This document shows, piece after piece, positions 1 through 64,000 of a stretch of DNA of 64,000 nucleotides. The notes under the pieces are model-generated. The model was not told where the DNA came from and made no database searches. It saw nothing but the letters and a program-made list of their open reading frames with translations. Source of the DNA: Escherichia phage 4E10. Made by a program: the position numbers and the translations under genes. How positions within the stretch are numbered: the first letter of the stretch is position 1; every line of letters begins with the position of its first letter. The stretch is from sequence record OQ689735.1. One strand, given 5' to 3'.

Positions 1-885
1 ATGGCTACTTCTATCGCTGAACTTCAGGAAGGTTTCAATGGTTCTACTGATAACCCATGGAATGAAATGGGCTTCCGTATCGATAAACAAGTTATCGAAG
101 CTAAATCTCGTCAGCTGAAAGCTGCTTACTCTATCGAATTAGCACAAGACCTCCGCGCTGTTCACGGCATGGATGCTGATGCTGAACTGTCTGGTATTCT
201 GGCTACCGAAATCATGCTGGAAATCAACCGTGAAGTTGTTGATTGGATTAACTACTCAGCTCAGGTTGGTAAATCTGGTATGACCCTGACTCCGGGTTCT
301 AAAGCTGGTGTATTTGACTTCCAGGATCCGATTGATATTCGTGGTGCTCGCTGGGCGGGTGAATCCTTTAAAGCTCTGTTGTTCCAGATTGACAAAGAAG
401 CAGTTGAAATTGCTCGTCAGACCGGTCGTGGTGAAGGTAACTTCATTATCGCTTCCCGTAACGTAGTTAACGTTCTGGCTTCAGTTGATACTGGCATTTC
501 TTATGCTGCACAGGGTCTGGCTACCGGCTTTAACACTGATACTACCAAGTCAGTATTTGCTGGTGTTCTGGGTGGTAAATACCGTGTATATATCGACCAG
601 TATGCTAAACAGGATTATTTCACTGTAGGTTATAAAGGTCCGAACGAAATGGATGCTGGTATTTACTATGCTCCATATGTAGCTCTGACTCCGCTGCGTG
701 GTTCCGATCCGAAGAACTTCCAACCAGTAATGGGATTCAAAACTCGTTACGGTATCGGTATCAACCCATTTGCAGAATCCGCTGCTCAGGCTCCGGCTTC
801 TCGCATCCAGAGCGGTATGCCTTCTATTCTGAATAGCCTTGGTAAAAACGCTTACTTCCGCCGTGTATATGTTAAAGGTATCTAA
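1..885 (+). CDS. 23: major capsid protein gp23, C-terminal ~294 aa (5' end lies upstream of window)
   Basis: ORF open to window edge; recognised as T4 gp23 C-terminus. Confidence 0.92.
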   Translation: MATSIAELQEGFNGSTDNPWNEMGFRIDKQVIEAKSRQLKAAYSIELAQDLRAVHGMDADAELSGILATEIMLEINREVVDWINYSAQVGKSGMTLTPGSKAGVFDFQDPIDIRGARWAGESFKALLFQIDKEAVEIARQTGRGEGNFIIASRNVVNVLASVDTGISYAAQGLATGFNTDTTKSVFAGVLGGKYRVYIDQYAKQDYFTVGYKGPNEMDAGIYYAPYVALTPLRGSDPKNFQPVMGFKTRYGIGINPFAESAAQAPASRIQSGMPSILNSLGKNAYFRRVYVKGI

Positions 886-898
886 TCTTTGACGATTT

Positions 899-918
899 AA
901 GGGACCTTCGGGTCCCTT
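899..918 (+). terminator. GC stem-loop aagggacc-ttcg-ggtccctt followed by T-rich tract
   Basis: 8-bp perfect stem with UUCG loop 14 nt after gene 23 stop. Confidence 0.6.
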
Positions 919-933
919 TAGTTGTTTTTATGG

Positions 934-941
934 TATAAATA
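934..941 (+). promoter_or_regulatory. late promoter TATAAATA for gene 24
   Basis: exact TATAAATA 28 nt upstream of gene 24 ATG. Confidence 0.7.
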
Positions 942-968
942 AATCATATAAACCAAAAGGAAAGCGCA

Positions 969-2252
969 ATGGCTAAAATCAACGAACTTCTGCGCGAATC
1001 AACCACAACGAATAGCAACTCAATCGGTCGCCCAAATCTCGTTGCTTTGACTCGCGCTACCACTAAATTAATATATTCTGACATTGTAGCAACGCAAAGA
1101 ACTAATCAACCTGTTGCTGCTTTTTATGGTATCAAATACCTTAACCCAGATAACGAATTTACATTTAAAACTGGTGCTACTTACGCCGGCGAAGCTGGGT
1201 ATGTAGACCGAGAACAAATCACAGAATTAACAGAAGAGTCTAAATTAACTCTCAATAAAGGCGATTTATTCAAATATAATAATATCGTTTATAAAGTATT
1301 AGAAGATACACCATTTGCTGATATTGAAGAAAGCGATTTAGAATTAGCTCTTCAGATTGCAATCGTTCTTTTAAAGGTTCGTCTATTTTCTGATGCTGCA
1401 GTAACAAGCAAATTTGAAAGCTCTGATAGTGAAATTGCGGATGCTAGATTCCAGATTAATAAATGGCAAACCGCAGTTAAATCTCGTAAACTTAAAACTG
1501 GCATCACAGTTGAATTAGCACAAGATTTAGAAGCAAATGGATTCGATGCTCCTAATTTCTTGGAAGATTTGCTTGCAACCGAAATGGCGGATGAAATCAA
1601 TAAAGATATTCTGCAGTCTTTGATTACAGTATCAAAACGCTATAAAGTTACAGGAATTACTGATACTGGATTCATTGATTTGAGTTATGCATCTGCACCT
1701 GAAGCTGGTCGTTCATTATACCGAATGGTGTGTGAAATGGTTTCACATATCCAGAAAGAATCAACTTATACAGCAACGTTCTGTGTTGCTTCAGCTCGCG
1801 CCGCTGCGATTCTTGCTGCATCAGGTTGGTTAAAACATAAACCAGAAGATGACAAATATCTTTCACAAAATGCCTACGGGTTCTTAGCTAATGGTTTACC
1901 GCTTTATTGCGATACCAACAGCCCATTGGATTATGTAATCGTGGGTGTAGTAGAAAATATTGGTGAAAAAGAAATTGTTGGATCAATTTTCTATGCTCCG
2001 TATACAGAAGGCCTTGACTTAGATGACCCTGAACATGTAGGTGCATTTAAAGTTGTAGTTGATCCAGAAAGTTTGCAGCCATCTATCGGTTTATTAGTTA
2101 GATATGCTTTATCTGCAAATCCTTACACTGTAGCAAAAGATGAAAAAGAAGCAAGAGTAATTGACGGTGGAGACATGGATAAAATGGCGGGTCGTTCAGA
2201 TTTGTCTGTTTTATTAGGTGTTAAGCTACCAAAAATTATCATTGATGAATAA
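969..2252 (+). CDS. 24: head vertex protein gp24
   Basis: 427 aa, matches T4 gp24 in size and position after gene 23. Confidence 0.92.
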   Translation: MAKINELLRESTTTNSNSIGRPNLVALTRATTKLIYSDIVATQRTNQPVAAFYGIKYLNPDNEFTFKTGATYAGEAGYVDREQITELTEESKLTLNKGDLFKYNNIVYKVLEDTPFADIEESDLELALQIAIVLLKVRLFSDAAVTSKFESSDSEIADARFQINKWQTAVKSRKLKTGITVELAQDLEANGFDAPNFLEDLLATEMADEINKDILQSLITVSKRYKVTGITDTGFIDLSYASAPEAGRSLYRMVCEMVSHIQKESTYTATFCVASARAAAILAASGWLKHKPEDDKYLSQNAYGFLANGLPLYCDTNSPLDYVIVGVVENIGEKEIVGSIFYAPYTEGLDLDDPEHVGAFKVVVDPESLQPSIGLLVRYALSANPYTVAKDEKEARVIDGGDMDKMAGRSDLSVLLGVKLPKIIIDE

Positions 2253-2256
2253 AACA

Positions 2257-2276
2257 AAGGGACCTTTCGGTCCCTT
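2257..2276. terminator. bidirectional stem-loop aagggacc-tttc-ggtccctt between convergent genes 24 and rnlB
   Basis: 8-bp stem with T-run on plus side; sits between two converging stop codons. Confidence 0.6.
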
Positions 2277-2281
2277 TTTAT

Positions 2282-3286
2282 TTAACTTACCAATTCAATC
2301 CAAGCCGGACGAAGTACATCTTGTACCATTTTAACTAATTCCTTTTTAACCAAAGAAGGACTATCCGCTTGAGTTAGAGTAATACCTTCACGAGAAGTTT
2401 CTTCCAAAATATCTTGAACAGTTAGTCCCATCACCTTTCCAAAATCTTTTGGACCAATTTCGCCAATTTTAGAAATAACGTTATTTACTCGGTTCAGTGT
2501 AACGTAACAAGCTAAAATTCCCACCAATTTGTTATCAGCTTCTGACAGTTCAACTTTAGCTTTAATAGGCTTATCAGACTTTTTCTTTTCACTAAATTTA
2601 GAGTTCTTGCATTTGATGGCTACACGATTGCGATTAGGCAGCCAAGAAGGATAACAAGGTTTCAATACATATCCTTCAGCGGTAAATACTTCGCCTTTTG
2701 CTTCGGCATTCCAAACGCATTTATTTGCATCAACTAATCCAGCGTGGTCTGCTGCAAAATTATAATCTTGGACGACAGAATCTAAATCATTTGGCAATTT
2801 AATAAGTTCTTCAAATTTACCGCGACCTAAAAGTGGAGCCATTTTAAATTTAAATGTATTACAGAATGATTCCATCATATAATCATCGACATAAGTCACA
2901 TCACCACTTTCTGTAGTAACAATAATGTCAAATACATAAAAATCTTTATCGCCATAATCGACATTCTTCTGAATGCCAGGTCCGGCGAATTCACCGAAGA
3001 CTTGATAAGATACAACCGCTGAAGTTTCCATAATATCTTGTACTGCTTTAATGGAATCAGCGTAATTCTTCAAAATAATTTCATACCCAAAGAAATCTTC
3101 AGCAGGAAGAATAGGACCAGTACGTTTAGCGCAAGTTACTTTATCACGCTCAATAATCAATGAGAAATTTGTGCCGTGAATTTTTTCACGAGCTACCCAC
3201 TCCCCACCAGTCAATCCCAAGCTATAAAGTTTTTCAATAAATTTAGAGTTGTAATGATTTTCAAGACTGCTATACTTTTTAAACAT
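2282..3286 (-). CDS. rnlB: RNA ligase 2 (Rnl2)
   Basis: 334 aa; N-terminus [16 protein letters not shown] and lysine ligase motif EKIHGTN as in T4 Rnl2. Confidence 0.9.
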
Positions 3287-3295
3287 AATTAATCC

Positions 3296-3574
3296 TCAAA
3301 ATGTAATTTCTAACCAATCACCATCACGCTGATCACTATTGACTTTAAAGCTAAATCCTTCTTTTCTCAGCCAATCACCAATTTCTTCAGTAATCAATTT
3401 ATCACGAGCAATACAATAATAACTAAAATGCGTTTTACCTCGTTCAGCTGCTTTATTAGCAAGTTCCGAAAAATCTTTAATAAAACATTCTAGCTTAAAC
3501 TGTTTACTTTTGAATGCTTTTTCGCGTAATTGATTAGCAAAAGATTCATTTTCATAAAGATCATACTGTTCCAT
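3296..3574 (-). CDS. hypothetical protein (24.2 position)
   Basis: 92-aa ORF tightly packed between rnlB and next ORF. Confidence 0.55.
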   Translation of the reverse strand: MEQYDLYENESFANQLREKAFKSKQFKLECFIKDFSELANKAAERGKTHFSYYCIARDKLITEEIGDWLRKEGFSFKVNSDQRDGDWLEITF

Positions 3575-3776
3575 TTTTCACCTTTTTATTGATATGTCTT
3601 TTTCTATAGACAACTTTTTCTCGAGTTTCAAATTTATTCTTAGCAGTCATAGCTCGAGCCCATAATACAGCCACTTCTTTTGCCTGTAAGTTTAATTCAC
3701 GAGCAATTTCAATGAATGACTTTCCAGACTCATGAAGAGTAAACACCACAACCTCAGTTCTCATAATCAATCTCAT
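3561..3776 (-). CDS. hypothetical small protein with helix-turn-helix-like segment (24.3 position)
   Basis: 71-aa ORF overlapping neighbour by 14 nt. Confidence 0.5.
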   Translation of the reverse strand: MRLIMRTEVVVFTLHESGKSFIEIARELNLQAKEVAVLWARAMTAKNKFETREKVVYRKRHINKKVKNGTV

Positions 3777-3844
3777 GTTATCGAGTTGGTACCATTATAT
3801 ACATCATTTTCTGATTGTGTTTTGTGTGCTTTCAAAATGAAGAA

Positions 3845-3860
3845 AGGGGCCGAAGCCCCT
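3845..3860 (-). terminator. stem-loop aggggc-cgaa-gcccct downstream of hoc
   Basis: 6-bp GC stem with tetraloop 5 nt after hoc stop; A-run on plus side gives T-run on minus. Confidence 0.5.
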
Positions 3861-3865
3861 TATGA

Positions 3866-5284
3866 TTATGGATAGGTATAGATGATACCAGTTTCTAAAG
3901 CAGTTTTATGAATGATATATCCATTACGCGATTCTTGGACATCAACTTCTGGATAGTCTTTCATCATCTTCTGAAGAGTGTAACGATGCAGGTAGTATTT
4001 ACTATCTGAATCTTCAGTTTTCCAATCTTTACCTTCTTCAGTCATTTTTTGAATTTCATCCATAACCCACCAACCGCACCAGATATAAGCTGAGCTACGA
4101 TGTGGAAGAGGATGAACATAAGGTAATTCACCTTCTGGTTCCGGAGCAACTTTATCAGTCACTTGAACTTGACCTGTGGCTTTAACTGTTTTACTATCAT
4201 AGTCAGTTGCTGTAACGACAGCAGTAACTTCAATAGTTTGACTTCCAATAGATGAGGTATCAACAGTATATACGTTAGTTGACCCTTCCACAGGAGAAGA
4301 ATCTTTCTTCCATGAGTAAGTAATTTGTGCTGCTTCAGGTGCGCCAGTAACATTAGCAGTAAATGTAGCCGAAGCATCTTGCTGAACATTAATAGAAGGA
4401 GGAGTCAATGTAACCTGTGGATTCATTGTCTTCTTATTAACTGTCAATGATACTTCATTGGAAGTAACTGTTTTTGCGTCATAATCCGTTGCTGTTACTT
4501 GGGCTACGCATTTAATTCTTTTTACTCCACTTGTAGTTGGAGTATAGTTAAATGTAGAGTTAGTTTCTCCACCAACTTGTGAATCATCTACATACCACTG
4601 ATACGTGGCAGACGCTCCATCAGGTTGAGAAACTAAAGCAGCAGTAAATTGAACCGGGGTTCCAATTACTCCAACAGCAGGACTAGCAGGAGTTACTGCT
4701 AAGGTAGTTGTCTGTGTCTTTTTATTAACCGTCAATGATACTTCATTAGAAGTAACTTCCTTTGCATCATAATCTGTCGCGGTTACTTGAGCTACACACT
4801 TAATTTTTTTAACTCCGCTTGTGGAAGGAGTGTAATTGAATGTAGCAGAAGTTGCTTCGCCCACAGGAGAACCGTCAACGTACCATTGATACGTAGCAGA
4901 TGCACCTGATGGCTGTGAAGCTAAGGCAGCGGTAAATTCAACAGCTGTTCCGATTACTCCTTCTGGAGGACTATTAGGAGTTACTGCTAAGGTAGTTGTC
5001 TGTGTCTTATTTTGAACTGTGATAGTTGTAGTAACTGTAGCTGTTTCAGCTTCAGCTTCTGGAACTGGGTTTGTTGCAACTACTTTAATAGTCTTTTGAC
5101 CGGCAGGTCCTTTTAGTACATAGCTAAAAGTTGCTGACGTTTCTTCCTGCGGAGCGTCGTCTACAGTCCAAGCATATGTAATAGGTCCATCTCCAGTTTG
5201 ACCACTGGGTGTAGCAGTAAACTGCTGAGTCTGATCTATAACTCCAGTAGGTGTTTTAGGAGTTATATCAACGGTAAAAGCCAT
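3866..5284 (-). CDS. hoc: highly immunogenic outer capsid protein Hoc, with an extra internally duplicated Ig-like domain
   Basis: 472 aa; N-terminus and Ig-like repeats as in Hoc; two ~96-aa near-identical tandem units. Confidence 0.85.
   Translation of the reverse strand: MAFTVDITPKTPTGVIDQTQQFTATPSGQTGDGPITYAWTVDDAPQEETSATFSYVLKGPAGQKTIKVVATNPVPEAEAETATVTTTITVQNKTQTTTLAVTPNSPPEGVIGTAVEFTAALASQPSGASATYQWYVDGSPVGEATSATFNYTPSTSGVKKIKCVAQVTATDYDAKEVTSNEVSLTVNKKTQTTTLAVTPASPAVGVIGTPVQFTAALVSQPDGASATYQWYVDDSQVGGETNSTFNYTPTTSGVKRIKCVAQVTATDYDAKTVTSNEVSLTVNKKTMNPQVTLTPPSINVQQDASATFTANVTGAPEAAQITYSWKKDSSPVEGSTNVYTVDTSSIGSQTIEVTAVVTATDYDSKTVKATGQVQVTDKVAPEPEGELPYVHPLPHRSSAYIWCGWWVMDEIQKMTEEGKDWKTEDSDSKYYLHRYTLQKMMKDYPEVDVQESRNGYIIHKTALETGIIYTYP
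4436..5011 (-). repeat. tandem direct duplication of two ~288-bp units inside hoc
   Basis: protein segments KTQTTTLAVTP...NEVSLTVN occur twice in tandem with ~80 percent identity. Confidence 0.8.
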
Positions 5285-5293
5285 AAGTTATCC

Positions 5294-5974
5294 TTATTTT
5301 AATGTTACGAAAGAAGAATTGCGTGTTTCACGAATTAGAACTGATCCGTCACGATTAATGTAGTAAATTAAGCTAAATAAAGTTTGGTGTGCCGACGCGT
5401 GTTCAAAACTAGTTGGGTGAGATTTCCAATCCGGAGTTTCAGCAATCCACTGGTAAATCCACCAAGGAACAGTGCAAAATCCTGGATTTTTTCCAATCAG
5501 CTGAAGATTCGGGCTAAAGTTTTCCGGAAGAGTAAATACAGACGGCTTTTCAGATTCAATAATCTCAGCTACAGCCTGTTCGAATTTTTCTTCAACGAAA
5601 GGAGTATCTTCAATCAAAATATTGGTATTTTCAGGAATTTTATCCGTTTCTACGACTTCAATTTTAATGTCAGATTTAACCGGAGAATCAATCAGAAGTG
5701 CTGCTTCTGGATTGACTTCTTCATCGTCATTTTTTAACCCCTCTGCAGCATCAGCAGCATCGATTAAGTCTTTAATAGATAACCCATCAGTCTCTGGCAT
5801 AGGTTCACTAGCGAGCTTCTGGAGGGCTTCTTCAATATCAACAACGATATTATCAAAAGATTTATTCTTTTTGACTTTTATACCAAACTGTTCAGCATAT
5901 TCAGCTAATTTAGCTTTAGCTTCTTTATTATCATCAAGAGCCTTCAGCTCTGCAATATAATCTTTATCTATCAT
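5294..5974 (-). CDS. inh: prohead protease inhibitor-like protein Inh
   Basis: 226 aa ORF at the T4 inh position between hoc and uvsW. Confidence 0.75.
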   Translation of the reverse strand: MIDKDYIAELKALDDNKEAKAKLAEYAEQFGIKVKKNKSFDNIVVDIEEALQKLASEPMPETDGLSIKDLIDAADAAEGLKNDDEEVNPEAALLIDSPVKSDIKIEVVETDKIPENTNILIEDTPFVEEKFEQAVAEIIESEKPSVFTLPENFSPNLQLIGKNPGFCTVPWWIYQWIAETPDWKSHPTSFEHASAHQTLFSLIYYINRDGSVLIRETRNSSFVTLK

Positions 5975-5987
5975 AATATTTCCTCAG

Positions 5988-5995
5988 TATAAATA
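5988..5995 (+). promoter_or_regulatory. late promoter TATAAATA for uvsW
   Basis: exact TATAAATA 30 nt upstream of uvsW ATG. Confidence 0.65.
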
Positions 5996-6024
5996 TAGAT
6001 ATATTTATTACATGGTATTTAGAC

Positions 6025-7536
6025 ATGACTGACATTAAAGTACATTTTTATGATTTTAGTCACGTGAGAATTGATTGTGAAGAAAGTACATTTCATGAAC
6101 TCCGTGATTTCTTTAGCTTTGAAGCTGATGGGTATCGTTTTAATCCGAAATACAAATATGGTCACTGGGATGGACGAATCCGTCTTTTAGATTATAATCG
6201 TCTTCTTCCATTCGGCTTAGTCGGGCAAATTAAAAAGTTCTGTGATAACTTTGGCTATAAAGCCTGGATTGACCCACAAATTAACGAAAAAGAAGAATTA
6301 TCAAGAAAAGATTTTGATGAATGGATTTCTAAATTAGAAATCTATTCAGGAAATAAAAGAATTGAACCACACTGGTATCAAAAAGATGCAGTGTTCGAAG
6401 GATTAGTTAATCGTCGTAGAATTCTTAATCTTCCAACATCCGCAGGTAAATCTTTAATTCAAGCTTTGCTTGCTCGATATTATTTGGAAAATTATGAAGG
6501 TAAAATTCTTATCATTGTTCCAACAACTGCTCTGACAACTCAGATGGCTGATGACTTTGTTGACTATCGTTTATTCAGTCATGCAATGATAAAGAAAATC
6601 GGCGGTGGAGCATCAAAAGATGATAAATATAAAAATGATGCACCAGTCGTTGTTGGTACATGGCAAACTGTAGTAAAACAACCGAAAGAATGGTTCTCAC
6701 AGTTTGGAATGATGATGAATGATGAATGTCATCTTGCTACAGGAAAAAGTATTTCATCTATCATATCAGGTTTAAATAACTGTATGTTTAAATTTGGTTT
6801 GTCTGGTTCATTACGTGATGGCAAAGCTAATATCATGCAGTATGTTGGAATGTTTGGTGAAATATTTAAGCCAGTAACGACTTCTAAATTAATGGAAGAT
6901 GGACAAGTAACTGAGTTAAAAATTAATAGTATTTTTCTTCGCTATCCCGATGAGTTCACTACTAAATTAAAGGGAAAAACTTACCAAGAAGAAATAAAAA
7001 TTATTACTGGACTCAGTAAAAGAAATAAATGGATCGCTAAATTAGCTATTAAGCTTGCGCAAAAAGATGAAAACGCTTTTGTCATGTTTAAGCATGTATC
7101 ACATGGTAAAGCTATTTTCGATTTAATTAAAAATGAATACGATAAAGTTTATTACGTATCAGGGGAAGTTGATACCGAAACCCGCAATGTAATGAAAACC
7201 TTAGCTGAAAACGGTAAAGGAATAATTATAGTAGCTAGTTATGGTGTATTTTCTACTGGTATTTCAGTTAAAAATCTGCATCACGTTGTTTTAGCACACG
7301 GTGTTAAATCTAAAATTATTGTATTGCAAACAATAGGTCGCGTATTACGTAAGCATGGTTCTAAAACAATCGCAACAGTCTGGGATCTTATAGATGATTG
7401 CGGTGTTAAGCCAAAATCTGCTAATACGAAAAAGAAATACGTTCATTTGAACTATCTTTTAAAACACGGCATTGATCGTATTCAGCGCTACGCAGATGAA
7501 AAATTTAATTACGTAATGAAAACAGTTAATTTATAA
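6025..7536 (+). CDS. uvsW: UvsW ATP-dependent DNA/RNA helicase
   Basis: 503 aa; Walker A PTSAGKS and DECH box. Confidence 0.92.
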   Translation: MTDIKVHFYDFSHVRIDCEESTFHELRDFFSFEADGYRFNPKYKYGHWDGRIRLLDYNRLLPFGLVGQIKKFCDNFGYKAWIDPQINEKEELSRKDFDEWISKLEIYSGNKRIEPHWYQKDAVFEGLVNRRRILNLPTSAGKSLIQALLARYYLENYEGKILIIVPTTALTTQMADDFVDYRLFSHAMIKKIGGGASKDDKYKNDAPVVVGTWQTVVKQPKEWFSQFGMMMNDECHLATGKSISSIISGLNNCMFKFGLSGSLRDGKANIMQYVGMFGEIFKPVTTSKLMEDGQVTELKINSIFLRYPDEFTTKLKGKTYQEEIKIITGLSKRNKWIAKLAIKLAQKDENAFVMFKHVSHGKAIFDLIKNEYDKVYYVSGEVDTETRNVMKTLAENGKGIIIVASYGVFSTGISVKNLHHVVLAHGVKSKIIVLQTIGRVLRKHGSKTIATVWDLIDDCGVKPKSANTKKKYVHLNYLLKHGIDRIQRYADEKFNYVMKTVNL

Positions 7537-7550
7537 GGGCTTCGGCCCTT
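7535..7550 (+). terminator. intercistronic stem-loop aagggc-ttcg-gccctt between uvsW and uvsW.1
   Basis: 6-bp stem with UUCG loop; no strong T-run, so may be a stability or attenuator hairpin. Confidence 0.4.
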
Positions 7551-7561
7551 TGGAGAAAAAG

Positions 7562-7792
7562 ATGTTACTAGAATTTAAACAATTTCTTTATGAAGCTTCT
7601 ATTGATGAATTTATGGGTAAAATTGCCTCTTGTCAAACGATAGAAGGTCTAGAAGAACTTGAAGCTTATTATAAGAAAAGAGTTAAAGAAACTGAATTAA
7701 AAGATACTGATGACATCTCAGTCAGAGATGCTTTGGCAGGAAAAAGAGCTGAATTAGAAGATTCAGACGATGAAGTAGAAGAAAGCTTTTAA
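7562..7792 (+). CDS. uvsW.1: UvsW.1 small acidic protein
   Basis: 76 aa from ATG with GGAG RBS; track start at 7550 is a TTG. Confidence 0.7.
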   Translation: MLLEFKQFLYEASIDEFMGKIASCQTIEGLEELEAYYKKRVKETELKDTDDISVRDALAGKRAELEDSDDEVEESF

Positions 7793-7847
7793 ATTAAAAA
7801 AGGCCCAACCAAAAAGGAAGGGCCAAAACTATAGACTAAAGGTCACA

Positions 7848-8015
7848 CTATAGCAAAAGTTGTGTTTCATTTAATTGTTCTTCCGAACTTTCTGAAACTG
7901 GTAGTTCTTTAATGTAATTATAGCAAGGCCCAGGATGTACAGGACCTTTGTCTGTTTCAACAACCAATGCAGAATCGATTGGAGTTTTACAGACAACGCA
8001 AATCTTATCTGACAT
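7848..8015 (-). CDS. hypothetical 55-aa protein with CxxC...C motif (uvsY.-2 position)
   Basis: ATG preceded by GAGGAGA RBS; below the 60-aa cutoff of the ORF track. Confidence 0.5.
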   Translation of the reverse strand: MSDKICVVCKTPIDSALVVETDKGPVHPGPCYNYIKELPVSESSEEQLNETQLLL

Positions 8016-8043
8016 GATTGTCTCCTCTAAATTATATATCTAT

Positions 8044-8268
8044 TTATATAACTCTCATATGCATATCAATGCCCATATCTTTAGAATAAAAATATTCATC
8101 AAGATATCCAGCAAATTTTCCTTTAACATAAAGTACATCTTCACCGCATGGGTGGTCGGTCAGGATACGAATATCCTGACGCTTGAGATTGTACTTTTTC
8201 ATTAAGAATTGAATTTCCGTTTCAAATTCTTCTTCATAATTAAAAGCATCATCAATGCTATATTTCAT
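8044..8268 (-). CDS. hypothetical protein (uvsY.-1 position)
   Basis: 74-aa ORF; its stop overlaps the uvsY start. Confidence 0.6.
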   Translation of the reverse strand: MKYSIDDAFNYEEEFETEIQFLMKKYNLKRQDIRILTDHPCGEDVLYVKGKFAGYLDEYFYSKDMGIDMHMRVI

Positions 8269-8681
8269 TATTTTCCAGCCTCAAATGCTCGCATGTCTTG
8301 AATATGCTTAATAGCAAATCCGCGTGATTTAATAGCATCAAGAGCTCCGCTACAGAAATCCAATAAAATTCCCCAATATTGTAATGAAGTATCAACTTTT
8401 AAAACATCCTTATCAGCTGATAGAACTGTCTTCATTTCTGATTTCTCATAACGGTCCATACTAAATTCATCACCATCTCCTCGTCCCGAGTAGTAGTCTA
8501 ATTTAGCTTTAAGAGCAACTTTTTTCTGCGCATCAATTCTAAGCATTTCCTTTTTAATACTTGAATGCTTATTGAGCCATTTACTATATAACATCACATT
8601 ATTAGCTGCTTCATACTGTAATTTAGTCGAATCTATAAACACATCTTTCTTCAATTCTTCTTGAAGATCTTCTAATCTCAT
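8268..8681 (-). CDS. uvsY: UvsY recombination mediator
   Basis: 137 aa, same length as T4 UvsY; sequence recognised. Confidence 0.9.
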   Translation of the reverse strand: MRLEDLQEELKKDVFIDSTKLQYEAANNVMLYSKWLNKHSSIKKEMLRIDAQKKVALKAKLDYYSGRGDGDEFSMDRYEKSEMKTVLSADKDVLKVDTSLQYWGILLDFCSGALDAIKSRGFAIKHIQDMRAFEAGK

Positions 8682-8721
8682 ATTGTTCTCTATTCAATTG
8701 TTATTGGATGGACTTAGATTC

Positions 8722-8747
8722 ATTATACCACGTTTATACGTGAAGCA
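8722..8747 (-). promoter_or_regulatory. middle (MotA-dependent) promoter for uvsY
   Basis: minus strand reads aATGCTTCA (MotA box), 13 nt, TATAAT. Confidence 0.55.
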
Positions 8748-9146
8748 TTATACTCTGTTACTGGAAGCCAGTTGTAGTTTTATCTGCTCAATATCATCAG
8801 GGTTATCGATGACTGAAAAGCGTATTTCTACTATCAGAGTATAATCATCATAAACCGGTATTACATTAACTGCTAATTTATCAATACGTGGCTCGTAGTT
8901 TCTTACTGCGCTTTCAATGTTACGCTCAACGGTATCAGCAGTAAGAGGAGTCATATTCTCAAAAAGCTGATCAGATAAATCGCATCCAAATTCTGGGTCA
9001 AATGGCCTTGACCCTTTCCTGGTTGTAATAATTCCTAAAAGGCTATTTTTAATTGACCTTAATCCAAGAGATCTTGAAACATCTTTGTCCCAATCCATTT
9101 TCATTTCTGGGTCAATGTCAGAATAAAGCTTATTAATATTTGCCAT
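8748..9146 (-). CDS. 25: baseplate wedge/sheath-initiator protein gp25
   Basis: 132 aa, T4 gp25 length; sequence recognised. Confidence 0.9.
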   Translation of the reverse strand: MANINKLYSDIDPEMKMDWDKDVSRSLGLRSIKNSLLGIITTRKGSRPFDPEFGCDLSDQLFENMTPLTADTVERNIESAVRNYEPRIDKLAVNVIPVYDDYTLIVEIRFSVIDNPDDIEQIKLQLASSNRV

Positions 9147-9772
9147 TACAATAGCTCAAAGAATTCTTTGAGCCCTCTTATTACATGAGCGTGAGTTTTT
9201 CCACACTCTGGACACTTAATTGGAACAGCCAAATAAACAGTAGGCTTTAAAAGCATATCTTTTATAGCTACAATATCTGACTCTGTGATGATAGAGTATA
9301 AATCTTCCAGTTCTTTTTCATTTAAGTCTTCAACTGGAATGCTTTCACCATTAGCATGAATCGTTTCTATGCATGATACTATCATGTGGGCTATATTTTT
9401 ATCATCAAAAATTTTAGGGTAATGGAACTTAATTTTAATGTCACCCAGTGTATACCAGAGGTCTTCTGGTGCATCTATTTGTGTATGTAATAGATTTATA
9501 TGGGTTGGTATTTCAGTTCCACAGGTGCACTTCCAGGAGTTTTCGTGATTAACTTCTCCAAGAGAATGCGCCCATAAATGAATCAACAGTAGTTCTGATT
9601 CTTGACGGTTTAAATCTTTTGCATTTGTACAGTCTTTAATTAGCTTTTTAACGATCTCTTCTACTGAACCGTTCTTTTTAGCAGTAATAAGTTCTAGATA
9701 TTCTTTAAGAGTAAATGCGCGGCAGTTGATTATTTTAGAACCAACTCTCACGTCAAATTTGTATTCATACAT
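9146..9772 (-). CDS. 26: baseplate hub subunit gp26
   Basis: 208 aa, Cys-rich, at the T4 gene 26 position. Confidence 0.85.
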
Positions 9773-9793
9773 ATTTAGCTCCTTTATTTATCA

Positions 9794-9801
9794 TATTTAT
9801 A
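9794..9801 (-). promoter_or_regulatory. late promoter TATAAATA for gene 26
   Basis: plus-strand TATTTATA; overlaps the divergent gene 51 promoter. Confidence 0.6.
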
Positions 9802-9805
9802 AATA
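9798..9805 (+). promoter_or_regulatory. late promoter TATAAATA for gene 51 operon
   Basis: exact TATAAATA 18 nt upstream of gene 51 ATG; AAGGAG RBS follows. Confidence 0.65.
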
Positions 9806-9822
9806 GAATAAAAGGAGCATCT

Positions 9823-10572
9823 ATGGCAAACATTATTCGTTGTAAATTACCAGATGGTGTTCATCGTTTTAAACCATTTACGGTAGAAGATTATCGAGAT
9901 TTTTTGTTAGTTCGAAACGATATAGAACATCGGTCACCACAAGAACAAAAAGAAATAATTGCTGATTTAATTGCTGATTATTTTGGAGACTATCCGAAGA
10001 CTTGGCAACCATTTATATTTTTGCAGGTATTTGTAGGGTCAATAGGTAAAACTAAAGTACCGGTCACATTTGTGTGTCCAAAATGTAAAAAAGAAAAGAC
10101 AGTTCCATTTGAAATATATCAAAAAGAATTAAAGGAACCTGTTTTTGATGTAGCTAATGTTAAAATTAAATTAAAGTTTCCTTCTGAGTTTTATGAAAAT
10201 AAAGCAAAGATGATTACTGAAAATATTCATTCTGTTCAAGTAGATGAAATATGGTATGATTGGAAGGAAATTAGCGAATCGAGTCAAATAGAACTTGTTG
10301 ATGCCATCGAGATAGAAACATTAGAAAAAATTCTCGATGCAATGAATCCTATTAATTTAACATTGCATATGTCATGTTGTAATAAGTATGTAAAAAAATA
10401 CACTGATATAGTAGATGTGTTTAAGCTATTAGTTAACCCAGATGAAATATTTACTTTTTATCAAATCAATCACACGCTCGTAAAAAGTAATTATAGCTTA
10501 AATTCAATAATGAAAATGATTCCTGCTGAGCGCGGATTCGTATTAAAACTGATTGAGAAGGATAAACAATAA
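9823..10572 (+). CDS. 51: baseplate hub assembly protein gp51
   Basis: 249 aa at the T4 gene 51 position. Confidence 0.85.
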
Positions 10573-11747
10573 TGAGTATGTTGCAACGCCCAGGATATCC
10601 AAATCTCAGCGTTAAATTATTTGATAGCTACGACGCTTGGAGTAATAATAGATTTGTTGAATTAGCTGCTACTATTACCACATTAACTATGCGGGATTCT
10701 CTTTATGGCCGAAATGAAGGAATGCTGCAGTTTTATGATTCTAAAAATATCCATACAAAAATGGATGGAAATGAAATAATTCAGATTTCTGTAGCTAATG
10801 CAAACGATATTAATAATGTTAAAACACGAATTTATGGATGTAAGCATTTTTCCGTGTCAGTAGATTCAAAGGGTGATAACATCATTGCTATTGAATTGGG
10901 AACTATTCATTCTATAGAAAATCTTAAATTTGGCAGACCGTTTTTCTCTGATGCAGGTGAATCTATAAAGGAAATGCTTGGTGTCATTTATCAGGATCGC
11001 ACGTTATTAACTCCAGCAATAAATGCTATAAATGCTTATGTTCCTGATATTCCATGGACTAGCACATTTGAAAACTATTTGTCGTATGTCAGAGAAGTTG
11101 CTCTAGCTGTAGGAAGTGACAAATTTGTATTTGTGTGGCAAGACATCATGGGAGTTAACATGATGGACTATGATATGATGATAAATCAAGAACCATATCC
11201 AATGATTGTCGGTGAGCCATCTTTAATAGGTCAATTCATCCAAGAATTAAAATATCCATTAGCATATGATTTCGTTTGGTTGACTAAATCGAATCCTCAC
11301 AAACGCGACCCAATGAAAAATGCTACTATTTATGCTCATTCATTTTTAGATTCTTCATTGCCAATGATTACTACAGGAAAGGGAGAAAACTCTATTGTAG
11401 TATCAAGGTCAGGTGCTTATTCTGAAATGACTTATAGGAATGGCTATGAAGAAGCTATTCGTCTTCAAACTATGGCGCAATATGACGGCTATGCTAAATG
11501 TTCTACTGTCGGTAATTTTAACTTGACTCCTGGCGTTAAAATTATTTTTAATGATAGTAAAAACCAATTTAAAACAGAATTTTACGTTGATGAAGTTATC
11601 CATGAATTATCCAATAATAATTCAGTAACTCATCTATATATGTTCACTAATGCAACGAAACTGGAAACAATAGACCCAGTTAAGGTTAAAAATGAATTTA
11701 AATCTGATACTACCACTGAAGAAAGTAGTTCTTCCAATAAGCAATAA
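10572..11747 (+). CDS. 27: baseplate hub subunit gp27
   Basis: 391 aa, T4 gp27 length and position. Confidence 0.9.
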
Positions 11748-12225
11748 AGAAGTTTCTATTCCTAAAATGGGTCTTAAACATTATAACATTTTAAAAGATG
11801 TTAAAGGTCCTGATGAAAATTTAAAACTTCTTATTGATTCTATTTGTCCGAATTTATCACCAGCAGAAGTTGATTTTGTTTCTATTCATTTATTGGAATT
11901 TAATGGAAAGATTAAATCTCGTAAAGAAATAGATGGTTATACTTATGACATTAATGATGTTTATGTGTGCCAAAGATTAGAATTTCAATACCAAGGAAAT
12001 ACATTTTATTTTAGACCTCCTGGAAAATTTGAACAATTTTTAACAGTGAGCGATATGTTATCCAAATGCTTGCTTAAGGTCAATGATGAAGTTAAAGAAA
12101 TTAATTTTCTTGAGATGCCAGCATTCGTTTTAAAATGGGCAAATGATATTTTTACAACTTTAGCAATTCCTGGCCCTAATGGTCCAATAACTGGAATTGG
12201 TAATATTATTGGATTATTTGAATGA
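11692..12225 (+). CDS. 28: baseplate hub distal subunit gp28
   Basis: 177 aa; overlaps gene 27 end. Confidence 0.8.
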
Positions 12226-13994
12226 AAAAGCCACAAGAAATGCAAACGATGCGTAGAAAAGTTATTTCAGATAATAAACCAACACAGGAAGCGGCTAAAT
12301 CCGCTTCCAATACTCTATCTGGACTTAACGATATATCTACGAAATTGGATGATGCTCAAGCTGCTTCTGAATTAATTGCTCAAACTGTCGAAGAAAAATC
12401 GAATGAAATAATTGGAGCAATTGACAATGTAGAAAGCGCAGTGAGTGATACTACTGCTGGTTCTGAGTTAATTGCTGAAACTGTCGAAATTGGCAATAAT
12501 ATTAATAAAGAAATCGGTGAATCGCTCGGAAGTAAATTAGATAAATTAACGAGTTTACTCGAGCAAAAAATCCAGACAGCCGGAATTCAACAAACAGGAA
12601 CTAGTTTAGCTACGGTTGAAAGCGCTATTCCTGTTAAAGTTGTTGAGGACGATACAGCTGAATCTGTGGGTCCTTTATTACCAGCTCCTGAAGCAGTTAA
12701 TAATGATCCTGATGCTGATTTTTTCCCTACCCCTCAACCAGTTGAACCCAAACAAGAATCGCCAGAAGAAAAACAGAAAAAAGAAGCATTTAACTTAAAA
12801 TTATCTCAAGCTTTAGATAAATTAACAAAGACTGTTGATTTCGGATTTAAGAAATCCATTTCAATTACTGATAAAATATCAAGCATGCTATTTAAGTATA
12901 CCGTCAGTGCTGCTATTGAAGCTGCTAAAATGACTGCAATGATATTGGCTGTTGTTGTTGGAATAGACCTGTTGATGGTTCATTTCAAATATTGGTCAGA
13001 TAAATTTTCACAGGCATGGGATTTATTTAGTACAGACTTTACTAAATTCTCTAGTGAAACGGGAACATGGGGTCCTTTATTACAGAGCATCTTTAGTTCT
13101 ATCGATGAAATTAAAAAATTCTGGGAAGCGGGAGATTGGGGTGGTTTGACGGTAGCTATTGTAGAAGGGCTTGGAAAGGTTCTTTATAATTTAGGAGAAC
13201 TTATTCAGCTTGGAATGGCTAAATTATCAGCAGCAATTCTTCGAGTTATTCCTGGTATGAAGGATACCGCTGATGAAGTAGAAGGAAGAGCGCTGGAAAA
13301 TTTCCAAAATTCTACTGGAGCATCTCTCAATAAAGAAGACCAAGAAAAAGTAGCAAATTATCAAGATAAACGAATGAATGACGATCTTGGTCCAATAGCA
13401 AAAGGATTAGATAAAATTGCTAATTGGAAAACCCGTGCATCTAACTGGATTCGTGGCGTTGATAATAAAGAAGCATTGACAACCGATGAAGAACGCGCAG
13501 CAGAAGAAGAAAAATTAAAGCAACTTTCACCTGAAGAAAGAAAAAATGCTTTAATGAAAGCTAATGAAGCTCGTGCCGCGATGATTCGTTTTGAAAAATA
13601 CGCTGATTCGGCTGATATGAGTAAAGACTCAACGGTTAAATCAGTTGAAGCTGCCTATGAAGACCTTAAAAAACGAATGGATGACCCGGATTTAAATAAT
13701 TCACCGGCAGTTAAAAAAGAACTTGCTGCTAGATTTTCTAAAATTGATGCTACTTATCAAGAGCTCAAGAAAAATCAGCCTAATGCCAAGCCTGAAACTT
13801 CTGCTAAATCACCAGAAGCAAAACAAGTCCAGGTAATAGAAAAGAACAAAGCACAGCAAGCTCCTGTTCAACAAGCATCTCCTTCGATCAATAATACTAA
13901 TAATGTTGTTAAGAAAAATACTGTCGTTCATAATATGACACCCGTAACGAGCACGACTGCTCCTGGTGTATTTGATGCGACTGGAGTTAATTAA
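12222..13994 (+). CDS. 29: baseplate hub/tail tube tape-measure protein gp29
   Basis: 590 aa, T4 gp29 length; ATGA overlap with gene 28. Confidence 0.85.
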   Translation: MKKPQEMQTMRRKVISDNKPTQEAAKSASNTLSGLNDISTKLDDAQAASELIAQTVEEKSNEIIGAIDNVESAVSDTTAGSELIAETVEIGNNINKEIGESLGSKLDKLTSLLEQKIQTAGIQQTGTSLATVESAIPVKVVEDDTAESVGPLLPAPEAVNNDPDADFFPTPQPVEPKQESPEEKQKKEAFNLKLSQALDKLTKTVDFGFKKSISITDKISSMLFKYTVSAAIEAAKMTAMILAVVVGIDLLMVHFKYWSDKFSQAWDLFSTDFTKFSSETGTWGPLLQSIFSSIDEIKKFWEAGDWGGLTVAIVEGLGKVLYNLGELIQLGMAKLSAAILRVIPGMKDTADEVEGRALENFQNSTGASLNKEDQEKVANYQDKRMNDDLGPIAKGLDKIANWKTRASNWIRGVDNKEALTTDEERAAEEEKLKQLSPEERKNALMKANEARAAMIRFEKYADSADMSKDSTVKSVEAAYEDLKKRMDDPDLNNSPAVKKELAARFSKIDATYQELKKNQPNAKPETSAKSPEAKQVQVIEKNKAQQAPVQQASPSINNTNNVVKKNTVVHNMTPVTSTTAPGVFDATGVN

Positions 13995-14002
13995 GGAATA
14001 AT

Positions 14003-15097
14003 ATGGCAATTGTTAAAGAAATAACTGCTGATTTAATTAAAAAGTCCGGCGAGAAAATTTCAGCCGGACAGAGTACTAAATCAGAAGTAGCAACTAAAAC
14101 ATACACCGCCCAGTTTCCAACTGGGCGTGCTAGTGGTAATGACACTACAGGGGACTTCCAGGTAACAGATCTATATAAGAATGGATTATTATTTACTGCA
14201 TACAATATGTCATCTAGGGATTCTGGAAGTCTTAGATCGATGAGATCTAACTACTCTTCTTCATCTTCGAGTATTTTAAGTACAGCTAGAAACACTATTA
14301 GTAGTACAGTATCAAAACTATCAAATGGATTAATATCAAACAATAATTCAGGAACAATAAGTAAAGCTCCTGTCGCAAACATTCTTTTACCGAGATCTAA
14401 ATCTGACGTTGATACATCATCACATAGATTTAATGATGTTCAAGAAAGTCTTATCAGCAGAGGCGGAGGTACTGCTACTGGTGTGTTAAGTAATATTGCT
14501 TCAACTGCAGTATTTGGGGCACTGGAAAGTATAACACAAGGTATAATGGCTGATAATAATGAACAGATTTATACGACAGCCAGAAGTATGTATGGTGGTG
14601 CTGAGAATAGAACTAAAGTGTTTACATGGGATTTGACTCCACGTTCAACAGAAGATTTGATGGCTATTATCAATATCTATCAATATTTTAACTATTTTTC
14701 TTATGGTGAAACGGGCAAATCTCAATATGCTGCTGAAATAAAGGGGTATTTAGATGATTGGTATCGTTCTACGTTAATTGAACCTTTATCTCCGGAAGAC
14801 GCAGCTAAAAATAAAACACTATTTGAGAAAATGACATCGAGTTTAACTAACGTTCTAGTAGTTTCAAACCCGACAATTTGGATGGTGAAAAACTTTGGTG
14901 CAACGTCTAAGTTTGATGGAAAAACGGAAATATTTGGCCCATGCCAAATACAGAGCATCAGATTTGATAAAACACCTAATGGTAACTTTAACGGATTAGC
15001 TATTGCTCCAAACCTCCCTAGTACATTTACTCTTGAGATTACTATGAGAGAAATTATCACGTTAAACCGTGCTTCTTTATATGCGGGGACTTTTTAA
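14003..15097 (+). CDS. 48: baseplate tail-tube junction protein gp48
   Basis: 364 aa, T4 gp48 length. Confidence 0.85.
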   Translation: MAIVKEITADLIKKSGEKISAGQSTKSEVATKTYTAQFPTGRASGNDTTGDFQVTDLYKNGLLFTAYNMSSRDSGSLRSMRSNYSSSSSSILSTARNTISSTVSKLSNGLISNNNSGTISKAPVANILLPRSKSDVDTSSHRFNDVQESLISRGGGTATGVLSNIASTAVFGALESITQGIMADNNEQIYTTARSMYGGAENRTKVFTWDLTPRSTEDLMAIINIYQYFNYFSYGETGKSQYAAEIKGYLDDWYRSTLIEPLSPEDAAKNKTLFEKMTSSLTNVLVVSNPTIWMVKNFGATSKFDGKTEIFGPCQIQSIRFDKTPNGNFNGLAIAPNLPSTFTLEITMREIITLNRASLYAGTF

Positions 15098-16062
15098 TGT
15101 ATTCTTTAGAGGAATTTAATAATCAAGCAATAAACGCAGATTTTCAACGTAATAATATGTTTAGCTGCGTTTTTGCGACAACTCCATCAACTAAAAGCTC
15201 TTCGTTGATAAGTTCAATTAGCAACTTTTCTTATAATAACTTGGGTCTAAATTCAGACTGGTTAGGATTGTCTCAAGGCGATATTAATCAGGGAATTACC
15301 ACGCTAATTACTGCTGGCACACAAAAACTGATAAGAAAATCAGGTGTTAGTAAATATCTTATTGGTGCCATGAGTCAACGCACAGTTCAAAGTTTATTGG
15401 GCTCATTTACAGTTGGTACATATTTAATTGACTTCTTTAATATGGCATATAACTCATCTGGGTTGATGATATATTCTGTAAAAATGCCAGAGAATAGATT
15501 ATCCTATGAAACTGACTGGAACTATAACTCTCCTAATATTCGTATAACTGGGAGAGAATTAGACCCTTTGGTTATTTCATTTAGAATGGATTCAGAAGCT
15601 TGTAACTATCGTGCAATGCAAGACTGGGTTAACGCTGTTCAAGACCCAGTAACTGGACTGCGTGCTTTGCCACAAGATGTCGAGGCAGATATTCAGGTTA
15701 ATCTTCATGCTCGTAATGGATTACCTCATACTGCAGTGATGTTCACCGGATGCATTCCAGTGTCAGTGAGCGCTCCTGAGTTATCATATGATGGAGATAA
15801 CCAAATAACTACATTTGATGTTACTTTTGCGTATAGAGTCATGCAGGCTGGGTCGGTTGATAGACAAGCTGCGCTTGAGTGGCTTGAATCTGCTGCTATA
15901 AATGGCATTCAAAGCGTTCTCGGAAATAGCGGAGGTGTTACTGGATTATCTAATTCGCTTTCACGACTTAGTAGATTAGGGGGAACTGCTGGAAGCATTT
16001 CAAACATTAATACTATGACAGGAATTGTCAACTCGCAAAGTAAAATATTAGGAGCAATATAA
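15097..16062 (+). CDS. 54: baseplate tail-tube initiator gp54
   Basis: 321 aa; ATGA-type overlap with gene 48. Confidence 0.85.
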   Translation: MYSLEEFNNQAINADFQRNNMFSCVFATTPSTKSSSLISSISNFSYNNLGLNSDWLGLSQGDINQGITTLITAGTQKLIRKSGVSKYLIGAMSQRTVQSLLGSFTVGTYLIDFFNMAYNSSGLMIYSVKMPENRLSYETDWNYNSPNIRITGRELDPLVISFRMDSEACNYRAMQDWVNAVQDPVTGLRALPQDVEADIQVNLHARNGLPHTAVMFTGCIPVSVSAPELSYDGDNQITTFDVTFAYRVMQAGSVDRQAALEWLESAAINGIQSVLGNSGGVTGLSNSLSRLSRLGGTAGSISNINTMTGIVNSQSKILGAI

Positions 16063-16064
16063 CA

Positions 16065-16086
16065 ATGGGGACCGAAAGGTCCCCAT
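16065..16086. terminator. strong stem-loop atggggacc-gaaa-ggtccccat with T-run
   Basis: 9-bp stem with GNRA loop between convergent gene 54 and a minus-strand early gene. Confidence 0.65.
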
Positions 16087-16090
16087 ATTT

Positions 16091-16381
16091 TTATTTACGG
16101 AATGAAATAAAAGCAGCAACTGAAGCAACTAAACTGTCTTCAATATAAACTTCAATTTTTACCGGAGCTTCTGACTCAAATTTACCTGTTACTACACCTT
16201 GGAAAATGCTTTCAGTCTGTTCTGGCTTTGAAAAATTTTCAGAAGGAAAAATTCCAAACTTTTTATCTGTTCCAAAAATTTTGATAAATTCATCATAAAC
16301 TGCTTCATTAAAAGCGTTATCAGCAGGAATAACGCCTTCAACTACAAGTTCTTGACCTAAAAAGCGTAAAGAAGATTTCAT
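16091..16381 (-). CDS. hypothetical 96-aa early protein downstream of alt paralog
   Basis: ATG with GAGGAA RBS driven by a conserved early promoter cassette. Confidence 0.6.
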   Translation of the reverse strand: MKSSLRFLGQELVVEGVIPADNAFNEAVYDEFIKIFGTDKKFGIFPSENFSKPEQTESIFQGVVTGKFESEAPVKIEVYIEDSLVASVAAFISFRK

Positions 16382-16390
16382 TTTGTGTTC

Positions 16391-16442
16391 CTCATGTTAT
16401 GTCAGTAAGATTATTATAACACAACACGAGGGACTTGTAAAC
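16391..16442 (-). repeat. conserved promoter-leader cassette, copy 1 (near-identical to 32183-32238)
   Basis: ~53 nt nearly identical in both copies; carries early promoter, leader and RBS. Confidence 0.8.
16413..16441 (-). promoter_or_regulatory. T4-type early promoter (TTTACA -35, 17 nt, TATAAT -10)
   Basis: minus strand GTTTACAAG..N17..TATAAT upstream of the 96-aa ORF. Confidence 0.6.
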
Positions 16443-18499
16443 TACATCTTGAACTTTTTAGACATTCCGTTGATGTTAACCAAAGAAGCCAAGATTTGAG
16501 AAACTTCGTTTTCCTCTTCTTTTGATTCTTCTACAAGGAATTGATTAAACCCAGCCATTGGACGAACTTCGCCAGTTTCCATTAGATGATCGCCATCATA
16601 TACCGATTCTTCTAATTGTTCAGAAGGAGGAACGATTGTGCCTTCGATTAGATACTTGTTATAAGCAGTTTCTTTCATCATGTACGTGCTTACTTTATTA
16701 ATCTTCAACAAAATTCCACGCGGTAGAATAACTTCAGCTTCTGATGGAAATCCCGATAAATGACCTGGAACGATAACTTTGATTCGCTCAGCCCCTTTAA
16801 TTACCATACCTACGCTAGTTTCAGCATCTTCATTCGCATAAGCAGAATGACTACCCATATGCATCAAATCTTCTGCATCAACAGAACCTTCTCCTTCGCC
16901 AGAAAATACTGCACCGGAATCATCTAGAGCCATATAGTTTTTACCATGCTCACCGAAGATATTTGGTTTAAGCGATGTGGATACGAAGTTCTTGAAATAG
17001 AACATTTTGTTTTCAATGTTATGACGCAAAGTTTTAAAGGTAACTTCTTGTCCACGATAAAGCGTAGTTCCTGGAGGAAGAACTGATCCTTTGGCGAATG
17101 CAGAATCCAGAGTCTCGATGTGCTTAATAGCTCTTTCCATGTATTCTTCACGGGTAGAATCTGGTTTACCCAAAAGGAACGAGTTCATTTCAACATATGA
17201 ATCTGCACAATAATCTTCAATTACATCAGATTCAGCCTGAGTCAGTCCTTTTGGAGTTACTTCGGTGCTTGCGTATTCATATGCCTGAGCAGCAGATTCA
17301 TTAATCAATTTATAAATGCCATTCATGACAAATTGAATAATAGCTACCTTTTCGTCTGGTGTGGCTTTAGAACCTTTAACTAAATCATTGATAATTTTCT
17401 TAATAACATCAAAGCTATTAGAAATATTAATGTCAGCTAGATCGCTCAAAATTTTATCGGTTTTATAATCAAAAAATTCTTTATTCTTTAAATATTCTTG
17501 AGAACCTTGATGTGTTATATCGCTCTGCAGTCTGATAGACGGATCACGTAAACGTGCATGGGCCAATGCAATATGATTTCGGAAGCTTTCTAGTTCATAA
17601 TCGTTAGATTTAAAACGAGAAGCACTTCTCATACCACCGATAGCTCCTTTGCCGAAGTTTGAACCAATCTGAATAACGCCAGAGTTCATTGGTCCTTCTG
17701 CTTTATATACCGGAACTTTAGATTCAAACTCTTGATATTTCTTAGCGGCGAAGCTATCACCCTGTAGCGAAGCATCGACAGTAGAATATTGAGCTTGTGC
17801 TGCTAATCGACGACTAATTTTAGTTTTCTGAATAACAGCTTGATCCGTGCGCTTATCATTTTCTAAAGCAATAGAAGCAGCAACAGCAACAGCTTTAGGA
17901 ACAGCATTACCTGTTTTAACGTCTACATAAACATCACCAACCTTTGATTCAACTTTTGTGAATAACTCAGTTGAAATAGGAGGTACACCTGGAATGTCTT
18001 CTAAATTGGCATTTTTACGGTAAACCATAATATATGCATACTTTTTATCATAGTCCCAGATTTCCTTTAAAAGAACATATCGACCTGCTCCTTTAGTACG
18101 TACTAAACGGTCAGCAATAACTTGCATTTGACGAGCTGCGCCATTTGTTTTACTTTTTAGTACGCGGAATAAGCATGCGTCGATTTTATACTGCTTCATT
18201 GTTTGAAGAGCAGTATCAAAAACCGCATTAATGACGCCAATTGGATTTCCACCCAAGTTTCTAAGTTTAACCAGCGATAATTTCTCGTTGACACCTATCA
18301 TTACGATATGCATCATTTTATCGCCTGGCTTAACGTTTTTATTTGTATCACCACCAGAGGTGTATGTACAAAATCTAAATCCAGGAAGCACACTTTCTTC
18401 GCCGGCTTGAATAGCAAAAATTTGTGGTATTTTATGCTTAGGATTTAAGTTAACAACCGGCGCCGAAGCGCCGTCAAATAATTCTGTAATAAGTTCCAT
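16442..18499 (-). CDS. Alt-like ADP-ribosyltransferase, second paralog
   Basis: 685 aa; N-terminus MELITELFD and C-terminal R-S-E motifs (LYRGQ, FVSTSL, EAEVILPRG) parallel the upstream Alt. Confidence 0.8.
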   Translation of the reverse strand: MELITELFDGASAPVVNLNPKHKIPQIFAIQAGEESVLPGFRFCTYTSGGDTNKNVKPGDKMMHIVMIGVNEKLSLVKLRNLGGNPIGVINAVFDTALQTMKQYKIDACLFRVLKSKTNGAARQMQVIADRLVRTKGAGRYVLLKEIWDYDKKYAYIMVYRKNANLEDIPGVPPISTELFTKVESKVGDVYVDVKTGNAVPKAVAVAASIALENDKRTDQAVIQKTKISRRLAAQAQYSTVDASLQGDSFAAKKYQEFESKVPVYKAEGPMNSGVIQIGSNFGKGAIGGMRSASRFKSNDYELESFRNHIALAHARLRDPSIRLQSDITHQGSQEYLKNKEFFDYKTDKILSDLADINISNSFDVIKKIINDLVKGSKATPDEKVAIIQFVMNGIYKLINESAAQAYEYASTEVTPKGLTQAESDVIEDYCADSYVEMNSFLLGKPDSTREEYMERAIKHIETLDSAFAKGSVLPPGTTLYRGQEVTFKTLRHNIENKMFYFKNFVSTSLKPNIFGEHGKNYMALDDSGAVFSGEGEGSVDAEDLMHMGSHSAYANEDAETSVGMVIKGAERIKVIVPGHLSGFPSEAEVILPRGILLKINKVSTYMMKETAYNKYLIEGTIVPPSEQLEESVYDGDHLMETGEVRPMAGFNQFLVEESKEEENEVSQILASLVNINGMSKKFKM

Positions 18500-18502
18500 G
18501 AT

Positions 18503-20590
18503 TTATCCTTGAACGAACTTGTAAGGCATGTTTGTAATATCTATGCAAGACGCAATAATTCCAAGAGATGATTCGACTTTCTGTTTAACATTTGATGAAA
18601 CAAATGACGCAAAATCAACTCTGTCTTCTATATCACCTGTCATTGTAACCAATTCACCAGTTTCCATTAAATGGTCTCCGTCATAGATTACCGATTCGGT
18701 GAGTTCTTCTGTGGTCATAACTTCAGCTTGAATGAGTTTTGTATTATTAGATGTTGTTCCGTCATTATTAGAAGCATCAGTTATTTTATTAACTTTGACC
18801 ATCAATCCACGCGGTAGAATAACTTCAGCTTCTGTTGCTATTCCGAGACTTCCTGGATATACAACATTAACTTTATGAGCTCCATCAATTGCCCATCCTA
18901 TTTGAACTTTAACGTATTCAGGATTTTCTTTATACGCTCTTATTTCGTTTGGATTAATAGTTATTCCTTCTTCATTTTTATCAACTGTTAATTCATTACG
19001 AGCTTCTGGTTCTAAAAGACCAATACCAGCATGTGTGATTCCAAAACGTCCAAAAATGATAGGAGTTAAAGAAGTAGATACAAAATTTCTGAAGTAGAAC
19101 ACTTTATTTTTAACTAACGCTTCATATATAGGAGCAGTCATACTTTGAGCACGATAAACTGTAATGCCTTCTGGTATACGGTCACCATTTTCAAAAGCTG
19201 AATCTAAGTTATTTATAGCAGATTCAATTTCTTTTTCACTCATTACATCATATCGTTCTGGATTGTAGCGGCCTAAAAGAAGATTATTGATGTCAGTATA
19301 TCCTGAACCGCAATATTCTCTAATGCCACGCTTTTGCGATGGAGTATATTTAGAACCATCACGGGCAATAGTAATATCAATCATTGGACCTGCACCAATT
19401 CCGGAAAAGCTATAAATCATTCGTTTGAGGAATTTAGTTTTTGCTGCGTTCCAAGAATTTTTAGTTATTTCTTCCCAGACTTCATCTGGCTGCCCTTTAC
19501 GAGTTTTATTATGTTTATCAAGCCAATTATCTTTATATTCTTCAAAGAATTGATTAACAGCTGCTGCGTATTTCTCTAAACATTTTATTGAAGTAGTTGG
19601 TTCATTTTTAATCGCATTAAGAATTACATCTTTAATTTTTTCAGAAACTTCATTAACCTCACTTTTTGAAAAGAATTTATAGTCATAGTGAAGTTCATCT
19701 GCGGTTCCTTCGGCAATGATTTTTGCTGCCTTAGTTTTAGAAGCTAATGAATTAATTCCAAGCTTCATTTCTTCTGCTTCGGGAATTAAAGGAGCGGTAG
19801 CAGGTTTATTGAAATTAGCTGCGGTAGATTCATACTTCTGGAATAATTCACTTTCAAATCTAGAAGATTCCAACGACTGACTTTGCGCAATTGCTCTACG
19901 TGAAATTTTAACTTTAACGATTACCGCTTGGTCAGAACGTTTATCATTTTCTTGCGCAATAGATGCTGCAATTGCCTCATTTTTAGTTACTTGGGCTCCA
20001 GTATCTTTATTGATATAAACATCACCGACCTTCGATTCAACTTTAGTAAAGAGCTCGGTACTAATTTCCGGAACTCCTGGAATGTCTTCTAGTGATACAT
20101 TTTTGCGATGTATAAGAATATATGCATACTTTTTATCATAATCCCAGAGTTCCTTGAGAAGGACGTATCTGCCACCTGAACGACTACGGATAAGTCTATC
20201 AGCAATAACTTGAATTTGTCGAGCTTGTCCAGCAGTTTTAGACTTAAGAATACGAAGCATACAAGCATCAATTTTATATTGACGCATTGTTTGCATTGCA
20301 ACAGTAAAAACTGAATTGATATAATTAATTGGGCTTGGACCAAGACCTTTTAATTTAGCAATTGAACCTTTAGCAGTTAATGTAAAAGGAACAATGTGCA
20401 TCATTTTGTCGCCCATTTTTAAATCGCGATTAGTATCACCTCCAGATGTATATGTACATAAACGAAAGCCTGGTTGTTCAATTGCATCATCAACATGAAC
20501 TGAAAAAATTTGTGGTATTTTCTTCTTTGGATTTAAGTTTGTAATCGGAAGAGTAGTATCTTCGTCAAATAATTCTGTAATAAGTTCCAT
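18503..20590 (-). CDS. alt: ADP-ribosyltransferase Alt
   Basis: N-terminus MELITELFDEDTTLPITNLNPKK as in T4 Alt; R-S-E motifs VYRAQ, FVSTSL, EAEVILPRG. Confidence 0.85.
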   Translation of the reverse strand: MELITELFDEDTTLPITNLNPKKKIPQIFSVHVDDAIEQPGFRLCTYTSGGDTNRDLKMGDKMMHIVPFTLTAKGSIAKLKGLGPSPINYINSVFTVAMQTMRQYKIDACMLRILKSKTAGQARQIQVIADRLIRSRSGGRYVLLKELWDYDKKYAYILIHRKNVSLEDIPGVPEISTELFTKVESKVGDVYINKDTGAQVTKNEAIAASIAQENDKRSDQAVIVKVKISRRAIAQSQSLESSRFESELFQKYESTAANFNKPATAPLIPEAEEMKLGINSLASKTKAAKIIAEGTADELHYDYKFFSKSEVNEVSEKIKDVILNAIKNEPTTSIKCLEKYAAAVNQFFEEYKDNWLDKHNKTRKGQPDEVWEEITKNSWNAAKTKFLKRMIYSFSGIGAGPMIDITIARDGSKYTPSQKRGIREYCGSGYTDINNLLLGRYNPERYDVMSEKEIESAINNLDSAFENGDRIPEGITVYRAQSMTAPIYEALVKNKVFYFRNFVSTSLTPIIFGRFGITHAGIGLLEPEARNELTVDKNEEGITINPNEIRAYKENPEYVKVQIGWAIDGAHKVNVVYPGSLGIATEAEVILPRGLMVKVNKITDASNNDGTTSNNTKLIQAEVMTTEELTESVIYDGDHLMETGELVTMTGDIEDRVDFASFVSSNVKQKVESSLGIIASCIDITNMPYKFVQG

Positions 20591-20613
20591 CATAGCCTCT
20601 CTAGTGTTTATTC

Positions 20614-20621
20614 TATTTATA
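20614..20621 (-). promoter_or_regulatory. late promoter TATAAATA for alt
   Basis: plus-strand TATTTATA about 21 nt upstream of alt ATG; AGAGAGG RBS. Confidence 0.6.
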
Positions 20622-20626
20622 AAATT

Positions 20627-20644
20627 AAAGGCCCGAAGGCCTTT
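20627..20644 (-). terminator. stem-loop aaaggcc-cgaa-ggccttt
   Basis: 7-bp GC stem with tetraloop just after the stop of the 62-aa ORF. Confidence 0.5.
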
Positions 20645-20831
20645 AGTAATCTAGTGGTAAGAGAGTACGATATATTTCAAACTTTGGTCCTTTTTCATAG
20701 GCATCAAATGTTTCTGTAAATTTATTGTAAGCATATGCATCTACAAATTCGAGAATGACTTGTGATACAGAAGTAGAAACATCTCCACCTTCTTTTTGAG
20801 CAATGACAATTGTTTCTAAGTAAGCTTTCAT
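20643..20831 (-). CDS. hypothetical 62-aa protein
   Basis: ORF overlapping the ligase stop by 4 nt. Confidence 0.5.
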   Translation of the reverse strand: MKAYLETIVIAQKEGGDVSTSVSQVILEFVDAYAYNKFTETFDAYEKGPKFEIYRTLLPLDY

Positions 20832-22291
20832 AAACCAGTTACCTCATGAAAATCGCCAAATACATCCTCGAATGTATTAGCTTTAGTTTTATCTTCACGT
20901 AAACGAATCGCAATCGGAAGAAATAATTTAACGTAATCAGTGCGGCCATCAGATTTTAACCAACCGTTGCATTCGCACTCTAGAATTTTTCCAATATAAT
21001 AATTTTGGTTTTCCATAATGCGAGTACGGTCAAGTTCATGCGATTTTACACCAGCTTTATCTTTTAAGCCTGAACCAGCATTTACTTTAATTTTTCCACA
21101 CTCTGACTCAAGAATAAATCCACCCGCTTTAGTAGGGTCTTTACGGTGAGGATAAATTCCTACAATTTTTAAATCAACATCAATTATTTCTTTAAATTTA
21201 TAAAGATTTTTTGAACGAGCATTTTCCCATAATCCATCGATATTTTTGAGAATAATACCTTCAAGACCTTGGTCAATATACTTTTTATAAATTACCTTAG
21301 CTTCATCTAGGTTATTTACTACCTGGTTTTCAATTAAAATTACTTTATCATAACCTGATGTCATTTGTTCTAGTTTAGAAAAACGTACATCATATTTCAA
21401 ACGAAATGCAGGAAGACCGTATATTTCTACCAACGGGACATAATCCCAGACCTGAAACTTCATGCATTGAGCTTCTTTTTCAGAAATGGTTCCCTTTAAA
21501 GATTTATTAGCGATTCCATTAGAAGTAGTACGTGATTCAGCTACTTCGGCGAATTCTTTAGCTTTACTAATTTCAGGATAAGCATCAAAAAGAAAATCTA
21601 GGCCTTCTGGTTCCTTTTCAACTTGCTCATGGTATACCAATTCGCCATCAATTAACACACCTTCTGGATGAATCTGGCGAGCTTCTGCAGTCATTTTGAT
21701 TAACTCTTCCTTGAGAAGATCTAATCCTAGATATTCATTACCAGCTCGTGATAAAAGACGAACATCATCTAATTCATCACCTCTGACTTCAGCAAAGCAC
21801 CGAGCTCCATCAGCTTTTAATTGGGCAAAGGCTGGAAATTTGATATTCTTATTAATGCCTTTTTCATCATAAGAACTTGCCAGCATTTGAGGTTGTTCAG
21901 GAATTAAACCTGGCCAAACTTTGTTTGCAATAGATACTGATGCACCACATTCAAGGTCTCGCATCATCACCCGACGCAAAACTTCAACATCATCTTTTTT
22001 ACCGTCAGCAATATATCCAGTTAATTCCTCAATTGCCGCATTTCCGGTCAATTTCCGAGTAGCTAACGTGAATTCAATGAAGTCAAGCATATCGGTAAGA
22101 GTCAACATTCCAAAACTCTGGGTAGCAATACCAGGTTTAGGCCATTTCTTGATATAATACTGTAACCCACGAGAATAAGTCAGACGATATACTCGTTTAA
22201 GTAATTCATTATCTTTATTCTTTTCAAGAATTGCTTGCTTCTGCTTAGTTGAACCAATAGATGCTATTTCGTTCAGAATTTTAAGAATCAT
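20828..22291 (-). CDS. 30: ATP-dependent DNA ligase gp30
   Basis: 487 aa; N-terminus MILKILNEIASIGSTKQKQAILEKNK as in T4 DNA ligase. Confidence 0.93.
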   Translation of the reverse strand: MILKILNEIASIGSTKQKQAILEKNKDNELLKRVYRLTYSRGLQYYIKKWPKPGIATQSFGMLTLTDMLDFIEFTLATRKLTGNAAIEELTGYIADGKKDDVEVLRRVMMRDLECGASVSIANKVWPGLIPEQPQMLASSYDEKGINKNIKFPAFAQLKADGARCFAEVRGDELDDVRLLSRAGNEYLGLDLLKEELIKMTAEARQIHPEGVLIDGELVYHEQVEKEPEGLDFLFDAYPEISKAKEFAEVAESRTTSNGIANKSLKGTISEKEAQCMKFQVWDYVPLVEIYGLPAFRLKYDVRFSKLEQMTSGYDKVILIENQVVNNLDEAKVIYKKYIDQGLEGIILKNIDGLWENARSKNLYKFKEIIDVDLKIVGIYPHRKDPTKAGGFILESECGKIKVNAGSGLKDKAGVKSHELDRTRIMENQNYYIGKILECECNGWLKSDGRTDYVKLFLPIAIRLREDKTKANTFEDVFGDFHEVTGL

Positions 22292-22557
22292 TGTTCATCC
22301 TTTAGAGTTTGGTTTACAGCTCTATTATAAATCAATTCATCATTAAGCTCAGTCAAAGACCTGTGGTACGTGGTTCTAACTTTATTTCCTTGCATCCAGT
22401 GCTTGACGTAAATGAAACCTTGCTCTACACATTTTTTAAAAATTCGTTCGTCTTTTTGAGCTCGAAATTCTGGATTGCATCTAAAAAATTGATTTACGTG
22501 ACCGTAATCACGTGTAGTATTACCTTCATTTTCATAAATAGTGTGAACGACAAACAT
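22288..22557 (-). CDS. hypothetical protein (30.1 position)
   Basis: 89-aa ORF; ATGA overlap with ligase. Confidence 0.55.
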   Translation of the reverse strand: MFVVHTIYENEGNTTRDYGHVNQFFRCNPEFRAQKDERIFKKCVEQGFIYVKHWMQGNKVRTTYHRSLTELNDELIYNRAVNQTLKDEQ

Positions 22558-23393
22558 TAGAATGCTCCTTGGAAAATATTATCACCACCAGTAGGTCTAT
22601 TATACAAATACTCTATGCCACCAGGTTTAATATAGTTCCATGTCTGAAACGGATGTGTCTGATATGGATGATATAGATTATAAGGATTAAATCCAGGAGT
22701 TCTCCAGGTAGTGTTCCAAGGAAAAGAATCATTTTTAATCATCTTTTCAATTACATCTTTTATAGCTTTTTCACTATCAAAACTTTCTTTATTTTCCTTC
22801 GATGGAAAAAGCTTATTCTCTACATCATTCCATGTATAAACTCGCTGCGCAGTTTTTGGAATACTGTCACGCTCCCCTCGAGCCATCCAATAAACAGGAA
22901 CATTTAATATTTCACTCGCGTGATCGCAGTGGTGAGCGAGATCGTCAATATAACAAATTACGTTATATTTCTCTTTTGCCTTTTTGAACAACTCTTCTTT
23001 TGAAGAATCATGACCACACATCAATACTTCTGAGAAGGCACCAGGAAAAAGAGCATTCAAATTAAATTGACGATTTAGCAGAGCGTCAATAGAATCACCC
23101 AATGCTGTAACAGCTACAAAATTATAATCTTCTTTTAATTTGTTAATTACACACAGGGCATCTTTATACGGAGACAAGTAACGAATAAAATCTGAACGAT
23201 TGTATTTTTCAATTAACTTGACACCAAGTTCTTCATCGCAATTAAAGAGCTTACCAGGAGAAATAAATTTTTCGTCCTGAATCATTTTTAAAATATGTTC
23301 CAACGGAAGATTATATTTTTGGGCAAAATAAGGAAGACCTGATTGCCAGCTTAAACATACACCATCAATATCAGTTAAAATAGTAGGCTTCAT
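22557..23393 (-). CDS. HAD-superfamily hydrolase, 5'-nucleotidase-like
   Basis: 278 aa; HAD motif I DIDGV near N-terminus and YIDD motif. Confidence 0.65.
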   Translation of the reverse strand: MKPTILTDIDGVCLSWQSGLPYFAQKYNLPLEHILKMIQDEKFISPGKLFNCDEELGVKLIEKYNRSDFIRYLSPYKDALCVINKLKEDYNFVAVTALGDSIDALLNRQFNLNALFPGAFSEVLMCGHDSSKEELFKKAKEKYNVICYIDDLAHHCDHASEILNVPVYWMARGERDSIPKTAQRVYTWNDVENKLFPSKENKESFDSEKAIKDVIEKMIKNDSFPWNTTWRTPGFNPYNLYHPYQTHPFQTWNYIKPGGIEYLYNRPTGGDNIFQGAF

Positions 23394-23854
23394 AGAGAGT
23401 CTCTTAATAGGTTTAACACATCAATAAATTCAGCTTCAGTTAGTATTGTATCATCTTTTGTTAGACCACTAGCCATGCTGTGCTTCAAAACTTTTCCTTT
23501 CGAGGCTTGTAATGCATCACGAAAGCCCTTGTTTTGGATCGCTGCCTCAAAATACGCATTTGTGTATAATTCTTTCCAGGCTGGGGAGTATCTTGAAAAC
23601 GGAACTCCAAGCCAGAAGAGGGTCCCACGGTCCTGAGCTCTAGCATAAGACCTTCCAGCTTGTTGGGCGGCAAGCCCGGATAACCCAAATATACGTCTTT
23701 GCTGTTCAACATTTTTCACCTTACATCCTTGGAGGAATCCTTCGAGACCTCCAAATTGAATGCCATCCATAACGAAAGGCCAATAGGCGAAATTACTTAA
23801 TGCACATGATGGCCACCTAAAATTACTTCTAATCTCTAACTCAGACATTTTCAA
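23390..23854 (-). CDS. NADAR/YbiA-family (DUF1768) protein
   Basis: 154 aa; LSNFAYWPF..DG..FxxxEGFLQGCK core resembles E. coli YbiA. Confidence 0.6.
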   Translation of the reverse strand: MKMSELEIRSNFRWPSCALSNFAYWPFVMDGIQFGGLEGFLQGCKVKNVEQQRRIFGLSGLAAQQAGRSYARAQDRGTLFWLGVPFSRYSPAWKELYTNAYFEAAIQNKGFRDALQASKGKVLKHSMASGLTKDDTILTEAEFIDVLNLLRDSL

Positions 23855-24047
23855 TGCTTATAATTTCAACATCAGCCCAATGACCATAGTTTGGTAGACG
23901 AAATTCAACTGGCCAGTCACTGCCTTTTTCTAATATAATAGACTCAACTTGCGGTTCTTCATGTTCATCAGTATATGGATTTTTATCTGTTACTTTATAT
24001 GTGACCTTAATGTACTGAATTCCAAAAATCTTATTAATTATATTCAT
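23841..24047 (-). CDS. hypothetical 68-aa protein
   Basis: ORF in compact 30.x cluster. Confidence 0.5.
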   Translation of the reverse strand: MNIINKIFGIQYIKVTYKVTDKNPYTDEHEEPQVESIILEKGSDWPVEFRLPNYGHWADVEIISIENV

Positions 24048-24241
24048 ACTAATTCCTTTAATCCGTAAATAGGAGATAATTCATCACCCATACGAAGGTC
24101 TTCATTTCCATCTACCCAGGAAACAATATAAGCCTCTTTTATTTGAACACCACTCCATTTAAATGGAGGTAGAACCTTAGAAATTAATCCAGGTATACCA
24201 ACTTCCTTTAATTCAACAGTTTGACCTAAAAAGAATTTCAT
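24044..24241 (-). CDS. hypothetical 65-aa protein
   Basis: ORF in compact 30.x cluster; 4-nt overlaps. Confidence 0.5.
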   Translation of the reverse strand: MKFFLGQTVELKEVGIPGLISKVLPPFKWSGVQIKEAYIVSWVDGNEDLRMGDELSPIYGLKELV

Positions 24242-24528
24242 CAGAACCTCATCTGAAAGCCGTGTGATTTAACATTACCGCCGCCAATATCAGAAATATT
24301 AATTTCACACGCAATTGAAGGGTCAATGTCAATTTCACGATTAAGTTTAGCGATAGCTAAAGTATCACGCCCATTTACTGTACGGAATTCTAAAGGACAA
24401 ACCACATCAACATAATTTTTAATCGATTCACTGGTAGGTTGCAAATGAGCAGGAAGGTCTTTAGGCGCCTTAGAGAAAACAACTTCACAGAAATTTTTGC
24501 GGGTATCAAAATAAGTAGTCATAAACAT
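24241..24528 (-). CDS. hypothetical 95-aa protein
   Basis: start moved to ATG with GAGGAAAA RBS downstream of the terminator hairpin. Confidence 0.55.
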   Translation of the reverse strand: MFMTTYFDTRKNFCEVVFSKAPKDLPAHLQPTSESIKNYVDVVCPLEFRTVNGRDTLAIAKLNREIDIDPSIACEINISDIGGGNVKSHGFQMRF

Positions 24529-24544
24529 AGTATTTTCCTCAGTA

Positions 24545-24560
24545 AGGGGCCGAAGCCCCT
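24545..24560 (-). terminator. stem-loop aggggc-cgaa-gcccct
   Basis: 6-bp GC stem 9 nt after the stop of the 121-aa ORF. Confidence 0.5.
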
Positions 24561-24568
24561 GTTTTATT

Positions 24569-24934
24569 TTAAATATCAAATTCGTTAAGAACTACATCAA
24601 AGATTGCTTCAAGATGCTCAGGTTTAGCTCTGTTACTCAAAATATGACGAATCCAAGTTTTAACCAGAAGCTTACGATTAGCGCCATTCCAGCAAGGATG
24701 GGTCCCTAAATCGCGTTGACGAAAATCATCATCCAGAGCGATTTTAAAGTTGGAACCTTCCATTGTGATTGAAACCGTGATGCCATTTTCAAATCGCATA
24801 TAAACGTAATTAGGAGTCATATACTGTTCAATTTCGCATACTGATCCATTTTGATGTTTCCAAAGGCAAATAGTATCAATAGAACCTGCAATACCATTAG
24901 AAACATATTTACGTTCAAAGTTGATGTAGTTCAT
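24569..24934 (-). CDS. hypothetical 121-aa protein
   Basis: ORF preceded by an early promoter. Confidence 0.55.
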   Translation of the reverse strand: MNYINFERKYVSNGIAGSIDTICLWKHQNGSVCEIEQYMTPNYVYMRFENGITVSITMEGSNFKIALDDDFRQRDLGTHPCWNGANRKLLVKTWIRHILSNRAKPEHLEAIFDVVLNEFDI

Positions 24935-24971
24935 TTTTATTCTCCGAGATGTTTAATTGCGGTACAGGTAT

Positions 24972-24999
24972 ATAATATCATATCCTGTACCAAAGTAAA
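24972..24999 (-). promoter_or_regulatory. early promoter with -10 bracketed by 8-bp inverted repeat ggtacagg/cctgtacc
   Basis: minus strand GTTTACT..N16..TATTAT; inverted repeat at 24961-24968 and 24984-24991. Confidence 0.5.
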
Positions 25000-25002
25000 C
25001 AA

Positions 25003-25335
25003 TTATTTTACTACTTTCCAGTGCTTCATGTCAAGTTTACCAACTTTTTTCATCTTCTCAATCAAACGTTCGGCACGTTGGCGAGCTGTAACATAATACC
25101 ATTCGCCTAATTCATTTTGTTCAATTTTTCCAACGATTACTGTATTCAATTCATAAATCCAACCAGTAAAGAAATTATGAACTTGAATTGTAAAGGTGAA
25201 ATCTGTTCCCATACCTTCTGTTGTTTCTACTTCAATAATATCACCTTCAACTGCCATTAAGAACCACATAGTTTCATCATATTTACCATTGAAGCATTTA
25301 GTTTTAACTGCAGCGTTCAGATTAATCGTTTTCAT
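25003..25335 (-). CDS. hypothetical 110-aa protein
   Basis: ORF with early promoter upstream. Confidence 0.55.
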   Translation of the reverse strand: MKTINLNAAVKTKCFNGKYDETMWFLMAVEGDIIEVETTEGMGTDFTFTIQVHNFFTGWIYELNTVIVGKIEQNELGEWYYVTARQRAERLIEKMKKVGKLDMKHWKVVK

Positions 25336-25362
25336 TTTATTCTCCTTTGTTTGTGTAAGATA

Positions 25363-25391
25363 ATACTATCACAAAGGAACCATACTGTAAA
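25363..25391 (-). promoter_or_regulatory. early promoter (TTTACA, 17 nt, TAGTAT)
   Basis: GTTTACAG..N17..TAGTAT upstream of the 110-aa ORF. Confidence 0.5.
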
Positions 25392-25420
25392 CAACTTTGT
25401 GCAATCTTTGGAAAATAAAA

Positions 25421-25442
25421 AAGGACTCCCGAAGGAGTCCTT
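25421..25442 (-). terminator. stem-loop aaggactcc-cgaa-ggagtcctt
   Basis: 9-bp stem 4 nt after the stop of the basic small-protein gene; T-run on minus. Confidence 0.55.
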
Positions 25443-25445
25443 AAC

Positions 25446-25622
25446 TTATGCTTTCTGCTTACCAAAACGAGAAGCATCATCTCTAAGAACCGCACGTGCT
25501 CGGCGCATGATCTTCTCAACAGTTTGATTGATACGAGAGTTCGACCCACGCTTGTAGCCAGCGCGTTTAGAATCACCAACTTTCTTTTCAACTGCTTTCT
25601 TTGCTTTAGCTTGTTTTGCCAT
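25446..25622 (-). CDS. hypothetical 58-aa highly basic (Lys/Arg-rich) protein
   Basis: ATG-initiated MAKQAKAKKAVEKK...; track ORF extended upstream. Confidence 0.5.
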   Translation of the reverse strand: MAKQAKAKKAVEKKVGDSKRAGYKRGSNSRINQTVEKIMRRARAVLRDDASRFGKQKA

Positions 25623-25866
25623 TATAAATTCTCTTTTAAATGAAAATGCAGGACTTATTGGCATTGCCTGCGCAAGCCCTCAAGGGGAACGTAGGTTTTT
25701 GGATATTTAACGACAGGATAACCATAAACCCGTCATCATTCACATTCAAGAGGTACACCATAAAACTGCCGGGGTCTTAAAACTATAATGATTCGCAAAT
25801 CATTAATCAGACAGTTCGATGGCTCCTCGATTTTAGCTCACACTAAGGCAGTGAATCTCCAATAAA

Positions 25867-26115
25867 TTACTTCAGTGTTACCACAAAGTGACGAACTGCT
25901 TTTCGTGCAGCAGAAGCCAGAGGCTTAGCATACTTAAGTTCATCTTTTTCCTGAAGCTCAGCAGCTAATGCAGTTTGAGCAGGATTCAGATGTTTGAAAT
26001 AACGCAGGATTTCAAGAGCTTCGGCTTCAACATCAATAGATGCGCCATAGTTTTCGTGACCATTATTCCATGCGTTTCGTTGCAGTTCAAGAGCGTGTTG
26101 TAATTGTTTAATCAT
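25867..26115 (-). CDS. rIII: rIII lysis-inhibition accessory protein
   Basis: 82 aa, T4 RIII length and position next to gene 31. Confidence 0.85.
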   Translation of the reverse strand: MIKQLQHALELQRNAWNNGHENYGASIDVEAEALEILRYFKHLNPAQTALAAELQEKDELKYAKPLASAARKAVRHFVVTLK

Positions 26116-26254
26116 TTAAAAATTCTCGTTAGAGATTAAAACTCGGTAGTCACGTTCTTCTGAATTTCATCTTCTTTCGACAGATCTCTCAGTTGTAGAC
26201 TACCACATAGAATTGTTCGGTTAACTTATTATTCCGACACCCAATTCATATTAT

Positions 26255-26262
26255 TATTTATA
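26255..26262 (-). promoter_or_regulatory. late promoter TATAAATA upstream of rIII (long leader)
   Basis: plus-strand TATTTATA about 140 nt upstream of rIII ATG. Confidence 0.4.
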
Positions 26263-26598
26263 TCACTTATAAAGACACGGAATAGCTTTATAGTGACAAG
26301 TAACGAATTTTTGTTTAATTTCTTTTGGCTGCTTAAGACCCAGAGCTACAAAAGGATGCGGAACATTTCGAATTTGACCAACTGGAAGAGAAGTCAAATC
26401 ACCAACTTCACAAAAACCTTCAGGAACATCAGGACCGACAGAGTGAATTACACACAGTTCAGGAACTTCACCTTGAACACGTTTACCGATAATAAGTCCT
26501 GATTCTGTAACTTCTTCATCACCAGCTTGTGCAGGTTCAGAAACTAAAATAACATATTCACCGACAGCACGAATTGGTAGCTGTTGTACTTCAGACAT
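26263..26598 (-). CDS. 31: gp31 capsid-folding co-chaperonin (GroES analogue)
   Basis: 111 aa; sequence recognised as T4 gp31. Confidence 0.9.
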
Positions 26599-26628
26599 CG
26601 TTTTTCCTTTTTGTTAACAGATGAATTA

Positions 26629-26655
26629 ATAATAACAAATAATTCTTAAAGCATT
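26629..26655 (-). promoter_or_regulatory. middle promoter for gene 31 (MotA box + -10)
   Basis: minus strand AATGCTTTA, 12 nt, TATTAT. Confidence 0.5.
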
Positions 26656-26963
26656 TATTTACCAATAAATTGGAGCAAATGCTCAACTTTCATACCATTA
26701 ACAGAAATCAATTTGTCAATAGAAAAACCTCGCCATGCACAAAGCTCAACATCAAATACTGGAATCATGTCAGTAGATTCTTTCCGAGTAGATTCAGTCA
26801 ATTTGCCAGTTTGCATGGTTGGCATAAAGTCTGCATCACGAGTACCTTTCATGGTACGAATAGTACCATCAGACTTTTCAAAAACCACGTTTGAAATACC
26901 CATGGACAATTTAGTTTTCAAAATTTCACGAATTGCTACTTTTTGTTCAGTCGTCAGTTTCAT
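26655..26963 (-). CDS. hypothetical protein (31.1 position)
   Basis: 102-aa ORF. Confidence 0.6.
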   Translation of the reverse strand: MKLTTEQKVAIREILKTKLSMGISNVVFEKSDGTIRTMKGTRDADFMPTMQTGKLTESTRKESTDMIPVFDVELCAWRGFSIDKLISVNGMKVEHLLQFIGK

Positions 26964-27200
26964 TTATTTACCTATTACAGTTTTAATATGAGTTGTTCCA
27001 CGTTCTTTAAGGGTGGAAAGTAATTTTTGGCATTTTTCTAAATCAGATTTCCAACTATATGGTCTATCAATACAAACCCATTCTGACTTATAATACTGCT
27101 TCCATTTAGAGAAAAAATATTTCTTAAACTCTACAGCAAATGAGATGTTCTCGTTAGAATAAGAACTAATTGCTGTGAGCTTTACCAAACGAAATTTCAT
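26964..27200 (-). CDS. hypothetical protein (31.2 position)
   Basis: 78-aa ORF abutting cd. Confidence 0.55.
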   Translation of the reverse strand: MKFRLVKLTAISSYSNENISFAVEFKKYFFSKWKQYYKSEWVCIDRPYSWKSDLEKCQKLLSTLKERGTTHIKTVIGK

Positions 27201-27781
27201 TATTCACCACAGAATTCGTTGATATTTTCCCAGTTTAACTTATTCAAGTTTTTCTTAGGAACATTAAACACTTCAATACCTGCATTTCGCAGAATATCAT
27301 CCCAACCAGGTTTATTTTTGTCGTATGTTTCACAATAAACCAGCTTTTTAATACCAGATTGAGCTATCGCTTTTGCGCAATCTGGACAAGGAGAAAGTGT
27401 TACATACATAGTAGCACCTTCAATAGAAGAACCATTTCGTGCAGCAAACAAAATTGCGTTTAGTTCAGCATGAATTTCATTTTTAGATGACCATTCCGAG
27501 TGAGCACTACGATGTTCTTTCGCCAAGACAAAACGATCAGTTGAACCAAATGATACGCATTCAGGCTTATGACCTTGAATGATAGTATGTTTAGGCTTAT
27601 TCAACAACCAACCTTGCTCAGCAGCATAATCACAACAGTTCACACCCCCTGCGGGTGAACCATTATACCCAGTAGAAATAATACGTCCATTCTTTTCAAT
27701 TACTGCTCCTACCTTCCAGGAGCAACATTTTGATTCCTGCGATACTAAATATGCAATTTGAAGTACTGTACTCGCTTTCAT
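27200..27781 (-). CDS. cd: dCMP deaminase
   Basis: 193 aa; zinc-binding HAE and PCxxC motifs. Confidence 0.9.
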   Translation of the reverse strand: MKASTVLQIAYLVSQESKCCSWKVGAVIEKNGRIISTGYNGSPAGGVNCCDYAAEQGWLLNKPKHTIIQGHKPECVSFGSTDRFVLAKEHRSAHSEWSSKNEIHAELNAILFAARNGSSIEGATMYVTLSPCPDCAKAIAQSGIKKLVYCETYDKNKPGWDDILRNAGIEVFNVPKKNLNKLNWENINEFCGE

Positions 27782-28116
27782 TTCATAATCACCAGATAAG
27801 CAGATTTAGCAGTTTCAACACGATAAATTTCGTGACGAAGTTTAGTTATACTTTTAATAACAGAACTAATTATATTCTGCCCATCTTTAAAGCGGTTTTT
27901 CTTATCAATAAAAACTGCGCCAGTCATCTTTTTGTGAAGCTCAACTGGATACTTCGTCACAATAATAGCATCATACACAGAAGGATGAATACTATTCACC
28001 AGAGTATCATTCATTAAAGTTATTCTAATGAACTGTGCTGTTTCAGAATCAAGCGCTCTATGATCGCCAGTATCATTTTCAAGACAATTATCAATTATAT
28101 CAGTTAAATTCATCAT
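27778..28116 (-). CDS. hypothetical 112-aa protein (cd.x cluster)
   Basis: ORF with 4-nt overlaps to neighbours. Confidence 0.55.
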   Translation of the reverse strand: MMNLTDIIDNCLENDTGDHRALDSETAQFIRITLMNDTLVNSIHPSVYDAIIVTKYPVELHKKMTGAVFIDKKNRFKDGQNIISSVIKSITKLRHEIYRVETAKSAYLVIMK

Positions 28117-28352
28117 AGTACGCCATACACCCTTTGTGCTTCAACTAATCCATCAAAATCCAGTTTAAGATGCGATATTTGATCGCCATCACCTGGATTC
28201 ACAATTACTAATACTGAACGAGGAGTTTCGGTAATAACACGAACCGATGTTTCAGGAAATCGTTCAGAAACCTTATTTACTAATTCCTGTGCAAATAGTT
28301 TAACTTTTTCTTGGAATTCTTTAACAGTAATTGGTTTTTCACTTAGTAGCAT
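28113..28352 (-). CDS. hypothetical 79-aa protein (cd.x cluster)
   Basis: ORF with overlaps. Confidence 0.55.
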   Translation of the reverse strand: MLLSEKPITVKEFQEKVKLFAQELVNKVSERFPETSVRVITETPRSVLVIVNPGDGDQISHLKLDFDGLVEAQRVYGVL

Positions 28353-28873
28353 GTTGATCCCAGCTCCTTACTTTCAACATTTTTAACTAATTTGACAGAA
28401 ACTAATTCAGCATCTTGAGTAATCATTACCGGACCTTCTTCATACTCTTCAAGATATTCTAGTGCTTTCTTTTTAGCCTCTTCCTTCGTATCGGTTTGAG
28501 CATAGATATAAAACATACAACCAGTAATACCTACTACTTTCCACTTAATTTCTTTATCAGTTTTAATTTCAAATTTACTGACAGAATCATCTTTTTGAAC
28601 TTCTTCGAAAAAAGAATATTCTAACATATAAGCAATTGAAAATAACGGGCTAACTTTATAGGATTCACCCATTACATCAACAGCTTTATACCAACAATCA
28701 TCAATTTCGCGTTTAATGCTAATAACATTCTTCGCAGGATCAATTTTTACTTTAAATGAATTTTCCCCAATAAAATGGGCAATTCGTTTATTAGCCCCGC
28801 AAGTTTCATTAAAAATATCTTTATACCCAGTTTTAAAGCGATAAACCTTATCTTCTTCAAACCATTCGCTCAT
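28343..28873 (-). CDS. hypothetical 176-aa protein (cd.x cluster)
   Basis: ORF preceded by early promoter. Confidence 0.6.
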   Translation of the reverse strand: MSEWFEEDKVYRFKTGYKDIFNETCGANKRIAHFIGENSFKVKIDPAKNVISIKREIDDCWYKAVDVMGESYKVSPLFSIAYMLEYSFFEEVQKDDSVSKFEIKTDKEIKWKVVGITGCMFYIYAQTDTKEEAKKKALEYLEEYEEGPVMITQDAELVSVKLVKNVESKELGSTCY

Positions 28874-28903
28874 TTCAATTTCCTCGTTTGTTTTGGTAGA
28901 GCT

Positions 28904-28932
28904 ATAATATCACAACTCTACCGTAAAGTAAA
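28904..28932 (-). promoter_or_regulatory. early promoter (TTTACT, 17 nt, TATTAT)
   Basis: minus strand GTTTACTTTAC..N..TATTAT upstream of the 176-aa ORF. Confidence 0.5.
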
Positions 28933-28935
28933 CTA

Positions 28936-29241
28936 TTAAATTGCTTTGAATTCTGATGTCTGTGATTCAAAACGAATGTCGCCTTTGATAACTAGCTCAG
29001 CATCAAGACCGAATACAACAATGATATGCGCGGAACCTGGATACAACGTGATGGCAACAGAATCCACCTGGTCTGGAAGCAAAGTGTTCAATACATGAGT
29101 CACTTGAGCATGAATTCGAAGCTCGGCTGCGTTATCAAGCTTTTCAAACATATTATTAGCGATAATTTGACTAAACACTACTTCTACAATTTTAGAATAA
29201 GTCGGAAACATATTTACCTCACATAATTTTCTTCGAGCCAA
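28936..29241 (-). CDS. hypothetical 101-aa protein
   Basis: ORF. Confidence 0.5.
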   Translation of the reverse strand: MARRKLCEVNMFPTYSKIVEVVFSQIIANNMFEKLDNAAELRIHAQVTHVLNTLLPDQVDSVAITLYPGSAHIIVVFGLDAELVIKGDIRFESQTSEFKAI

Positions 29242-29406
29242 TCAATAACATCCAAAGCGTTATCAAAAGTTTCGCCATCTACTTTGTCTTCTGTTTCATA
29301 ATCAAGAACATCTAGGCCTACTCTTCCGTCAACAATAGGCCATAGACAAAATAGATATTTCTTTTCTTTTTCAATTTTATCACAAAGATGATAAATCTTT
29401 TCTAGG

Positions 29407-29414
<8 letters not shown>
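29214..29414 (-). CDS. hypothetical 66-aa protein
   Basis: ORF. Confidence 0.45.
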
Positions 29415-30808
<1,394 letters not shown>

Positions 30809-31036
30809 TTATTTTTTCTCAACTAATGATTGAATATAATCATGTAGGTCTTTAGATGCTTTACCCCACTTATTTTGATATTCATTTTTGAGATTAGCAC
30901 GTGATTGAGCTAATAAAACATCATTAGTTGGAGGTAAAGATTCTAACCGCTGAATCTGGCGTCCATAAATCATTGCAGCCATCTCGGATTCATAAATCAA
31001 TCCTTTGAGATGTTCAAATTGATGCCATGAAATCAT
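30809..31036 (-). CDS. hypothetical 75-aa protein
   Basis: ORF. Confidence 0.5.
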   Translation of the reverse strand: MISWHQFEHLKGLIYESEMAAMIYGRQIQRLESLPPTNDVLLAQSRANLKNEYQNKWGKASKDLHDYIQSLVEKK

Positions 31037-31332
31037 TTACATTTATCCTCTTTTAACTCTTGACGATAATAACATATCATAGTTTTCTGGTCATGTATAT
31101 ATCGTTTTACATCATTAAGCCAAATACGAAATTCCTGGGAATCTTCGAATGGCATACCGACCCAAGCTTTACCATCAATAACTTTAACTTGCCAGGATAG
31201 TTTAGCTTCATCATATGACTTTATTTGTACTGGCCAATTAGGATGAACTGTTTCTTTCTTTACTTCTAGAGGCTTTGTCGAACAACCAACTAGAAGACCA
31301 ATAGATAATATTACTGCTGATAGTTTAATCAT
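31033..31332 (-). CDS. outer-membrane spanin lipoprotein (o-spanin, pseT.2-like)
   Basis: 99 aa; signal peptide with lipobox LVGC. Confidence 0.7.
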   Translation of the reverse strand: MIKLSAVILSIGLLVGCSTKPLEVKKETVHPNWPVQIKSYDEAKLSWQVKVIDGKAWVGMPFEDSQEFRIWLNDVKRYIHDQKTMICYYRQELKEDKCK

Positions 31333-31682
31333 TTAGAAAGGTCCTGGATGTCTTCTGCGAACTTGTTGAAGGAGTTGTTGATTTGTTTTTCAACCAATCC
31401 TGGCTTATGAGCCACCACATCCGCCTTCTTTGCGTCTTTGCGCAGTTTTTCATTTTCACGCTCAATAGCAGCAATTGCCTCACGATTTTTATTATTCATC
31501 GCATCAATATAATTATACTGAATTCGCAAATTATTTAATGCTAAAGCGTTTTCATTGGCCGTTTTTGTAATTTCTACAACAGACGTTTCTAATCTTTCAA
31601 TTTTATTTTTTAAAATTAAAGAAGTTCCGCCCAATGCAATTACAATTAATAGCAAGCCTGCTGTCGTATTACTTAATTGCAT
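31329..31682 (-). CDS. inner-membrane spanin (i-spanin, pseT.3-like)
   Basis: 117 aa; N-terminal transmembrane helix followed by coiled-coil-like region; 4-nt overlap with o-spanin. Confidence 0.7.
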   Translation of the reverse strand: MQLSNTTAGLLLIVIALGGTSLILKNKIERLETSVVEITKTANENALALNNLRIQYNYIDAMNNKNREAIAAIERENEKLRKDAKKADVVAHKPGLVEKQINNSFNKFAEDIQDLSK

Positions 31683-32179
31683 AAAGTTTTAATAACCTCT
31701 ATAATATCGTCTTGAGAAAGACCGTTAATTAAAATATGATGTTCAGCTGGAGATTTAGAAATTTTAAAGCATGCCTCAACATCTTCTGCCATATCCGACG
31801 CGCTACGATTTGGATTACTAATTCCAAGACGATGTTTTCCCGTTAAAGGATTAACGATGATATAGCATTTACAGTTGTTAATATGAACATTAGGTTGAGT
31901 CTGATTAATGAATACATCACAATCATATTTCGCAAGCTGATTTTCTAAAAAGACTTTCATCTCCTCAACCGCATCAGGAAGCATATCACGGGCTTGCTCA
32001 AGACGACGATTTCGATATTCTTTAATGGTCGTTTTCCGCTTGACTTGCTTAGCTAAATCTTTCTTAAGATCGGTGATATATCCAACTCGACGATTTCCTT
32101 TAAATACAGAAATCCCATCTGTAGTATCACCGTATGCTTCAACGACCATCTCAGTAGTAATAAGCTGCAAATCCATCAT
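31673..32179 (-). CDS. alc: Alc host-transcription shutoff protein
   Basis: 168 aa at T4 alc position upstream of spanins. Confidence 0.8.
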   Translation of the reverse strand: MMDLQLITTEMVVEAYGDTTDGISVFKGNRRVGYITDLKKDLAKQVKRKTTIKEYRNRRLEQARDMLPDAVEEMKVFLENQLAKYDCDVFINQTQPNVHINNCKCYIIVNPLTGKHRLGISNPNRSASDMAEDVEACFKISKSPAEHHILINGLSQDDIIEVIKTLCN

Positions 32180-32182
32180 AAA

Positions 32183-32238
32183 GTCCTCATGTTATGTCAG
32201 TAAGACTACTATAACACAACACGAGGGAACTTGTAAAC
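32183..32238 (-). repeat. conserved promoter-leader cassette, copy 2 (near-identical to 16391-16442)
   Basis: cctcatgttatgtcagtaaga..tataacacaacacgaggga(a)cttgtaaac shared with copy 1. Confidence 0.8.
32208..32237 (-). promoter_or_regulatory. early promoter for alc
   Basis: minus strand GTTTACAAG..N18..TATAGT with GAGGA RBS in leader. Confidence 0.55.
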
Positions 32239-32241
32239 AGC

Positions 32242-33829
<1,588 letters not shown>

Positions 33830-33836
33830 AATAAAA

Positions 33837-33852
33837 TGGGCCTTACGGCCCA
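33837..33852 (-). terminator. stem-loop tgggcc-ttac-ggccca downstream of nrdB
   Basis: 6-bp GC stem 5 nt after nrdB stop. Confidence 0.5.
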
Positions 33853-33856
33853 CTCC

Positions 33857-35035
33857 TTAAAAATATTTTTTAAAACTCATCATAACTTTATCATCAACAT
33901 CATTATCAATCTGTGCAACAAGGTAAGATGATAGTTCTACTTCTTGTGGCGCGGATTGAACATTATCAGAATTAAGATATTCACGAATCCAAGGATACGG
34001 ATGTTTAACCGGAGCATCGGTAATTGGGCATGGAAGACCGCACTGTTTCATACGAGATACAGTTAAGTAATCAATAAAGCTCCACATGCTATTTGTATTT
34101 AATCCAGGAACATCGCCATCTTTAAATAAATGAACCGCCCAATCTTTTTCTTGACGGTTAACTTCCATGAAAATATCAACTGCTTCTTGTTCACACTCTT
34201 GGGCGATTTTAACCCATTCATCACCATCAGTGCCAAGTTGAAGTTGACGAATAATGTACTGAGTACCTTTAAGGTGAAGCTGCTCGTCACGAGCAATGAA
34301 CTTCATAATCTTGGCATTACCTTCCATGATTTCCATGTTCTTATGGAAGTTAAAGGTACATGCAAAAGATACATAAAAACGAATAGCTTCCAATGCGTTG
34401 ATTACATGCAAACAGAGGTAAAGAGATTTCATTAGCTCACGCTTCCAATATGTCTCATGCTCAATAGCATCTTCAATAACGTCTTCGTCTGCATTAATTT
34501 CTTTTTGGTATTCGATATCAGCTTTAGCGTTTTCCCAATAACGAGTTTTAATCAGAACATCATCATAATAACGTCCAATGGATTCAGCACGTTTCATAAT
34601 AGCTTCATCTAATACAATTTCATCAAATACCTTCGATGGATCAGTATAAAGATTTCGCATGATATGTGTATATGAACGGCTGTGAATAGTTTCACTAAAA
34701 GTCCACGTAGCAACCCATGTATCAAGGCTTGGGTCTGAAATTAATGACATAAGTACAGCAGACGGCGCACGACCCTGAATGCTATCCAAAAGTGATTGAT
34801 ACTTCAGATTATTAGTAAAAATATTTTGCTGATACTGAGGAAGCTTATTAAACTGTGCAGCATCCATCATCAAGTTTACTTCTTCAGGACGCCAGAAAAA
34901 TGATAATTGCTTTTCGGTTAAATCTTCAAAAACTTTATGACGTTGAATATCATAACGCGCAATACCAAGACCTGAACCAAAAAACATAGGTTCTTTTAAA
35001 ACATCAACTGGATTTGTATTAAAAACTGTGCTCAT
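33857..35035 (-). CDS. nrdB: ribonucleotide reductase small subunit NrdB, uninterrupted (no intron)
   Basis: 392 aa contiguous ORF with ferritin-like motifs. Confidence 0.92.
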   Translation of the reverse strand: MSTVFNTNPVDVLKEPMFFGSGLGIARYDIQRHKVFEDLTEKQLSFFWRPEEVNLMMDAAQFNKLPQYQQNIFTNNLKYQSLLDSIQGRAPSAVLMSLISDPSLDTWVATWTFSETIHSRSYTHIMRNLYTDPSKVFDEIVLDEAIMKRAESIGRYYDDVLIKTRYWENAKADIEYQKEINADEDVIEDAIEHETYWKRELMKSLYLCLHVINALEAIRFYVSFACTFNFHKNMEIMEGNAKIMKFIARDEQLHLKGTQYIIRQLQLGTDGDEWVKIAQECEQEAVDIFMEVNRQEKDWAVHLFKDGDVPGLNTNSMWSFIDYLTVSRMKQCGLPCPITDAPVKHPYPWIREYLNSDNVQSAPQEVELSSYLVAQIDNDVDDKVMMSFKKYF

Positions 35036-35086
35036 AAATTTTCCGCTTAGTTAATAGATAGTGACTCGTCCATGAGTCAAATTATA

Positions 35087-37351
35087 TCATAATTTACAGG
35101 ATGAACAATCTTCAGCTTTTGGAGTTTCTATTTCATAATCATCAGTACCAGAACCATCACGGGTATTATGATAATAGAAATTTTTTCCGCCAAAATACCA
35201 AAAATACAAAAGGTCATCAATCATTATTGACATTGGAACCTTGCCTTTAGGGTAGATTTGGGGGTCATAATATGTATTCGCTGAAGCTGATTGACACACC
35301 CATTTCAGCATAATAGCTACCTGCGTAAGATAAGGTTTATTACCTTTCTTAGCTAATTTCCATGTATAATCATAGAGGTCTATGTTATGCTCAATATTGG
35401 GCACGACTTGATTAAAGGAGCCCTCTTTTGATTCTTTAACAGAGACTGGTCCACGTGGAGGCTCGATACCGTTTGTACTGTTAGAAACTTGGGAAGATGA
35501 CTCACATGGCATAAGTGCTGATAATGTGCTATTACGGATGCCAAAGAGCTTAAGGTCTTCCCGCAGCGACGACCAGTCACAAACGTATTTTGGAGCTGCG
35601 ATTTGGTCAATCTTTTTATTGTACCAGTCGATAGGTAATTCGCCTCGAGACCAACGAGTGTCTGAATAATATTCGCAAGGTCCTTTTTCTTTGGCGAGCT
35701 TAATGGATGCTTTAATGAGTCCATACTGTAATCTCTCAAATAGTTCATGTGTTAAATCGTTAGCATCTTCATAAGAAGCAAAGTTACTTGCCAGCCAAGC
35801 TGCATAGTTAGTAACACCTACACCGAGGTTACGACGCTTTTTAGCTTTTTCTGCTTCAGGAACTGGATATCCTTGGTAATCCAAAAGATTATCAAGAGCA
35901 CGAACTTGAACTTCTGCCAATTCATTAATTTTATCTTGGTCTTGCCAATCGAAGTTATCCAACACAAATGCAGATAACGTGCACAAGCCAATTTCAGCAT
36001 CAGGACTATTCACATCATTTGTTGGAATAGCAATTTCACAGCACAAGTTACTCTGACGAATAGGTGCCTTTTCACGAATAAACGGAGTATAGTTATTCGT
36101 ATTATCAATGAACTGTACATAAATCCTTGCTGTTCCTGAACGTTCAGTCATGAGCAATTCAAATAGTTCACGGGCTTTAATACGCTTTTTACGAATATTA
36201 GGGTCTTTTTCTGCTGCTTCGTATAATTCACGGAAACGGTCTTGGTCTTTAAAATAAGAATAATAAAGCTCGCCACCCATTTCATGCGGACTGAACAAAG
36301 TAATGTAATCGTTCTTTCCGAATCGTTCCATCATCAAATCATTCAGCTGAACACCATAATCCATATGACGAATGCGGTTTTCTTCTACACCTTTGTTATT
36401 TTTCAAAACGAGAAGATTTTCAACTTCCAAATGCCAAATAGGATAATAAGCAGTAGCAGCGCCGCCACGAATTCCACCCTGTGAGCATGATTTAACAGCA
36501 GTCTGAAAATGTTTCCAAAAAGGAATAACACCAGTATGGCGTACTTCACCCATGCCAATCTTAGAACCTTCAGCACGAATCATACCAACGTTAATACCAA
36601 TTCCAGCGCGTTTAGAGATATATTCAACAATCGAAGCGGAAGCCTTATTGATAGACTTCAGCGAATCACCTGCCTCAATAACAACACATGAACTAAACTG
36701 TCGAGTCGGAGTACGACAACCAGCCATAATAGGAGTTGGCAATGAAATCTGTCGAGTAGATACTGCTTCATAAAAACGAATAACATGTTTTAATCTATCA
36801 ACAGGTTCATCTTGATGCAATGCCATTCCAATAGTCATAAATGCAAACTGTGGAGTTTCATAAATTTGACCAGTGGTTTTATCTTTAACTAGATATTTTT
36901 CTTTTAATTGCATCGCCCCGGAATAAGTAAATTCCATATCCCGCTCGTGCTTAATTTTTGATTCTAAAAATGTAATTTCTTCTGCTGAATATTTTGACAA
37001 TAATTCAGGGTCATATTTACCTTCATTTACACAGTAAGAAATATGGTCAATAAATGAACGTGGTTCATACTGCCCATAAACATGCTTACGAAGAGCAAAC
37101 ATTAAACAGCGTGCAGCTACATATTGATAATCAGGTTCTTCAACCGAAATAGAATTCGCAGCGGCCTTAATGACAATAGTCTGAATATCATCAGTTGTCA
37201 TTCCATCACGGAGATAAGATTTAATATTTTCATATAATTCATAAGGATCTACTGATGTTCCTTCAGCTGCCCAAGATAAAACTTTAATAATTTTTTGTGG
37301 GTCAAAGCTCTGAGAAACACCACTACTTTTGATAACATTAATTAATTGCAT
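35087..37351 (-). CDS. nrdA: ribonucleotide reductase large subunit NrdA
   Basis: 754 aa, T4 NrdA length; C-terminal redox cysteines. Confidence 0.93.
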   Translation of the reverse strand: MQLINVIKSSGVSQSFDPQKIIKVLSWAAEGTSVDPYELYENIKSYLRDGMTTDDIQTIVIKAAANSISVEEPDYQYVAARCLMFALRKHVYGQYEPRSFIDHISYCVNEGKYDPELLSKYSAEEITFLESKIKHERDMEFTYSGAMQLKEKYLVKDKTTGQIYETPQFAFMTIGMALHQDEPVDRLKHVIRFYEAVSTRQISLPTPIMAGCRTPTRQFSSCVVIEAGDSLKSINKASASIVEYISKRAGIGINVGMIRAEGSKIGMGEVRHTGVIPFWKHFQTAVKSCSQGGIRGGAATAYYPIWHLEVENLLVLKNNKGVEENRIRHMDYGVQLNDLMMERFGKNDYITLFSPHEMGGELYYSYFKDQDRFRELYEAAEKDPNIRKKRIKARELFELLMTERSGTARIYVQFIDNTNNYTPFIREKAPIRQSNLCCEIAIPTNDVNSPDAEIGLCTLSAFVLDNFDWQDQDKINELAEVQVRALDNLLDYQGYPVPEAEKAKKRRNLGVGVTNYAAWLASNFASYEDANDLTHELFERLQYGLIKASIKLAKEKGPCEYYSDTRWSRGELPIDWYNKKIDQIAAPKYVCDWSSLREDLKLFGIRNSTLSALMPCESSSQVSNSTNGIEPPRGPVSVKESKEGSFNQVVPNIEHNIDLYDYTWKLAKKGNKPYLTQVAIMLKWVCQSASANTYYDPQIYPKGKVPMSIMIDDLLYFWYFGGKNFYYHNTRDGSGTDDYEIETPKAEDCSSCKL

Positions 37352-37668
37352 AAGTCCTCAACTTGAAAATCGTCTTTAAACAATCGGTTAACTATATGAG
37401 CTATTATATCACCATGACACGGCTTTGGTTTACATGTGCATCCTAGCCTCATTCCACGTAAAGGCTCTAAATGTGCTTTAGTTATTTCTCCGGATTTAAT
37501 TCGACGTATAAAATCTTTTTTGAATAATTCAATGGCAGCCTCCCGGCTGCCAGCATCTTTACCGACGTAATTTCCCCAAAATGTACCACGGTGAATATTA
37601 ACATCAAAGTCGGATTTATATTTATTCACTACTCGGCATATACGGCCTGCGCGGTTGTAAGTGTTCAT
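37342..37668 (-). CDS. hypothetical Cys/His-containing protein (nrdA.1 position)
   Basis: 108-aa ORF overlapping nrdA start. Confidence 0.55.
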
Positions 37669-37897
37669 ATTGTTCTTCCGTTAAAACAGTAATATCGTAG
37701 TAACAGTCAGAAGAAGTTTTAACTGTGGAAATTTTATTATCAAAATACTCACGAGTCATTTTATGAGTATAATATTTTTTGCCATAAATGATAATAGGCT
37801 GATTTGGTCCTGGAACTTCTAACTCGCTTGGGTTAGGAAGTGTAAAAAGAACAACGTCAGAAGTATCTTTAAATCGTAAAATCATAAATCCTCGCAA
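37622..37897 (-). CDS. hypothetical protein (nrdA.2 position)
   Basis: 91-aa ORF. Confidence 0.5.
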
Positions 37898-37905
37898 TAA
37901 TAAAA

Positions 37906-38766
37906 TTATACCGCCATCTTTCCTTTAATTGGCGGGTGAGATACATAGTCGTTAAGAACAAAATTATGCGGCTTTGCGAATTGACTCAACCAAAATACCT
38001 GTGATTCTGTGTCCCATTCATCAAATTCATCTGGGAATTTTAATTGTAATTCGCATAAATCCATAGGTTCACGACATAAAATTTCTTTACATTGTTCTAC
38101 GTGATTCATATAGATATGAGTATTACCACCAGAAAATATCAAATCTCCCGGAATAAGATTACACATCTTAGCTACAATATGAACTAACGTAGCATATGAT
38201 GCAATATTAAATGGAAGACCGAGGAAAACATCTACCGAACGTTGATACCACTGAAGGTCAAGGTATCCATTACGCACATTAAACTGATAGAACATATGAC
38301 AAGGCGGTAATGCCATATATTTAAGTTCAGCTGGATTCCACGCAGAAACAATTTGACGCCTATCATTTGGCAGTTTTTTAATACGATCAATAACTTCTAT
38401 AATTTGATCTACACCGCCAAAATCACGCCACTGTTTTCCATAAATTGGACCAAGTTCACCGCTATGGTATCCTAAATCTTTTGCTTGATTTTCGTAATTT
38501 TCATCCCAGACTGTTTTGCCTTGAATTAATGAATCATGTTGAATTAATCGCAAATCATTGACATTTGTGCTTCCTGATAAAAACCATATTAGCTCAGCAA
38601 TGCATGCATTCCAGGCGAGCTTTTTAGTTGTTACTGCAGGAAAACCTTTGGTTAAATCCCAACGCAATTTAGTACCGAACAAAGCAATTGTTCCTGTGCC
38701 CGTTCGGTCATCGGTTTCATAGCCATTTTCAAAAATGTCTTTAATTAAATCTTGGTATTGTTTCAT
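37906..38766 (-). CDS. td: thymidylate synthase, uninterrupted (no intron)
   Basis: 286 aa contiguous ORF with active-site PPCH context. Confidence 0.93.
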
Positions 38767-38811
38767 TTAGTACCTTATATAAATTATAATACATTTTATG
38801 AAGCTAAATAA

Positions 38812-39159
38812 TCAATACGGTTTAGCATCAAATTTTCTCTCAATTTCAGGCGTGAAATATAATTCTTTACCGCGTTTGGAAAAGCGACCAATAATATGAT
38901 AATTATTCTCATCAAACGTGATATTACCAATATCCATAGCTTTCAACCAAATATCGATATTTCTATCCAGCTTTATGTCAAAATTCCAATACGGAGAACT
39001 ATTACCGAAAATACTACAAGCGGATTCAGTGAAACAACTGCTATAAATCTTGTCTTTAGGAACTACTAATTGATAGACACCTTTAATAAACTGAGGACCC
39101 TGCCACTTTGGCTGTTTCTCATCTTTTTCTAATAGAATAGGGTAATAATTAAAATTCAT
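38812..39159 (-). CDS. hypothetical 115-aa protein inserted between frd and td
   Basis: ATG-initiated ORF with weak RBS; no recognisable motif. Confidence 0.6.
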   Translation of the reverse strand: MNFNYYPILLEKDEKQPKWQGPQFIKGVYQLVVPKDKIYSSCFTESACSIFGNSSPYWNFDIKLDRNIDIWLKAMDIGNITFDENNYHIIGRFSKRGKELYFTPEIERKFDAKPY

Positions 39160-39178
39160 ATTTCCGCCGCGCGTTATT

Positions 39179-40137
<959 letters not shown>

Positions 40138-40190
40138 TTTTTAAAGCATTGCATAATCGAATTCGTCATTCATAAATTCAAAAACAAAAA

Positions 40191-40550
40191 TCATATTATC
40201 TCCCATTGAAAAGGGTCATGAGCATATCCGCTAGCGTCAATCATTTTAACTAAAGTTACCATTCCTTTGTTAACTGCTTGTGCGATTTCATCAAAAACTT
40301 CGTCACTATCGTCGTAAAGGTCATTAAAAAGTTCTAATACGTTCTTCTGAACTTTTAATTTACGGCCGACAATTTCGCCTACAGTAAATTCGTTTCCGCC
40401 AAATCCAGCGTAAAATGTAATTACACCCATTAACTGGCTTTCACGGGAATCTATGTCGTGTGATAAATTAATAAAAGCCGTCCCAGGCGCGGTTTTAAGT
40501 TGGCAACGAATTTTTACTTGGGTAATTCCAGTTATATGAATGTTAGACAT
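40191..40550 (-). CDS. hypothetical protein (frd.2 position)
   Basis: 119-aa ORF. Confidence 0.6.
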   Translation of the reverse strand: MSNIHITGITQVKIRCQLKTAPGTAFINLSHDIDSRESQLMGVITFYAGFGGNEFTVGEIVGRKLKVQKNVLELFNDLYDDSDEVFDEIAQAVNKGMVTLVKMIDASGYAHDPFQWEII

Positions 40551-40560
40551 AATATTTTTC

Positions 40561-40803
40561 TCAAACAGACTTTTTCACAATTTTCCAATCAGCTTTAAAC
40601 TGTTCAACGTCAGAATGGTAAATCCAGAATCCTGCGCTTTCTCCATCCTCATAAAGAGGGCATCCATCACATTCATCTTCCCATCCCATATCACGCAAAA
40701 GATGTTCAGCTTTTTCAACAAGTTCAGAATCTTTACCGATGATATTAAAATACCATTTACCTCTAACTTCTGAATCTTTGATGCTCTGGCGTTGTAATCT
40801 CAT
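40561..40803 (-). CDS. hypothetical 80-aa protein
   Basis: start moved to ATG with GAGGAG RBS downstream of early promoter. Confidence 0.55.
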   Translation of the reverse strand: MRLQRQSIKDSEVRGKWYFNIIGKDSELVEKAEHLLRDMGWEDECDGCPLYEDGESAGFWIYHSDVEQFKADWKIVKKSV

Positions 40804-40829
40804 TTTATTCTCCTCAAGTTGATAGGGTA

Positions 40830-40858
40830 ATAGTATCACACTACTACCCTGTTGTAAA
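40830..40858 (-). promoter_or_regulatory. early promoter with -10 bracketed by inverted repeat agggta/taccct
   Basis: minus strand GTTTACAAC..N17..TACTAT; inverted repeat at 40824-40829 and 40845-40850. Confidence 0.55.
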
Positions 40859-40861
40859 CAA

Positions 40862-41164
40862 TTATTTTTGAATTTTATCGAGCCACTTACCAAGCTTAAT
40901 CATTTCTTTAGTAGCCTTTTCCATACTTCTGAACTTAACCAATAGAGGATAGGTATCGACACCCATAACTAAACTGGTTACAAGACTGTGTTCACCCACA
41001 AGCCATAACGAATACGTTTGAATATCGAGTCCGTAATTTCTGTCTTTATGGACCCGTACACCCATCACTTCAAATTTCTCACTAGCTTTTTCTACCGCAT
41101 CCAGGAAATCATCTTTAGTCATATTAGGCCTTAAAAGTTTTTCGCAAAAGTTCAATGATTTCAT
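40862..41164 (-). CDS. hypothetical 100-aa protein
   Basis: ORF. Confidence 0.55.
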   Translation of the reverse strand: MKSLNFCEKLLRPNMTKDDFLDAVEKASEKFEVMGVRVHKDRNYGLDIQTYSLWLVGEHSLVTSLVMGVDTYPLLVKFRSMEKATKEMIKLGKWLDKIQK

Positions 41165-41510
41165 CTACATTGTTTTCGTCAACAATGCAGTGAATTTTTG
41201 TTACGCCAGAAACTATACCTTCATTAGCGGATTGAGGCTTTTCTAAAGTTACCTCAGTAAAGTATTTGAATTCTTCAGAGTAAATCTCAAAATACGTCTC
41301 AAGTGGGCCACCCGCCATGTATTCAGTGCCGTCTTCCATAGTTACACGTACCACACAGTCACCAGCACAATCATCACTTTCCATTTCATCTACAACAAAA
41401 CTAGGTCCGTGCTTCTCTATTAAATTTAGCATCATTACATTGCAACGGCACTCGTTAGCAAAGTCATTTTTAAATAAAGGGTTAATGATATAAGTTTTTC
41501 CAACTTCCAC
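41124..41510 (-). CDS. hypothetical 128-aa protein
   Basis: ORF. Confidence 0.55.
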   Translation of the reverse strand: MEVGKTYIINPLFKNDFANECRCNVMMLNLIEKHGPSFVVDEMESDDCAGDCVVRVTMEDGTEYMAGGPLETYFEIYSEEFKYFTEVTLEKPQSANEGIVSGVTKIHCIVDENNVDEIIELLRKTFKA

Positions 41511-41530
41511 TTTGATTTCCTCATTTTAAC

Positions 41531-41549
41531 GGGGCTATCAAATAGCCCC
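41531..41549 (-). terminator. stem-loop ggggcta-tcaaa-tagcccc
   Basis: 7-bp stem between two minus-strand ORFs. Confidence 0.45.
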
Positions 41550-41556
41550 TTGATAA

Positions 41557-41787
41557 TTATTGTTCAATCAGTCCCATGTAAAATTCTGCGTCTTCAGAAT
41601 CCATGCCATCGCAATATTCATTAGCCATAAAGCGGGTAAGGTCTTCAAGAGGACCTTCAATGACAATAGAAAAATTGCAATAATTGGGATCATCATGAAT
41701 ACTTGTGATACTAAGTTCAGGATAACGATTACGAATAATCTCTTCAATATATTCAAAATCAACGATGTCAATATCAACTTTAGCCAT
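41557..41787 (-). CDS. hypothetical 76-aa acidic protein
   Basis: ATG with GAGGAAAA RBS downstream of early promoter cassette. Confidence 0.55.
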
Positions 41788-41830
41788 ATTATTTTCCTCT
41801 TTAATCATCAGCAGTATTGCCGATAGTTGT

Positions 41831-41859
41831 ATAGTACCATAAAGCCTTATGTTTGTAAA
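41831..41859 (-). promoter_or_regulatory. early promoter (TTTACA, 17 nt, TACTAT)
   Basis: GTTTACAAAC..N17..TACTAT on minus strand. Confidence 0.6.
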
Positions 41860-41890
41860 CCGTTTTGTGAAAAATTTTTGAAATAAAAAA

Positions 41891-41909
41891 GGGGACCTCT
41901 AGGGTCCCC
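41891..41909 (-). terminator. gene 32 terminator stem-loop ggggacc-tctag-ggtcccc plus T-run
   Basis: 7-bp GC stem about 22 nt after gene 32 stop, followed on minus by TTTTTTATTT. Confidence 0.6.
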
Positions 41910-41931
41910 AATTAATTAGTAATATAATCTA

Positions 41932-42840
41932 TTAAAGGTCATTCAAAAGGTCATCCAGGTCCGTGTCATCAGCACTAGATGAACTGCCAGAGCTTGAGCT
42001 CATAAAATCATCTTCAGTTTTTGTATTGAAGTCATCAACATTGAATGCATCCAAATCATCAGCAACTTTATCAGCTTTCTTAGCAGCAGTTGCAGCGGCA
42101 CCGCCCATCACAGCAGTTCCCATAACTTGACTGAACTTAGTGCTCAGTTCTTCAAACGATTTGAATTTATCTTTAGAAGTCATTTCAGAAAGGTCAACCA
42201 TTTGTTCGAACAGTTCTTTCTGGAAAGATTCATCGTCAATGTTTGGAATCGCAGATTGATTCAGGAATTTAGATTCGTCGTAGTTACTAAAACCAGAAAC
42301 TTGTTTAACTTTCAGTACAAAGTTAGCACCTTCCCACGGACAAGTTACATCAACCGGAGTTTCACCCATTTCAACATCAACTGCAATCATTGCATTGATT
42401 TTATCCCAGATTTTCTTACCGAAACGGTATTTAAATACTTTACCTTCATTTTCTGGAGCAGCTGGGTCTTTTACAACAAGAATGTTAGCCCAGTAAGAAG
42501 TTTTACGTTTAACAAGACTGTACTCTTTATTGTCAGTGTTGTACAGATCATTTTTACTGATGTATTGACATACTGGGCAAGAATCGTAATCACCGTGAGT
42601 AGATGAACAGTTTTCAATATACCATTTACCATTTTTCTTGAAACCGTGATTTACAAGAATTGCAAATGGTGCTTGTTCATCATTTTTAGACGGAAGAAAA
42701 CGAATTACTGCTTGACCGTTACCCGCATTATCGAGTTTCAGTTTCCACTCGCCTTTATCTTCAGAAGAAAAACCACCTTTATTTCCAGCCAGTTTAGCCA
42801 TTTGTGCAGCGAGTTCAGCAGTAGATTTACGTTTAAACAT
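41932..42840 (-). CDS. 32: single-stranded DNA-binding protein gp32
   Basis: 302 aa; N-terminus [24 protein letters not shown] and acidic Ser/Asp-rich C-terminus. Confidence 0.93.
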
Positions 42841-42907
42841 TTTTATTTCCTTTTTAATTTAATTAACAGTTGGTGCTATGACGATGTATGACCTCATAGC
42901 TGGTCAG
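42841..42907 (-). promoter_or_regulatory. gene 32 autoregulatory translational operator (pseudoknot plus AU-rich leader)
   Basis: minus-strand leader TGACC-ag-CTATGA-GGTCA-tacatcg-TCATAG followed by UUAAUUAAAUUAAAAAGGAAAUAAAA-AUG. Confidence 0.65.
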
Positions 42908-42910
42908 TGA

Positions 42911-42940
42911 GATAATTATAATCTATTTATAATAAGCAAT
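42911..42940 (-). promoter_or_regulatory. gene 32 promoter region (late TATAAATA overlapping MotA box and -10)
   Basis: plus-strand TATTTATA at 42924-42931; minus strand TTGCTTA, 12 nt, TATAAT. Confidence 0.45.
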
Positions 42941-43593
42941 TAATACTTACAAGATTTCACAGTTTCAATGAAAACACTTTTAGCTTTCTGTGAATCAATA
43001 TTTAAAATTTTTCTATAAGCCTTTAACTTTATAGAATAATTATTCCAGACTAAATTATCAGTCTGTTCATCGTGTTTATCAATTATATTTAAAAACGAAT
43101 CAAGCAAGATAAACGTTTCAAACGAAATTATGTTCGATTGAAGTAGTTTAAAAATATAGCTTGATTGAACCTTTGGATTATACTCAAAGATTTCTTTAAA
43201 AGCAGAAACTTCAACTTTTTTACTAAAATAATAAATGTTGCGAATATCTTCTTCAAACTTAAATTTAATTTGCTTTAAGCGCCCGATATATTCACGATAA
43301 AACACAAGTGCATCAGCGTCAGAGATGTCACCAATCCAAGCATCTTGGTTAGCAACCAAATTACTTATAAAAATTAAAGCAAGTTCCTTTAATTTATATT
43401 TTTCTGATAACTTCTGGAAAAAATACTTATCCCTTCGCTTTTGATAAGCGGCATCAGACACCCGCATGCACCAATTATACTTAATTACATCATACTTTCC
43501 ATTCATATGTTGTTTTATCATTAAGTATAATTTATAAACTGATTTACCATCAATATATCTTTCACCACCAGCAGGCATGCGGAGTTTAATCAT
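42940..43593 (-). CDS. 59: helicase loader gp59
   Basis: 217 aa, T4 gp59 length; directly upstream of gene 32 with no intervening ORF. Confidence 0.9.
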   Translation of the reverse strand: MIKLRMPAGGERYIDGKSVYKLYLMIKQHMNGKYDVIKYNWCMRVSDAAYQKRRDKYFFQKLSEKYKLKELALIFISNLVANQDAWIGDISDADALVFYREYIGRLKQIKFKFEEDIRNIYYFSKKVEVSAFKEIFEYNPKVQSSYIFKLLQSNIISFETFILLDSFLNIIDKHDEQTDNLVWNNYSIKLKAYRKILNIDSQKAKSVFIETVKSCKY

Positions 43594-43928
43594 AGTAGAA
43601 AATCTAATGTATTAGTTTTTTCACAACGAACAACAGAAGGACGTAAAAGATTTTCGTCAATGGCTTCTGACTGAATTTTTTCAATTATACCCGAAGGAAT
43701 AAATTTAGCAAATTGAGTTTCAGGAATAGAATTTTCTTCTAAGAATGCTGTTGTAGCTTCAAGATAACTCATTCCAAACTCTTCTACCATTTTTTCAATA
43801 ATAAATCCATTTTCTTGGCGGTCAAGAAGCTTTGCTATTTCATCCTTTTCTTTCTTAATTGAAAGTTCTTTTTCTGAAAGACCGGTCTCATCGACCGGAC
43901 GAATATCATTTAGAGAAAACTGTGTCAT
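43590..43928 (-). CDS. 33: late transcription co-activator gp33
   Basis: 112 aa from MTQFSLNDIRPVDETG; track start is 3 codons upstream. Confidence 0.85.
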   Translation of the reverse strand: MTQFSLNDIRPVDETGLSEKELSIKKEKDEIAKLLDRQENGFIIEKMVEEFGMSYLEATTAFLEENSIPETQFAKFIPSGIIEKIQSEAIDENLLRPSVVRCEKTNTLDFLL

Positions 43929-44175
43929 AAAGTTCAACTACCTCTTCAGTTTCAGCTTCAAACACATCACGGTTATCTTTATGATACAAAGCTAATAGAC
44001 GATTAAACATCTTACCATCAACGCCAAGTTCATCTTTGGCACGAATTCGAATATCTTTAATCAGTTCATTATAACCGGAAATTTTCAGTTTATGATCAGA
44101 TGCTTCTTTAATAAATTTAGCTAAGTCTTCGCCGTGGATAGCTTCATCAAATTCAACCATTTCTTTTTTAGTCAT
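43906..44175 (-). CDS. dsbA: double-stranded DNA-binding protein DsbA
   Basis: 89 aa at T4 dsbA position. Confidence 0.8.
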   Translation of the reverse strand: MTKKEMVEFDEAIHGEDLAKFIKEASDHKLKISGYNELIKDIRIRAKDELGVDGKMFNRLLALYHKDNRDVFEAETEEVVELYDTVFSK

Positions 44176-44183
44176 TATTCACC

Positions 44184-45101
44184 TCAAAATTCATTAATGC
44201 TATTAGTTAATTTAGAAAGACCCGCTTTTACAAAATATGAATAAATTTTGCCACGCGGTGGTAATTTATATGAATTATAGTAATTCACAATGTTTGAAGC
44301 AATATTATCAGGAATATAATCAAAATCAATTAGAACTAAATTTTCTTTATAACGATTATATTCAGATTCTGTGAGAAGCACCTTAGCTTGCTCACGGTCA
44401 TTAGCAATAGCTTCAACGATTGAAGTTTTCATTGAAGGAGTTCGTTCACCTTCAACTCTGGTAAACCAAAAGTCAGATCGTACTTTAACTGAAGCAACGT
44501 TATCCTTTTTGTCGCCTTTAAGGATTTTAGTCATACAGTCAATTTCAGCAGAACCGCTTTTAATTTTAACCCATTTCTTATGCATCGGTGACCATTGCTT
44601 AACATTTGGGTATTTGTGAAGTTGAGTAAAGTCACCATCCGATGAAATGATTAAAATCTTATGTCCTTCTAAAGAGAACTTTTTAACAAGAACAGCAATG
44701 TGGTCATCTGCTTCATACTTATCAATATCCATAACAATGTATGGCATATAAGCTTTCAATTCATCTATAACTTTATGGCTGGATTCAAAATAACCTTCCC
44801 AGTCCCAAGTCGATTCTTCTCGTGCTTTTCCACGGTTTTTCTTATAATAATACGCGAAATCACGACGCCAATATCCAGATTTCGCGTTATCAATACACAG
44901 TACAATTTTAGTGTATCCAAGCGTTTTTGCTTTTTTGACATTAAACTTAATTGAGTTCAATATCAAATGACGAACCATTGATAAATTAATTTTTTCTTTA
45001 TCTGGGAAGTTTACAAGAGCAGTTGAAAGCGCAATTTGACTAAAGTCAATAAAGCAAATTCCTTCTTTATAATCTTCATCCAGCATCATTTCTAAATCCA
45101 T
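44184..45101 (-). CDS. rnh: RNase H (5'-3' exonuclease, FEN family)
   Basis: 305 aa from MDLEMMLDEDYKEG with GAGG RBS. Confidence 0.9.
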   Translation of the reverse strand: MDLEMMLDEDYKEGICFIDFSQIALSTALVNFPDKEKINLSMVRHLILNSIKFNVKKAKTLGYTKIVLCIDNAKSGYWRRDFAYYYKKNRGKAREESTWDWEGYFESSHKVIDELKAYMPYIVMDIDKYEADDHIAVLVKKFSLEGHKILIISSDGDFTQLHKYPNVKQWSPMHKKWVKIKSGSAEIDCMTKILKGDKKDNVASVKVRSDFWFTRVEGERTPSMKTSIVEAIANDREQAKVLLTESEYNRYKENLVLIDFDYIPDNIASNIVNYYNSYKLPPRGKIYSYFVKAGLSKLTNSINEF

Positions 45102-45130
45102 ATGAACCTCGTTCAATTAGTGAGATTTCT

Positions 45131-45159
45131 ATTATATACCATCCAAATCTTAAAGTAAA
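45131..45159 (-). promoter_or_regulatory. early promoter for rnh (TTTACT, 17 nt, TATAAT)
   Basis: minus strand GTTTACTTTAAG..N..TATAAT; back-to-back with gene 34 late promoter. Confidence 0.6.
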
Positions 45160-45163
45160 CAAG

Positions 45164-45171
45164 TATAAATA
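45164..45171 (+). promoter_or_regulatory. late promoter TATAAATA for gene 34
   Basis: exact TATAAATA 35 nt upstream of gene 34 ATG. Confidence 0.7.
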
Positions 45172-45205
45172 CTTATTATTGAAAACACAATAGGAGCCCG
45201 GGAGA

Positions 45206-48200
45206 ATGGCCGAGATTAAAAGAAAGTTCAGAGCAGAAGATGGTCTGGACGCAGGTGGTGATAAAATAATCAACGTAGCTTTAGCTGATCGTGCCGTAGG
45301 AACTGACGGTGTTAACGTTGATTACTTAATTCAAGAAAACACAGTTCAACAATATGATCCAACTCGTGGATATTTAAAAGATTTTGTAATCATTTATGAT
45401 AACCGCTTTTGGGCTGCTATAAATGATATTCCAAAGCCAGCAGGAGCTTTTAATAGCGTACGATGGAGAGCGTTACGTACTGATGCAAACTGGACAACCG
45501 TTTCATCAGGACCTTATCAATTAAAATCAGGTGAATCAATTTCAGTTGATACTGCAGCTGGTAATGACATTACATTTACTTTACCATCTACTCCAATTGA
45601 CGGTGATACTATCGTTCTCCAAGATATTGGAGGAAAACCTGGAGTTAATCAAGTTTTAATTACAGCTCCGGTACAAAGCATTGTAAACTTTAGAGGTCAA
45701 CAAGTACGCTCAGTACTAATGACTCATCCAAAATCACAGATAGTTTTAATTTTTAGTAATCGTCTGTGGCAAATGTATGTTGCTGATTATAGCAGAGAAG
45801 CGGCAGTTGTAACACCAGCAAGTCTTTATCAAGCGCAATCAAACGATTTTATCGTGCGTAGATTTACTTCTGCTTCAGCAATTAATATTAAACTTCCTAG
45901 ATTTGCTAATCATGGGGATATTATTAATTTTGTTGATTTAGATAAATTAAATCCGTTATATCATACTATCGTTACTACATACGATGAAACGACTTCAGTA
46001 CAAGAAGTTGGAACTCATTCTATTGAAGGCCGTACATCTATTGATGGTTTCTTAATGTTTGATGATAATGAGAAATTGTGGAGATTGTTTGACGGGGATA
46101 GTAAAGCACGTTTACGCATTATAACGACTAATTCTAATATTCGTCCAAATGAAGAAGTCATGGTATTTGGCGCGAATAATGGAACAACCCAAACAATTGA
46201 ACTTCAGCTTCCAACTGATATTTCTATCGGTGATACTGTTAAGATTTCCATGAATTATATGAGAAAAGGACAAACAGTTAAAATCAAAGCTGCCGGTGAA
46301 GATAAAATTGCTTCTTCAGTTCAATTGCTGCAATTTCCAAAACGTTCAGAATACCCACCTGAAACTAAATGGGTGACTGTTCAAGAATTAGTTTTTAATG
46401 GCGAAACCAATTATGTTCCAGTTTTACAGCTTGCTTATATCGAAGATTCCGATGGAAAATATTGGGTTGTACAGCAAAACGTTCCAACTGTAGAAAGAGT
46501 AGACTCTTTAAATAATTCTACTAGAGCAAGATTAGGCGTAATTGCTTTAGCTACACAGGCTCAAGCTAATGCTGATCTAGAAAATTCTCCACAAAAAGAA
46601 CTGGCAATTACTCCAGAAACGTTAGCTAATCGTACTGCTACAGAAACTCGTAGAGGTATTGCAAGAATAGCAACAACTGCGCAAGTAAACCAGGATACCA
46701 CATTCTCTTTTGCAGATGACCTTATCATCACTCCTAAAAAGTTGAATGAAAGAACTGCTACAGAAACTCGTAGGGGTGTCGCTGAAATTGCTACGCAGCA
46801 AGAAACAAACACAGGAACAGATGATACAACCATCATTACTCCTAAAAAGCTTCAAGCTCGTCAAGGTTCTGAATCATTATCTGGTATTGTAACTTTTGTA
46901 TCTACTGCAGGTGCTACTCCGGCTTCTAGCCGTGAATTAAATGGTACAAATGTTTATAATAAAAACACTAATAACTTAGTTGTTTCACCTAAAGCCTTGG
47001 ATCAGTATAAAGCTACTCCAACGCAACAAGGTGCAGTAATTTTAGCAGTTGAAAGTGAAGTAATTGCTGGACAAAGTCAGGAAGGATGGGCAAATGCTGT
47101 TGTAACGCCAGAAACGTTACATAAAAAGACATCAACTGATGGAAGAATTGGTTTAATTGAAATTGCTACGCAAAGTGAAGTTAATACAGGAACTGATTAT
47201 ACTCGTGCAGTCACTCCTAAAACTTTAAATGACCGTAGAGCAACTGAAAGTTTAAGTGGTATAGCTGAAATTGCTACACAAGTTGAATTCGACGCAGGCG
47301 TCGACGATACTCGTATCTCTACACCATTAAAAATTAAAACTAGATTTAATAGTACTGATCGTACTTCTGTTGTTGCTCTATCTGGATTAGTTGAATCAGG
47401 AACTCTCTGGGACCATTATACCCTTAATATTCTTGAAGCAAATGAGACACAACGTGGTACACTTCGTGTGGCTACACAAGTTGAAGCTGCTGCTGGAAAA
47501 TTAGATAATGTTTTAATAACTCCTAAAAAGCTTTTAGGTACTAAATCTACTGAAGCACAAGAAGGTGTTATTAAAGTTGCAACACAAACCGAAACTGTTG
47601 CTGGAACATCGGCAAATACTGCTGTATCTCCAAAAAATTTAAAATGGATTGTGCAGAGTGAACCTACTTGGGCAGCTACTACTGCAGTAAGAGGCTTTGT
47701 TAAAACTTCATCTGGTTCAATTACATTCGTTGGTAATGATACAGCCGGTTCTACTCAGGACTTAGAGCTATACGAGAAAAATAGCTATGCAGTATCACCA
47801 TACGAATTAAACCGTGTATTAGCAAATTATTTGCCATTAAAAGCAAAAGCTGCAGATAGTAATTTATTGGATGGTCTAGATTCATCTCAGTTCATTCGTA
47901 GGGATATTGCGCAGACGGTTAATGGTTCACTAACCTTAACTCAACAAACGAATCTGAGTGCCCCTCTTGTATCATCTAGTACTGCTACGTTCGGTGGATC
48001 AGTTTCAGCAAATAGTACATTAACTATTTCTAATACTGGAACAGCAACTCGATTGATTTTTGAGAAAGGACCTCAAACTGGAACAAACCCAGCCCAAACG
48101 ATGACTGTTAGAGTGTGGGGAAATCAATTTAGTGGGGAATTAGATACAACACGTTCTACCGTATTTGAAGTTAGTGATGAAACATCTAGTCATTTTTATT

Positions 48201-49075
48201 CTCAGCGCAATAAAGCCGGAAATATAACATTTAATATCAACGGTACAGTAACACCGATAAATGTTAATGCTTCAGGAACATTGAATGCAAATGGCGTAGC
48301 AACATTTGGTAATTCAGTCACTGCAACTGGTGAAATTATTTCTCGAAGCGCAAATGCTTTCCGTGCTATTAGCGGAAATTACGGTTTCATTGTTCGCAAT
48401 GATGGATCAGTAACGAATTTTATGCTTACTGCATCGGGTGATCAGACTGGTGGATTTAATGGATTACGCCCATTAGCTATTAATAATGCATCTGGCCAAG
48501 TAACGATTGGTGAAAGCTTAATCATTGCCAAAGGTGCTACTATAAATTCAGGTGGTTTGACTGTTAACTCGAGAATTCGTTCTCAAGGTACTAAAACATC
48601 TGATTTATATACCCGCGCACCAACATCTGATACTGTAGGATTCTGGTCAATTGATATTAACGATTCAGCTACTTATAACCAGTTCCCAGGTTATTTTAAA
48701 ATGGTTGAAAAAACTAATGAAGTGACTGGTCTTCCATATTTAGAACGTGGCGAAAAAGTTAAATCTCCTGGTACACTGACTCAGTTTGGTAACACACTTG
48801 ATTCGCTTTACCAAGATTGGATTACTTATCCAACAACGCCAGAAGCGCGTACCACTCGCTGGACACGTACATGGCAGAAAACCAAAAATTCTTGGTCAAG
48901 TTTTGTTCAGGTATTTGATGGAGGTAACCCTCCTCAACCGTCTGATATCGGTGCTTTACCATCTGATAATGCTACAATGGGTAATCTTACTATTCGTGAT
49001 TTCTTACGAATTGGTAATGTTCGCATTATTCCTGACCCAGTGAATAAAACTGTTAAATTTGAATGGGTTGAATAA
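45206..49075 (+). CDS. 34: long tail fibre proximal subunit gp34
   Basis: 1289 aa; internal repeat array of ~33-aa (V/I)TPxxLxxRxATE...IATQ units. Confidence 0.93.
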   Translation: MAEIKRKFRAEDGLDAGGDKIINVALADRAVGTDGVNVDYLIQENTVQQYDPTRGYLKDFVIIYDNRFWAAINDIPKPAGAFNSVRWRALRTDANWTTVSSGPYQLKSGESISVDTAAGNDITFTLPSTPIDGDTIVLQDIGGKPGVNQVLITAPVQSIVNFRGQQVRSVLMTHPKSQIVLIFSNRLWQMYVADYSREAAVVTPASLYQAQSNDFIVRRFTSASAINIKLPRFANHGDIINFVDLDKLNPLYHTIVTTYDETTSVQEVGTHSIEGRTSIDGFLMFDDNEKLWRLFDGDSKARLRIITTNSNIRPNEEVMVFGANNGTTQTIELQLPTDISIGDTVKISMNYMRKGQTVKIKAAGEDKIASSVQLLQFPKRSEYPPETKWVTVQELVFNGETNYVPVLQLAYIEDSDGKYWVVQQNVPTVERVDSLNNSTRARLGVIALATQAQANADLENSPQKELAITPETLANRTATETRRGIARIATTAQVNQDTTFSFADDLIITPKKLNERTATETRRGVAEIATQQETNTGTDDTTIITPKKLQARQGSESLSGIVTFVSTAGATPASSRELNGTNVYNKNTNNLVVSPKALDQYKATPTQQGAVILAVESEVIAGQSQEGWANAVVTPETLHKKTSTDGRIGLIEIATQSEVNTGTDYTRAVTPKTLNDRRATESLSGIAEIATQVEFDAGVDDTRISTPLKIKTRFNSTDRTSVVALSGLVESGTLWDHYTLNILEANETQRGTLRVATQVEAAAGKLDNVLITPKKLLGTKSTEAQEGVIKVATQTETVAGTSANTAVSPKNLKWIVQSEPTWAATTAVRGFVKTSSGSITFVGNDTAGSTQDLELYEKNSYAVSPYELNRVLANYLPLKAKAADSNLLDGLDSSQFIRRDIAQTVNGSLTLTQQTNLSAPLVSSSTATFGGSVSANSTLTISNTGTATRLIFEKGPQTGTNPAQTMTVRVWGNQFSGELDTTRSTVFEVSDETSSHFYSQRNKAGNITFNINGTVTPINVNASGTLNANGVATFGNSVTATGEIISRSANAFRAISGNYGFIVRNDGSVTNFMLTASGDQTGGFNGLRPLAINNASGQVTIGESLIIAKGATINSGGLTVNSRIRSQGTKTSDLYTRAPTSDTVGFWSIDINDSATYNQFPGYFKMVEKTNEVTGLPYLERGEKVKSPGTLTQFGNTLDSLYQDWITYPTTPEARTTRWTRTWQKTKNSWSSFVQVFDGGNPPQPSDIGALPSDNATMGNLTIRDFLRIGNVRIIPDPVNKTVKFEWVE
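46560..47650 (+). repeat. array of about nine degenerate ~100-bp coding repeats within gene 34
   Basis: repeated protein motif ITP(K/E)xLxxRTATETRRG..IATQ.E.N.GTDDT seen repeatedly. Confidence 0.7.
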
Positions 49076-49083
49076 GAGGTATT

Positions 49084-50199
49084 ATGGAAAAATTTATGGC
49101 AGAGTTTGGACAAGGATATGTCCAAACGCCATTTTTATCGGAAAGCAATTCAGTAAGATATAAAATAAGTATAGCGGGTTCTTGCCCGCTTTCTACCGCA
49201 GGACCATACGTTAAATTTCAAGATAATCCTGTAGGAAGTCAAACATTTAGTGCAGGTCTTCATTTAAGAGTTTTTGATCCTTCTACAGGAGCATTAGTTG
49301 ATAGTAAGTCATATGCTTTTTCTACTTCAAATGATACTACATCAGCTGCTTTTGTTAGTTTCATGAATTCTTTGACAAATAATAGAATTGTTGCTATATT
49401 AACTAGCGGAAAGGTTAATTTTCCTCCTGAAGTAGTATCTTGGTTAAGAACCGCCGGAACGTCTGCTTTTCCATCTGACTCTATATTGTCAAGATTTGAT
49501 GTATCATATGCTGCTTTTTATACTTCTTCTAAAAGAGCTATTGCATTAGAGCATGTTAAATTAAGTAATAGAAAAAGCACAGATGATTATCAAACTATTT
49601 TAGATGTTGTATTTGACAGTTTAGAAGACGTTGGAGCTACCGGGTTTCCAAGAAGAACATATGAAAGCGTTGAGCAGTTTATGTCAGCGGTTGGTGGAAC
49701 TAATAACGAAATTGCACGTCTACCAACTTCATCCGCGATAAGTAAACTTTCTGACTACAATTTAATTCCTGGCGATGTTCTTTATCTTAAAGCCCAGTTA
49801 TATGCTGATGCCGATTTACTTGCTCTTGGAACTACGAATATATCCATTCGATTTTATAATGAATCGGATGGATATATTTCTTCAACACAGGCTGAATTTA
49901 CCGGGCAAGCTGGATCTTGGGAATTAAAGGAAGATTATGTAGTTGTTCCAGAAAACGCTGTAGGATTTACGATATATGCACAAAGAACTGCACAAGCTGG
50001 TCAAGGCGGCATGAGAAATTTAAGCTTTTCTGAAGTATCAAGAAACGGCGGCATTTCAAAACCTGCTGAATTTGGCGTCAACGGTATTCGCGTTAATTAT
50101 GTCTGTGAATCCGCTTCGCCTCCAGATATAATGGTACTTCCTACACAAGCATCGTCTAAAACTGGTAAAGTGTTTGGACAAGAATTTAGAGAAGTTTAA
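49084..50199 (+). CDS. 35: long tail fibre hinge connector gp35
   Basis: 371 aa, directly after gene 34. Confidence 0.85.
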   Translation: MEKFMAEFGQGYVQTPFLSESNSVRYKISIAGSCPLSTAGPYVKFQDNPVGSQTFSAGLHLRVFDPSTGALVDSKSYAFSTSNDTTSAAFVSFMNSLTNNRIVAILTSGKVNFPPEVVSWLRTAGTSAFPSDSILSRFDVSYAAFYTSSKRAIALEHVKLSNRKSTDDYQTILDVVFDSLEDVGATGFPRRTYESVEQFMSAVGGTNNEIARLPTSSAISKLSDYNLIPGDVLYLKAQLYADADLLALGTTNISIRFYNESDGYISSTQAEFTGQAGSWELKEDYVVVPENAVGFTIYAQRTAQAGQGGMRNLSFSEVSRNGGISKPAEFGVNGIRVNYVCESASPPDIMVLPTQASSKTGKVFGQEFREV

Positions 50200-50204
50200 A
50201 TTGA

Positions 50205-50222
50205 GGGAGCCTTCGGGTTCCC
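50205..50222 (+). terminator. stem-loop gggagcc-ttcg-ggttccc followed by TTTTTC
   Basis: 7-bp stem (one G-U pair), UUCG loop, T-run, 5 nt after gene 35 stop. Confidence 0.6.
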
Positions 50223-50230
50223 TTTTTCTT

Positions 50231-50238
50231 TATAAATA
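50231..50238 (+). promoter_or_regulatory. late promoter TATAAATA for gene 36
   Basis: exact TATAAATA 24 nt upstream of gene 36 ATG. Confidence 0.7.
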
Positions 50239-50261
50239 CTATTAAAATAAAGGGGCATACA

Positions 50262-50918
50262 ATGGCTGATTTAAAAGTAGGTTCAACAACCGGAGGCTCT
50301 GTCATTTGGCATCAAGGAAATTTTCCATTGAATCCAGCCGGTGACGATGTACTCTATAAATCATTTAAAATATATTCAGAATACAATAAACCACAAGCTG
50401 CAGATAACGATTTCGTTTCTAAAGCTAATGGTGGTACTTATTTAAATAAAGTAATTTTTAATAAAGGAATGACTGTTCCTGGCGCAGGGTCAGGTGATAA
50501 TGGTATTTTTGCTGGTCCTGGTGATAGTGCCACGTATGATACTACAAATATGGATATTGTTTCGTGGTATGGTATTGGTTTTAAATCATCACAAGGAACA
50601 GCAGGTAGAACTGTAGTAATTAACACGCGAAATGGAGATATTAGCTCAAAGGGTGTAATTGAAGCATCACAAATCCGTGTAACTTCGTTATCACCAGTAA
50701 ATAATTATGACCTTACGCGGAAAGATTATGTTGATGGAGCAATAAATATTGTTACAGCAAACGCAAACTCTAGGGTATTACGCTCTGGAGACACTATGAC
50801 AGGAAATTTAACTGCGCCAAACCTTTTTTCACAGAATCCTGCATCTCAACCCTCACATGTTCCACGATTTGATCAAATTGTTATTAAGGATTCTGTTCAA
50901 GATTTCGGCTATTATTAA
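50262..50918 (+). CDS. 36: long tail fibre distal connector gp36
   Basis: 218 aa at gene 36 position. Confidence 0.85.
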   Translation: MADLKVGSTTGGSVIWHQGNFPLNPAGDDVLYKSFKIYSEYNKPQAADNDFVSKANGGTYLNKVIFNKGMTVPGAGSGDNGIFAGPGDSATYDTTNMDIVSWYGIGFKSSQGTAGRTVVINTRNGDISSKGVIEASQIRVTSLSPVNNYDLTRKDYVDGAINIVTANANSRVLRSGDTMTGNLTAPNLFSQNPASQPSHVPRFDQIVIKDSVQDFGYY

Positions 50919-50926
50919 GAGGACTT

Positions 50927-53900
50927 ATGGCTACTTTAAAACAAATACAATTTAAAAGAAGCAAAACTGCAGGAGCACGTCCTGCCGCTTCAGTATTAGC
51001 CGAAGGTGAATTGGCTATAAACTTAAAAGACCGTGTACTTTTTACTAAAGATGACCAAGGAAATATTATTGATCTGGGTTTTGCTAAAGGCGGTAGTATT
51101 GACGGGAATGTTATTCATACAGGCAATTATAACCAAACTGGCGATTATACTTTAAATGGTGTCTTCACTCAGACTGGTAATTTTAATTTAACTGGTATTG
51201 CTCGAGTAACTCGCGATATTATTGCCGCTGGGCAGATTATGACTGAAGGCGGAGAACTTATTACAAAAAGTTCAGGTACAGCGCATGTTCGTTTTTTCGA
51301 TAACAATAGTCGCGAACGCGGAATCATTTATGCCCCGGCTAATGATGGTTTAACTACACAAGTACTTAATATCAGGGTTCAAGACTACGCTGCTGGTAGC
51401 GAAAGCACTTATGCATTTTCAGGCAGTGGACTATTTACTTCACCTGAAGTATCAGCATGGAAATCTATTTCGTCTCCACAAATTCTAACCAACAAAGTCA
51501 TTACTAATAATAAATCTACGGGTGATTATGACATCTATTCGATGGCAGACAATGTTCCATGGTCTGAAAGCACTACTGCTATTAATCATCTTCGTGTCAT
51601 GCGTAATGCCGTTGGTTCTTATATTTTCCATGAAGTTAAAGATAATGATGGAATAACTTGGTATGCAGGTGATGGACTTGACACCTATCTTTGGTCATTT
51701 ACTTGGAGCGGCGGAATTAAATCGAGTCACTCAATTTCTATTGGTTTAACACCTGGTAATAAAGATTATTCAATATTAGGACCATCTAGTATTGCTTTAG
51801 GAGATAATGATACTGGATTTAAATGGCATCAAGATGGATATTATTTTAGCGTTAATAATGGAACAAAAACGTTTTTATTTAGTCCTAGCGAAACAACTAG
51901 CCTAAGAAAATTTGTAGCTGGATATTCTACTAACGGAACCGATTTAACTACTCCTCCAACTGAAAACTATGCATTAGCCACTGTTGTTACTTACCATGAT
52001 AATAACGCATACGGCGACGGTCAAACTCTTTTAGGATATTATCAAGGCGGTAACTATCATCATTATTTCCGCGGTAAAGGTACTACAAACATTAATACTC
52101 ACGGCGGTTTGTTAGTTACTCCTGGTAATATTGACGTTATTGGTGGTTCTGTTAATATCGATGGTAGAAATAATAATTCAACTTTAATGTTTAAAGGCTA
52201 TACCATGGGTCAAAGCTCCGTTGATAACATGTATATAGCTGTTTGGGGAAATACTTTTACTAATCCAAGTGAAGGCACCCGTAAAAATGTCATGGAAATT
52301 TCTGATGATATTGGATGGATGCATTATATTCAACGAACAACTGCAGGTAAAGTCGAATCGGTTCTAAACGGCACCCAGATTGTTAATGAAAACTTGACCG
52401 TAGTAAAAAATGCTACATTTGATGGTACAATCAGCGCAGCAGGTGAAATTTCATCTGGGGCTGTGAATGCGCTTCGTATTTGGAACGCAGATTATGGAGC
52501 TATTTTTAGACGTTCAGAAGGCAGTCTTCATATTATTCCAACTGCTTACGGTGAAGGTAAATATGGCGATATCGGTCCACTTCGCCCGTTTAGTATGGCT
52601 TTAGATACCGGTAAAGTTACTATTCCAGATTTACAATCAAGTTACAATACGTTTGCTGCTAACGGTTATATTAAATTTGTTGGTCATGGAGCGGGTGCCG
52701 GCGGTTATGACATTCAATATGCTCAAGCGGCTCCTATTTTCCAGGAAATTGATGATGATGCTGTAAGCAAATATTATCCTATTGTTAAACAGAAGTTTTT
52801 AAATGGTAAAGCTGTTTGGTCTTTAGGTACTGAAATTAGTTCAGGTACATTCGTTATTCATCATCTGAAAGAAGATGGTTCACAAGGCCATACGTCTCGT
52901 TTTAATCAAGACGGTACTGTTAACTTCCCAGATAACGTTTCTGTCGGCGGCGGCGAAGCTACTATTGCTCGCAATGGTAATATCTGGTCTGATATCTGGA
53001 AAACGTTTACTTCAGCAGGCGACGTAACTAATATTCGCGATGCAATAGCTACTCGTGTTGCTAAAGAAGGTGATACGATGACCGGTAGGTTGACTTTATC
53101 TGCTGGAAATGATGCCCTTGTTTTAACTGCAGGCACGGGCGCTTCATCGCACATCCGTAGTGATGTAGGTGGTACAAATAATTGGTATATAGGCAAAGGC
53201 GGCGGCGACAATGGTCTAGGTTTTTACAGTTACATTACACAAGGCGGTGTATACATAACAAATAACGGCGAAATAGCGCTTTCTCCTCAAGGACAAGGAA
53301 CGTTTAATTTTAATAGAGACCGCCTTCATATAAACGGTACACAATGGACCGCACACCAGGCTGGCGATTGGGGAAATCAATGGCGCCAGGAAGCTCCTGT
53401 ATTTGTGGATTTTGGTAATGTCGGTAATGATAGTTATTATCCTATTATTAAAGGAAAATCTGGTATTACTAATGAAGGGTATATATCTGGTGTAGATTTT
53501 GGTATGCGACGCATTCCTAATAACTGGGCACAAGGTATTATTCGTGTAGGTAATCAGGAAAACGGTTCCGACCCACAAGCTATCTTCGAATTCCACCATA
53601 ATGGAAACATGTACGTTCCTGACATGGTTAAAGCTGGAGTAAGAATATCAGCTGGTGGAGGTGACCCTGCATGGACAGGCGCATGTGTTGTTATTGGTGA
53701 TAATGACACCGGATTAGTTCATGGTGGTGACGGCCGAATCAATATGGTTGCCAATGGTATACATATTGCAAACTGGGGAGCAGGCTATCAATCTCATCCT
53801 GGGCTTTGGGATTCAACCGGTGCTTTTTGGACAGAAGTTGGAAGAGCTATCGTTTCTCATGGGCATCTCGTTCAGGCAAATGATAGTTATTCAACGTTTG

Positions 53901-54256
53901 TCCGTGATGTTTATGTCCGTTCTGATATTCGTGTTAAAAAAGACCTCGTTAAATTTGAAAATGCTTCTCAGAAGCTTTCTAAAATTAACGGTTACACTTA
54001 TATGCAGAAACGTGGAACGGACGAAGAAGGCAATCAGAAATGGGAACCTAACGCCGGTTTAATTGCTCAAGAAGTTCAAGCTATTTTACCAGAATTAGTT
54101 GAAGGCGACCCGGATGGTGAAGCTTTACTTCGTTTGAACTATAACGGTGTAATTGGTTTAAATACAGCTGCAATCAATGAGCATACTGCAGAAATTGCGG
54201 AACTTAAATCAGAAATTGAAGAACTTAAAGCATTAGTTAAATCATTGTTAAAATAA
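50927..54256 (+). CDS. 37: long tail fibre distal subunit gp37 with C-terminal intramolecular-chaperone domain
   Basis: 1109 aa; C-terminal ~120 aa resembles the autoproteolytic chaperone domain of phage fibre/tailspike proteins. Confidence 0.9.
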
Positions 54257-54260
54257 TAAG

Positions 54261-54276
54261 AGGGGCTTCGGCCCCT
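54261..54276 (+). other. intercistronic GC hairpin aggggc-ttcg-gcccct between genes 37 and 38
   Basis: 6-bp stem with UUCG loop immediately before the gene 38 RBS; no T-run. Confidence 0.5.
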
Positions 54277-54287
54277 TGGAGGTTTAT

Positions 54288-55064
54288 ATGGCAGTAACAG
54301 GACCGTGGGTAGGATCGTCTGCAGTAGTTAATACAGGACAAAATTGGATGGGTGGTGCCGCGCAGAGATTGAGAATGGGAATTCCGTTTTGGATGAGTAA
54401 TATGATAGGTAGATCTGTTGAAATAATTCACACGCTTGGAGCAGACCATAACTTCAATGGTCAATGGTTCCGAGATAGATGTTTTGAGGCAGGTAGTGCA
54501 CCTATAGTGTTTAATATCACTGGAGATTTAGTATCATATTCTAAAGATGTTCCTTTATTCTTCATGTATGGAGATACACCGAATGAATATGTTCAGTTGA
54601 ATATACACGGCGTAACGATGTATGGACGTGGCGGTAATGGCGGTAGCAATAGTCCTGGTTCAGCTGGAGGTCATTGTATTCAAAACGATATTGGTGGGAG
54701 ACTAAGAATTAATAATGGTGGAGCTATTGCTGGAGGTGGCGGCGGTGGCGGCGGCGGATATTATTCTCCTTTTTCACAAATGAGATTGACTTTTGGAGGT
54801 GGCGGCGGGCGTCCGTTTGGCGCACCGGGCGGATCTATTGATATGCAATCAGGAGCAACTGCTGGTACTATTTCTGCGCCTGGCGCAGGGTCTGTGAACG
54901 GTATCTATAGCGGCGGTGGCGGTGGCGAAGTTGGCTCCGCAGGAGGTAGATGTAATATTCGTGGTCAAGGATATGAATACGATGGCGGAGCTGCTGGTTA
55001 TGCCGTCATAGGGTCTACACCGACATGGCAAAACGTTGGAGCAATATATGGTCCAAGAGTATAA
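54288..55064 (+). CDS. 38: T2-type tail fibre adhesin gp38 with glycine-rich motifs
   Basis: 258 aa from ATG with GGAGG RBS; three poly-Gly tracts flanking variable segments. Confidence 0.85.
54726..54950 (+). repeat. glycine-rich motif tracts (GGY codon runs) inside gene 38
   Basis: [23 protein letters not shown] and [12 protein letters not shown] encoded by ggtggcggc runs. Confidence 0.75.
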
Positions 55065-55094
55065 TTTGAATAAATATCCTTAAAAGGAGGGTCT

Positions 55095-55751
55095 ATGGCA
55101 GCACCTAGAATATCATTTTCGCCCTCTGATATTCTGTTGGGTGTTCTAGATCGCTTGTTCAAAGATAACGCTACCGGGAAAGTTCTTGCTTCCCGGGTAG
55201 CTGTCGTAATTCTTTTATTTATGATGGCGATTGTTTGGTATAGGGGAGATAGTTTCTTTGAGTACTATAAGCAATCAAAGTATGAAACATACAGTGAAAT
55301 TATTGAAAAGGAAAGAAATGCACGCTTTGAATCTGTCGCCCTGGAACAACTCCAGATAGTTCATATATCATCTGAGGCAGACTTTAGTGCGGTGTATTCT
55401 TTCCGCCCTAAAAACTTAAACTATTTTGTTGATATTATAGCATACGAAGGAAAATTACCTTCAACAATAAGTGAAAAATCACTTGGAGGATATCCTGTTG
55501 ATAAAACTATGGATGAATATACAGTTCATTTAAATGGACGTCATTATTATTCCAATTCAAAATTTGCTTTTTTACCAACTAAAAAGCCTACTCCCGAAAT
55601 AAACTACATGTACAGTTGTCCATATTTCAATTTGGATAATATCTATGCTGGAACAATAACCATGTACTGGTATAGAAATGATCATATAAGTAATGACCGC
55701 CTTGAATCAATATGTGCTCAGGCGGCCAGAATATTAGGAAGGGCTAAATAA
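55095..55751 (+). CDS. t: holin T
   Basis: 218 aa; N-terminus MAAPRISFSPSDIL and single transmembrane helix as in T4 holin. Confidence 0.9.
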   Translation: MAAPRISFSPSDILLGVLDRLFKDNATGKVLASRVAVVILLFMMAIVWYRGDSFFEYYKQSKYETYSEIIEKERNARFESVALEQLQIVHISSEADFSAVYSFRPKNLNYFVDIIAYEGKLPSTISEKSLGGYPVDKTMDEYTVHLNGRHYYSNSKFAFLPTKKPTPEINYMYSCPYFNLDNIYAGTITMYWYRNDHISNDRLESICAQAARILGRAK

Positions 55752-56024
55752 TTATTTGTTCGTATACATCTCTAGATATCGATATACACCCTCAAAACCC
55801 TCGTTGAATTCGTCGATGAGGGTTTTCTTATCTTCTTGAGTTAATTCAGAAACAATTTTACGGAATGAATTCTGATTTAATTTTCTACCTTCATGCGTTA
55901 CTCCAATCTCATTTAGAAATGCAATAAAATTAGCACGATTTTCAACAATATCTTCTCTGGAAAATTTAATCAAAATAGACGCAACAGTAATAATTTCACG
56001 AACTGTATCAATGTTTTTATTCAT
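55752..56024 (-). CDS. asiA: anti-sigma-70 factor AsiA
   Basis: 90 aa; N-terminus MNKNIDTVREIITVASILIKFSREDIVENRANFIAFLNEIGV. Confidence 0.9.
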   Translation of the reverse strand: MNKNIDTVREIITVASILIKFSREDIVENRANFIAFLNEIGVTHEGRKLNQNSFRKIVSELTQEDKKTLIDEFNEGFEGVYRYLEMYTNK

Positions 56025-56036
56025 TAACTATACCAC

Positions 56037-56189
56037 TCAATTAGTTGACTTTACTATAATATCATCAGACGTTTGATTTGTAAACTGGTCTGTGGTATTT
56101 TCTTCAAAAATTTTTTCTACGAATTCCTTGAACGACTTACGTTCCTGAGCTACATTATGCTCGATTACTTTTTCAAGATTATGACTCAT
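56037..56189 (-). CDS. hypothetical 50-aa acidic protein between arn and asiA
   Basis: ATGA-coupled to arn stop; the asiA early promoter lies within it. Confidence 0.4.
   Translation of the reverse strand: MSHNLEKVIEHNVAQERKSFKEFVEKIFEENTTDQFTNQTSDDIIVKSTN
56056..56084 (-). promoter_or_regulatory. early promoter for asiA (TTTACA, 17 nt, TATTAT)
   Basis: CCAGTTTACAAATC..N..TATTAT about 30 nt upstream of asiA ATG. Confidence 0.55.
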
Positions 56190-56464
56190 TCGAAATAATC
56201 TTCAATTTCATAATCATGGACATAAATCATTATAGTTTTTAATACATCATCAATACTTTTTCCCGGAGCTGGAATTACGTAAAAATATCCTGCTTTTGAG
56301 AGGTCTTTATAAGTTCCAACCAAGAAATCATTATTCTCGAGATGTAGTTCTTCAACTAATTCATTAACAATTGAGTGGTATAAATTTGGTAGAAACTTAT
56401 ATAGCTTTTCTAGAATATCAATTTTGATTGTGTATTGAACCACAGACTGAGAATCAATAATCAT
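56186..56464 (-). CDS. arn: anti-restriction nuclease protein Arn
   Basis: 92 aa, acidic; sequence recognised as T4 Arn. Confidence 0.85.
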   Translation of the reverse strand: MIIDSQSVVQYTIKIDILEKLYKFLPNLYHSIVNELVEELHLENNDFLVGTYKDLSKAGYFYVIPAPGKSIDDVLKTIMIYVHDYEIEDYFE

Positions 56465-56547
56465 AGACCTTCCCCTTATGTTTCTGTTTGCGATTAGATT
56501 CTTTAAACGCTTTCTTCTTATCTTTATGAACAGAAGCTTTATTAAAA

Positions 56548-56766
56548 TTATGCTTTGCGACTAAATTGTTCATAGTGCTGAATTACCTCTCTCAAACATT
56601 TGCATGTGAATGAAAACTTTTTAGCTACACCACATTCAAATATATGTTCTCTTAAATCACGTGTATCAGTATATCCCATCTCAACAATAAAATGCCGTAT
56701 TAGATTTTTATCTTTATCATTGAGAGAATTAAAATAATCAGATTTTGAATTAATTTCCCTGGCCAA
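56548..56766 (-). CDS. hypothetical 72-aa protein
   Basis: ORF in arn-motA interval. Confidence 0.5.
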   Translation of the reverse strand: MAREINSKSDYFNSLNDKDKNLIRHFIVEMGYTDTRDLREHIFECGVAKKFSFTCKCLREVIQHYEQFSRKA

Positions 56767-57046
56767 ATTGAATCACCTTCAGTTGACGTTTTAATTCTTT
56801 TATCATTTCTTCGTTCATCGCAATATAAAGATCGCGTAAAGCAGGTTTTAGCATGTCATTTATTATAGAACTAAATGGACATACATAATCTTTTCCTACA
56901 AGCTTTTTGGTGAATTCCATATCACAGAACTTAAATCCCGGCTCATTGGTATAAATTCCCCAATTAGTTGACATCATTTTATTAGCATATTCCAGTGCCT
57001 TGATTTGATTCATAATTCCATCAATTTGAAACTTTTTAATATTCAT
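56750..57046 (-). CDS. hypothetical 98-aa protein
   Basis: ORF. Confidence 0.5.
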   Translation of the reverse strand: MNIKKFQIDGIMNQIKALEYANKMMSTNWGIYTNEPGFKFCDMEFTKKLVGKDYVCPFSSIINDMLKPALRDLYIAMNEEMIKELKRQLKVIQFGQGN

Positions 57047-57507
57047 TAGTAAAGGTCCTCAGAGTAAAGTTCTTTTTCACTACCACCACGTTCAATACGT
57101 ACTTGTCCAGCGTAAGTTGCAATAATCATTGCTTCTTCACGTGTCCAATAATTACTATATTGGTCAATAAACCCTTGGTCATCATCACAAACTTGTTGAG
57201 TAACTAATTGAGGTTTAACTACATCTAAAACTTCTGCCATATCTTTAGAATAATGACGAGCACCTGGAATAATAAGAGTTCGTCCATCTTTTAATTTAAA
57301 ACGATTAGCTGCGCAGACAATTCGTCGTTGATACTTTTGGTTTTCATCCCAATATGCAGTCTGCCAACAGATTTCAGGAACTTCTTTCAGAATATCTTCT
57401 TCTGTGCATTTATAACCATGCGCTTTAAATTTTTCAACAAGACTTTCTGGAGTTTCACGAGATAAAGGAACATTCAACATTTTTAAACGATTGATAAATG
57501 GGTTCAT
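57046..57507 (-). CDS. hypothetical 153-aa protein
   Basis: ORF; ATGA overlaps on both sides. Confidence 0.55.
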
Positions 57508-57833
57508 TTAAACCATCCTTTAATACGTTGCCACAAAGTTTTCTGTTGAGCTTTGTTAACACCAATTGAACGAATAACTGGTTGAGATTCCTGGAATTCT
57601 TTATAATCGGCAAGGTAAATTTCGTAAGCTGCATCAGTAAATGAACTTATCGCTGCCATAAAATTATTGCGAATACCTACTGGAGCATCTTTACTTTCAC
57701 GAATAATCATGTATTTACCAGTCTTAATCTTTACGATAGTTCCAAGATAAGCTCCATGGTACCAAATATCCCAACCCTCTTGAGTAGGTTCTGCGCAACG
57801 ACGAAGTTCATTAACAATTTCTAACTTGTTCAT
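57504..57833 (-). CDS. hypothetical protein (motA.1 position)
   Basis: 109-aa ORF. Confidence 0.55.
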
Positions 57834-57843
57834 TATTTATTCC

Positions 57844-58479
57844 TCACAGTTCAGATGCTACAGTGATTACTGCTTCAATGTTTTCTACTGAGCGTTTAAT
57901 GTCAAGATACACATTACCGTTTTTAGCGATTTTACATGACATTCCGATGTCAGTAAATTTCTGAATATGATGTTCCATCATTTTGTATCCAAAAATTCGC
58001 ATATTTCCATTGTTGTTAATTTCAAAATTACGAATTCCGTGAGTGCGTTTTTCTAAAATAGCAAGATAGTTACTGCGATAAGTTTCAACCTTTTTAAGAA
58101 CAAATCCATTTTCATCTAAAAGTTTTAACATGAGGTCTTTATCTTCTTCCATATCGGAAGTAATCTCGCGAGCTTTACGAGTTGCTCGTTTTTTCAGCAG
58201 TTCCGGAGCATTTTCCTGTGCGTATAAAGTTGCTGCGTTTGAAATAATATCCTGAGCTTCACCTGTAATGATTAATCCATCACCAGATTTCTCCACCAGG
58301 CCTTTTTTAATCAATACCCCAATATTACTATTAACTACTGCGTTACCTAAATCTGGATGCACCTCACGAACTTCTGCAGCTGTAATGAAATCTTTCTTAG
58401 CAATAGTAATTAAAATCGCAGCAGTTTTTTCATTCAGAACATCGTTAGAAGCTTTGATGATGTAAGTTACTTTAGACAT
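57844..58479 (-). CDS. motA: middle-promoter transcription activator MotA
   Basis: 211 aa; N-terminus MSKVTYIIKASNDVLNEKTAAILITIAKKDF. Confidence 0.92.
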   Translation of the reverse strand: MSKVTYIIKASNDVLNEKTAAILITIAKKDFITAAEVREVHPDLGNAVVNSNIGVLIKKGLVEKSGDGLIITGEAQDIISNAATLYAQENAPELLKKRATRKAREITSDMEEDKDLMLKLLDENGFVLKKVETYRSNYLAILEKRTHGIRNFEINNNGNMRIFGYKMMEHHIQKFTDIGMSCKIAKNGNVYLDIKRSVENIEAVITVASEL

Positions 58480-58520
58480 TTTCTAATCTCCGTAATTCTG
58501 TATCAGTAGTTGATAGTTGT

Positions 58521-58549
58521 ATAGTACCACAGTATGCTTTGGTTGTAAA
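58521..58549 (-). promoter_or_regulatory. early promoter for motA (TTTACA, 17 nt, TACTAT)
   Basis: GTTTACAACC..N17..TACTAT about 45 nt upstream of motA ATG. Confidence 0.65.
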
Positions 58550-58581
58550 CCGTTTTGTGAAAAAAATTTTAAAATAAAAAA

Positions 58582-58601
58582 GGGAGAGCCTCGGCTCTCC
58601 C
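58582..58601 (-). terminator. stem-loop gggagag-cctcgg-ctctccc plus T-run
   Basis: 7-bp GC stem followed on minus by TTTTTTATTTT. Confidence 0.6.
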
Positions 58602-58606
58602 TAAAA

Positions 58607-58756
58607 TTACTGCATGACTGTGATAACTGTCATGATAACACGTTGAATTCCGAACGCAAGAAGACCTCCTGCTACGGCTGGAACAACGCCTAAACCCGCC
58701 AGTAAAATGCCACCGGATACTAATGCGGCGCTTGTAATACCAATGAATGGACTCAT
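58607..58756 (-). CDS. hypothetical 49-aa hydrophobic glycine-rich membrane peptide
   Basis: ATGA-coupled to gene 52 stop with GAGGAAA RBS; below ORF-track cutoff. Confidence 0.5.
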   Translation of the reverse strand: MSPFIGITSAALVSGGILLAGLGVVPAVAGGLLAFGIQRVIMTVITVMQ

Positions 58757-60081
58757 TTGATTTCCTCTAAATCTTTGGTGTATTCGGTAACTACATCAGT
58801 AGTTTTCCAATATTCGTTTTCTTCTTTCTTAGCTTTAGCTTCTTCAGCAAGTTTCTTTGCTTCATCGGAAGTCATATGAAAAATATTCATTCCAACTAGT
58901 TTATCAACATAAGAAGAATACATATCAATTTTAGAAAGTTCTTCGGTCAGTTCTTTGCGAGTTTTACCTTGTACAACAATTTCACCTGAAATTACTTTCT
59001 TAATGAAATGCGCCTTGGCAAAGGCTAAACGAAATGCTGATTCAGTTTCTTTAATTTTGTTATCAATTCGTTTTTGAACATAAGTTTTACGAACTTCAAC
59101 AAAGTCTTTAATTAAATCAACTACGTTATCATAAACTTGTAGCTTTCCTTTCTCATTAATGACGGTAATATTCTGAGAACGACGCTCAATCAGTCCGAAG
59201 TCTTTCATAATTTTTGCATGGCGTTCTTCTTCATTATCGCTCAAAGAATATTCTTTACGGAATTTAACTTTGAATCCAAAACCATGCTCACCGCAAGCAT
59301 CATCCCATGTAATGAAGCCTTTATCTTCAAGTGGGTCTAAGATTTTACTCACATAAGTTTCACGATCATACTTATACGGAATCTCAGTGATATGCATTTG
59401 AGTTCGTGAAGTAAACTTATATGTTCCACGAATTTCATATTGCCCATCAATTTCAACGACTTCACCACGAAATTCTGGGAATTCTACCTTCGGTTTAGTT
59501 ACTTTCTTTCCTTGAAGAGCTTGCAGTACAGCTTTCTTGACAGAAGAAACACTATGAGGAAGAATGTAAGTTGCATAACCAGTTGCAATACCGGAAACGC
59601 CATTAAGAAGAACAGTAGGAATAATAGGCAAATAGAAAGCAGGCGGAATGTGTTCTTTATCTTGATGTACCGGAGCATATTCAGTATCTTTATATACGTT
59701 ATAGAAATTTTTACTTACACGAGCAAAAATATAACGACTTGCCGCTGCTTTTTGAACGGTACGAGAACCAAAGTTTCCTTGACCATCTAACAGAGGAAAG
59801 TTATTATTCCAAGTATTAGCCATCAAAGCTCCCGCATCTTGTGCAGAGTTTTCGCCATGGTGATATCCAAGGTCCGCTACACCACCTGCAATAGAAGCGA
59901 GTTTGTGAAACTTATCTTTATTTCCTCGCGCCAAATCAAGAGCTCGAGCAATAACAAATCGTTGAACTGGCTTAAATCCATCAATCATATTTGGAATGGC
60001 ACGATTTTCAACCGTGTACATAGCATAAGCCAATGCTTCATTATCAATGATACTTTTTAAATCGCGATTATTCAGTTGCAT
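58753..60081 (-). CDS. 52: DNA topoisomerase II medium subunit gp52
   Basis: 442 aa; GyrA-like N-terminus; sequence recognised. Confidence 0.93.
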   Translation of the reverse strand: MQLNNRDLKSIIDNEALAYAMYTVENRAIPNMIDGFKPVQRFVIARALDLARGNKDKFHKLASIAGGVADLGYHHGENSAQDAGALMANTWNNNFPLLDGQGNFGSRTVQKAAASRYIFARVSKNFYNVYKDTEYAPVHQDKEHIPPAFYLPIIPTVLLNGVSGIATGYATYILPHSVSSVKKAVLQALQGKKVTKPKVEFPEFRGEVVEIDGQYEIRGTYKFTSRTQMHITEIPYKYDRETYVSKILDPLEDKGFITWDDACGEHGFGFKVKFRKEYSLSDNEEERHAKIMKDFGLIERRSQNITVINEKGKLQVYDNVVDLIKDFVEVRKTYVQKRIDNKIKETESAFRLAFAKAHFIKKVISGEIVVQGKTRKELTEELSKIDMYSSYVDKLVGMNIFHMTSDEAKKLAEEAKAKKEENEYWKTTDVVTEYTKDLEEIK

Positions 60082-60085
60082 AAAT

Positions 60086-60226
60086 TTACCATACTAGTGA
60101 ATGTAGTGCCATAATAACATCAGAAATGAAAAGCACGACTTGAATTAATCCGAAAATTACTCCGTAATATAGTGCTACCAATAAAGCAGCAAGGGCTAAT
60201 GAATAGCCCAAGATTTTCTTAATCAT
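60086..60226 (-). CDS. hypothetical 46-aa hydrophobic peptide (52.1 position)
   Basis: small ORF overlapping ac stop. Confidence 0.45.
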   Translation of the reverse strand: MIKKILGYSLALAALLVALYYGVIFGLIQVVLFISDVIMALHSLVW

Positions 60227-60377
60227 TAGTAGATAACAACACAAATGTTAAATATGCACACATACCCTGGGCTAAAGCTTGTGAAAACACACTGCTAGCA
60301 TCGATACAGATAGTTAAAACACATGCTACTATCCAACAAATAAATGAAATAACTCCTAATAATTTTGCAATATTCAT
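60219..60377 (-). CDS. ac: small membrane protein, acriflavine-resistance (Ac)-like
   Basis: 52 aa hydrophobic; ATGA-coupled to stp with GAGGAAAA RBS. Confidence 0.5.
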
Positions 60378-60466
60378 ATTTTCCTCACTTGGCGTCCGAA
60401 GACGCCTTTAGTTTTAAGATTATTACGATAGAACTGCATCACGTGTTCGTTGTGGAAATTACTCAT
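60374..60466 (-). CDS. stp: Stp peptide (activator of host anticodon nuclease)
   Basis: 30 codons starting [26 protein letters not shown], matching T4 Stp as I recall it; TAATG overlap with ndd. Confidence 0.65.
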
Positions 60467-60924
60467 TAATATGCCTGTAAAACGAATTTAAAATTATCAG
60501 CCAACATACGGTTCATTTCTTCAAGTGTTTGATACTCAGAATGATGATTACGAGTAAACGCTAAAGCTAACTGTCCTTTTCCAAATCCTGTCGTCAGAGG
60601 TTTCATCTTAGAAGCAGGCAGATAAAATACTGTGTATGGAACATTATTATTTGCAATAGTTCGTGAAAGCTGAGACCGACGTTGACGAATATGACTTAGA
60701 ACTGCACTGAATCCTTGCTTAGAACGCTGATTACCTACATAAAATCGTGCAGACACACATGGATTACTAAATGGACGACCATCTAATTTACTCACTAAAA
60801 AGTAAAATCCAGGTTTAGACAAAATGTCTTTGTGCGGAGTTCCCAAAAACCACTCACCACCCTTGATTGTACCAATAACAGTAGCGCCCGCATTATTCAG
60901 ATCAGTAACAGTCATATATTTCAT
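60466..60924 (-). CDS. ndd: nucleoid disruption protein Ndd
   Basis: 152 aa; N-terminus [26 protein letters not shown]. Confidence 0.85.
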
Positions 60925-60984
60925 ATTAATTTCCTCTAAATTATTTTCTACTCCAAGGCCGCATGAATACGCGCGGCCATTAAA

Positions 60985-61200
60985 TTAATCGTCGCAGTCG
61001 ACGCTCAATTCCCAAAACTCTTCTACGGTATAAGTTTCAGTATCATTTTCAATACAGAAACGTTCATTACTGTTATTTGCTAAAGTAGCGTTAACTGTCG
61101 GTTTCTCGCTAGTGCTCTTAAGAGGTGAAATACGAATTAACTGATCACCGTTATCTAAACAGAAAATTTCACCAACTTTTACATCTTTAAAAATTTTCAT
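60985..61200 (-). CDS. hypothetical 71-aa protein (ndd.x)
   Basis: ORF. Confidence 0.5.
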   Translation of the reverse strand: MKIFKDVKVGEIFCLDNGDQLIRISPLKSTSEKPTVNATLANNSNERFCIENDTETYTVEEFWELSVDCDD

Positions 61201-61315
61201 AATTCACCTCAAGGAGTATAAAATCCGAATGCAGTTGTTGACCATCCCATCCAATATGGAAAATTTGCACCAATGTAAAACATAAGAATATAAAACCAAC
61301 CGCTCAGCAAATTCA

Positions 61316-61513
61316 TCATTTTACACCATTCCAAATTGTTTCAACCACAGATTTTAAACCATTTTGATGAATATCCATTCCGACTACTGTCATCAAATAG
61401 ATTCCAACTACAACTGAACCTAAGGCAAAAATCAGCATGAAAATGAATAAAGCCGGAAAAATATTATCGAAAAACCATTCAATAAATGTAAAAGCACTGC
61501 GTTTACGCTTCAT
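61316..61513 (-). CDS. hypothetical ~65-aa membrane protein (ndd.x)
   Basis: ATG with GAGGAAAA RBS; hydrophobic core. Confidence 0.5.
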   Translation of the reverse strand: MKRKRSAFTFIEWFFDNIFPALFIFMLIFALGSVVVGIYLMTVVGMDIHQNGLKSVVETIWNGVK

Positions 61514-61520
61514 ATTTTCC

Positions 61521-61634
61521 TCACATAAATCCAAAGTAAACGTTTAATACATCAATCATTAAAACGATTGGGAATATACTCAAAACTATTAGTATTATAA
61601 CTACATTCCATATAGCTTTAACAATCTTTTTCAT
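61521..61634 (-). CDS. hypothetical 37-aa hydrophobic peptide
   Basis: ATG with GGAGGAA RBS directly downstream of early promoter. Confidence 0.35.
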   Translation of the reverse strand: MKKIVKAIWNVVIILIVLSIFPIVLMIDVLNVYFGFM

Positions 61635-61662
61635 TTTCTGTTCCTCCGTAGTTGATAGGGTA

Positions 61663-61691
61663 ATAGTACCACGGAAGAACAGTCTTGTAAA
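61663..61691 (-). promoter_or_regulatory. early promoter (TTTACA, 17 nt, TACTAT)
   Basis: GTTTACAAGAC..N17..TACTAT on minus strand. Confidence 0.55.
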
Positions 61692-61877
61692 CAACTTTTT
61701 TAAAAATATTCGTAATAAATGTGAATACCAACTACTACCGCTGAAACCTGTGCAACCCACCACGCACAAGCAATAAGTACAGAATTCAAAATTTTCATAA
61801 TAACCTCATCACAAAAGTAAATGTTAAACAAATTACTGGAATACTAATTAACCAAACAAAACACCACCATAATGAAC

Positions 61878-62141
61878 TCATAGTTCAATCTCAGCGATTT
61901 TCATTTCATTACTATTAATAGCCTCTTTAAGACTATCTGAAAGAATTACACACCAGTGGTCATTCATATGACCATTAACTAAGCGTGTAATTTCTTCGGG
62001 AGTGGAAAAATAAGGCGTATCAGACTCCCAATGCGATAATCCCAAGCGAGTATAAATCATACCTTCATCATCGCTAGAATATTCAACTGACACAAACTCA
62101 TCAGTTATTTTATGTTTAGCGTAATAAAATTTAAATTTCAT
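61878..62141 (-). CDS. hypothetical 87-aa protein (ndd.x)
   Basis: ATG with GGAGGAG RBS downstream of early promoter. Confidence 0.55.
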   Translation of the reverse strand: MKFKFYYAKHKITDEFVSVEYSSDDEGMIYTRLGLSHWESDTPYFSTPEEITRLVNGHMNDHWCVILSDSLKEAINSNEMKIAEIEL

Positions 62142-62168
62142 TTTTACTCCTCCGTAGCTGATAGTTGT

Positions 62169-62197
62169 ATAGTACCACGGTCCTTGTGGTATGTAAA
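62169..62197 (-). promoter_or_regulatory. early promoter (TTTACA, 17 nt, TACTAT)
   Basis: GTTTACATACC..N17..TACTAT; shares cassette sequence with motA promoter. Confidence 0.6.
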
Positions 62198-62213
62198 CTG
62201 TTTTGTGAAATTT

Positions 62214-62771
62214 TTAAATGGAAAGATACCATCCGTTGTAGTTGCTTTTTCTTACAACCTTACGAAGGTCTTCTCTATCACCGATGAACTTCGGAGTGTA
62301 CTGGATGACACCTGGGTGAATTTCTTTAGTGTTGAATATAATTATACAGTCAGCGACTTGATGATTTAGAATGGGCCCTAGATTTATTCCAGAACCGTAT
62401 GGATACTCTCCGCTGCATCCTGTTGTTACCGAAATCCAACGCGAGTCAGTTTGATGTGTTTTGACTTCTACACGAAGCCCGCAATATTTTGGATGCGCTA
62501 AAACATCCCATGCATACGTGTACGGATCATCGACATTTTCTTGGCCTTTATTGACATATCCGCTTAGCCAATCTGCCACAAAAAACTCTGCGTACACAGC
62601 GATACGGCATCTTTCGATAACTTCTGCTTTATCCTGGTTCGGGTTTTGTTTTAAAGAGTATCTTGCTGTATCAGCAATTTTGACCTTCATTTCACTAGTC
62701 AAGTCACTGTTCGATAGGGTAAATGTCGGAATCTGAAATAGTCTCTGTAAACCCGGATTCGTTTTCTGCAT
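62214..62771 (-). CDS. denB: endonuclease IV (cytosine-specific ssDNA endonuclease)
   Basis: 185 aa, T4 DenB length and position. Confidence 0.85.
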   Translation of the reverse strand: MQKTNPGLQRLFQIPTFTLSNSDLTSEMKVKIADTARYSLKQNPNQDKAEVIERCRIAVYAEFFVADWLSGYVNKGQENVDDPYTYAWDVLAHPKYCGLRVEVKTHQTDSRWISVTTGCSGEYPYGSGINLGPILNHQVADCIIIFNTKEIHPGVIQYTPKFIGDREDLRKVVRKSNYNGWYLSI

Positions 62772-62815
62772 TTAAACTTTCCTTTATGTCGGAATCATAA
62801 TTTCTCTTAAAACAA

Positions 62816-62831
62816 AAGGGCCGAAGCCCTT
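62816..62831 (-). terminator. stem-loop aagggc-cgaa-gccctt
   Basis: 6-bp GC stem 4 nt after the stop of the 64-aa ORF. Confidence 0.5.
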
Positions 62832-62834
62832 ATT

Positions 62835-63029
62835 TTATTTGAATTGTGCGATTCTTTTCTCTAGACACTCAGCATAAGATTTCATTGAGATGAACTGTGA
62901 AAGCAGCAGTTCTTGCTCAACTGCACTAACCGTTAGAAACTTTGTGCTTTCTAAAAATTTGCTCAGTGCATTAATTTTGAGCATTAATTGATCGTATTCT
63001 TCTTTTACTCGTGCTTGATAACCTAACAT
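62835..63029 (-). CDS. hypothetical protein (denB.1 position)
   Basis: 64-aa ORF. Confidence 0.5.
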   Translation of the reverse strand: MLGYQARVKEEYDQLMLKINALSKFLESTKFLTVSAVEQELLLSQFISMKSYAECLEKRIAQFK

Positions 63030-63047
63030 AATTTTCCTTAATATGAT

Positions 63048-63063
63048 AAGGGCCGAAGCCCTT
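63048..63063 (-). terminator. stem-loop aagggc-cgaa-gccctt overlapping rIIB stop
   Basis: identical hairpin sequence to 62816-62831. Confidence 0.5.
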
Positions 63064-64000
63064 ATTTAAATTGTTCAGTAACGTCTTCAACTACTTCGTA
63101 TTGACAGGTACGCATTTTAGCATCGTTGTAATCAATCGGAATTGATACTACATCGCGAGGATGAACTTTAACTTTTACAACTCGACTAGTTGAACTACCA
63201 AAGTGACGAATATAAGATTTAGAACACACATGCAGACCACGAGAACAAGTTTGTGTATCATCGTCATTCACACGAGTACGTGGCATTTTAACTACTTTAC
63301 CCGGACTGTTATCAAAGGTGTTTGAGTGACAGTCAAAGTAGTTGTCACGAACTACTTTCCAAGCATAGAAGTAACCATCTTCTGTAATTTCAATATCGTT
63401 TGCTACCAAGAAATCAAAGAGTCGAGATACCGCTTTTTGGCTTGGGTTTTCCAACAGATTTTCCAAGAACGGAAAATAAAATTCAAAGTTTTCGCCTTTT
63501 TCCATCGAATCAAGAATACGATCAACCAAACCAGAACGCAATTCAATATTTTGATAGAACAAGCTTCCGCCTTCAATTCGAACATCACCGGAAATATATT
63601 TTTCAACAGCGCGACGAACATTAATTTTTTGTGCCGCTTCTTCTAACTTATCTGCTACGAGCAGATTAAGAATTTCCTGGAAGTTTGAATGAGTATTAGG
63701 TGTTGCATTATAAGTTACACCATCAACAGTAATCGAAATGAATTTTTTAGATGCATTCCAAATAATGTCAGATTTAGCAACTGGAGCAATAACTGCATCG
63801 CTATTAACTTTAACTGTAATATCACCGCTAATAGTAACTTTAGAGTGTTTAGCTTCTTCAGCATTTTTCAAAACACGACGGATTGTGTCAACCGATACAC
63901 CTTGCCAATCAGCCAATTCCTGCTGAGTATAATTACCGCTTGAATACAGTTTAACAATTTCAGCTTGTTCGTTTTTGGTCAGGCATTTAATATTGTACAT
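63062..64000 (-). CDS. rIIB: rIIB rapid-lysis protein
   Basis: 312 aa; ATG at last bases of window; N-terminus MYNIKCLTKNEQAEIVKLYSSGNYTQQELADWQG. Confidence 0.9.
   Translation of the reverse strand: MYNIKCLTKNEQAEIVKLYSSGNYTQQELADWQGVSVDTIRRVLKNAEEAKHSKVTISGDITVKVNSDAVIAPVAKSDIIWNASKKFISITVDGVTYNATPNTHSNFQEILNLLVADKLEEAAQKINVRRAVEKYISGDVRIEGGSLFYQNIELRSGLVDRILDSMEKGENFEFYFPFLENLLENPSQKAVSRLFDFLVANDIEITEDGYFYAWKVVRDNYFDCHSNTFDNSPGKVVKMPRTRVNDDDTQTCSRGLHVCSKSYIRHFGSSTSRVVKVKVHPRDVVSIPIDYNDAKMRTCQYEVVEDVTEQFK

Follow-up and report, generated by a model that had tools for sequence, protein, structure and literature searches.

The alt locus of Escherichia phage 4E10, analysed within a window of 64,000 nucleotides (OQ689735.1), is best explained as the standard late transcription unit of the T-even phages in its undeleted form, with two full-length genes for Alt-type ADP-ribosyltransferases (ARTs), and we give this reading, together with the mechanism proposed below, a probability of about 0.85. 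The arrangement is already known and is the majority state in Tequatrovirus. A sequence-only reading of the same DNA had presented the two full-length genes as a departure from T4, and any novelty in this does not survive comparison with the reference phages, as T2 (PV648363), T6 (MH550421) and RB3, RB5, RB6, RB7, RB9 and RB10 carry and annotate both. The second gene is labelled alt.-2, "also similar to alt", in T6 (MH550421), and genes of its type are frequently annotated as "Alt-like RNA polymerase ADP-ribosyltransferase (x2)". T2, T6 and RB3 have the second gene at an identity of at least 95%, as do about 396 phage records, versus 91 records with the deletion junction of the T4 type.

Organization of the alt locus

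Both genes lie on the minus strand, adjacent to each other and 3 nt apart, as originally described. Paralog A (18503-20593) encodes 696 aa from its first ATG and 695 aa from the second (20590), the start reading ATGATGG as it does in T4, and paralog B (16442-18499) encodes 685 aa. The junction between them (18497..18510, minus strand) consists of a Shine-Dalgarno sequence, AAGGA, preceding B (18510-18506), the TAA stop codon of A (18505-18503), the spacer ATC (18502-18500) and the ATG start codon of B (18499-18497). Translational coupling could operate across a gap of 3 nt, and AAGGA would serve as a ribosome-binding site of B's own, with the start codon coming 3 nt past the stop of A. The synteny, with gene 30 and alt.1 on one side of the alt genes and gene 54 on the other, is identical to that of T4, T2, T6 and RB3.

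A T4-type late promoter -10 motif, TATAAATA, stands upstream of A, at 21 nt from its first ATG (20614-20621, minus strand), and is conserved upstream of T4 alt. It comes directly after a terminator-like hairpin, AAAGGCCTTCGGGCCTTT, with a T-run (20626..20645, minus strand), located directly 3' of the alt.1 stop codon; T4 has the identical sequence at this place, and the hairpin insulates the alt late unit from early and middle transcription upstream. As TATAAATA occurs 11 times across the window when 9.8 occurrences are expected by chance, the motif by itself proves nothing. The late promoter had been thought to be present only at the upstream copy; the motif before A stands, but there is a second one inside A (19210-19217, minus strand, codons A-I-N-N), 711 nt upstream of B. 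In T2 and T6 this internal motif is intact, in RB3 a synonymous change has destroyed it, and T4 does not have it; we rejected it as a late promoter of B's own on the grounds of this lack of conservation in RB3 and T4 and of the chance-level frequency of the motif. It is probably a coding coincidence, possibly a minor late promoter for B, and could supply a separate B promoter in some phages.

No intergenic promoter was found directly before B, so that we infer its late expression from co-transcription with A. Likewise, nothing resembling a terminator interrupts the minus strand from A through B to alt.-3, and the first such site downstream of the late promoter is a hairpin, terminator-like in both directions, that separates alt.-3 from gene 54 (16065..16086). 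Since A and B have no terminator between them, they are most simply read as co-transcribed from the late promoter upstream of A, and a single transcript would run from the promoter across A, B and alt.-3 to this hairpin (16086-16065).

The last gene of the unit, alt.-3 (16091..16381, minus strand; 96 aa, DUF5498 / phrog_1739), is 100% identical to T4 Alt.-3. It is served by a sigma-70-type early promoter-like site located directly after the B stop codon (16413..16441, minus strand) and made of TTTACA, a 17-nt spacer with TG, and TATAAT, which with 11 of 12 matches is the best-scoring site in 15900-21000. This ORF had been described as uncharacterised, which is right in that no wild-type function has been assigned to it and wrong in that it is a known gene of T4, studied in the CmdTAC work (PMC11618068).

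Family assignment, catalytic residues and fold

At the gene level, family matches and conserved motifs support A and B as intact Alt-type ARTs. Both score above the gathering threshold of 23.4 bits for Pfam PF03496 (ADPrib_exo_Tox), with 129 bits (1.8e-37) for A and 72.7 bits (3.2e-20) for B, and both match PHROG 802 (phrog_802, Alt-like ART) from end to end (2.8e-273 and 1.9e-255, respectively). Homologs carry PF03496 and PF26846, and NCBIfam has no family for A, B or alt.-3. The two proteins have the same domain layout, namely a conserved N-terminal alpha/beta part of about 237 aa, a highly variable helical part (about 238-410), the ART domain (about 411-625) and a C-terminal tail.

The R-S-E triad, said to be intact in both, is indeed present with the motifs initially quoted. 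These read TVYR480AQ, FVS505-T-S507L and E587-A-E589VILPRG in A (codons R480 19151-19153, S505-T-S507 19070-19078 and E587/E589 18824-18832, minus strand) and TLYR482GQ, FVS507-T-S509L and E587-A-E589VILPRG in B (R482 17054-17056, S507-T-S509 16973-16981 and E587/E589 16733-16741, minus strand), and the R/STS/ExE columns of A, B, T4 Alt, ModA and ModB align. The catalytic Arg on beta-1, within a (Y/F)R motif, is R480 in A and R482 in B and aligns with R478 of T4 Alt, with the Arg of ModA and ModB and with the "VYR" of CdtA, and E587-A-E589 in the ARTT loop of both proteins aligns with E574-M-E576 of T4 Alt, E163-Q-E165 of ModA and the ExE of CdtA. Such an E-x-E motif is typical of arginine-specific ART enzymes. 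Mutation of its second Glu in T4 Alt (E577A, E576 in RefSeq numbering) abolishes activity (PMC11404850), and mutation of the second Glu also kills ModA. The second copy does not lack the catalytic Arg, Ser and Glu: R482, S507, S509, E587 and E589, together with E6 and E631, are invariant in an alignment of 19 sequences with identities of 42-96%, a conservation that suggests that B is enzymatically active.

A phmmer search against PDB chains gave no match at E<=0.01 for B and only weak CdtA/iota matches for A. The structure prediction that had been proposed as a check was run on B and gave an AF2 model with a mean pLDDT of 74, in which the ART domain is ordered (pLDDT of about 75-92) and the tail is disordered after about residue 629. 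The top Foldseek matches of this model are the ARTs Vis, C3, Certhrax, CDTa and VIP2, with a probability of 1.00 and TM (target) of 0.6-0.68, and B is thus predicted to have a C3/VIP2-type ART fold.

Prohead-protease motifs and probable packaging

The start MELITELFD is common to A and B, and the prohead-protease pattern noticed with it is kept at both ends of the proteins. Candidate gp21 cleavage motifs are found at ITE-6 (E6 20573-20575) and LTE-632 (E632 18695-18697) in A and at ITE-6 (E6 18482-18484) and LEE-631 (E631 16607-16609) in B, all on the minus strand, in alignment columns homologous to the sites of T4 Alt, a protein cut at ITE-6 and LTE-619 according to mass spectrometry (PMC5694885). 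The C-terminal L-x-E site of B is accompanied by an invariant YDGDHLMETGE tail. Since L/I-x-E is short (7 occurrences in B and 10 in A), a conserved motif is no proof of cleavage.

Presence in virions, injection and modification of Arg265 of RNA polymerase alpha would be expected of a protein of the T4 Alt-like class. By homology with T4 Alt, A and B would become part of the prohead core, and gp21 would cut each of them at two places, behind ITE-6 and behind LTE-632 in A or LEE-631 in B. That B is packaged and injected is likewise expected from this homology, and once injected with the DNA, A and B would mono-ADP-ribosylate host proteins on arginine using NAD+. In the searchable literature, which does not include Koch & Rueger 1994 on the alt genes of T2, T4 and T6, neither virion proteomics nor biochemistry turned up for B, and mentions of the function or proteome of the second paralog are at annotation level only.

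Divergence of the paralogs and competing explanations

A and B are the products of an old duplication. The N-terminal part, initially called near-identical over about 220 aa, is only 67-68% identical over about 237 aa, with saturated dS. The overall identity is 41%, falling to 36% in the catalytic region and to 19% in the helical region that precedes it, in agreement with the divergence of the central regions that had been pointed out. Across this phage, T2, T6 and RB3, dN/dS is 0.03-0.05 for A and 0.03-0.06 for B, and both genes are under strong purifying selection. With an identity of only 19-36% between their catalytic and variable regions, A and B probably recognise partly different substrates, bearing in mind that divergence of the catalytic region is by itself no proof of different targets.

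In a rather unlikely alternative, B is an active and packaged ART redundant with A, directed at the same main targets (RNA polymerase alpha) and kept for dosage or robustness. The shared domain architecture, the identical EAEVILPRG and FVSTSL and the cleavage motifs would fit such redundancy, as would the fact that T4 lives well without B, the deletion being present in 91 records, and that T4 alt is itself non-essential (PMC9026906). On the other hand, the catalytic region is just 36% identical and the helical region before it 19%, and both copies are kept at a dN/dS of about 0.05 in hundreds of genomes although dS is saturated; strongly diverged paralogs that persist over long times more typically point to subfunctionalisation. 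The three ARTs of T4, moreover, have distinct target sets, as Depping et al. reportedly described in 2005. It is very improbable that B is a dead or decaying duplicate, a pseudoenzyme heading to the T4 state and perhaps only structural in the head core. Such a fate is suggested by the loss of B in T4 and in the 91 records, by its Pfam score, which is below that of A (72.7 vs 129 bits), and by the phmmer search, which found nothing for B among PDB sequences, but its ORF is intact in about 396 records, with a dN/dS of 0.03-0.06, R482, S507, S509, E587 and E589 are invariant in homologs down to 42% identity, and the model shows the ART fold with confidence and resembles C3, VIP2 and CDTa. We rejected B as an outright pseudogene on its dN/dS and its invariant catalytic residues.

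We also consider it improbable, if a little less so, that B is an active ART that is not packaged or injected and that, unlike A, acts late in the producing cell or is released at lysis. Phage ARTs can do without packaging, as ModA and ModB illustrate, and the searchable literature gave no experiment in which B was seen in virions; yet B shares its whole N-terminal domain of about 237 aa with packaged Alt (67-68% identity), has kept the propeptide MELITE at one end and, at its C-terminal end, the L-x-E site and the invariant tail, and sits in the late unit with A, whereas ModA and ModB (200 and 207 aa) have no N-terminal domain, propeptide or C-terminal site. Within the two-gene late unit that we favour, the old duplication would have led to A and B, and their diverged catalytic and variable regions probably to partly different substrates. 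A further step, which we propose tentatively and at slightly less than even odds, is that B acts as a second injected effector, whose range of host targets is unlike that of A and T4 Alt, and that the alt locus is a hot spot for the exchange of ART "warheads" on a conserved delivery chassis. Such a chassis would consist of the N-terminal domain and the two propeptides removed by the protease, and the target of B might be a defence or toxin-antitoxin component and not RNA polymerase. If true, this would explain the mosaic of A vs T4 Alt, the one to three tandem copies seen across genera and the loss of B in T4. The idea of two diverged paralogs with more or diverged targets is found in a 2026 paper (PMC13600099).

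Origin of alt.-1 and alt.-2 in T4

The statement that T4 has one Alt with only short alt.-x ORFs beside it agrees with the T4 annotation. Two of these ORFs, alt.-1 (61 aa) and alt.-2 (67 aa), are the frameshifted first 116 or so codons of B: the T4 remnant has 94% nucleotide identity to nt 1-351 of B and then joins its last 17 nt or so, and B matches the PHROGs of alt.-1 and alt.-2 at 2e-40 and 1e-37. The segment of B missing from T4 measures 1,699 bp (16462..18160, minus strand) and is bounded by the 9-nt direct repeats CTAAAAAGT (18160-18152 and 16461-16453). The T4 frame is split by a 1-nt deletion in an A-run, and the 1,699-bp deletion removes the remaining gene, including the whole ART domain. 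T4 lost B through a 1.7-kb deletion between the repeats and a 1-nt frameshift, leaving alt.-1 and alt.-2. The note "apparent insertion in alt.-2" in the T6 GenBank record was rejected in favour of such a deletion with frameshift. A T4 RefSeq note and Nolan et al. (2006; PMC1524935) had previously described alt.-1 and alt.-2 as what remains of a duplication of alt.

T4, the basis of the picture of three ARTs, is therefore the exception, a deletion derivative with most of the second alt copy lost, and the majority of related phages have one more Alt-type gene, the product of which is probably an injected ART. The count of two ARTs given here covers the window, modA and modB lying outside it by T4 synteny. 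As a discovery the locus carries little weight, the two-gene state being that of the Tequatrovirus majority, annotated in the T2, T6 and RB references and discussed in print. No report on the substrates of the B protein was found in the searchable literature, and finding its targets would be a tractable and modest extension of the work on phage ADP-ribosylation and RNAylation.

Comparison with known systems

The closest counterpart of B is the second Alt-like gene of T2, to which it is 98.4% identical, its length (685 aa), its distance of 3 nt from alt and its neighbours all being shared. Nothing substantive distinguishes B from the second gene of T2, T6 and the RB phages, the few differences being dominated by synonymous changes (dS of about 0.16, dN of about 0.009).

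T4 Alt (gpAlt) is an NAD+--arginine ADP-ribosyltransferase present in about 40 copies per head and injected, with RNA polymerase alpha as its documented target. A is the positional ortholog of this protein (NP_049811), located between alt.1/gene 30 and alt.-x/gene 54, and resembles it by residues 1-246 (100% identical) and 601-695 (94%), by the R/STS/ExE residues and by the ITE-6 and LTE cleavage motifs. It differs in residues 247-410, which are only 29% identical, and in the ART core (411-600, 63%), and because of this divergence A is a different allele of the effector part, of the T2/T6 type. B is 41% identical to T4 Alt overall and 67% over residues 1-237.

T4 ModA and ModB belong with A and B to the R-S-ExE ART clade, their catalytic columns aligning, but they are early proteins of 200 and 207 aa, without the N-terminal head domain or propeptides, and encoded at another locus. 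The C3 exoenzyme, VIP2, iota Ia, CDTa and Vis toxins share the fold and the catalytic motifs at 14-20% identity; they are not head proteins of a phage but toxins secreted by bacteria. Tandem Alt arrays are known from other Straboviridae, with three genes in Dhakavirus WG01, two full genes and a partial one in Aeromonas phage 44RR2.8t, and a further case in RB49. They show a similar paralog expansion at the same locus, which the genes for DNA ligase and gp54 flank, and differ in copy number and alleles; B, at 48-50% identity, is closer to the Dhakavirus/JS10-type copies than to A.

Organization and transcription of the alt locus

The 14-22.3 kb portion of the window is a T-even (Tequatrovirus) segment, in which genes 48 (14003-15097) and 54 (15097-16062) lie on the plus strand and are followed on the minus strand by alt.-3 (16091-16381, 96 aa, DUF5498, 100% identity to T4 Alt.-3), by two Alt-type genes, hereafter B (16442-18499, 685 aa) and A (18503-20590 or 20593, 695 or 696 aa), by alt.1 (20643-20831, 62 aa) and by the DNA ligase gene 30 (20828-22291). 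Alt.1 and the end of gene 30 overlap by 4 nt, and the alt.1 product matches the Pfam family PF24647 "Phage blade protein" (1.9e-29). At the position of genes 37/38, a 262-aa ORF (54276-55064) follows a 1109-aa ORF; its length is nearer to that of the T2/T6-type gp38 adhesin than to that of the 183-aa gp38 of T4, which would fit a T2/T6-like phage.

Upstream of A, the alt.1 stop codon is followed by a GC-rich hairpin with a T-run, by the T4-type late promoter motif TATAAATA at 20614-20621, by GAGAGG and by ATGATGG, a layout that is the same upstream of T4 alt, double ATG included. The start of A is ambiguous (ATGATGG at 20588-20593, also present in T4 at about 5503-5509 of the T4 locus extract L001), and the second ATG is favored since the GAGAGG Shine-Dalgarno lies 5 nt from it and 2 nt from the first. 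Three nucleotides separate the stop codon of A from the ATG of B, which is preceded at 6 nt by an AAGGA ribosome-binding site. Terminator-like hairpins occur on the minus strand after alt.1 (20645-20626) and after alt.-3 (16086-16065), with none on that strand between A, B and alt.-3, and the simplest reading would be a single late transcript from 20614-20621 spanning the three genes. A second TATAAATA within A (19210-19217) is common to T2 and T6; in RB3 a synonymous change breaks it, and T4 lacks it. It is probably incidental, the motif being no commoner than chance across the window (11 observed vs 9.8 expected). The best sigma-70-type promoter match of the region (TTTACA, a 17-nt spacer with TG, and TATAAT; 16441-16413, minus strand) begins directly after the B stop codon, so that the sequence-only reading was reasonable in calling alt.-3 early-expressed. 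In T4, C-terminal extensions of alt.-3 block CmdA degradation and so let the mutants escape the CmdTAC defence system (PMC11618068).

Two Alt-type ADP-ribosyltransferases

That both A and B encode Alt-type ADP-ribosyltransferases (ARTs) is supported at the gene level, and the proposal of two tandem intact genes is confirmed. Both products match PF03496 (ADPrib_exo_Tox) far over threshold (A 1.8e-37, B 3.2e-20) and PHROG 802 "Alt-like RNA polymerase ADP-ribosyltransferase" from end to end. The catalytic residues of A (R480, S505-T-S507, E587-x-E589) and B (R482, S507-T-S509, E587-x-E589) align with R478, S503-T-S505 and E574-x-E576 of T4 Alt and with their counterparts in T4 ModA and ModB; those of A align in addition with YR and ExE in CdtA, a toxin of C. 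difficile. The second Glu of ExE is the residue mutated in both Alt E577A and ModA E165A, which abolish activity (PMC11404850). Alt numbering is inconsistent in print ("ITE-6" or "7-residue propeptide"; E577A if the upstream Met codon of the pair is residue 1, or E576 in RefSeq numbering). R482, S507, S509, E587 and E589 of B are invariant in an alignment of 19 sequences, comprising B and homologs down to 42% identity. The same alignment served to build an AlphaFold2 model of B (mean pLDDT 74), in which the ART domain is well ordered; among PDB entries, the model is matched best by the ARTs Vis, C3, Certhrax, CDTa and VIP2 (probability 1.00).

Divergence, selection and the derived state of T4

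Overall, A and B share 41% identity, distributed as 67-68% in the N-terminal domain (residues 1-237), 19% in the helical region (238-410), 36% in the ART core (411-600) and 43% in the tail (after about 632). With dS saturated at about 1.65 in the N-terminal domain, the "near-identical" N-terminus of the sequence-only reading was overstated, and the duplication is old. Compared with their orthologs in T2, T6 and RB3 (dS about 0.11-0.17), A and B show dN/dS of 0.03-0.05 and 0.03-0.06, respectively. Both genes are maintained by selection, and these values rule out that B is a decaying copy.

By position, A is the ortholog of T4 alt (L001:3455-5503), yet it is mosaic against T4 Alt, with 100% identity over residues 1-246, 29% over 247-410, 63% over 411-600 and 94% over 601-695, as if recombination had swapped the central "effector" part and left the N-terminal domain and C-terminal propeptide in place. 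B shares 41% identity with T4 Alt, and its first 116 or so codons correspond to T4 alt.-1 (61 aa) and alt.-2 (67 aa) at 94% nucleotide identity. In T4, a 1-nt deletion in an A-run divides this remnant into the two ORFs, and a 1,699-bp deletion, bounded exactly by the 9-nt direct repeats CTAAAAAGT (minus strand, 18160-18152 and 16461-16453), joins it to the last 17 nt or so of B; T4 therefore represents the derived state. In GenBank, the note of an "apparent insertion in alt.-2" for T6 reverses the direction, the T4 state being a deletion between the repeats.

Predicted packaging and possible role of the second Alt-type enzyme

T4 virion mass spectrometry showed that Alt is trimmed by the prohead protease gp21, losing six residues at ITE-6 and 63 at LTE-619 (PMC5694885), and about 40 Alt copies are present per T4 head (PMC9026906). 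In the extracted T4 sequence, the two motifs occupy precisely residues 4-6 and 617-619; their counterparts are ITE-6 and LTE-632 in A, and ITE-6 and, in the homologous column, LEE-631 in B. E6 and E631 of B are invariant in the 19-sequence alignment, and its model is disordered after about 629, as expected of a removable propeptide. These features support, without proving, that B would undergo the same packaging and trimming as Alt. Just past the C-terminal gp21 site, and therefore within the removed propeptide, comes an invariant motif, S-V-(I)-Y-D-G-D-H-L-M-E-T-G-E (B, residues 632-640, 16580-16606; A, residues 633-641, 18668-18694). Its retention in homologs down to 42% identity, though the B model is disordered there, suggests a targeting or tethering role of the propeptide.

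Experimental data on virion presence, activity or targets of the B protein were not found in the searchable literature. It is plausible that B modifies other host proteins than A, given that identity falls to 19-36% across the variable and catalytic regions and that both genes have been retained in the long term. The alternative, that B is redundant with A, would fit with T4 managing without B.

Distribution and comparison with related phages

Megablast with the 4.9-kb region as query gave hits in 544 phage records; coverage reaches 80% or more in 341, and many bear the annotation "Alt-like RNA polymerase ADP-ribosyltransferase (x2)". About 396 records contain B at ≥95% amino-acid identity, and its 90% cluster has 772 member sequences; the T4-type deletion junction is found in only 91 records. 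The two-gene arrangement is not new, and reference T-even genomes in which both genes are already present and described, named as a refutation by the sequence-only reading, do exist: T2 (PV648363), T6 (MH550421) and RB3 harbor the two at full length and with the same spacing. The T4 RefSeq annotation states that alt.-1 and alt.-2 "reflect an old duplication of the first part of gene alt"; Nolan et al. (2006) likewise derived them from an alt duplication and reported a full-length one in phage 44RR (PMC1524935). A 2026 Tequatrovirus paper described two Alt paralogs at 43% identity, suggesting functional divergence and more targets (PMC13600099). A pair of Alt-type genes is thus the usual arrangement at the T-even alt locus and was annotated and published before. 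Among other Straboviridae, Dhakavirus WG01 harbors three tandem Alt-like genes at the same locus (L006, 512-6624) and Aeromonas phage 44RR2.8t two full and one partial (L007, 1558-6426), and B shares more identity with the Dhakavirus/JS10-type copies (48-50%) than with its neighbor A (41%).

Follow-up and report, generated by a model that had tools for sequence, protein, structure and literature searches.

The adfN (30.3) gene of T4-like Escherichia phage 4E10 and its neighbour, a putative NT5C-like HAD phosphatase

AdfN and its described relatives

Gene 30.3 of phage T4 encodes a NADAR protein that counters a host DNA-modifying toxin, and has been renamed adfN, for anti-DarT factor NADAR (Johannesman et al., Nat Commun 2025, PMC11825919). 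Deletion of adfN leaves T4 and T2 unable to form plaques on DarTG1 hosts, and RB69 is rescued by ectopic adfN, with E36A and K43A substitutions weakening that rescue (PMC11825919). Purified AdfN alone strips DarT1-made ADP-ribose from DNA in vitro, and adfN is without effect on the thymidine-modifying DarTG2 (PMC11825919). Hydrolysis of guanosine-ADP-ribose in vitro by phage gp30.3 was reported in an independent study (PMC11125620). In HIDEN-SEQ, a transposon screen of T4, 30.3 insertions are lost on DarTG1 (log2FC -7.25, q=0); the gene is dispensable without DarTG1 and has no LB-versus-M9 phenotype (bioRxiv 10.1101/2025.11.20.689424). When T4 infects, the host toxin DarT1 ADP-ribosylates guanine in phage DNA, and AdfN, as a stand-alone NADAR-fold hydrolase, cleaves the N-glycosidic bond between ADP-ribose and guanine. 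Removal of ADP-ribose restores replication and allows the phage to resist DarTG1, and thymidine-ADP-ribose, the DarTG2 product, is not a target. T4 AdfN fails to protect uninfected cells from DarT1, where it cannot replace DarG1, and rescues T5 and Bas25 only weakly (PMC11825919). Part of the mechanism may therefore depend on a T-even cofactor; full T4 AdfN activity is confined to T-even infections, and an additional T-even protein has been proposed (PMC11825919).

Two other groups of NADARs provide points of comparison. The DarG1-type antitoxins, such as the Geobacter lovleyi NADAR (8bat), are the closest relatives of gp30.3. The phage protein differs from these, and from PnNADAR (8bau), in being an orphan without a DarT partner, and from the DarG1-type NADARs in carrying a histidine on the last strand instead of aspartate. 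E. coli YbiA (2b3w) shares ~21% identity with gp30.3, belongs to a branch defined by a last-strand glutamate, and has its known associations with riboflavin intermediates and with the dinG operon rather than with phage counter-defence. This last-strand residue separates the branches: Glu in YbiA, Asp in DarT-linked proteins and His in phage gp30.3 (PMC11125620).

The 30.4 to 30 block and adfN in phage 4E10

The window analysed here is the whole 64,000-nucleotide stretch of Escherichia phage 4E10 (OQ689735.1). Positions 22200-24100 match 688 phage records, with 99.0% identity to Shigella phage SH7 and ~98% to RB51, RB68 and RB14. The source phage is a Tequatrovirus (T4-like), and the region is the 30.4-30.3-30.2-30.1-30 block of such a phage, tightly packed with overlapping stop and start codons (1-8 nt between neighbours). 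Gene names were assigned against the T4 reference annotation, and all block genes lie on the minus strand. The features are:

25442-25421: upstream terminator-like hairpin (consensus scan only)
25034-25005: promoter-like site (consensus scan only)
23841..24047, minus: 30.4, 68 aa (ORF list and T4 annotation)
23390..23848, minus: 30.3 = adfN, NADAR-fold DNA (guanine-N2) ADP-ribosylglycohydrolase, 152 aa from ATG
23743-23741, minus: catalytic codon E36 of adfN
23722-23720, minus: catalytic codon K43 of adfN
23482-23480, minus: H123 of adfN, family-invariant
22557..23393, minus: 30.2, putative C1-capped HAD-superfamily phosphatase, NT5C-like, 278 aa
23372-23358, minus: gp30.2 motif I, D8-x-D10-G-V12
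23108-23106, minus: gp30.2 motif II, T96
23000-22998, minus: gp30.2 motif III, K132
22946-22941, minus: gp30.2 motif IV, D150-D151
22288..22557, minus: 30.1, DUF3045, 89 aa (Pfam PF11243, E 2.9e-64; T4 annotation)
20828..22291, minus: 30, ATP-dependent DNA ligase (Pfam DNA_ligase_A_M, E 1.6e-32)
between alt and gene 30 in the listed order, minus: alt.1 (T4 reference)
20626..20645, minus: terminator-like hairpin downstream of ligase/alt.1 (consensus scan only)
18503..20593, minus: alt, packaged ADP-ribosyltransferase (Pfam ADPrib_exo_Tox, E 1.8e-37)

Upstream of 30.4 lie rIII, 31 and cd. The block is bracketed by the hairpins at 25442-25421 and 20645-20626, both found by consensus scan only, and transcription of the unit probably ends at the latter, on its 3' side. 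The HAD and NADAR genes had been described as standing next to DNA ligase; the ligase is indeed nearby, but gene 30.1 sits between it and 30.2, with overlapping stop and start codons at both ends. The end of 30.4 and the beginning of adfN share 8 nt, which makes translational coupling of these two genes probable. On DarTG1, 30.4 insertions are partly depleted in HIDEN-SEQ (log2FC -1.79, adjusted p 0.014; bioRxiv 10.1101/2025.11.20.689424). This depletion, which bears on the T-even cofactor proposed for AdfN, might stem from polarity or disturbed translational coupling acting on adfN, or could reflect assistance of AdfN by gp30.4. Two complete ADP-ribosyltransferase genes of the Alt type stand in tandem on the minus strand, at 16442-18499 and 18503-20593, and their paralogous products (685 and 696 aa) share 41% identity; T4 retains the second copy solely as the fragments alt.-1 and alt.-2.

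The original prediction placed a 154-aa NADAR gene on the minus strand at 23390-23854. That frame exists and contains ALSNFAYWPFVMDG, but the start requires correction: 23854 begins a TTG, and the ATG chosen in the T4 annotation follows two codons later, at 23848, giving a 152-aa product from 23390-23848. Homologues of gp30.3 and gp30.2 are found by tblastn in 1510 and 1452 phage records, respectively, so neither is a chance ORF. The 4E10 protein is orthologous to T4 AdfN, likewise 152 aa and encoded between 30.4 and 30.2, with 150/152 residues identical; the substitutions relative to T4 are Q22Y and I125M. The catalytic residues E36 and K43 lie in the E-x-x-x-Q-x-x-K helix and align with the corresponding E/K of YbiA in hhalign; together with H123 they are kept from T4 and are invariant in the family alignment (E38, K45 and H125 when numbered from the TTG). 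The RB69 allele is inactivated by a 15-residue truncation that removes the C-terminal helix (PMC11825919). Since 4E10 gp30.3 is co-linear with T4 to its last residue it is free of this truncation, and its C-terminal helix is intact, appearing at 140-153 in the model. On the strength of its 99% identity to T4, full length and intact E36/K43/H123, the 4E10 allele would be expected to counter DarTG1.

Placement of gp30.3 among the NADARs depends on sensitive comparison. The protein matches Pfam PF08010 (Phage_30_3) over all 138 profile positions (1-138, E 1.5e-69) and does not match the NADAR model PF08719 at E<=0.1, below the gathering score; an Acinetobacter-phage orthologue gives a sub-threshold E of 0.0094 with PF08719. 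PHROGs and NCBIfam searches returned no function, a single-sequence PDB search gave nothing usable, and a word-index homologue search recovered 22 close relatives only. The relationship emerges only when profiles are aligned with profiles or when folds are compared. With an 8-sequence family profile, E. coli YbiA is the top PDB sequence match at a marginal E of 0.044, and hhalign of the family against YbiA gives 84.6% probability and E 6.8e-6 over 99 columns, spanning the SNFAxWP...DG...E..Q..K core. YbiA, annotated as an N-glycosidase, is also the best structural match, and gp30.3 has the alpha+beta NADAR fold of core helices flanked by small beta hairpins. The NADAR/YbiA-family assignment, made originally from this same core, is thus correct by profile-profile comparison, although the Pfam check suggested for it finds no PF08719 domain. 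Where the YbiA subfamily has its last-strand glutamate (VEHT), the gp30.3 family has an invariant histidine (LKHS), and gp30.3 belongs to the phage gp30.3 subfamily (PF08010), outside the YbiA subfamily.

An internal ORF annotated in T4, 30.3' (75 aa; 23485-23712, minus, in the +1 frame inside adfN), is intact in 4E10. Tequatrovirus and RB69-like phages retain it at 74-75 aa (in a few cases 53 aa). The +1 frame of more distant gp30.3 genes mostly holds short open stretches of 10-54 aa, and the few ORFs of 67-88 aa there are attributed to chance. As only close relatives preserve it, 30.3' was rejected as a conserved coding gene.

The HAD protein gp30.2

Gene 30.2 was proposed to encode a HAD-type nucleotidase on the basis of two short motifs. 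The 278-aa minus-strand ORF at 22557-23393 begins MKPTILTDIDGVCLSW and contains VICYIDDLAHH, and both DIDGV and YIDD are present. Direct searches are uninformative: no Pfam or NCBIfam model reaches threshold with gp30.2 itself, a single-sequence PDB search gave nothing usable, the protein family (phrog_420) is of unknown function, and a literature search on gene 30.2 found no paper. Alignment of 33 sequences reveals all four HAD motifs (DxDx(T/V), S/T, K/R and DD) as D8xD10GV, T96, K132 and D150D151. In 114 sequences at 21-34% identity D8, D10, R108 and K132 are invariant, with T96 and D150/D151 almost invariant. AF2 predicts the core with confidence, pLDDT staying >90 up to roughly residue 200. 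This core has the Rossmannoid HAD fold, and six helices (residues 16-86, ~70 residues) placed after motif I and before the strand of motif II form a helical C1 cap. Assignment of gp30.2 to the HAD type is solid.

Residues ~200-278 (22557-22790) are a mostly disordered tail in the AF2 model, with residues 228-278 predicted as disordered, and are rich in aromatic residues and proline. The tail is kept in Tevenvirinae-like homologues and absent from most ~200-aa homologues, and ends in a conserved motif, GIEY..N(R/Q)PT here and G(I/T)GIEYLNRQPTA in relatives, which may be a docking peptide.

Among solved HAD enzymes, the 5'(3')-deoxyribonucleotidases of the NT5C type (cdN/mdN; PF06941) are the closest structural and sequence neighbours of gp30.2. 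The top PDB sequence match of the gp30.2 profile is the cdN structure 2jao (E 0.016), in which DvDGvlvkWqSGL is aligned with NMDGVLADFESGL of gp30.2. The same structure is the top Foldseek match (E 2e-8), with cdN, mdN and 3bwv giving the best TM scores and rmsd. Shared features comprise the HAD core with its helical C1 cap, the D-x-D-G-V of motif I, and, at the eighth position beyond the nucleophile, an aromatic residue followed by S-G-L. An exhaustive profile search yielded 1492 representatives; the Pfam NT5C model is matched by 43/113 distant relatives (best E 4.2e-10) and 5/33 close ones (best E 1.2e-4), and gp30.2 itself does not match PF06941, making the link to this model transitive only. 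The two differ in that identity is 14-20%, leaving gp30.2 below the Pfam threshold, and in the extra ~80-residue disordered C-terminal tail. The 2jao profile match, the Foldseek ranking and the 43 matching relatives nonetheless point to an NT5C-like nucleotidase as the best-supported subfamily. Of the proposed description, "HAD" is firmly supported by motifs and fold, and "nucleotidase" follows from likeness to NT5C enzymes. The protein is probably a C1-capped HAD phosphomonoesterase that requires Mg and most resembles the 5'(3')-deoxyribonucleotidases, and it most likely dephosphorylates a nucleotide-like small molecule in phage DNA or nucleotide metabolism, a substrate suggested by these relatives. 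In HIDEN-SEQ, 30.2 insertions are tolerated at 72/72 sites on K-12 and there is no LB-versus-M9 effect (log2FC -0.10 in M9; bioRxiv 10.1101/2025.11.20.689424). A conditional need for gp30.2 in minimal medium was rejected on the latter result.

Neighbouring genes and alternative roles

Neighbours were compared for 30.2 homologues from IMG/VR, grouped at 70% identity into 25 clusters. These homologues are located among replication and repair genes, and a T4-type ligase is found within ~700 bp on the same strand in 23 of the 25, for example at 4408-6588 of contig L097 and 3492-6243 of L003 (among L034-L110 and others). Two of the 23 have an inverted order, such as endoVII-PhoH-ligase-30.2-UvsY. 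In T4-like phages 30.2 adjoins ligase far more consistently than 30.3. Phi1/RB49-like contigs (L027 and L028, 5977-7954) have 30.3 directly upstream of ligase and no 30.2 within 6 kb, and Aeromonas phage 65 (L003) has the order gp32-30.2-hydrolase-ligase with no 30.3 in that block. The "hydrolase" of phage 65 is a 194-aa ORF (4099-4683 of L003) with no Pfam match at E<=0.01. In the three annotated phages examined beyond the T4-like group, linkage to ligase is weak or missing: the homologue of Rhodobacter phage RcWata stands beside a MazG-like pyrophosphohydrolase, and no ligase lies near that of Kyanoviridae phage C48C1 or of the Pseudomonas jumbo phage examined. The adjacency of 30.2 and ligase, lost in these three phages, may therefore reflect gene order kept by descent, and a functional link is no more than possible.

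A dedicated role for gp30.2 as a ligase-associated NT5C-like phosphatase at the T4-type replication and repair machinery is a speculative and rather unlikely proposal. Such a protein may clear 3'-phosphate or nucleotide by-products around nicks, or edit a nucleotide made by host defence, and it could be anchored to another protein through the conserved GIEY...QPT peptide at its C-terminus; if true, this role would explain why 30.2 stays beside ligase across the Straboviridae despite rearranged gene order. It is unlikely that gp30.2 instead works together with ligase in healing DNA ends, for instance as a 3'-phosphatase acting at nicks, and is not a small-molecule nucleotidase. Helical caps typify small-molecule HAD phosphatases, whereas PNKP-type DNA phosphatases are capless, and the gp30.2 model, with ~70 residues of helical cap separating motif I from motif II, departs from the capless (C0) architecture that gives access to DNA ends. 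Furthermore, NT5C enzymes outrank Pnkp in both Foldseek and profile searches, HAD_PNKP is matched by 1/113 relatives, ligase adjacency disappears in the three annotated phages examined outside the T4-like group, and 30.2 is dispensable whereas ligase is essential.

The original prediction had implied that the HAD and NADAR genes work together, and had raised the possibility that the NADAR protein erases the phage's own ADP-ribosylation. The latter, with Alt, ModA or ModB targets on host proteins or RNA as substrates, is very unlikely, even though gp30.3 is encoded near alt and Aravind-lab surveys report NADAR-ART co-expression in T4-like phages. Alt modifies arginine in proteins, a linkage other than that of guanine in DNA. 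Every tested NADAR, gp30.3 included, targets guanine-linked ADP-ribose in DNA (PMC11825919, PMC11125620), the DarTG1 phenotype accounts fully for a gene that T4 can dispense with when DarTG1 is absent, and insertions in alt carry no cost on DarTG1 (HIDEN-SEQ). This suggestion is thus unsupported; alt is context only, and no evidence ties it functionally to adfN. Still more improbable, and already largely refuted, is a two-enzyme unit in which the HAD protein serves as the T-even factor of AdfN or disposes of freed ADP-ribose. Consistent with such a unit, 30.2 and 30.3 overlap by 4 nt (ATGA) and stand side by side in Tequatrovirus, RB69-like and Acinetobacter phages, a T-even protein has been proposed for full AdfN activity (PMC11825919), and RB69, in which ectopic AdfN works, carries its own 30.2. 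Yet on DarTG1, where 30.3 is lost, 30.2 insertions are neutral (log2FC -0.12, p 0.61, 71 sites; bioRxiv 10.1101/2025.11.20.689424), purified AdfN de-ADP-ribosylates DNA alone (PMC11825919), 30.3 lies within 6 kb in only 9/25 clusters of 30.2 homologues, and some phages have 30.3 directly before ligase without 30.2. The neutrality of 30.2 insertions means that gp30.2 is not needed for AdfN function, and it was rejected as the missing cofactor; the published data argue that the T-even factor is another protein. The implied pairing is thus without support, and 30.2 and 30.3, the former dispensable even on DarTG1, are neighbours and not a proven pair. Least credible is that gp30.3 acts as a YbiA-type N-glycosidase detoxifying riboflavin-pathway intermediates. 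Its top structural match is YbiA, but it lies on a separate NADAR branch with a last-strand histidine in place of the YbiA glutamate (PMC11125620), its closest relatives are the DarG1-type NADARs, and 30.3 lacks an LB-versus-M9 phenotype (HIDEN-SEQ).

Very probably, then, gp30.3 of phage 4E10 is AdfN, a counter to DarTG1, and gp30.2 is a separate NT5C-like HAD phosphatase that AdfN does not require. The original observation is confirmed, and its interpretation as a counter to DarT-like DNA ADP-ribosylation is supported, having already been established for the orthologous, 99%-identical T4 protein (PMC11825919, PMC11125620, bioRxiv 10.1101/2025.11.20.689424). Some of the experiments proposed with it are likewise in print: activity of the purified protein on ADP-ribosylated DNA for T4, and infection of DarTG1 hosts with and without the gene for T4 and T2, whose deletion mutants cannot plaque (PMC11825919). 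Its neighbour gp30.2 appears to be an ordinary, uncharacterized NT5C-like HAD phosphatase, conserved but dispensable. The use by a lytic phage of an orphan NADAR "antitoxin" to erase DarT1 ADP-ribose marks from its DNA is real biology, published in 2024-2025 for the near-identical T4 gene, to which 4E10 adds only another intact allele.

Follow-up and report, generated by a model that had tools for sequence, protein, structure and literature searches.

The window, by which we mean the whole stretch of 64,000 nt analysed from Escherichia phage 4E10 (OQ689735.1), comes from a Tequatrovirus (T4-like phage) of the RB51/wV7 group. Megablast searches with positions 41000-43000 and 57800-59200 returned hundreds of Tequatrovirus genomes at 95-99% identity, with ECO95, CAM-21, wV7 and RB51 as the nearest genomes. 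Each of these loci holds an intergenic element surrounded by genes that all lie on the minus strand and that were named from the RB51, T4 and PST annotations together with the ORF lists. The first element, copy A, fills the gap between gene 32 and frd.3, and the second, copy B, the gap between motA.1 and motA. In the order of transcription, the features at the two loci are the following.

41932..42840, minus strand: gene 32, ssDNA-binding protein (ORF list, RB51 and T4 annotation); its transcripts are predicted to be terminated by copy A
41881..41909, minus strand: predicted intrinsic terminator of copy A, with the stem-loop GGGGACC-CTAGA-GGTCCCC at 41909-41891 and the T-run TTTTTTATTT at 41890-41881
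41822..41880, minus strand: predicted early promoter of copy A, with an A/T (UP-like) tract, G plus TTTACA as -35 (41860/41859-41854), a 17-nt spacer ending in TGG, the -10 TACTAT (41836-41831) and the leader ACAACTATC (41830-41822)
41557..41787, minus strand: frd.3, 76 aa, Pfam PF05798, behind copy A; SD GAGG at 41799-41796, ATG at 41787
58607..58756, minus strand: motA.1, a 49-aa hydrophobic ORF upstream of copy B (T4 and PST annotation)
58571..58602, minus strand: predicted intrinsic terminator of copy B, with the stem-loop AGGGAGAGC-CGAG-GCTCTCCCT at 58602-58581 and the T-run TTTTTATTTT at 58580-58571
58498..58570, minus strand: predicted early promoter of copy B, with an A/T tract, G plus TTTACA as -35 (58550/58549-58544), a spacer ending in TGG, the -10 TACTAT (58526-58521) and the leader ACAACTATCAACTACTGATACAG
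57844..58479, minus strand: motA, 211 aa, behind copy B; SD GGAG at 58491-58488 (RegB cleavage motif), ATG at 58479

In T4, motA is an early gene whose immediate-early activity is documented and whose deletion is lethal (PMC2988021). Its SD is cleaved by RegB, and this cleavage at GGAG restricts MotA synthesis to the first minutes of infection (PMC2988021, PMC3014915). As for frd.3, its match is to a Pfam family, PF05798, that is itself uncharacterised. A search of the whole window against Rfam gave no match at the gathering threshold, so that the element corresponds to no curated RNA family.

Anatomy of the two copies

In the direction of transcription, both copies are built alike. A GC hairpin comes first, followed by TTTTTTATTT and an A/T tract that ends in CACAAAACG; next are GTTTACA, 17 nt of spacer with TGG at its end, TACTAT and the leader ACAACTATC, and finally an SD and an ATG. 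The hairpin begins 22 nt past the stop of gene 32 in copy A and 4 nt past the stop of motA.1 in copy B, and in both cases it was found by the terminator scan. In copy A it reads GGGGACCCTAGAGGTCCCC, followed by TTTTTTATTT, and has 7 bp and a folding energy of -14.3 kcal/mol; in copy B it reads AGGGAGAGCCGAGGCTCTCCCT, followed by TTTTTATTTT, and has 9 bp, a folding energy of -19.0 kcal/mol and a z of -4.5. Both copies therefore present, at the end of a transcription unit, a GC-rich hairpin directly followed by a U-run, the structure of a putative intrinsic terminator, and that of copy B is annotated as a terminator in G4498 and wV7. The hairpin and T-run of copy A, lying directly after gene 32, are identical to the T4 gene 32 terminator. 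There is no structural difference between the two, and what sets the present case apart is the fusion to an early promoter of which near-copies exist at other places in the genome. The T4 gene 32 terminator is an efficient one, and it is said to have been used by Prentki and Krisch in 1984 in the Omega interposon.

Downstream of the T-run, both promoters are of the form TTTACA-N17-TACTAT with a TGn element (41859-41831 and 58549-58521), and direct reading places an A/T-rich tract upstream of the -35 in each, TTTTTTATTTCAAAAATTTTTCACAAAAC and TTTTTTATTTTAAAATTTTTTTCACAAAAC respectively. At the 3′ end of both copies stand the SD and the start of the downstream gene, GAGG/ATG for frd.3 and GGAG/ATG for motA. 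T4 early promoters form an UP/-35/TGn/-10 class with additional consensus regions (Hinton 2010, PMC2988021). Copies A and B have the sequence features of this class, namely the GTTTAC -35, the 17-nt spacer, the TGn, the -10 hexamer, the A/T tract and the extra conserved positions, and are predicted to function as its members. A hairpin, an A-rich tract, a -35 region and a TACTAT hexamer had been assigned to each copy in the first-pass annotation, and the terminator scan, the folds and direct reading located all of them. The stem sequences are unlike between the two copies, near-identity spanning from the T-run to about +11. Since the hairpins differ, the unit that was duplicated may have been the promoter plus the T-run rather than the full terminator.

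Likeness of the copies and size of the family

Why are the two copies so alike? Local alignment of 41815-41910 with 58503-58603 gave 71/83 identical positions (85.5%), in agreement with the figure of about 85 percent over roughly 90 nt from which the analysis set out, and an alignment score of 95 against 16.5 ± 2.6 (maximum 28; z about 31) in 1000 dinucleotide-preserving shuffles. A wider alignment that takes in the hairpins has 85 identities over 104 positions. When copy A was compared with the window in tiles of 120 nt, both strands included, the top match not overlapping copy A itself was copy B. The shuffles and the tile scan rule out chance or AT-richness as the cause of the likeness.

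A second possibility was that the copies resemble each other only at the consensus positions that any early promoter has. We took a census of GTTTACN-N16-18-TANNNT sites in T4 1-100,000 plus the window, which together make up a near-complete composite genome (T4 100-105 kb being left out), while the T4 orthologs of the window copies were examined apart. Keeping only the intergenic sites on the transcribed strand gave 34 bona fide early promoters, that is, 561 pairs compared over 77 anchored positions. Copies A and B are identical at 53 of the 77 and rank 7th among the 561 pairs, whose mean identity is 32.2 ± 6.6. A null built from the column frequencies of the family gave 33.5 ± 4.0, so that the A/B pair lies about 5 standard deviations higher. 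Aligning the GTTTAC-type promoters had been suggested as a check on the original observation, and the result is a likeness that extends beyond the consensus positions; the census and the column-frequency null rule out a consensus-only resemblance.

The term 'duplicated cassette' used in the first-pass annotation holds as far as the likeness of A and B is concerned, and fails as to their being two in number. A BLAST search with the motA cassette found about 7 places per Tequatrovirus genome, in 550 records, and the repeated motif has 4 copies within the window. The three shorter versions of the promoter that had been pointed out at 40858-40830, 61691-61663 and 62197-62169 are indeed present, and another complete cassette of the same build lies further away. 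The additional members in the window are these.

62154..62225, minus strand: member without hairpin, upstream of the 87-aa ORF268 homolog (61878-62141); -35 at 62197-62192, -10 at 62174-62169, leader ACAACTATCAGCTACGGAGGAG
61650..61727, minus strand: member of the TACTAT-TACCCTATCAACTACGGAGGA sub-type; -35 at 61691-61686, -10 at 61668-61663
40817..40868, minus strand: member upstream of frd.1 (40561-40803); -35 at 40858-40853, -10 at 40835-40830, with indels relative to T4 on either side
25363..25440, minus strand: third terminator-plus-early-promoter cassette (predicted), between 30.9-like and 30.8-like ORFs; hairpin GGACTCCTTCGGGAGTCC at 25440-25423, T-run, CACAAAGTTG-TTTACA, -10 TAGTAT

Close relatives in T4 lie at 55383 (between nrdC.11 and nrdC.10, with its own terminator), 27079 (between gene 43 and imm.1), 70695 (upstream of e.8), 53942 and 58779. 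The spacers, which are hardly constrained by promoter function, are identical at only 7/16 positions between copies A and B and are common to other members at 13-15/16: the frd.3 copy shares 14/16 with the T4 nrdC.10 copy, and T4 27079 shares 15/16 with window 61691. The leader of motA matches T4 70695 and 27079 at 20/20 positions, and the upstream part of the same cassette is nearest to the frd.3 and nrdC.10 copies. Such a mosaic, in which segments of one cassette have different nearest relatives, points to shared descent with exchange among the copies. T4 itself has both copies almost unchanged, its motA copy differing from that of the window at one aligned position, and the duplication is therefore older than the divergence of T4 and 4E10. 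From these alignments, copies A and B and about five relatives are best described as a paralogous subfamily inside the T4 early-promoter class, and they are far more alike than the consensus of that class demands.

Variation and exchange at the cassettes

A different ORF behind one of these promoters is found at the motA copy. In G4498, a 75-aa ORF (ORF75) lies between the motA.1 terminator and motA, in the order terminator, promoter identical to that of the motA cassette, ORF75, second early promoter and motA; an identical 23-nt leader stands before and after ORF75. This ORF occurs in 168 phage records in total, and the G4498-type spacing at motA is also present in PYps35T and L14. In Dhakavirus JS10, ORF75 is found at 98.7% amino acid identity, between two tandem copies of a promoter repeat of about 58 nt. 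In a three-way alignment, the left part of G4498 is window-type through TACTATACAACTATCAA, the middle is about 98% JS10-type across the leader, ORF75 and the second promoter, and window-type sequence resumes at ACGGAGATT/ATG of motA. The crossover in G4498 maps to CTATCAA, at window positions 58516-58510. In the flanking genes 52 and arn.4, identity between G4498 and JS10 is no more than 72-80%, and in its motA coding sequence G4498 tracks the window and not JS10. We interpret ORF75 in G4498 and many relatives as an inter-genus import from a Dhakavirus-like donor, with its junctions in the -10/leader core and in the SD/start of motA. An assembly artefact is unlikely, because the arrangement recurs in well over 100 independent genomes.

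Other members of the family also differ between relatives in what lies next to them. Behind the promoter at 62197, a denB-proximal locus that corresponds to Fig. 6A of Comeau et al. 2014 (PMC4122927), PST has ORF269 and ORF268. In the window there is only ORF268, preceded by a cassette-type leader and an SD of its own, and in T4 only the last eight codons of ORF268. At the frd.1 promoter (40858), a 100-aa ORF lies directly upstream in the window and is missing from T4, and an unannotated 24-aa ORF lies directly downstream in T4 and is missing from the window. Looking for different ORFs behind the same cassette in relatives had been proposed as a check, and the outcome is ORF75 at the motA copy and three arrangements at 62197. 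The cargo ORFs, that is, ORF75, the 100-aa ORF and the ORF268 homolog, as well as motA.1, matched only PHROG families of unknown function.

Beyond Tequatrovirus, the nrdC.11/nrdC.10 locus of Moonvirus CF1 carries a gene-32-type hairpin, T-run, UP tract, -35, frd.3-type spacer and -10, 91% identical over 88 nt between flanks that cannot be aligned. The presence of the whole unit at another locus indicates that terminator and promoter can travel together, so that the full unit can recur even if it was not what was duplicated between A and B. In Dhakavirus VR5, a terminator and an early promoter likewise follow gene 32, with a different hairpin and with frd.2 behind them; frd.3 lies two genes further along and has its own promoter. 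The order of the small frd ORFs differs from genus to genus. The promoters downstream of gene 32 and upstream of motA were compared as paralogs and as orthologs in the two genera, using two different Dhakavirus species, with the following identities.

Tequatrovirus paralogs: all segments 52/69; core -20 to +12, 20/26
Dhakavirus paralogs: all segments 34/69; core -20 to +12, 25/26
Orthologs, downstream of gene 32: all segments 32/69; core -20 to +12, 16/26
Orthologs, motA: all segments 34/69; core -20 to +12, 18/26

In this small sample, which covers two loci and two genera, paralogs from one genus resemble each other more than orthologs from different genera do, a pattern that would be expected of concerted evolution or of repeated cassette replacement and that we take as a hint of it.

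How variable are copies A and B themselves? The arrangement of gene 32, cassette and frd.3 is intact in about 483 Tequatrovirus records, and motA stands behind its cassette in all the relatives examined. Within Tequatrovirus, no variation was seen behind copy A except in one genome, 11B_SA_NWU, which lacks the gene 32 stop, the hairpin, the UP tract and the -35; this genome may be a natural recombinant or an assembly error. Because both copies are intact across hundreds of records, they would act most of the time as ordinary conserved regulatory DNA. Copy A lies at the edge of the variable frd region, between the core gene 32 and the small frd.3, and copy B before the core gene motA, while the members at 62197, 61691 and 40858 are in variable regions. 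The family thus shows in part the preference of PeSLs (promoter-early stem-loop cassettes) for hyperplastic regions and for places beside ORFans. The proposal that the genes behind the cassettes are exchangeable was overstated, since motA, a core regulator, and frd.3 keep these positions in about 480 genomes. What the cassettes mark are slots for extra promoter-led ORFs, not motA or frd.3 as exchangeable genes.

Mechanism and competing explanations

The reading that we favour, at a probability of roughly 0.85, is that each element is a stop-then-restart transcription unit of the promoter-early stem-loop (PeSL) type described in T4-type phages (Arbiol et al. 2010, PMC2839356; Comeau et al. 2014, PMC4122927), belonging to a family that shares descent and is used as portable homology for recombination. 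According to this model, the GC hairpin and U-run would stop transcripts arriving from gene 32 or from 52-motA.1. The same T-run, together with the A/T tract, would also act as the UP region for a sigma-70 early promoter of very high strength, composed of GTTTACA, 17 nt and TGn-TACTAT, from which transcription would start about 7 nt past TACTAT. A short conserved leader, roughly AUCAAC..., would then lead into the SD and frd.3 or motA, and both genes would thereby gain immediate-early expression independent of upstream traffic. The roughly 7 copies per genome would share descent and not function alone, and their near identity over 50-75 nt would provide portable homology for the homologous recombination machinery of the phage. 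At such sites, the copies may swap segments, and promoter-led small ORFs may be inserted, deleted and permuted, also between genera. We infer the terminator and promoter activities, as well as the recombination enzymes, from sequence and from what is known of T4.

The PeSL identification made in the first-pass annotation is borne out by every sequence feature that could be tested, by the ORF75 junctions at the motA copy and by the arrangements at 62197. Like PeSLs, copies A and B have a stem-loop, an A/T tract, a strong early promoter that matches the T4/PST consensus TTTACW-N17-TAYWAT (PMC4122927) and an SD/start, and they are genome repeats adjoining small ORFs and tied to insertions, deletions and replacements between close relatives. 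In contrast, they adjoin core genes (32 and motA) instead of lying deep in a hyperplastic region, and they are very stable. This kind of element has already been described, also for the T4/PST pair (2010, 2014), and the observation itself is confirmed. What is added here is modest and consists of base-resolved examples only: the inter-genus insertion at motA, the recurrence of a whole cassette in Moonvirus and the concerted-evolution signal.

Comparison with other mobile arrangements suggests how exchange might proceed. Lambdoid morons (Hendrix et al. 2000, discussed in PMC2839356) are also small accessory genes with their own promoter and/or terminator inserted between resident genes, and ORF75 at motA resembles one. 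However, morons are thought to be inserted by illegitimate recombination, their signals not being the vehicle, whereas the ORF75 junctions fall in regulatory sequence common to donor and recipient. Integron cassettes and the 'linker' sequences of Botstein likewise have short conserved sequences that flank exchangeable ORFs and steer them to permissive, expressed positions, but the T4-type cassettes have neither an integrase nor an attC-type site. T4 recombination needs homology of under 50 bp, as cited by Arbiol et al. (PMC2839356), so that 50-75 nt of near identity would be enough for it. The simplest explanation for exchange at the cassettes is general homologous recombination over 20-75 nt of common promoter/leader sequence.

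It could be argued that the copies are an old duplication, now purely regulatory and kept by purifying selection, and that the nearby indels reflect nothing but tolerance between genes. The near-unchanged state of both copies between T4 and 4E10 and across hundreds of genomes speaks for this, as do the merely weak repeats that flank the 100-aa ORF insertion by the frd.1 promoter and the microhomology at AAATG by which the loss of ORF268/269 from T4 can be explained. Indeed, as ORF indels survive only between genes and intergenic DNA is mostly promoter, an association of indels with cassettes is expected under any mechanism, and proximity is for the same reason weak evidence for shuffling. Base-resolved junctions such as those of G4498 are strong evidence. 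They fall in the two most conserved blocks of the cassette and not at arbitrary intergenic positions, ORF75 in JS10 is flanked by the tandem promoter repeat of about 58 nt, and both the segment mosaicism and the greater likeness of paralogs than of orthologs indicate continuing exchange. We therefore consider a purely regulatory role unlikely.

More improbable still is a variant in which the start-region block TACTAT-N4-CTATCAAC goes beyond its part in the promoter and is a favoured place for crossovers, which a phage-encoded factor may recognise, and the promoters are the attachment sites of a cassette system that is recombinase-free or has a cryptic recombinase. If true, such a system would actively keep its copies alike within a lineage and bring in promoter-led ORFs from other genera.

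An account by convergence alone, in which the long consensus shared by early promoters and the T-runs of terminators produce the likeness with neither shared descent nor a role in recombination, could draw on the unusually long consensus regions of T4 early promoters (PMC2988021), on the occurrence of TACTAT in 15 and of CTATC, at the same downstream position, in 12 of the 34 census promoters, on the 7/16 identity of the A and B spacers and on the differing stems. It is largely refuted by the census, G4498 and CF1: the A/B pair exceeds the column-frequency expectation (53 against 33.5 ± 4.0), other members share unconstrained spacers, CF1 has both the stem and the loop of the gene-32-type hairpin, and the recombinant G4498 has a junction, resolved to the base, within the cassette. 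We give this account very little credence.

The least probable explanation is a site-specific, integron-like system in which a dedicated phage recombinase or nuclease reads the stem-loop or the core, a possibility raised by Arbiol et al. for GGGG...CCCC stem-loops (PMC2839356) and in keeping with the G4498 crossover in the short conserved motif CTATCAA, but at odds with hairpins that are unlike between A, B and Dhakavirus, with G4498 junctions that lie away from the hairpin (the right-hand one being the shared SD/start of motA), with the report of no recombinase beyond the general T4 recombination machinery (PMC2839356) and with the sufficiency of short homology patches for T4 recombination (Singer et al. 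1982, cited in PMC2839356).

Under the PeSL reading with general recombination, the cassettes would explain how single genes can have insulated early expression while small ORFs are gained, lost and permuted without harm to the neighbouring units. In annotation, such repeats are to be treated as regulatory cassettes and as homology prone to recombination, not as unexplained duplications, and short-read assemblies could be misled by them. PeSLs are further characterised by extrachromosomal mini-circles that arise through exchange between neighbouring elements (PMC2839356), and copies A and B were also considered as a pair for mini-circle formation or deletion. They are repeated in the same orientation at a distance of 16.7 kb, with gene 32, the tail-fibre genes, asiA and motA between them, so that by logic the deletion would be lethal, and the pair was rejected. 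In JS10 and G4498, the promoters that stand in tandem on either side of ORF75 would be the most evident candidate for a mini-circle substrate.

Inverted repeats around the -10 hexamer

The -10 hexamer sits between the two arms of a perfect inverted repeat (minimum 7 nt, longest 14 nt), with one arm within the spacer and the other within the leader, in 10 of the 34 intergenic early promoters of T4 1-100,000 and the window; when leaders were shuffled as a control, the mean was 0.43 and the maximum 4. Examples in the window are:

28932-28904, early promoter with a -10-bracketing inverted repeat
25391-25363, early promoter with a -10-bracketing inverted repeat
24999-24972, early promoter with a -10-bracketing inverted repeat

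In many cases the downstream arm extends as far as the SD, so the SD could be sequestered in read-through transcripts but not in transcripts begun at the promoter. The pair of terminator and early-promoter cassettes preceding frd.3 and motA has no such repeat. Another early-promoter pair (-35 at 16441 and 32237) is also highly similar, with 54 of the 77 anchored positions identical, and shares a 45-nt block at 96% identity, extending from spacer to SD across the -10:

16389-16433, 45-nt block, first copy
32184-32228, 45-nt block, second copy

Gene content and cassette variants in related phages

Differences in ORFs were seen near the frd.1 promoter. One ORF of the window is not present in T4:

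40862-41164, 100-aa ORF, homolog of RB51ncORF239c

Its protein is almost identical to gp254 of Dhakavirus VR5 (3 differences in 85 shared residues), whereas divergence between the two phages is clearly greater in the adjoining frd.3, and this comparison of sequences suggests a recent transfer between genera. In T4, an unannotated hydrophobic 24-aa ORF, MFAPYIMAAVMLVCLYLLIKAC, with its own SD (146082-146008), sits between the frd.1 promoter and frd.1; it is missing at the corresponding window site, 40830-40803.

At the gene 32/frd.3 cassette, phage vB_EcoM_11B_SA_NWU (OR062527) lacks about 105 nt relative to window 41837-41945, a stretch that holds the final gene 32 codons with their stop, together with the hairpin, UP tract and -35. 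The leftover spacer, ctgttcttccatgg, agrees with those of two related early promoters, T4 27079 and 70695. This variant could reflect either natural recombination at the cassette or misassembly at a repeat.

Hairpins and larger repeats

Terminator hairpin GGACTCCTTCGGGAGTCC (25423-25440), which separates the 30.9-like ORF from the 30.8-like one, recurs unchanged in T4 between soc and mrh.2 (T4 about 15290-15330), so terminator hairpins form a repeated family in their own right. GC hairpin GGGGCTATTTGATAGCCCC, in the frd.3/frd.2 gap (41511-41556), has neither a T-run nor a promoter and is a stem-loop-only intergenic element.

Direct repeats of 41 nt, 78% identical, flank denB.1 (62835-63029), and a further related copy lies at 24530-24570:

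62801-62841, direct repeat with hairpin GGGCCGAAGCCC inside
63033-63073, direct repeat with hairpin GGGCCGAAGCCC inside

These hairpin repeats are reminiscent of the GGGC/GCCC motifs found at T4 deletion endpoints (Mosig 1998, as cited in PMC2839356).

Larger duplications include a 288-nt tandem duplication, 79% identical, at 4427-5002, and several repeat pairs about 2088 nt apart within 16.5-20.5 kb, whose spacing suggests a duplicated gene:

16551-16753 and 18636-18844, repeat pair
18046-18460 and 20134-20548, repeat pair
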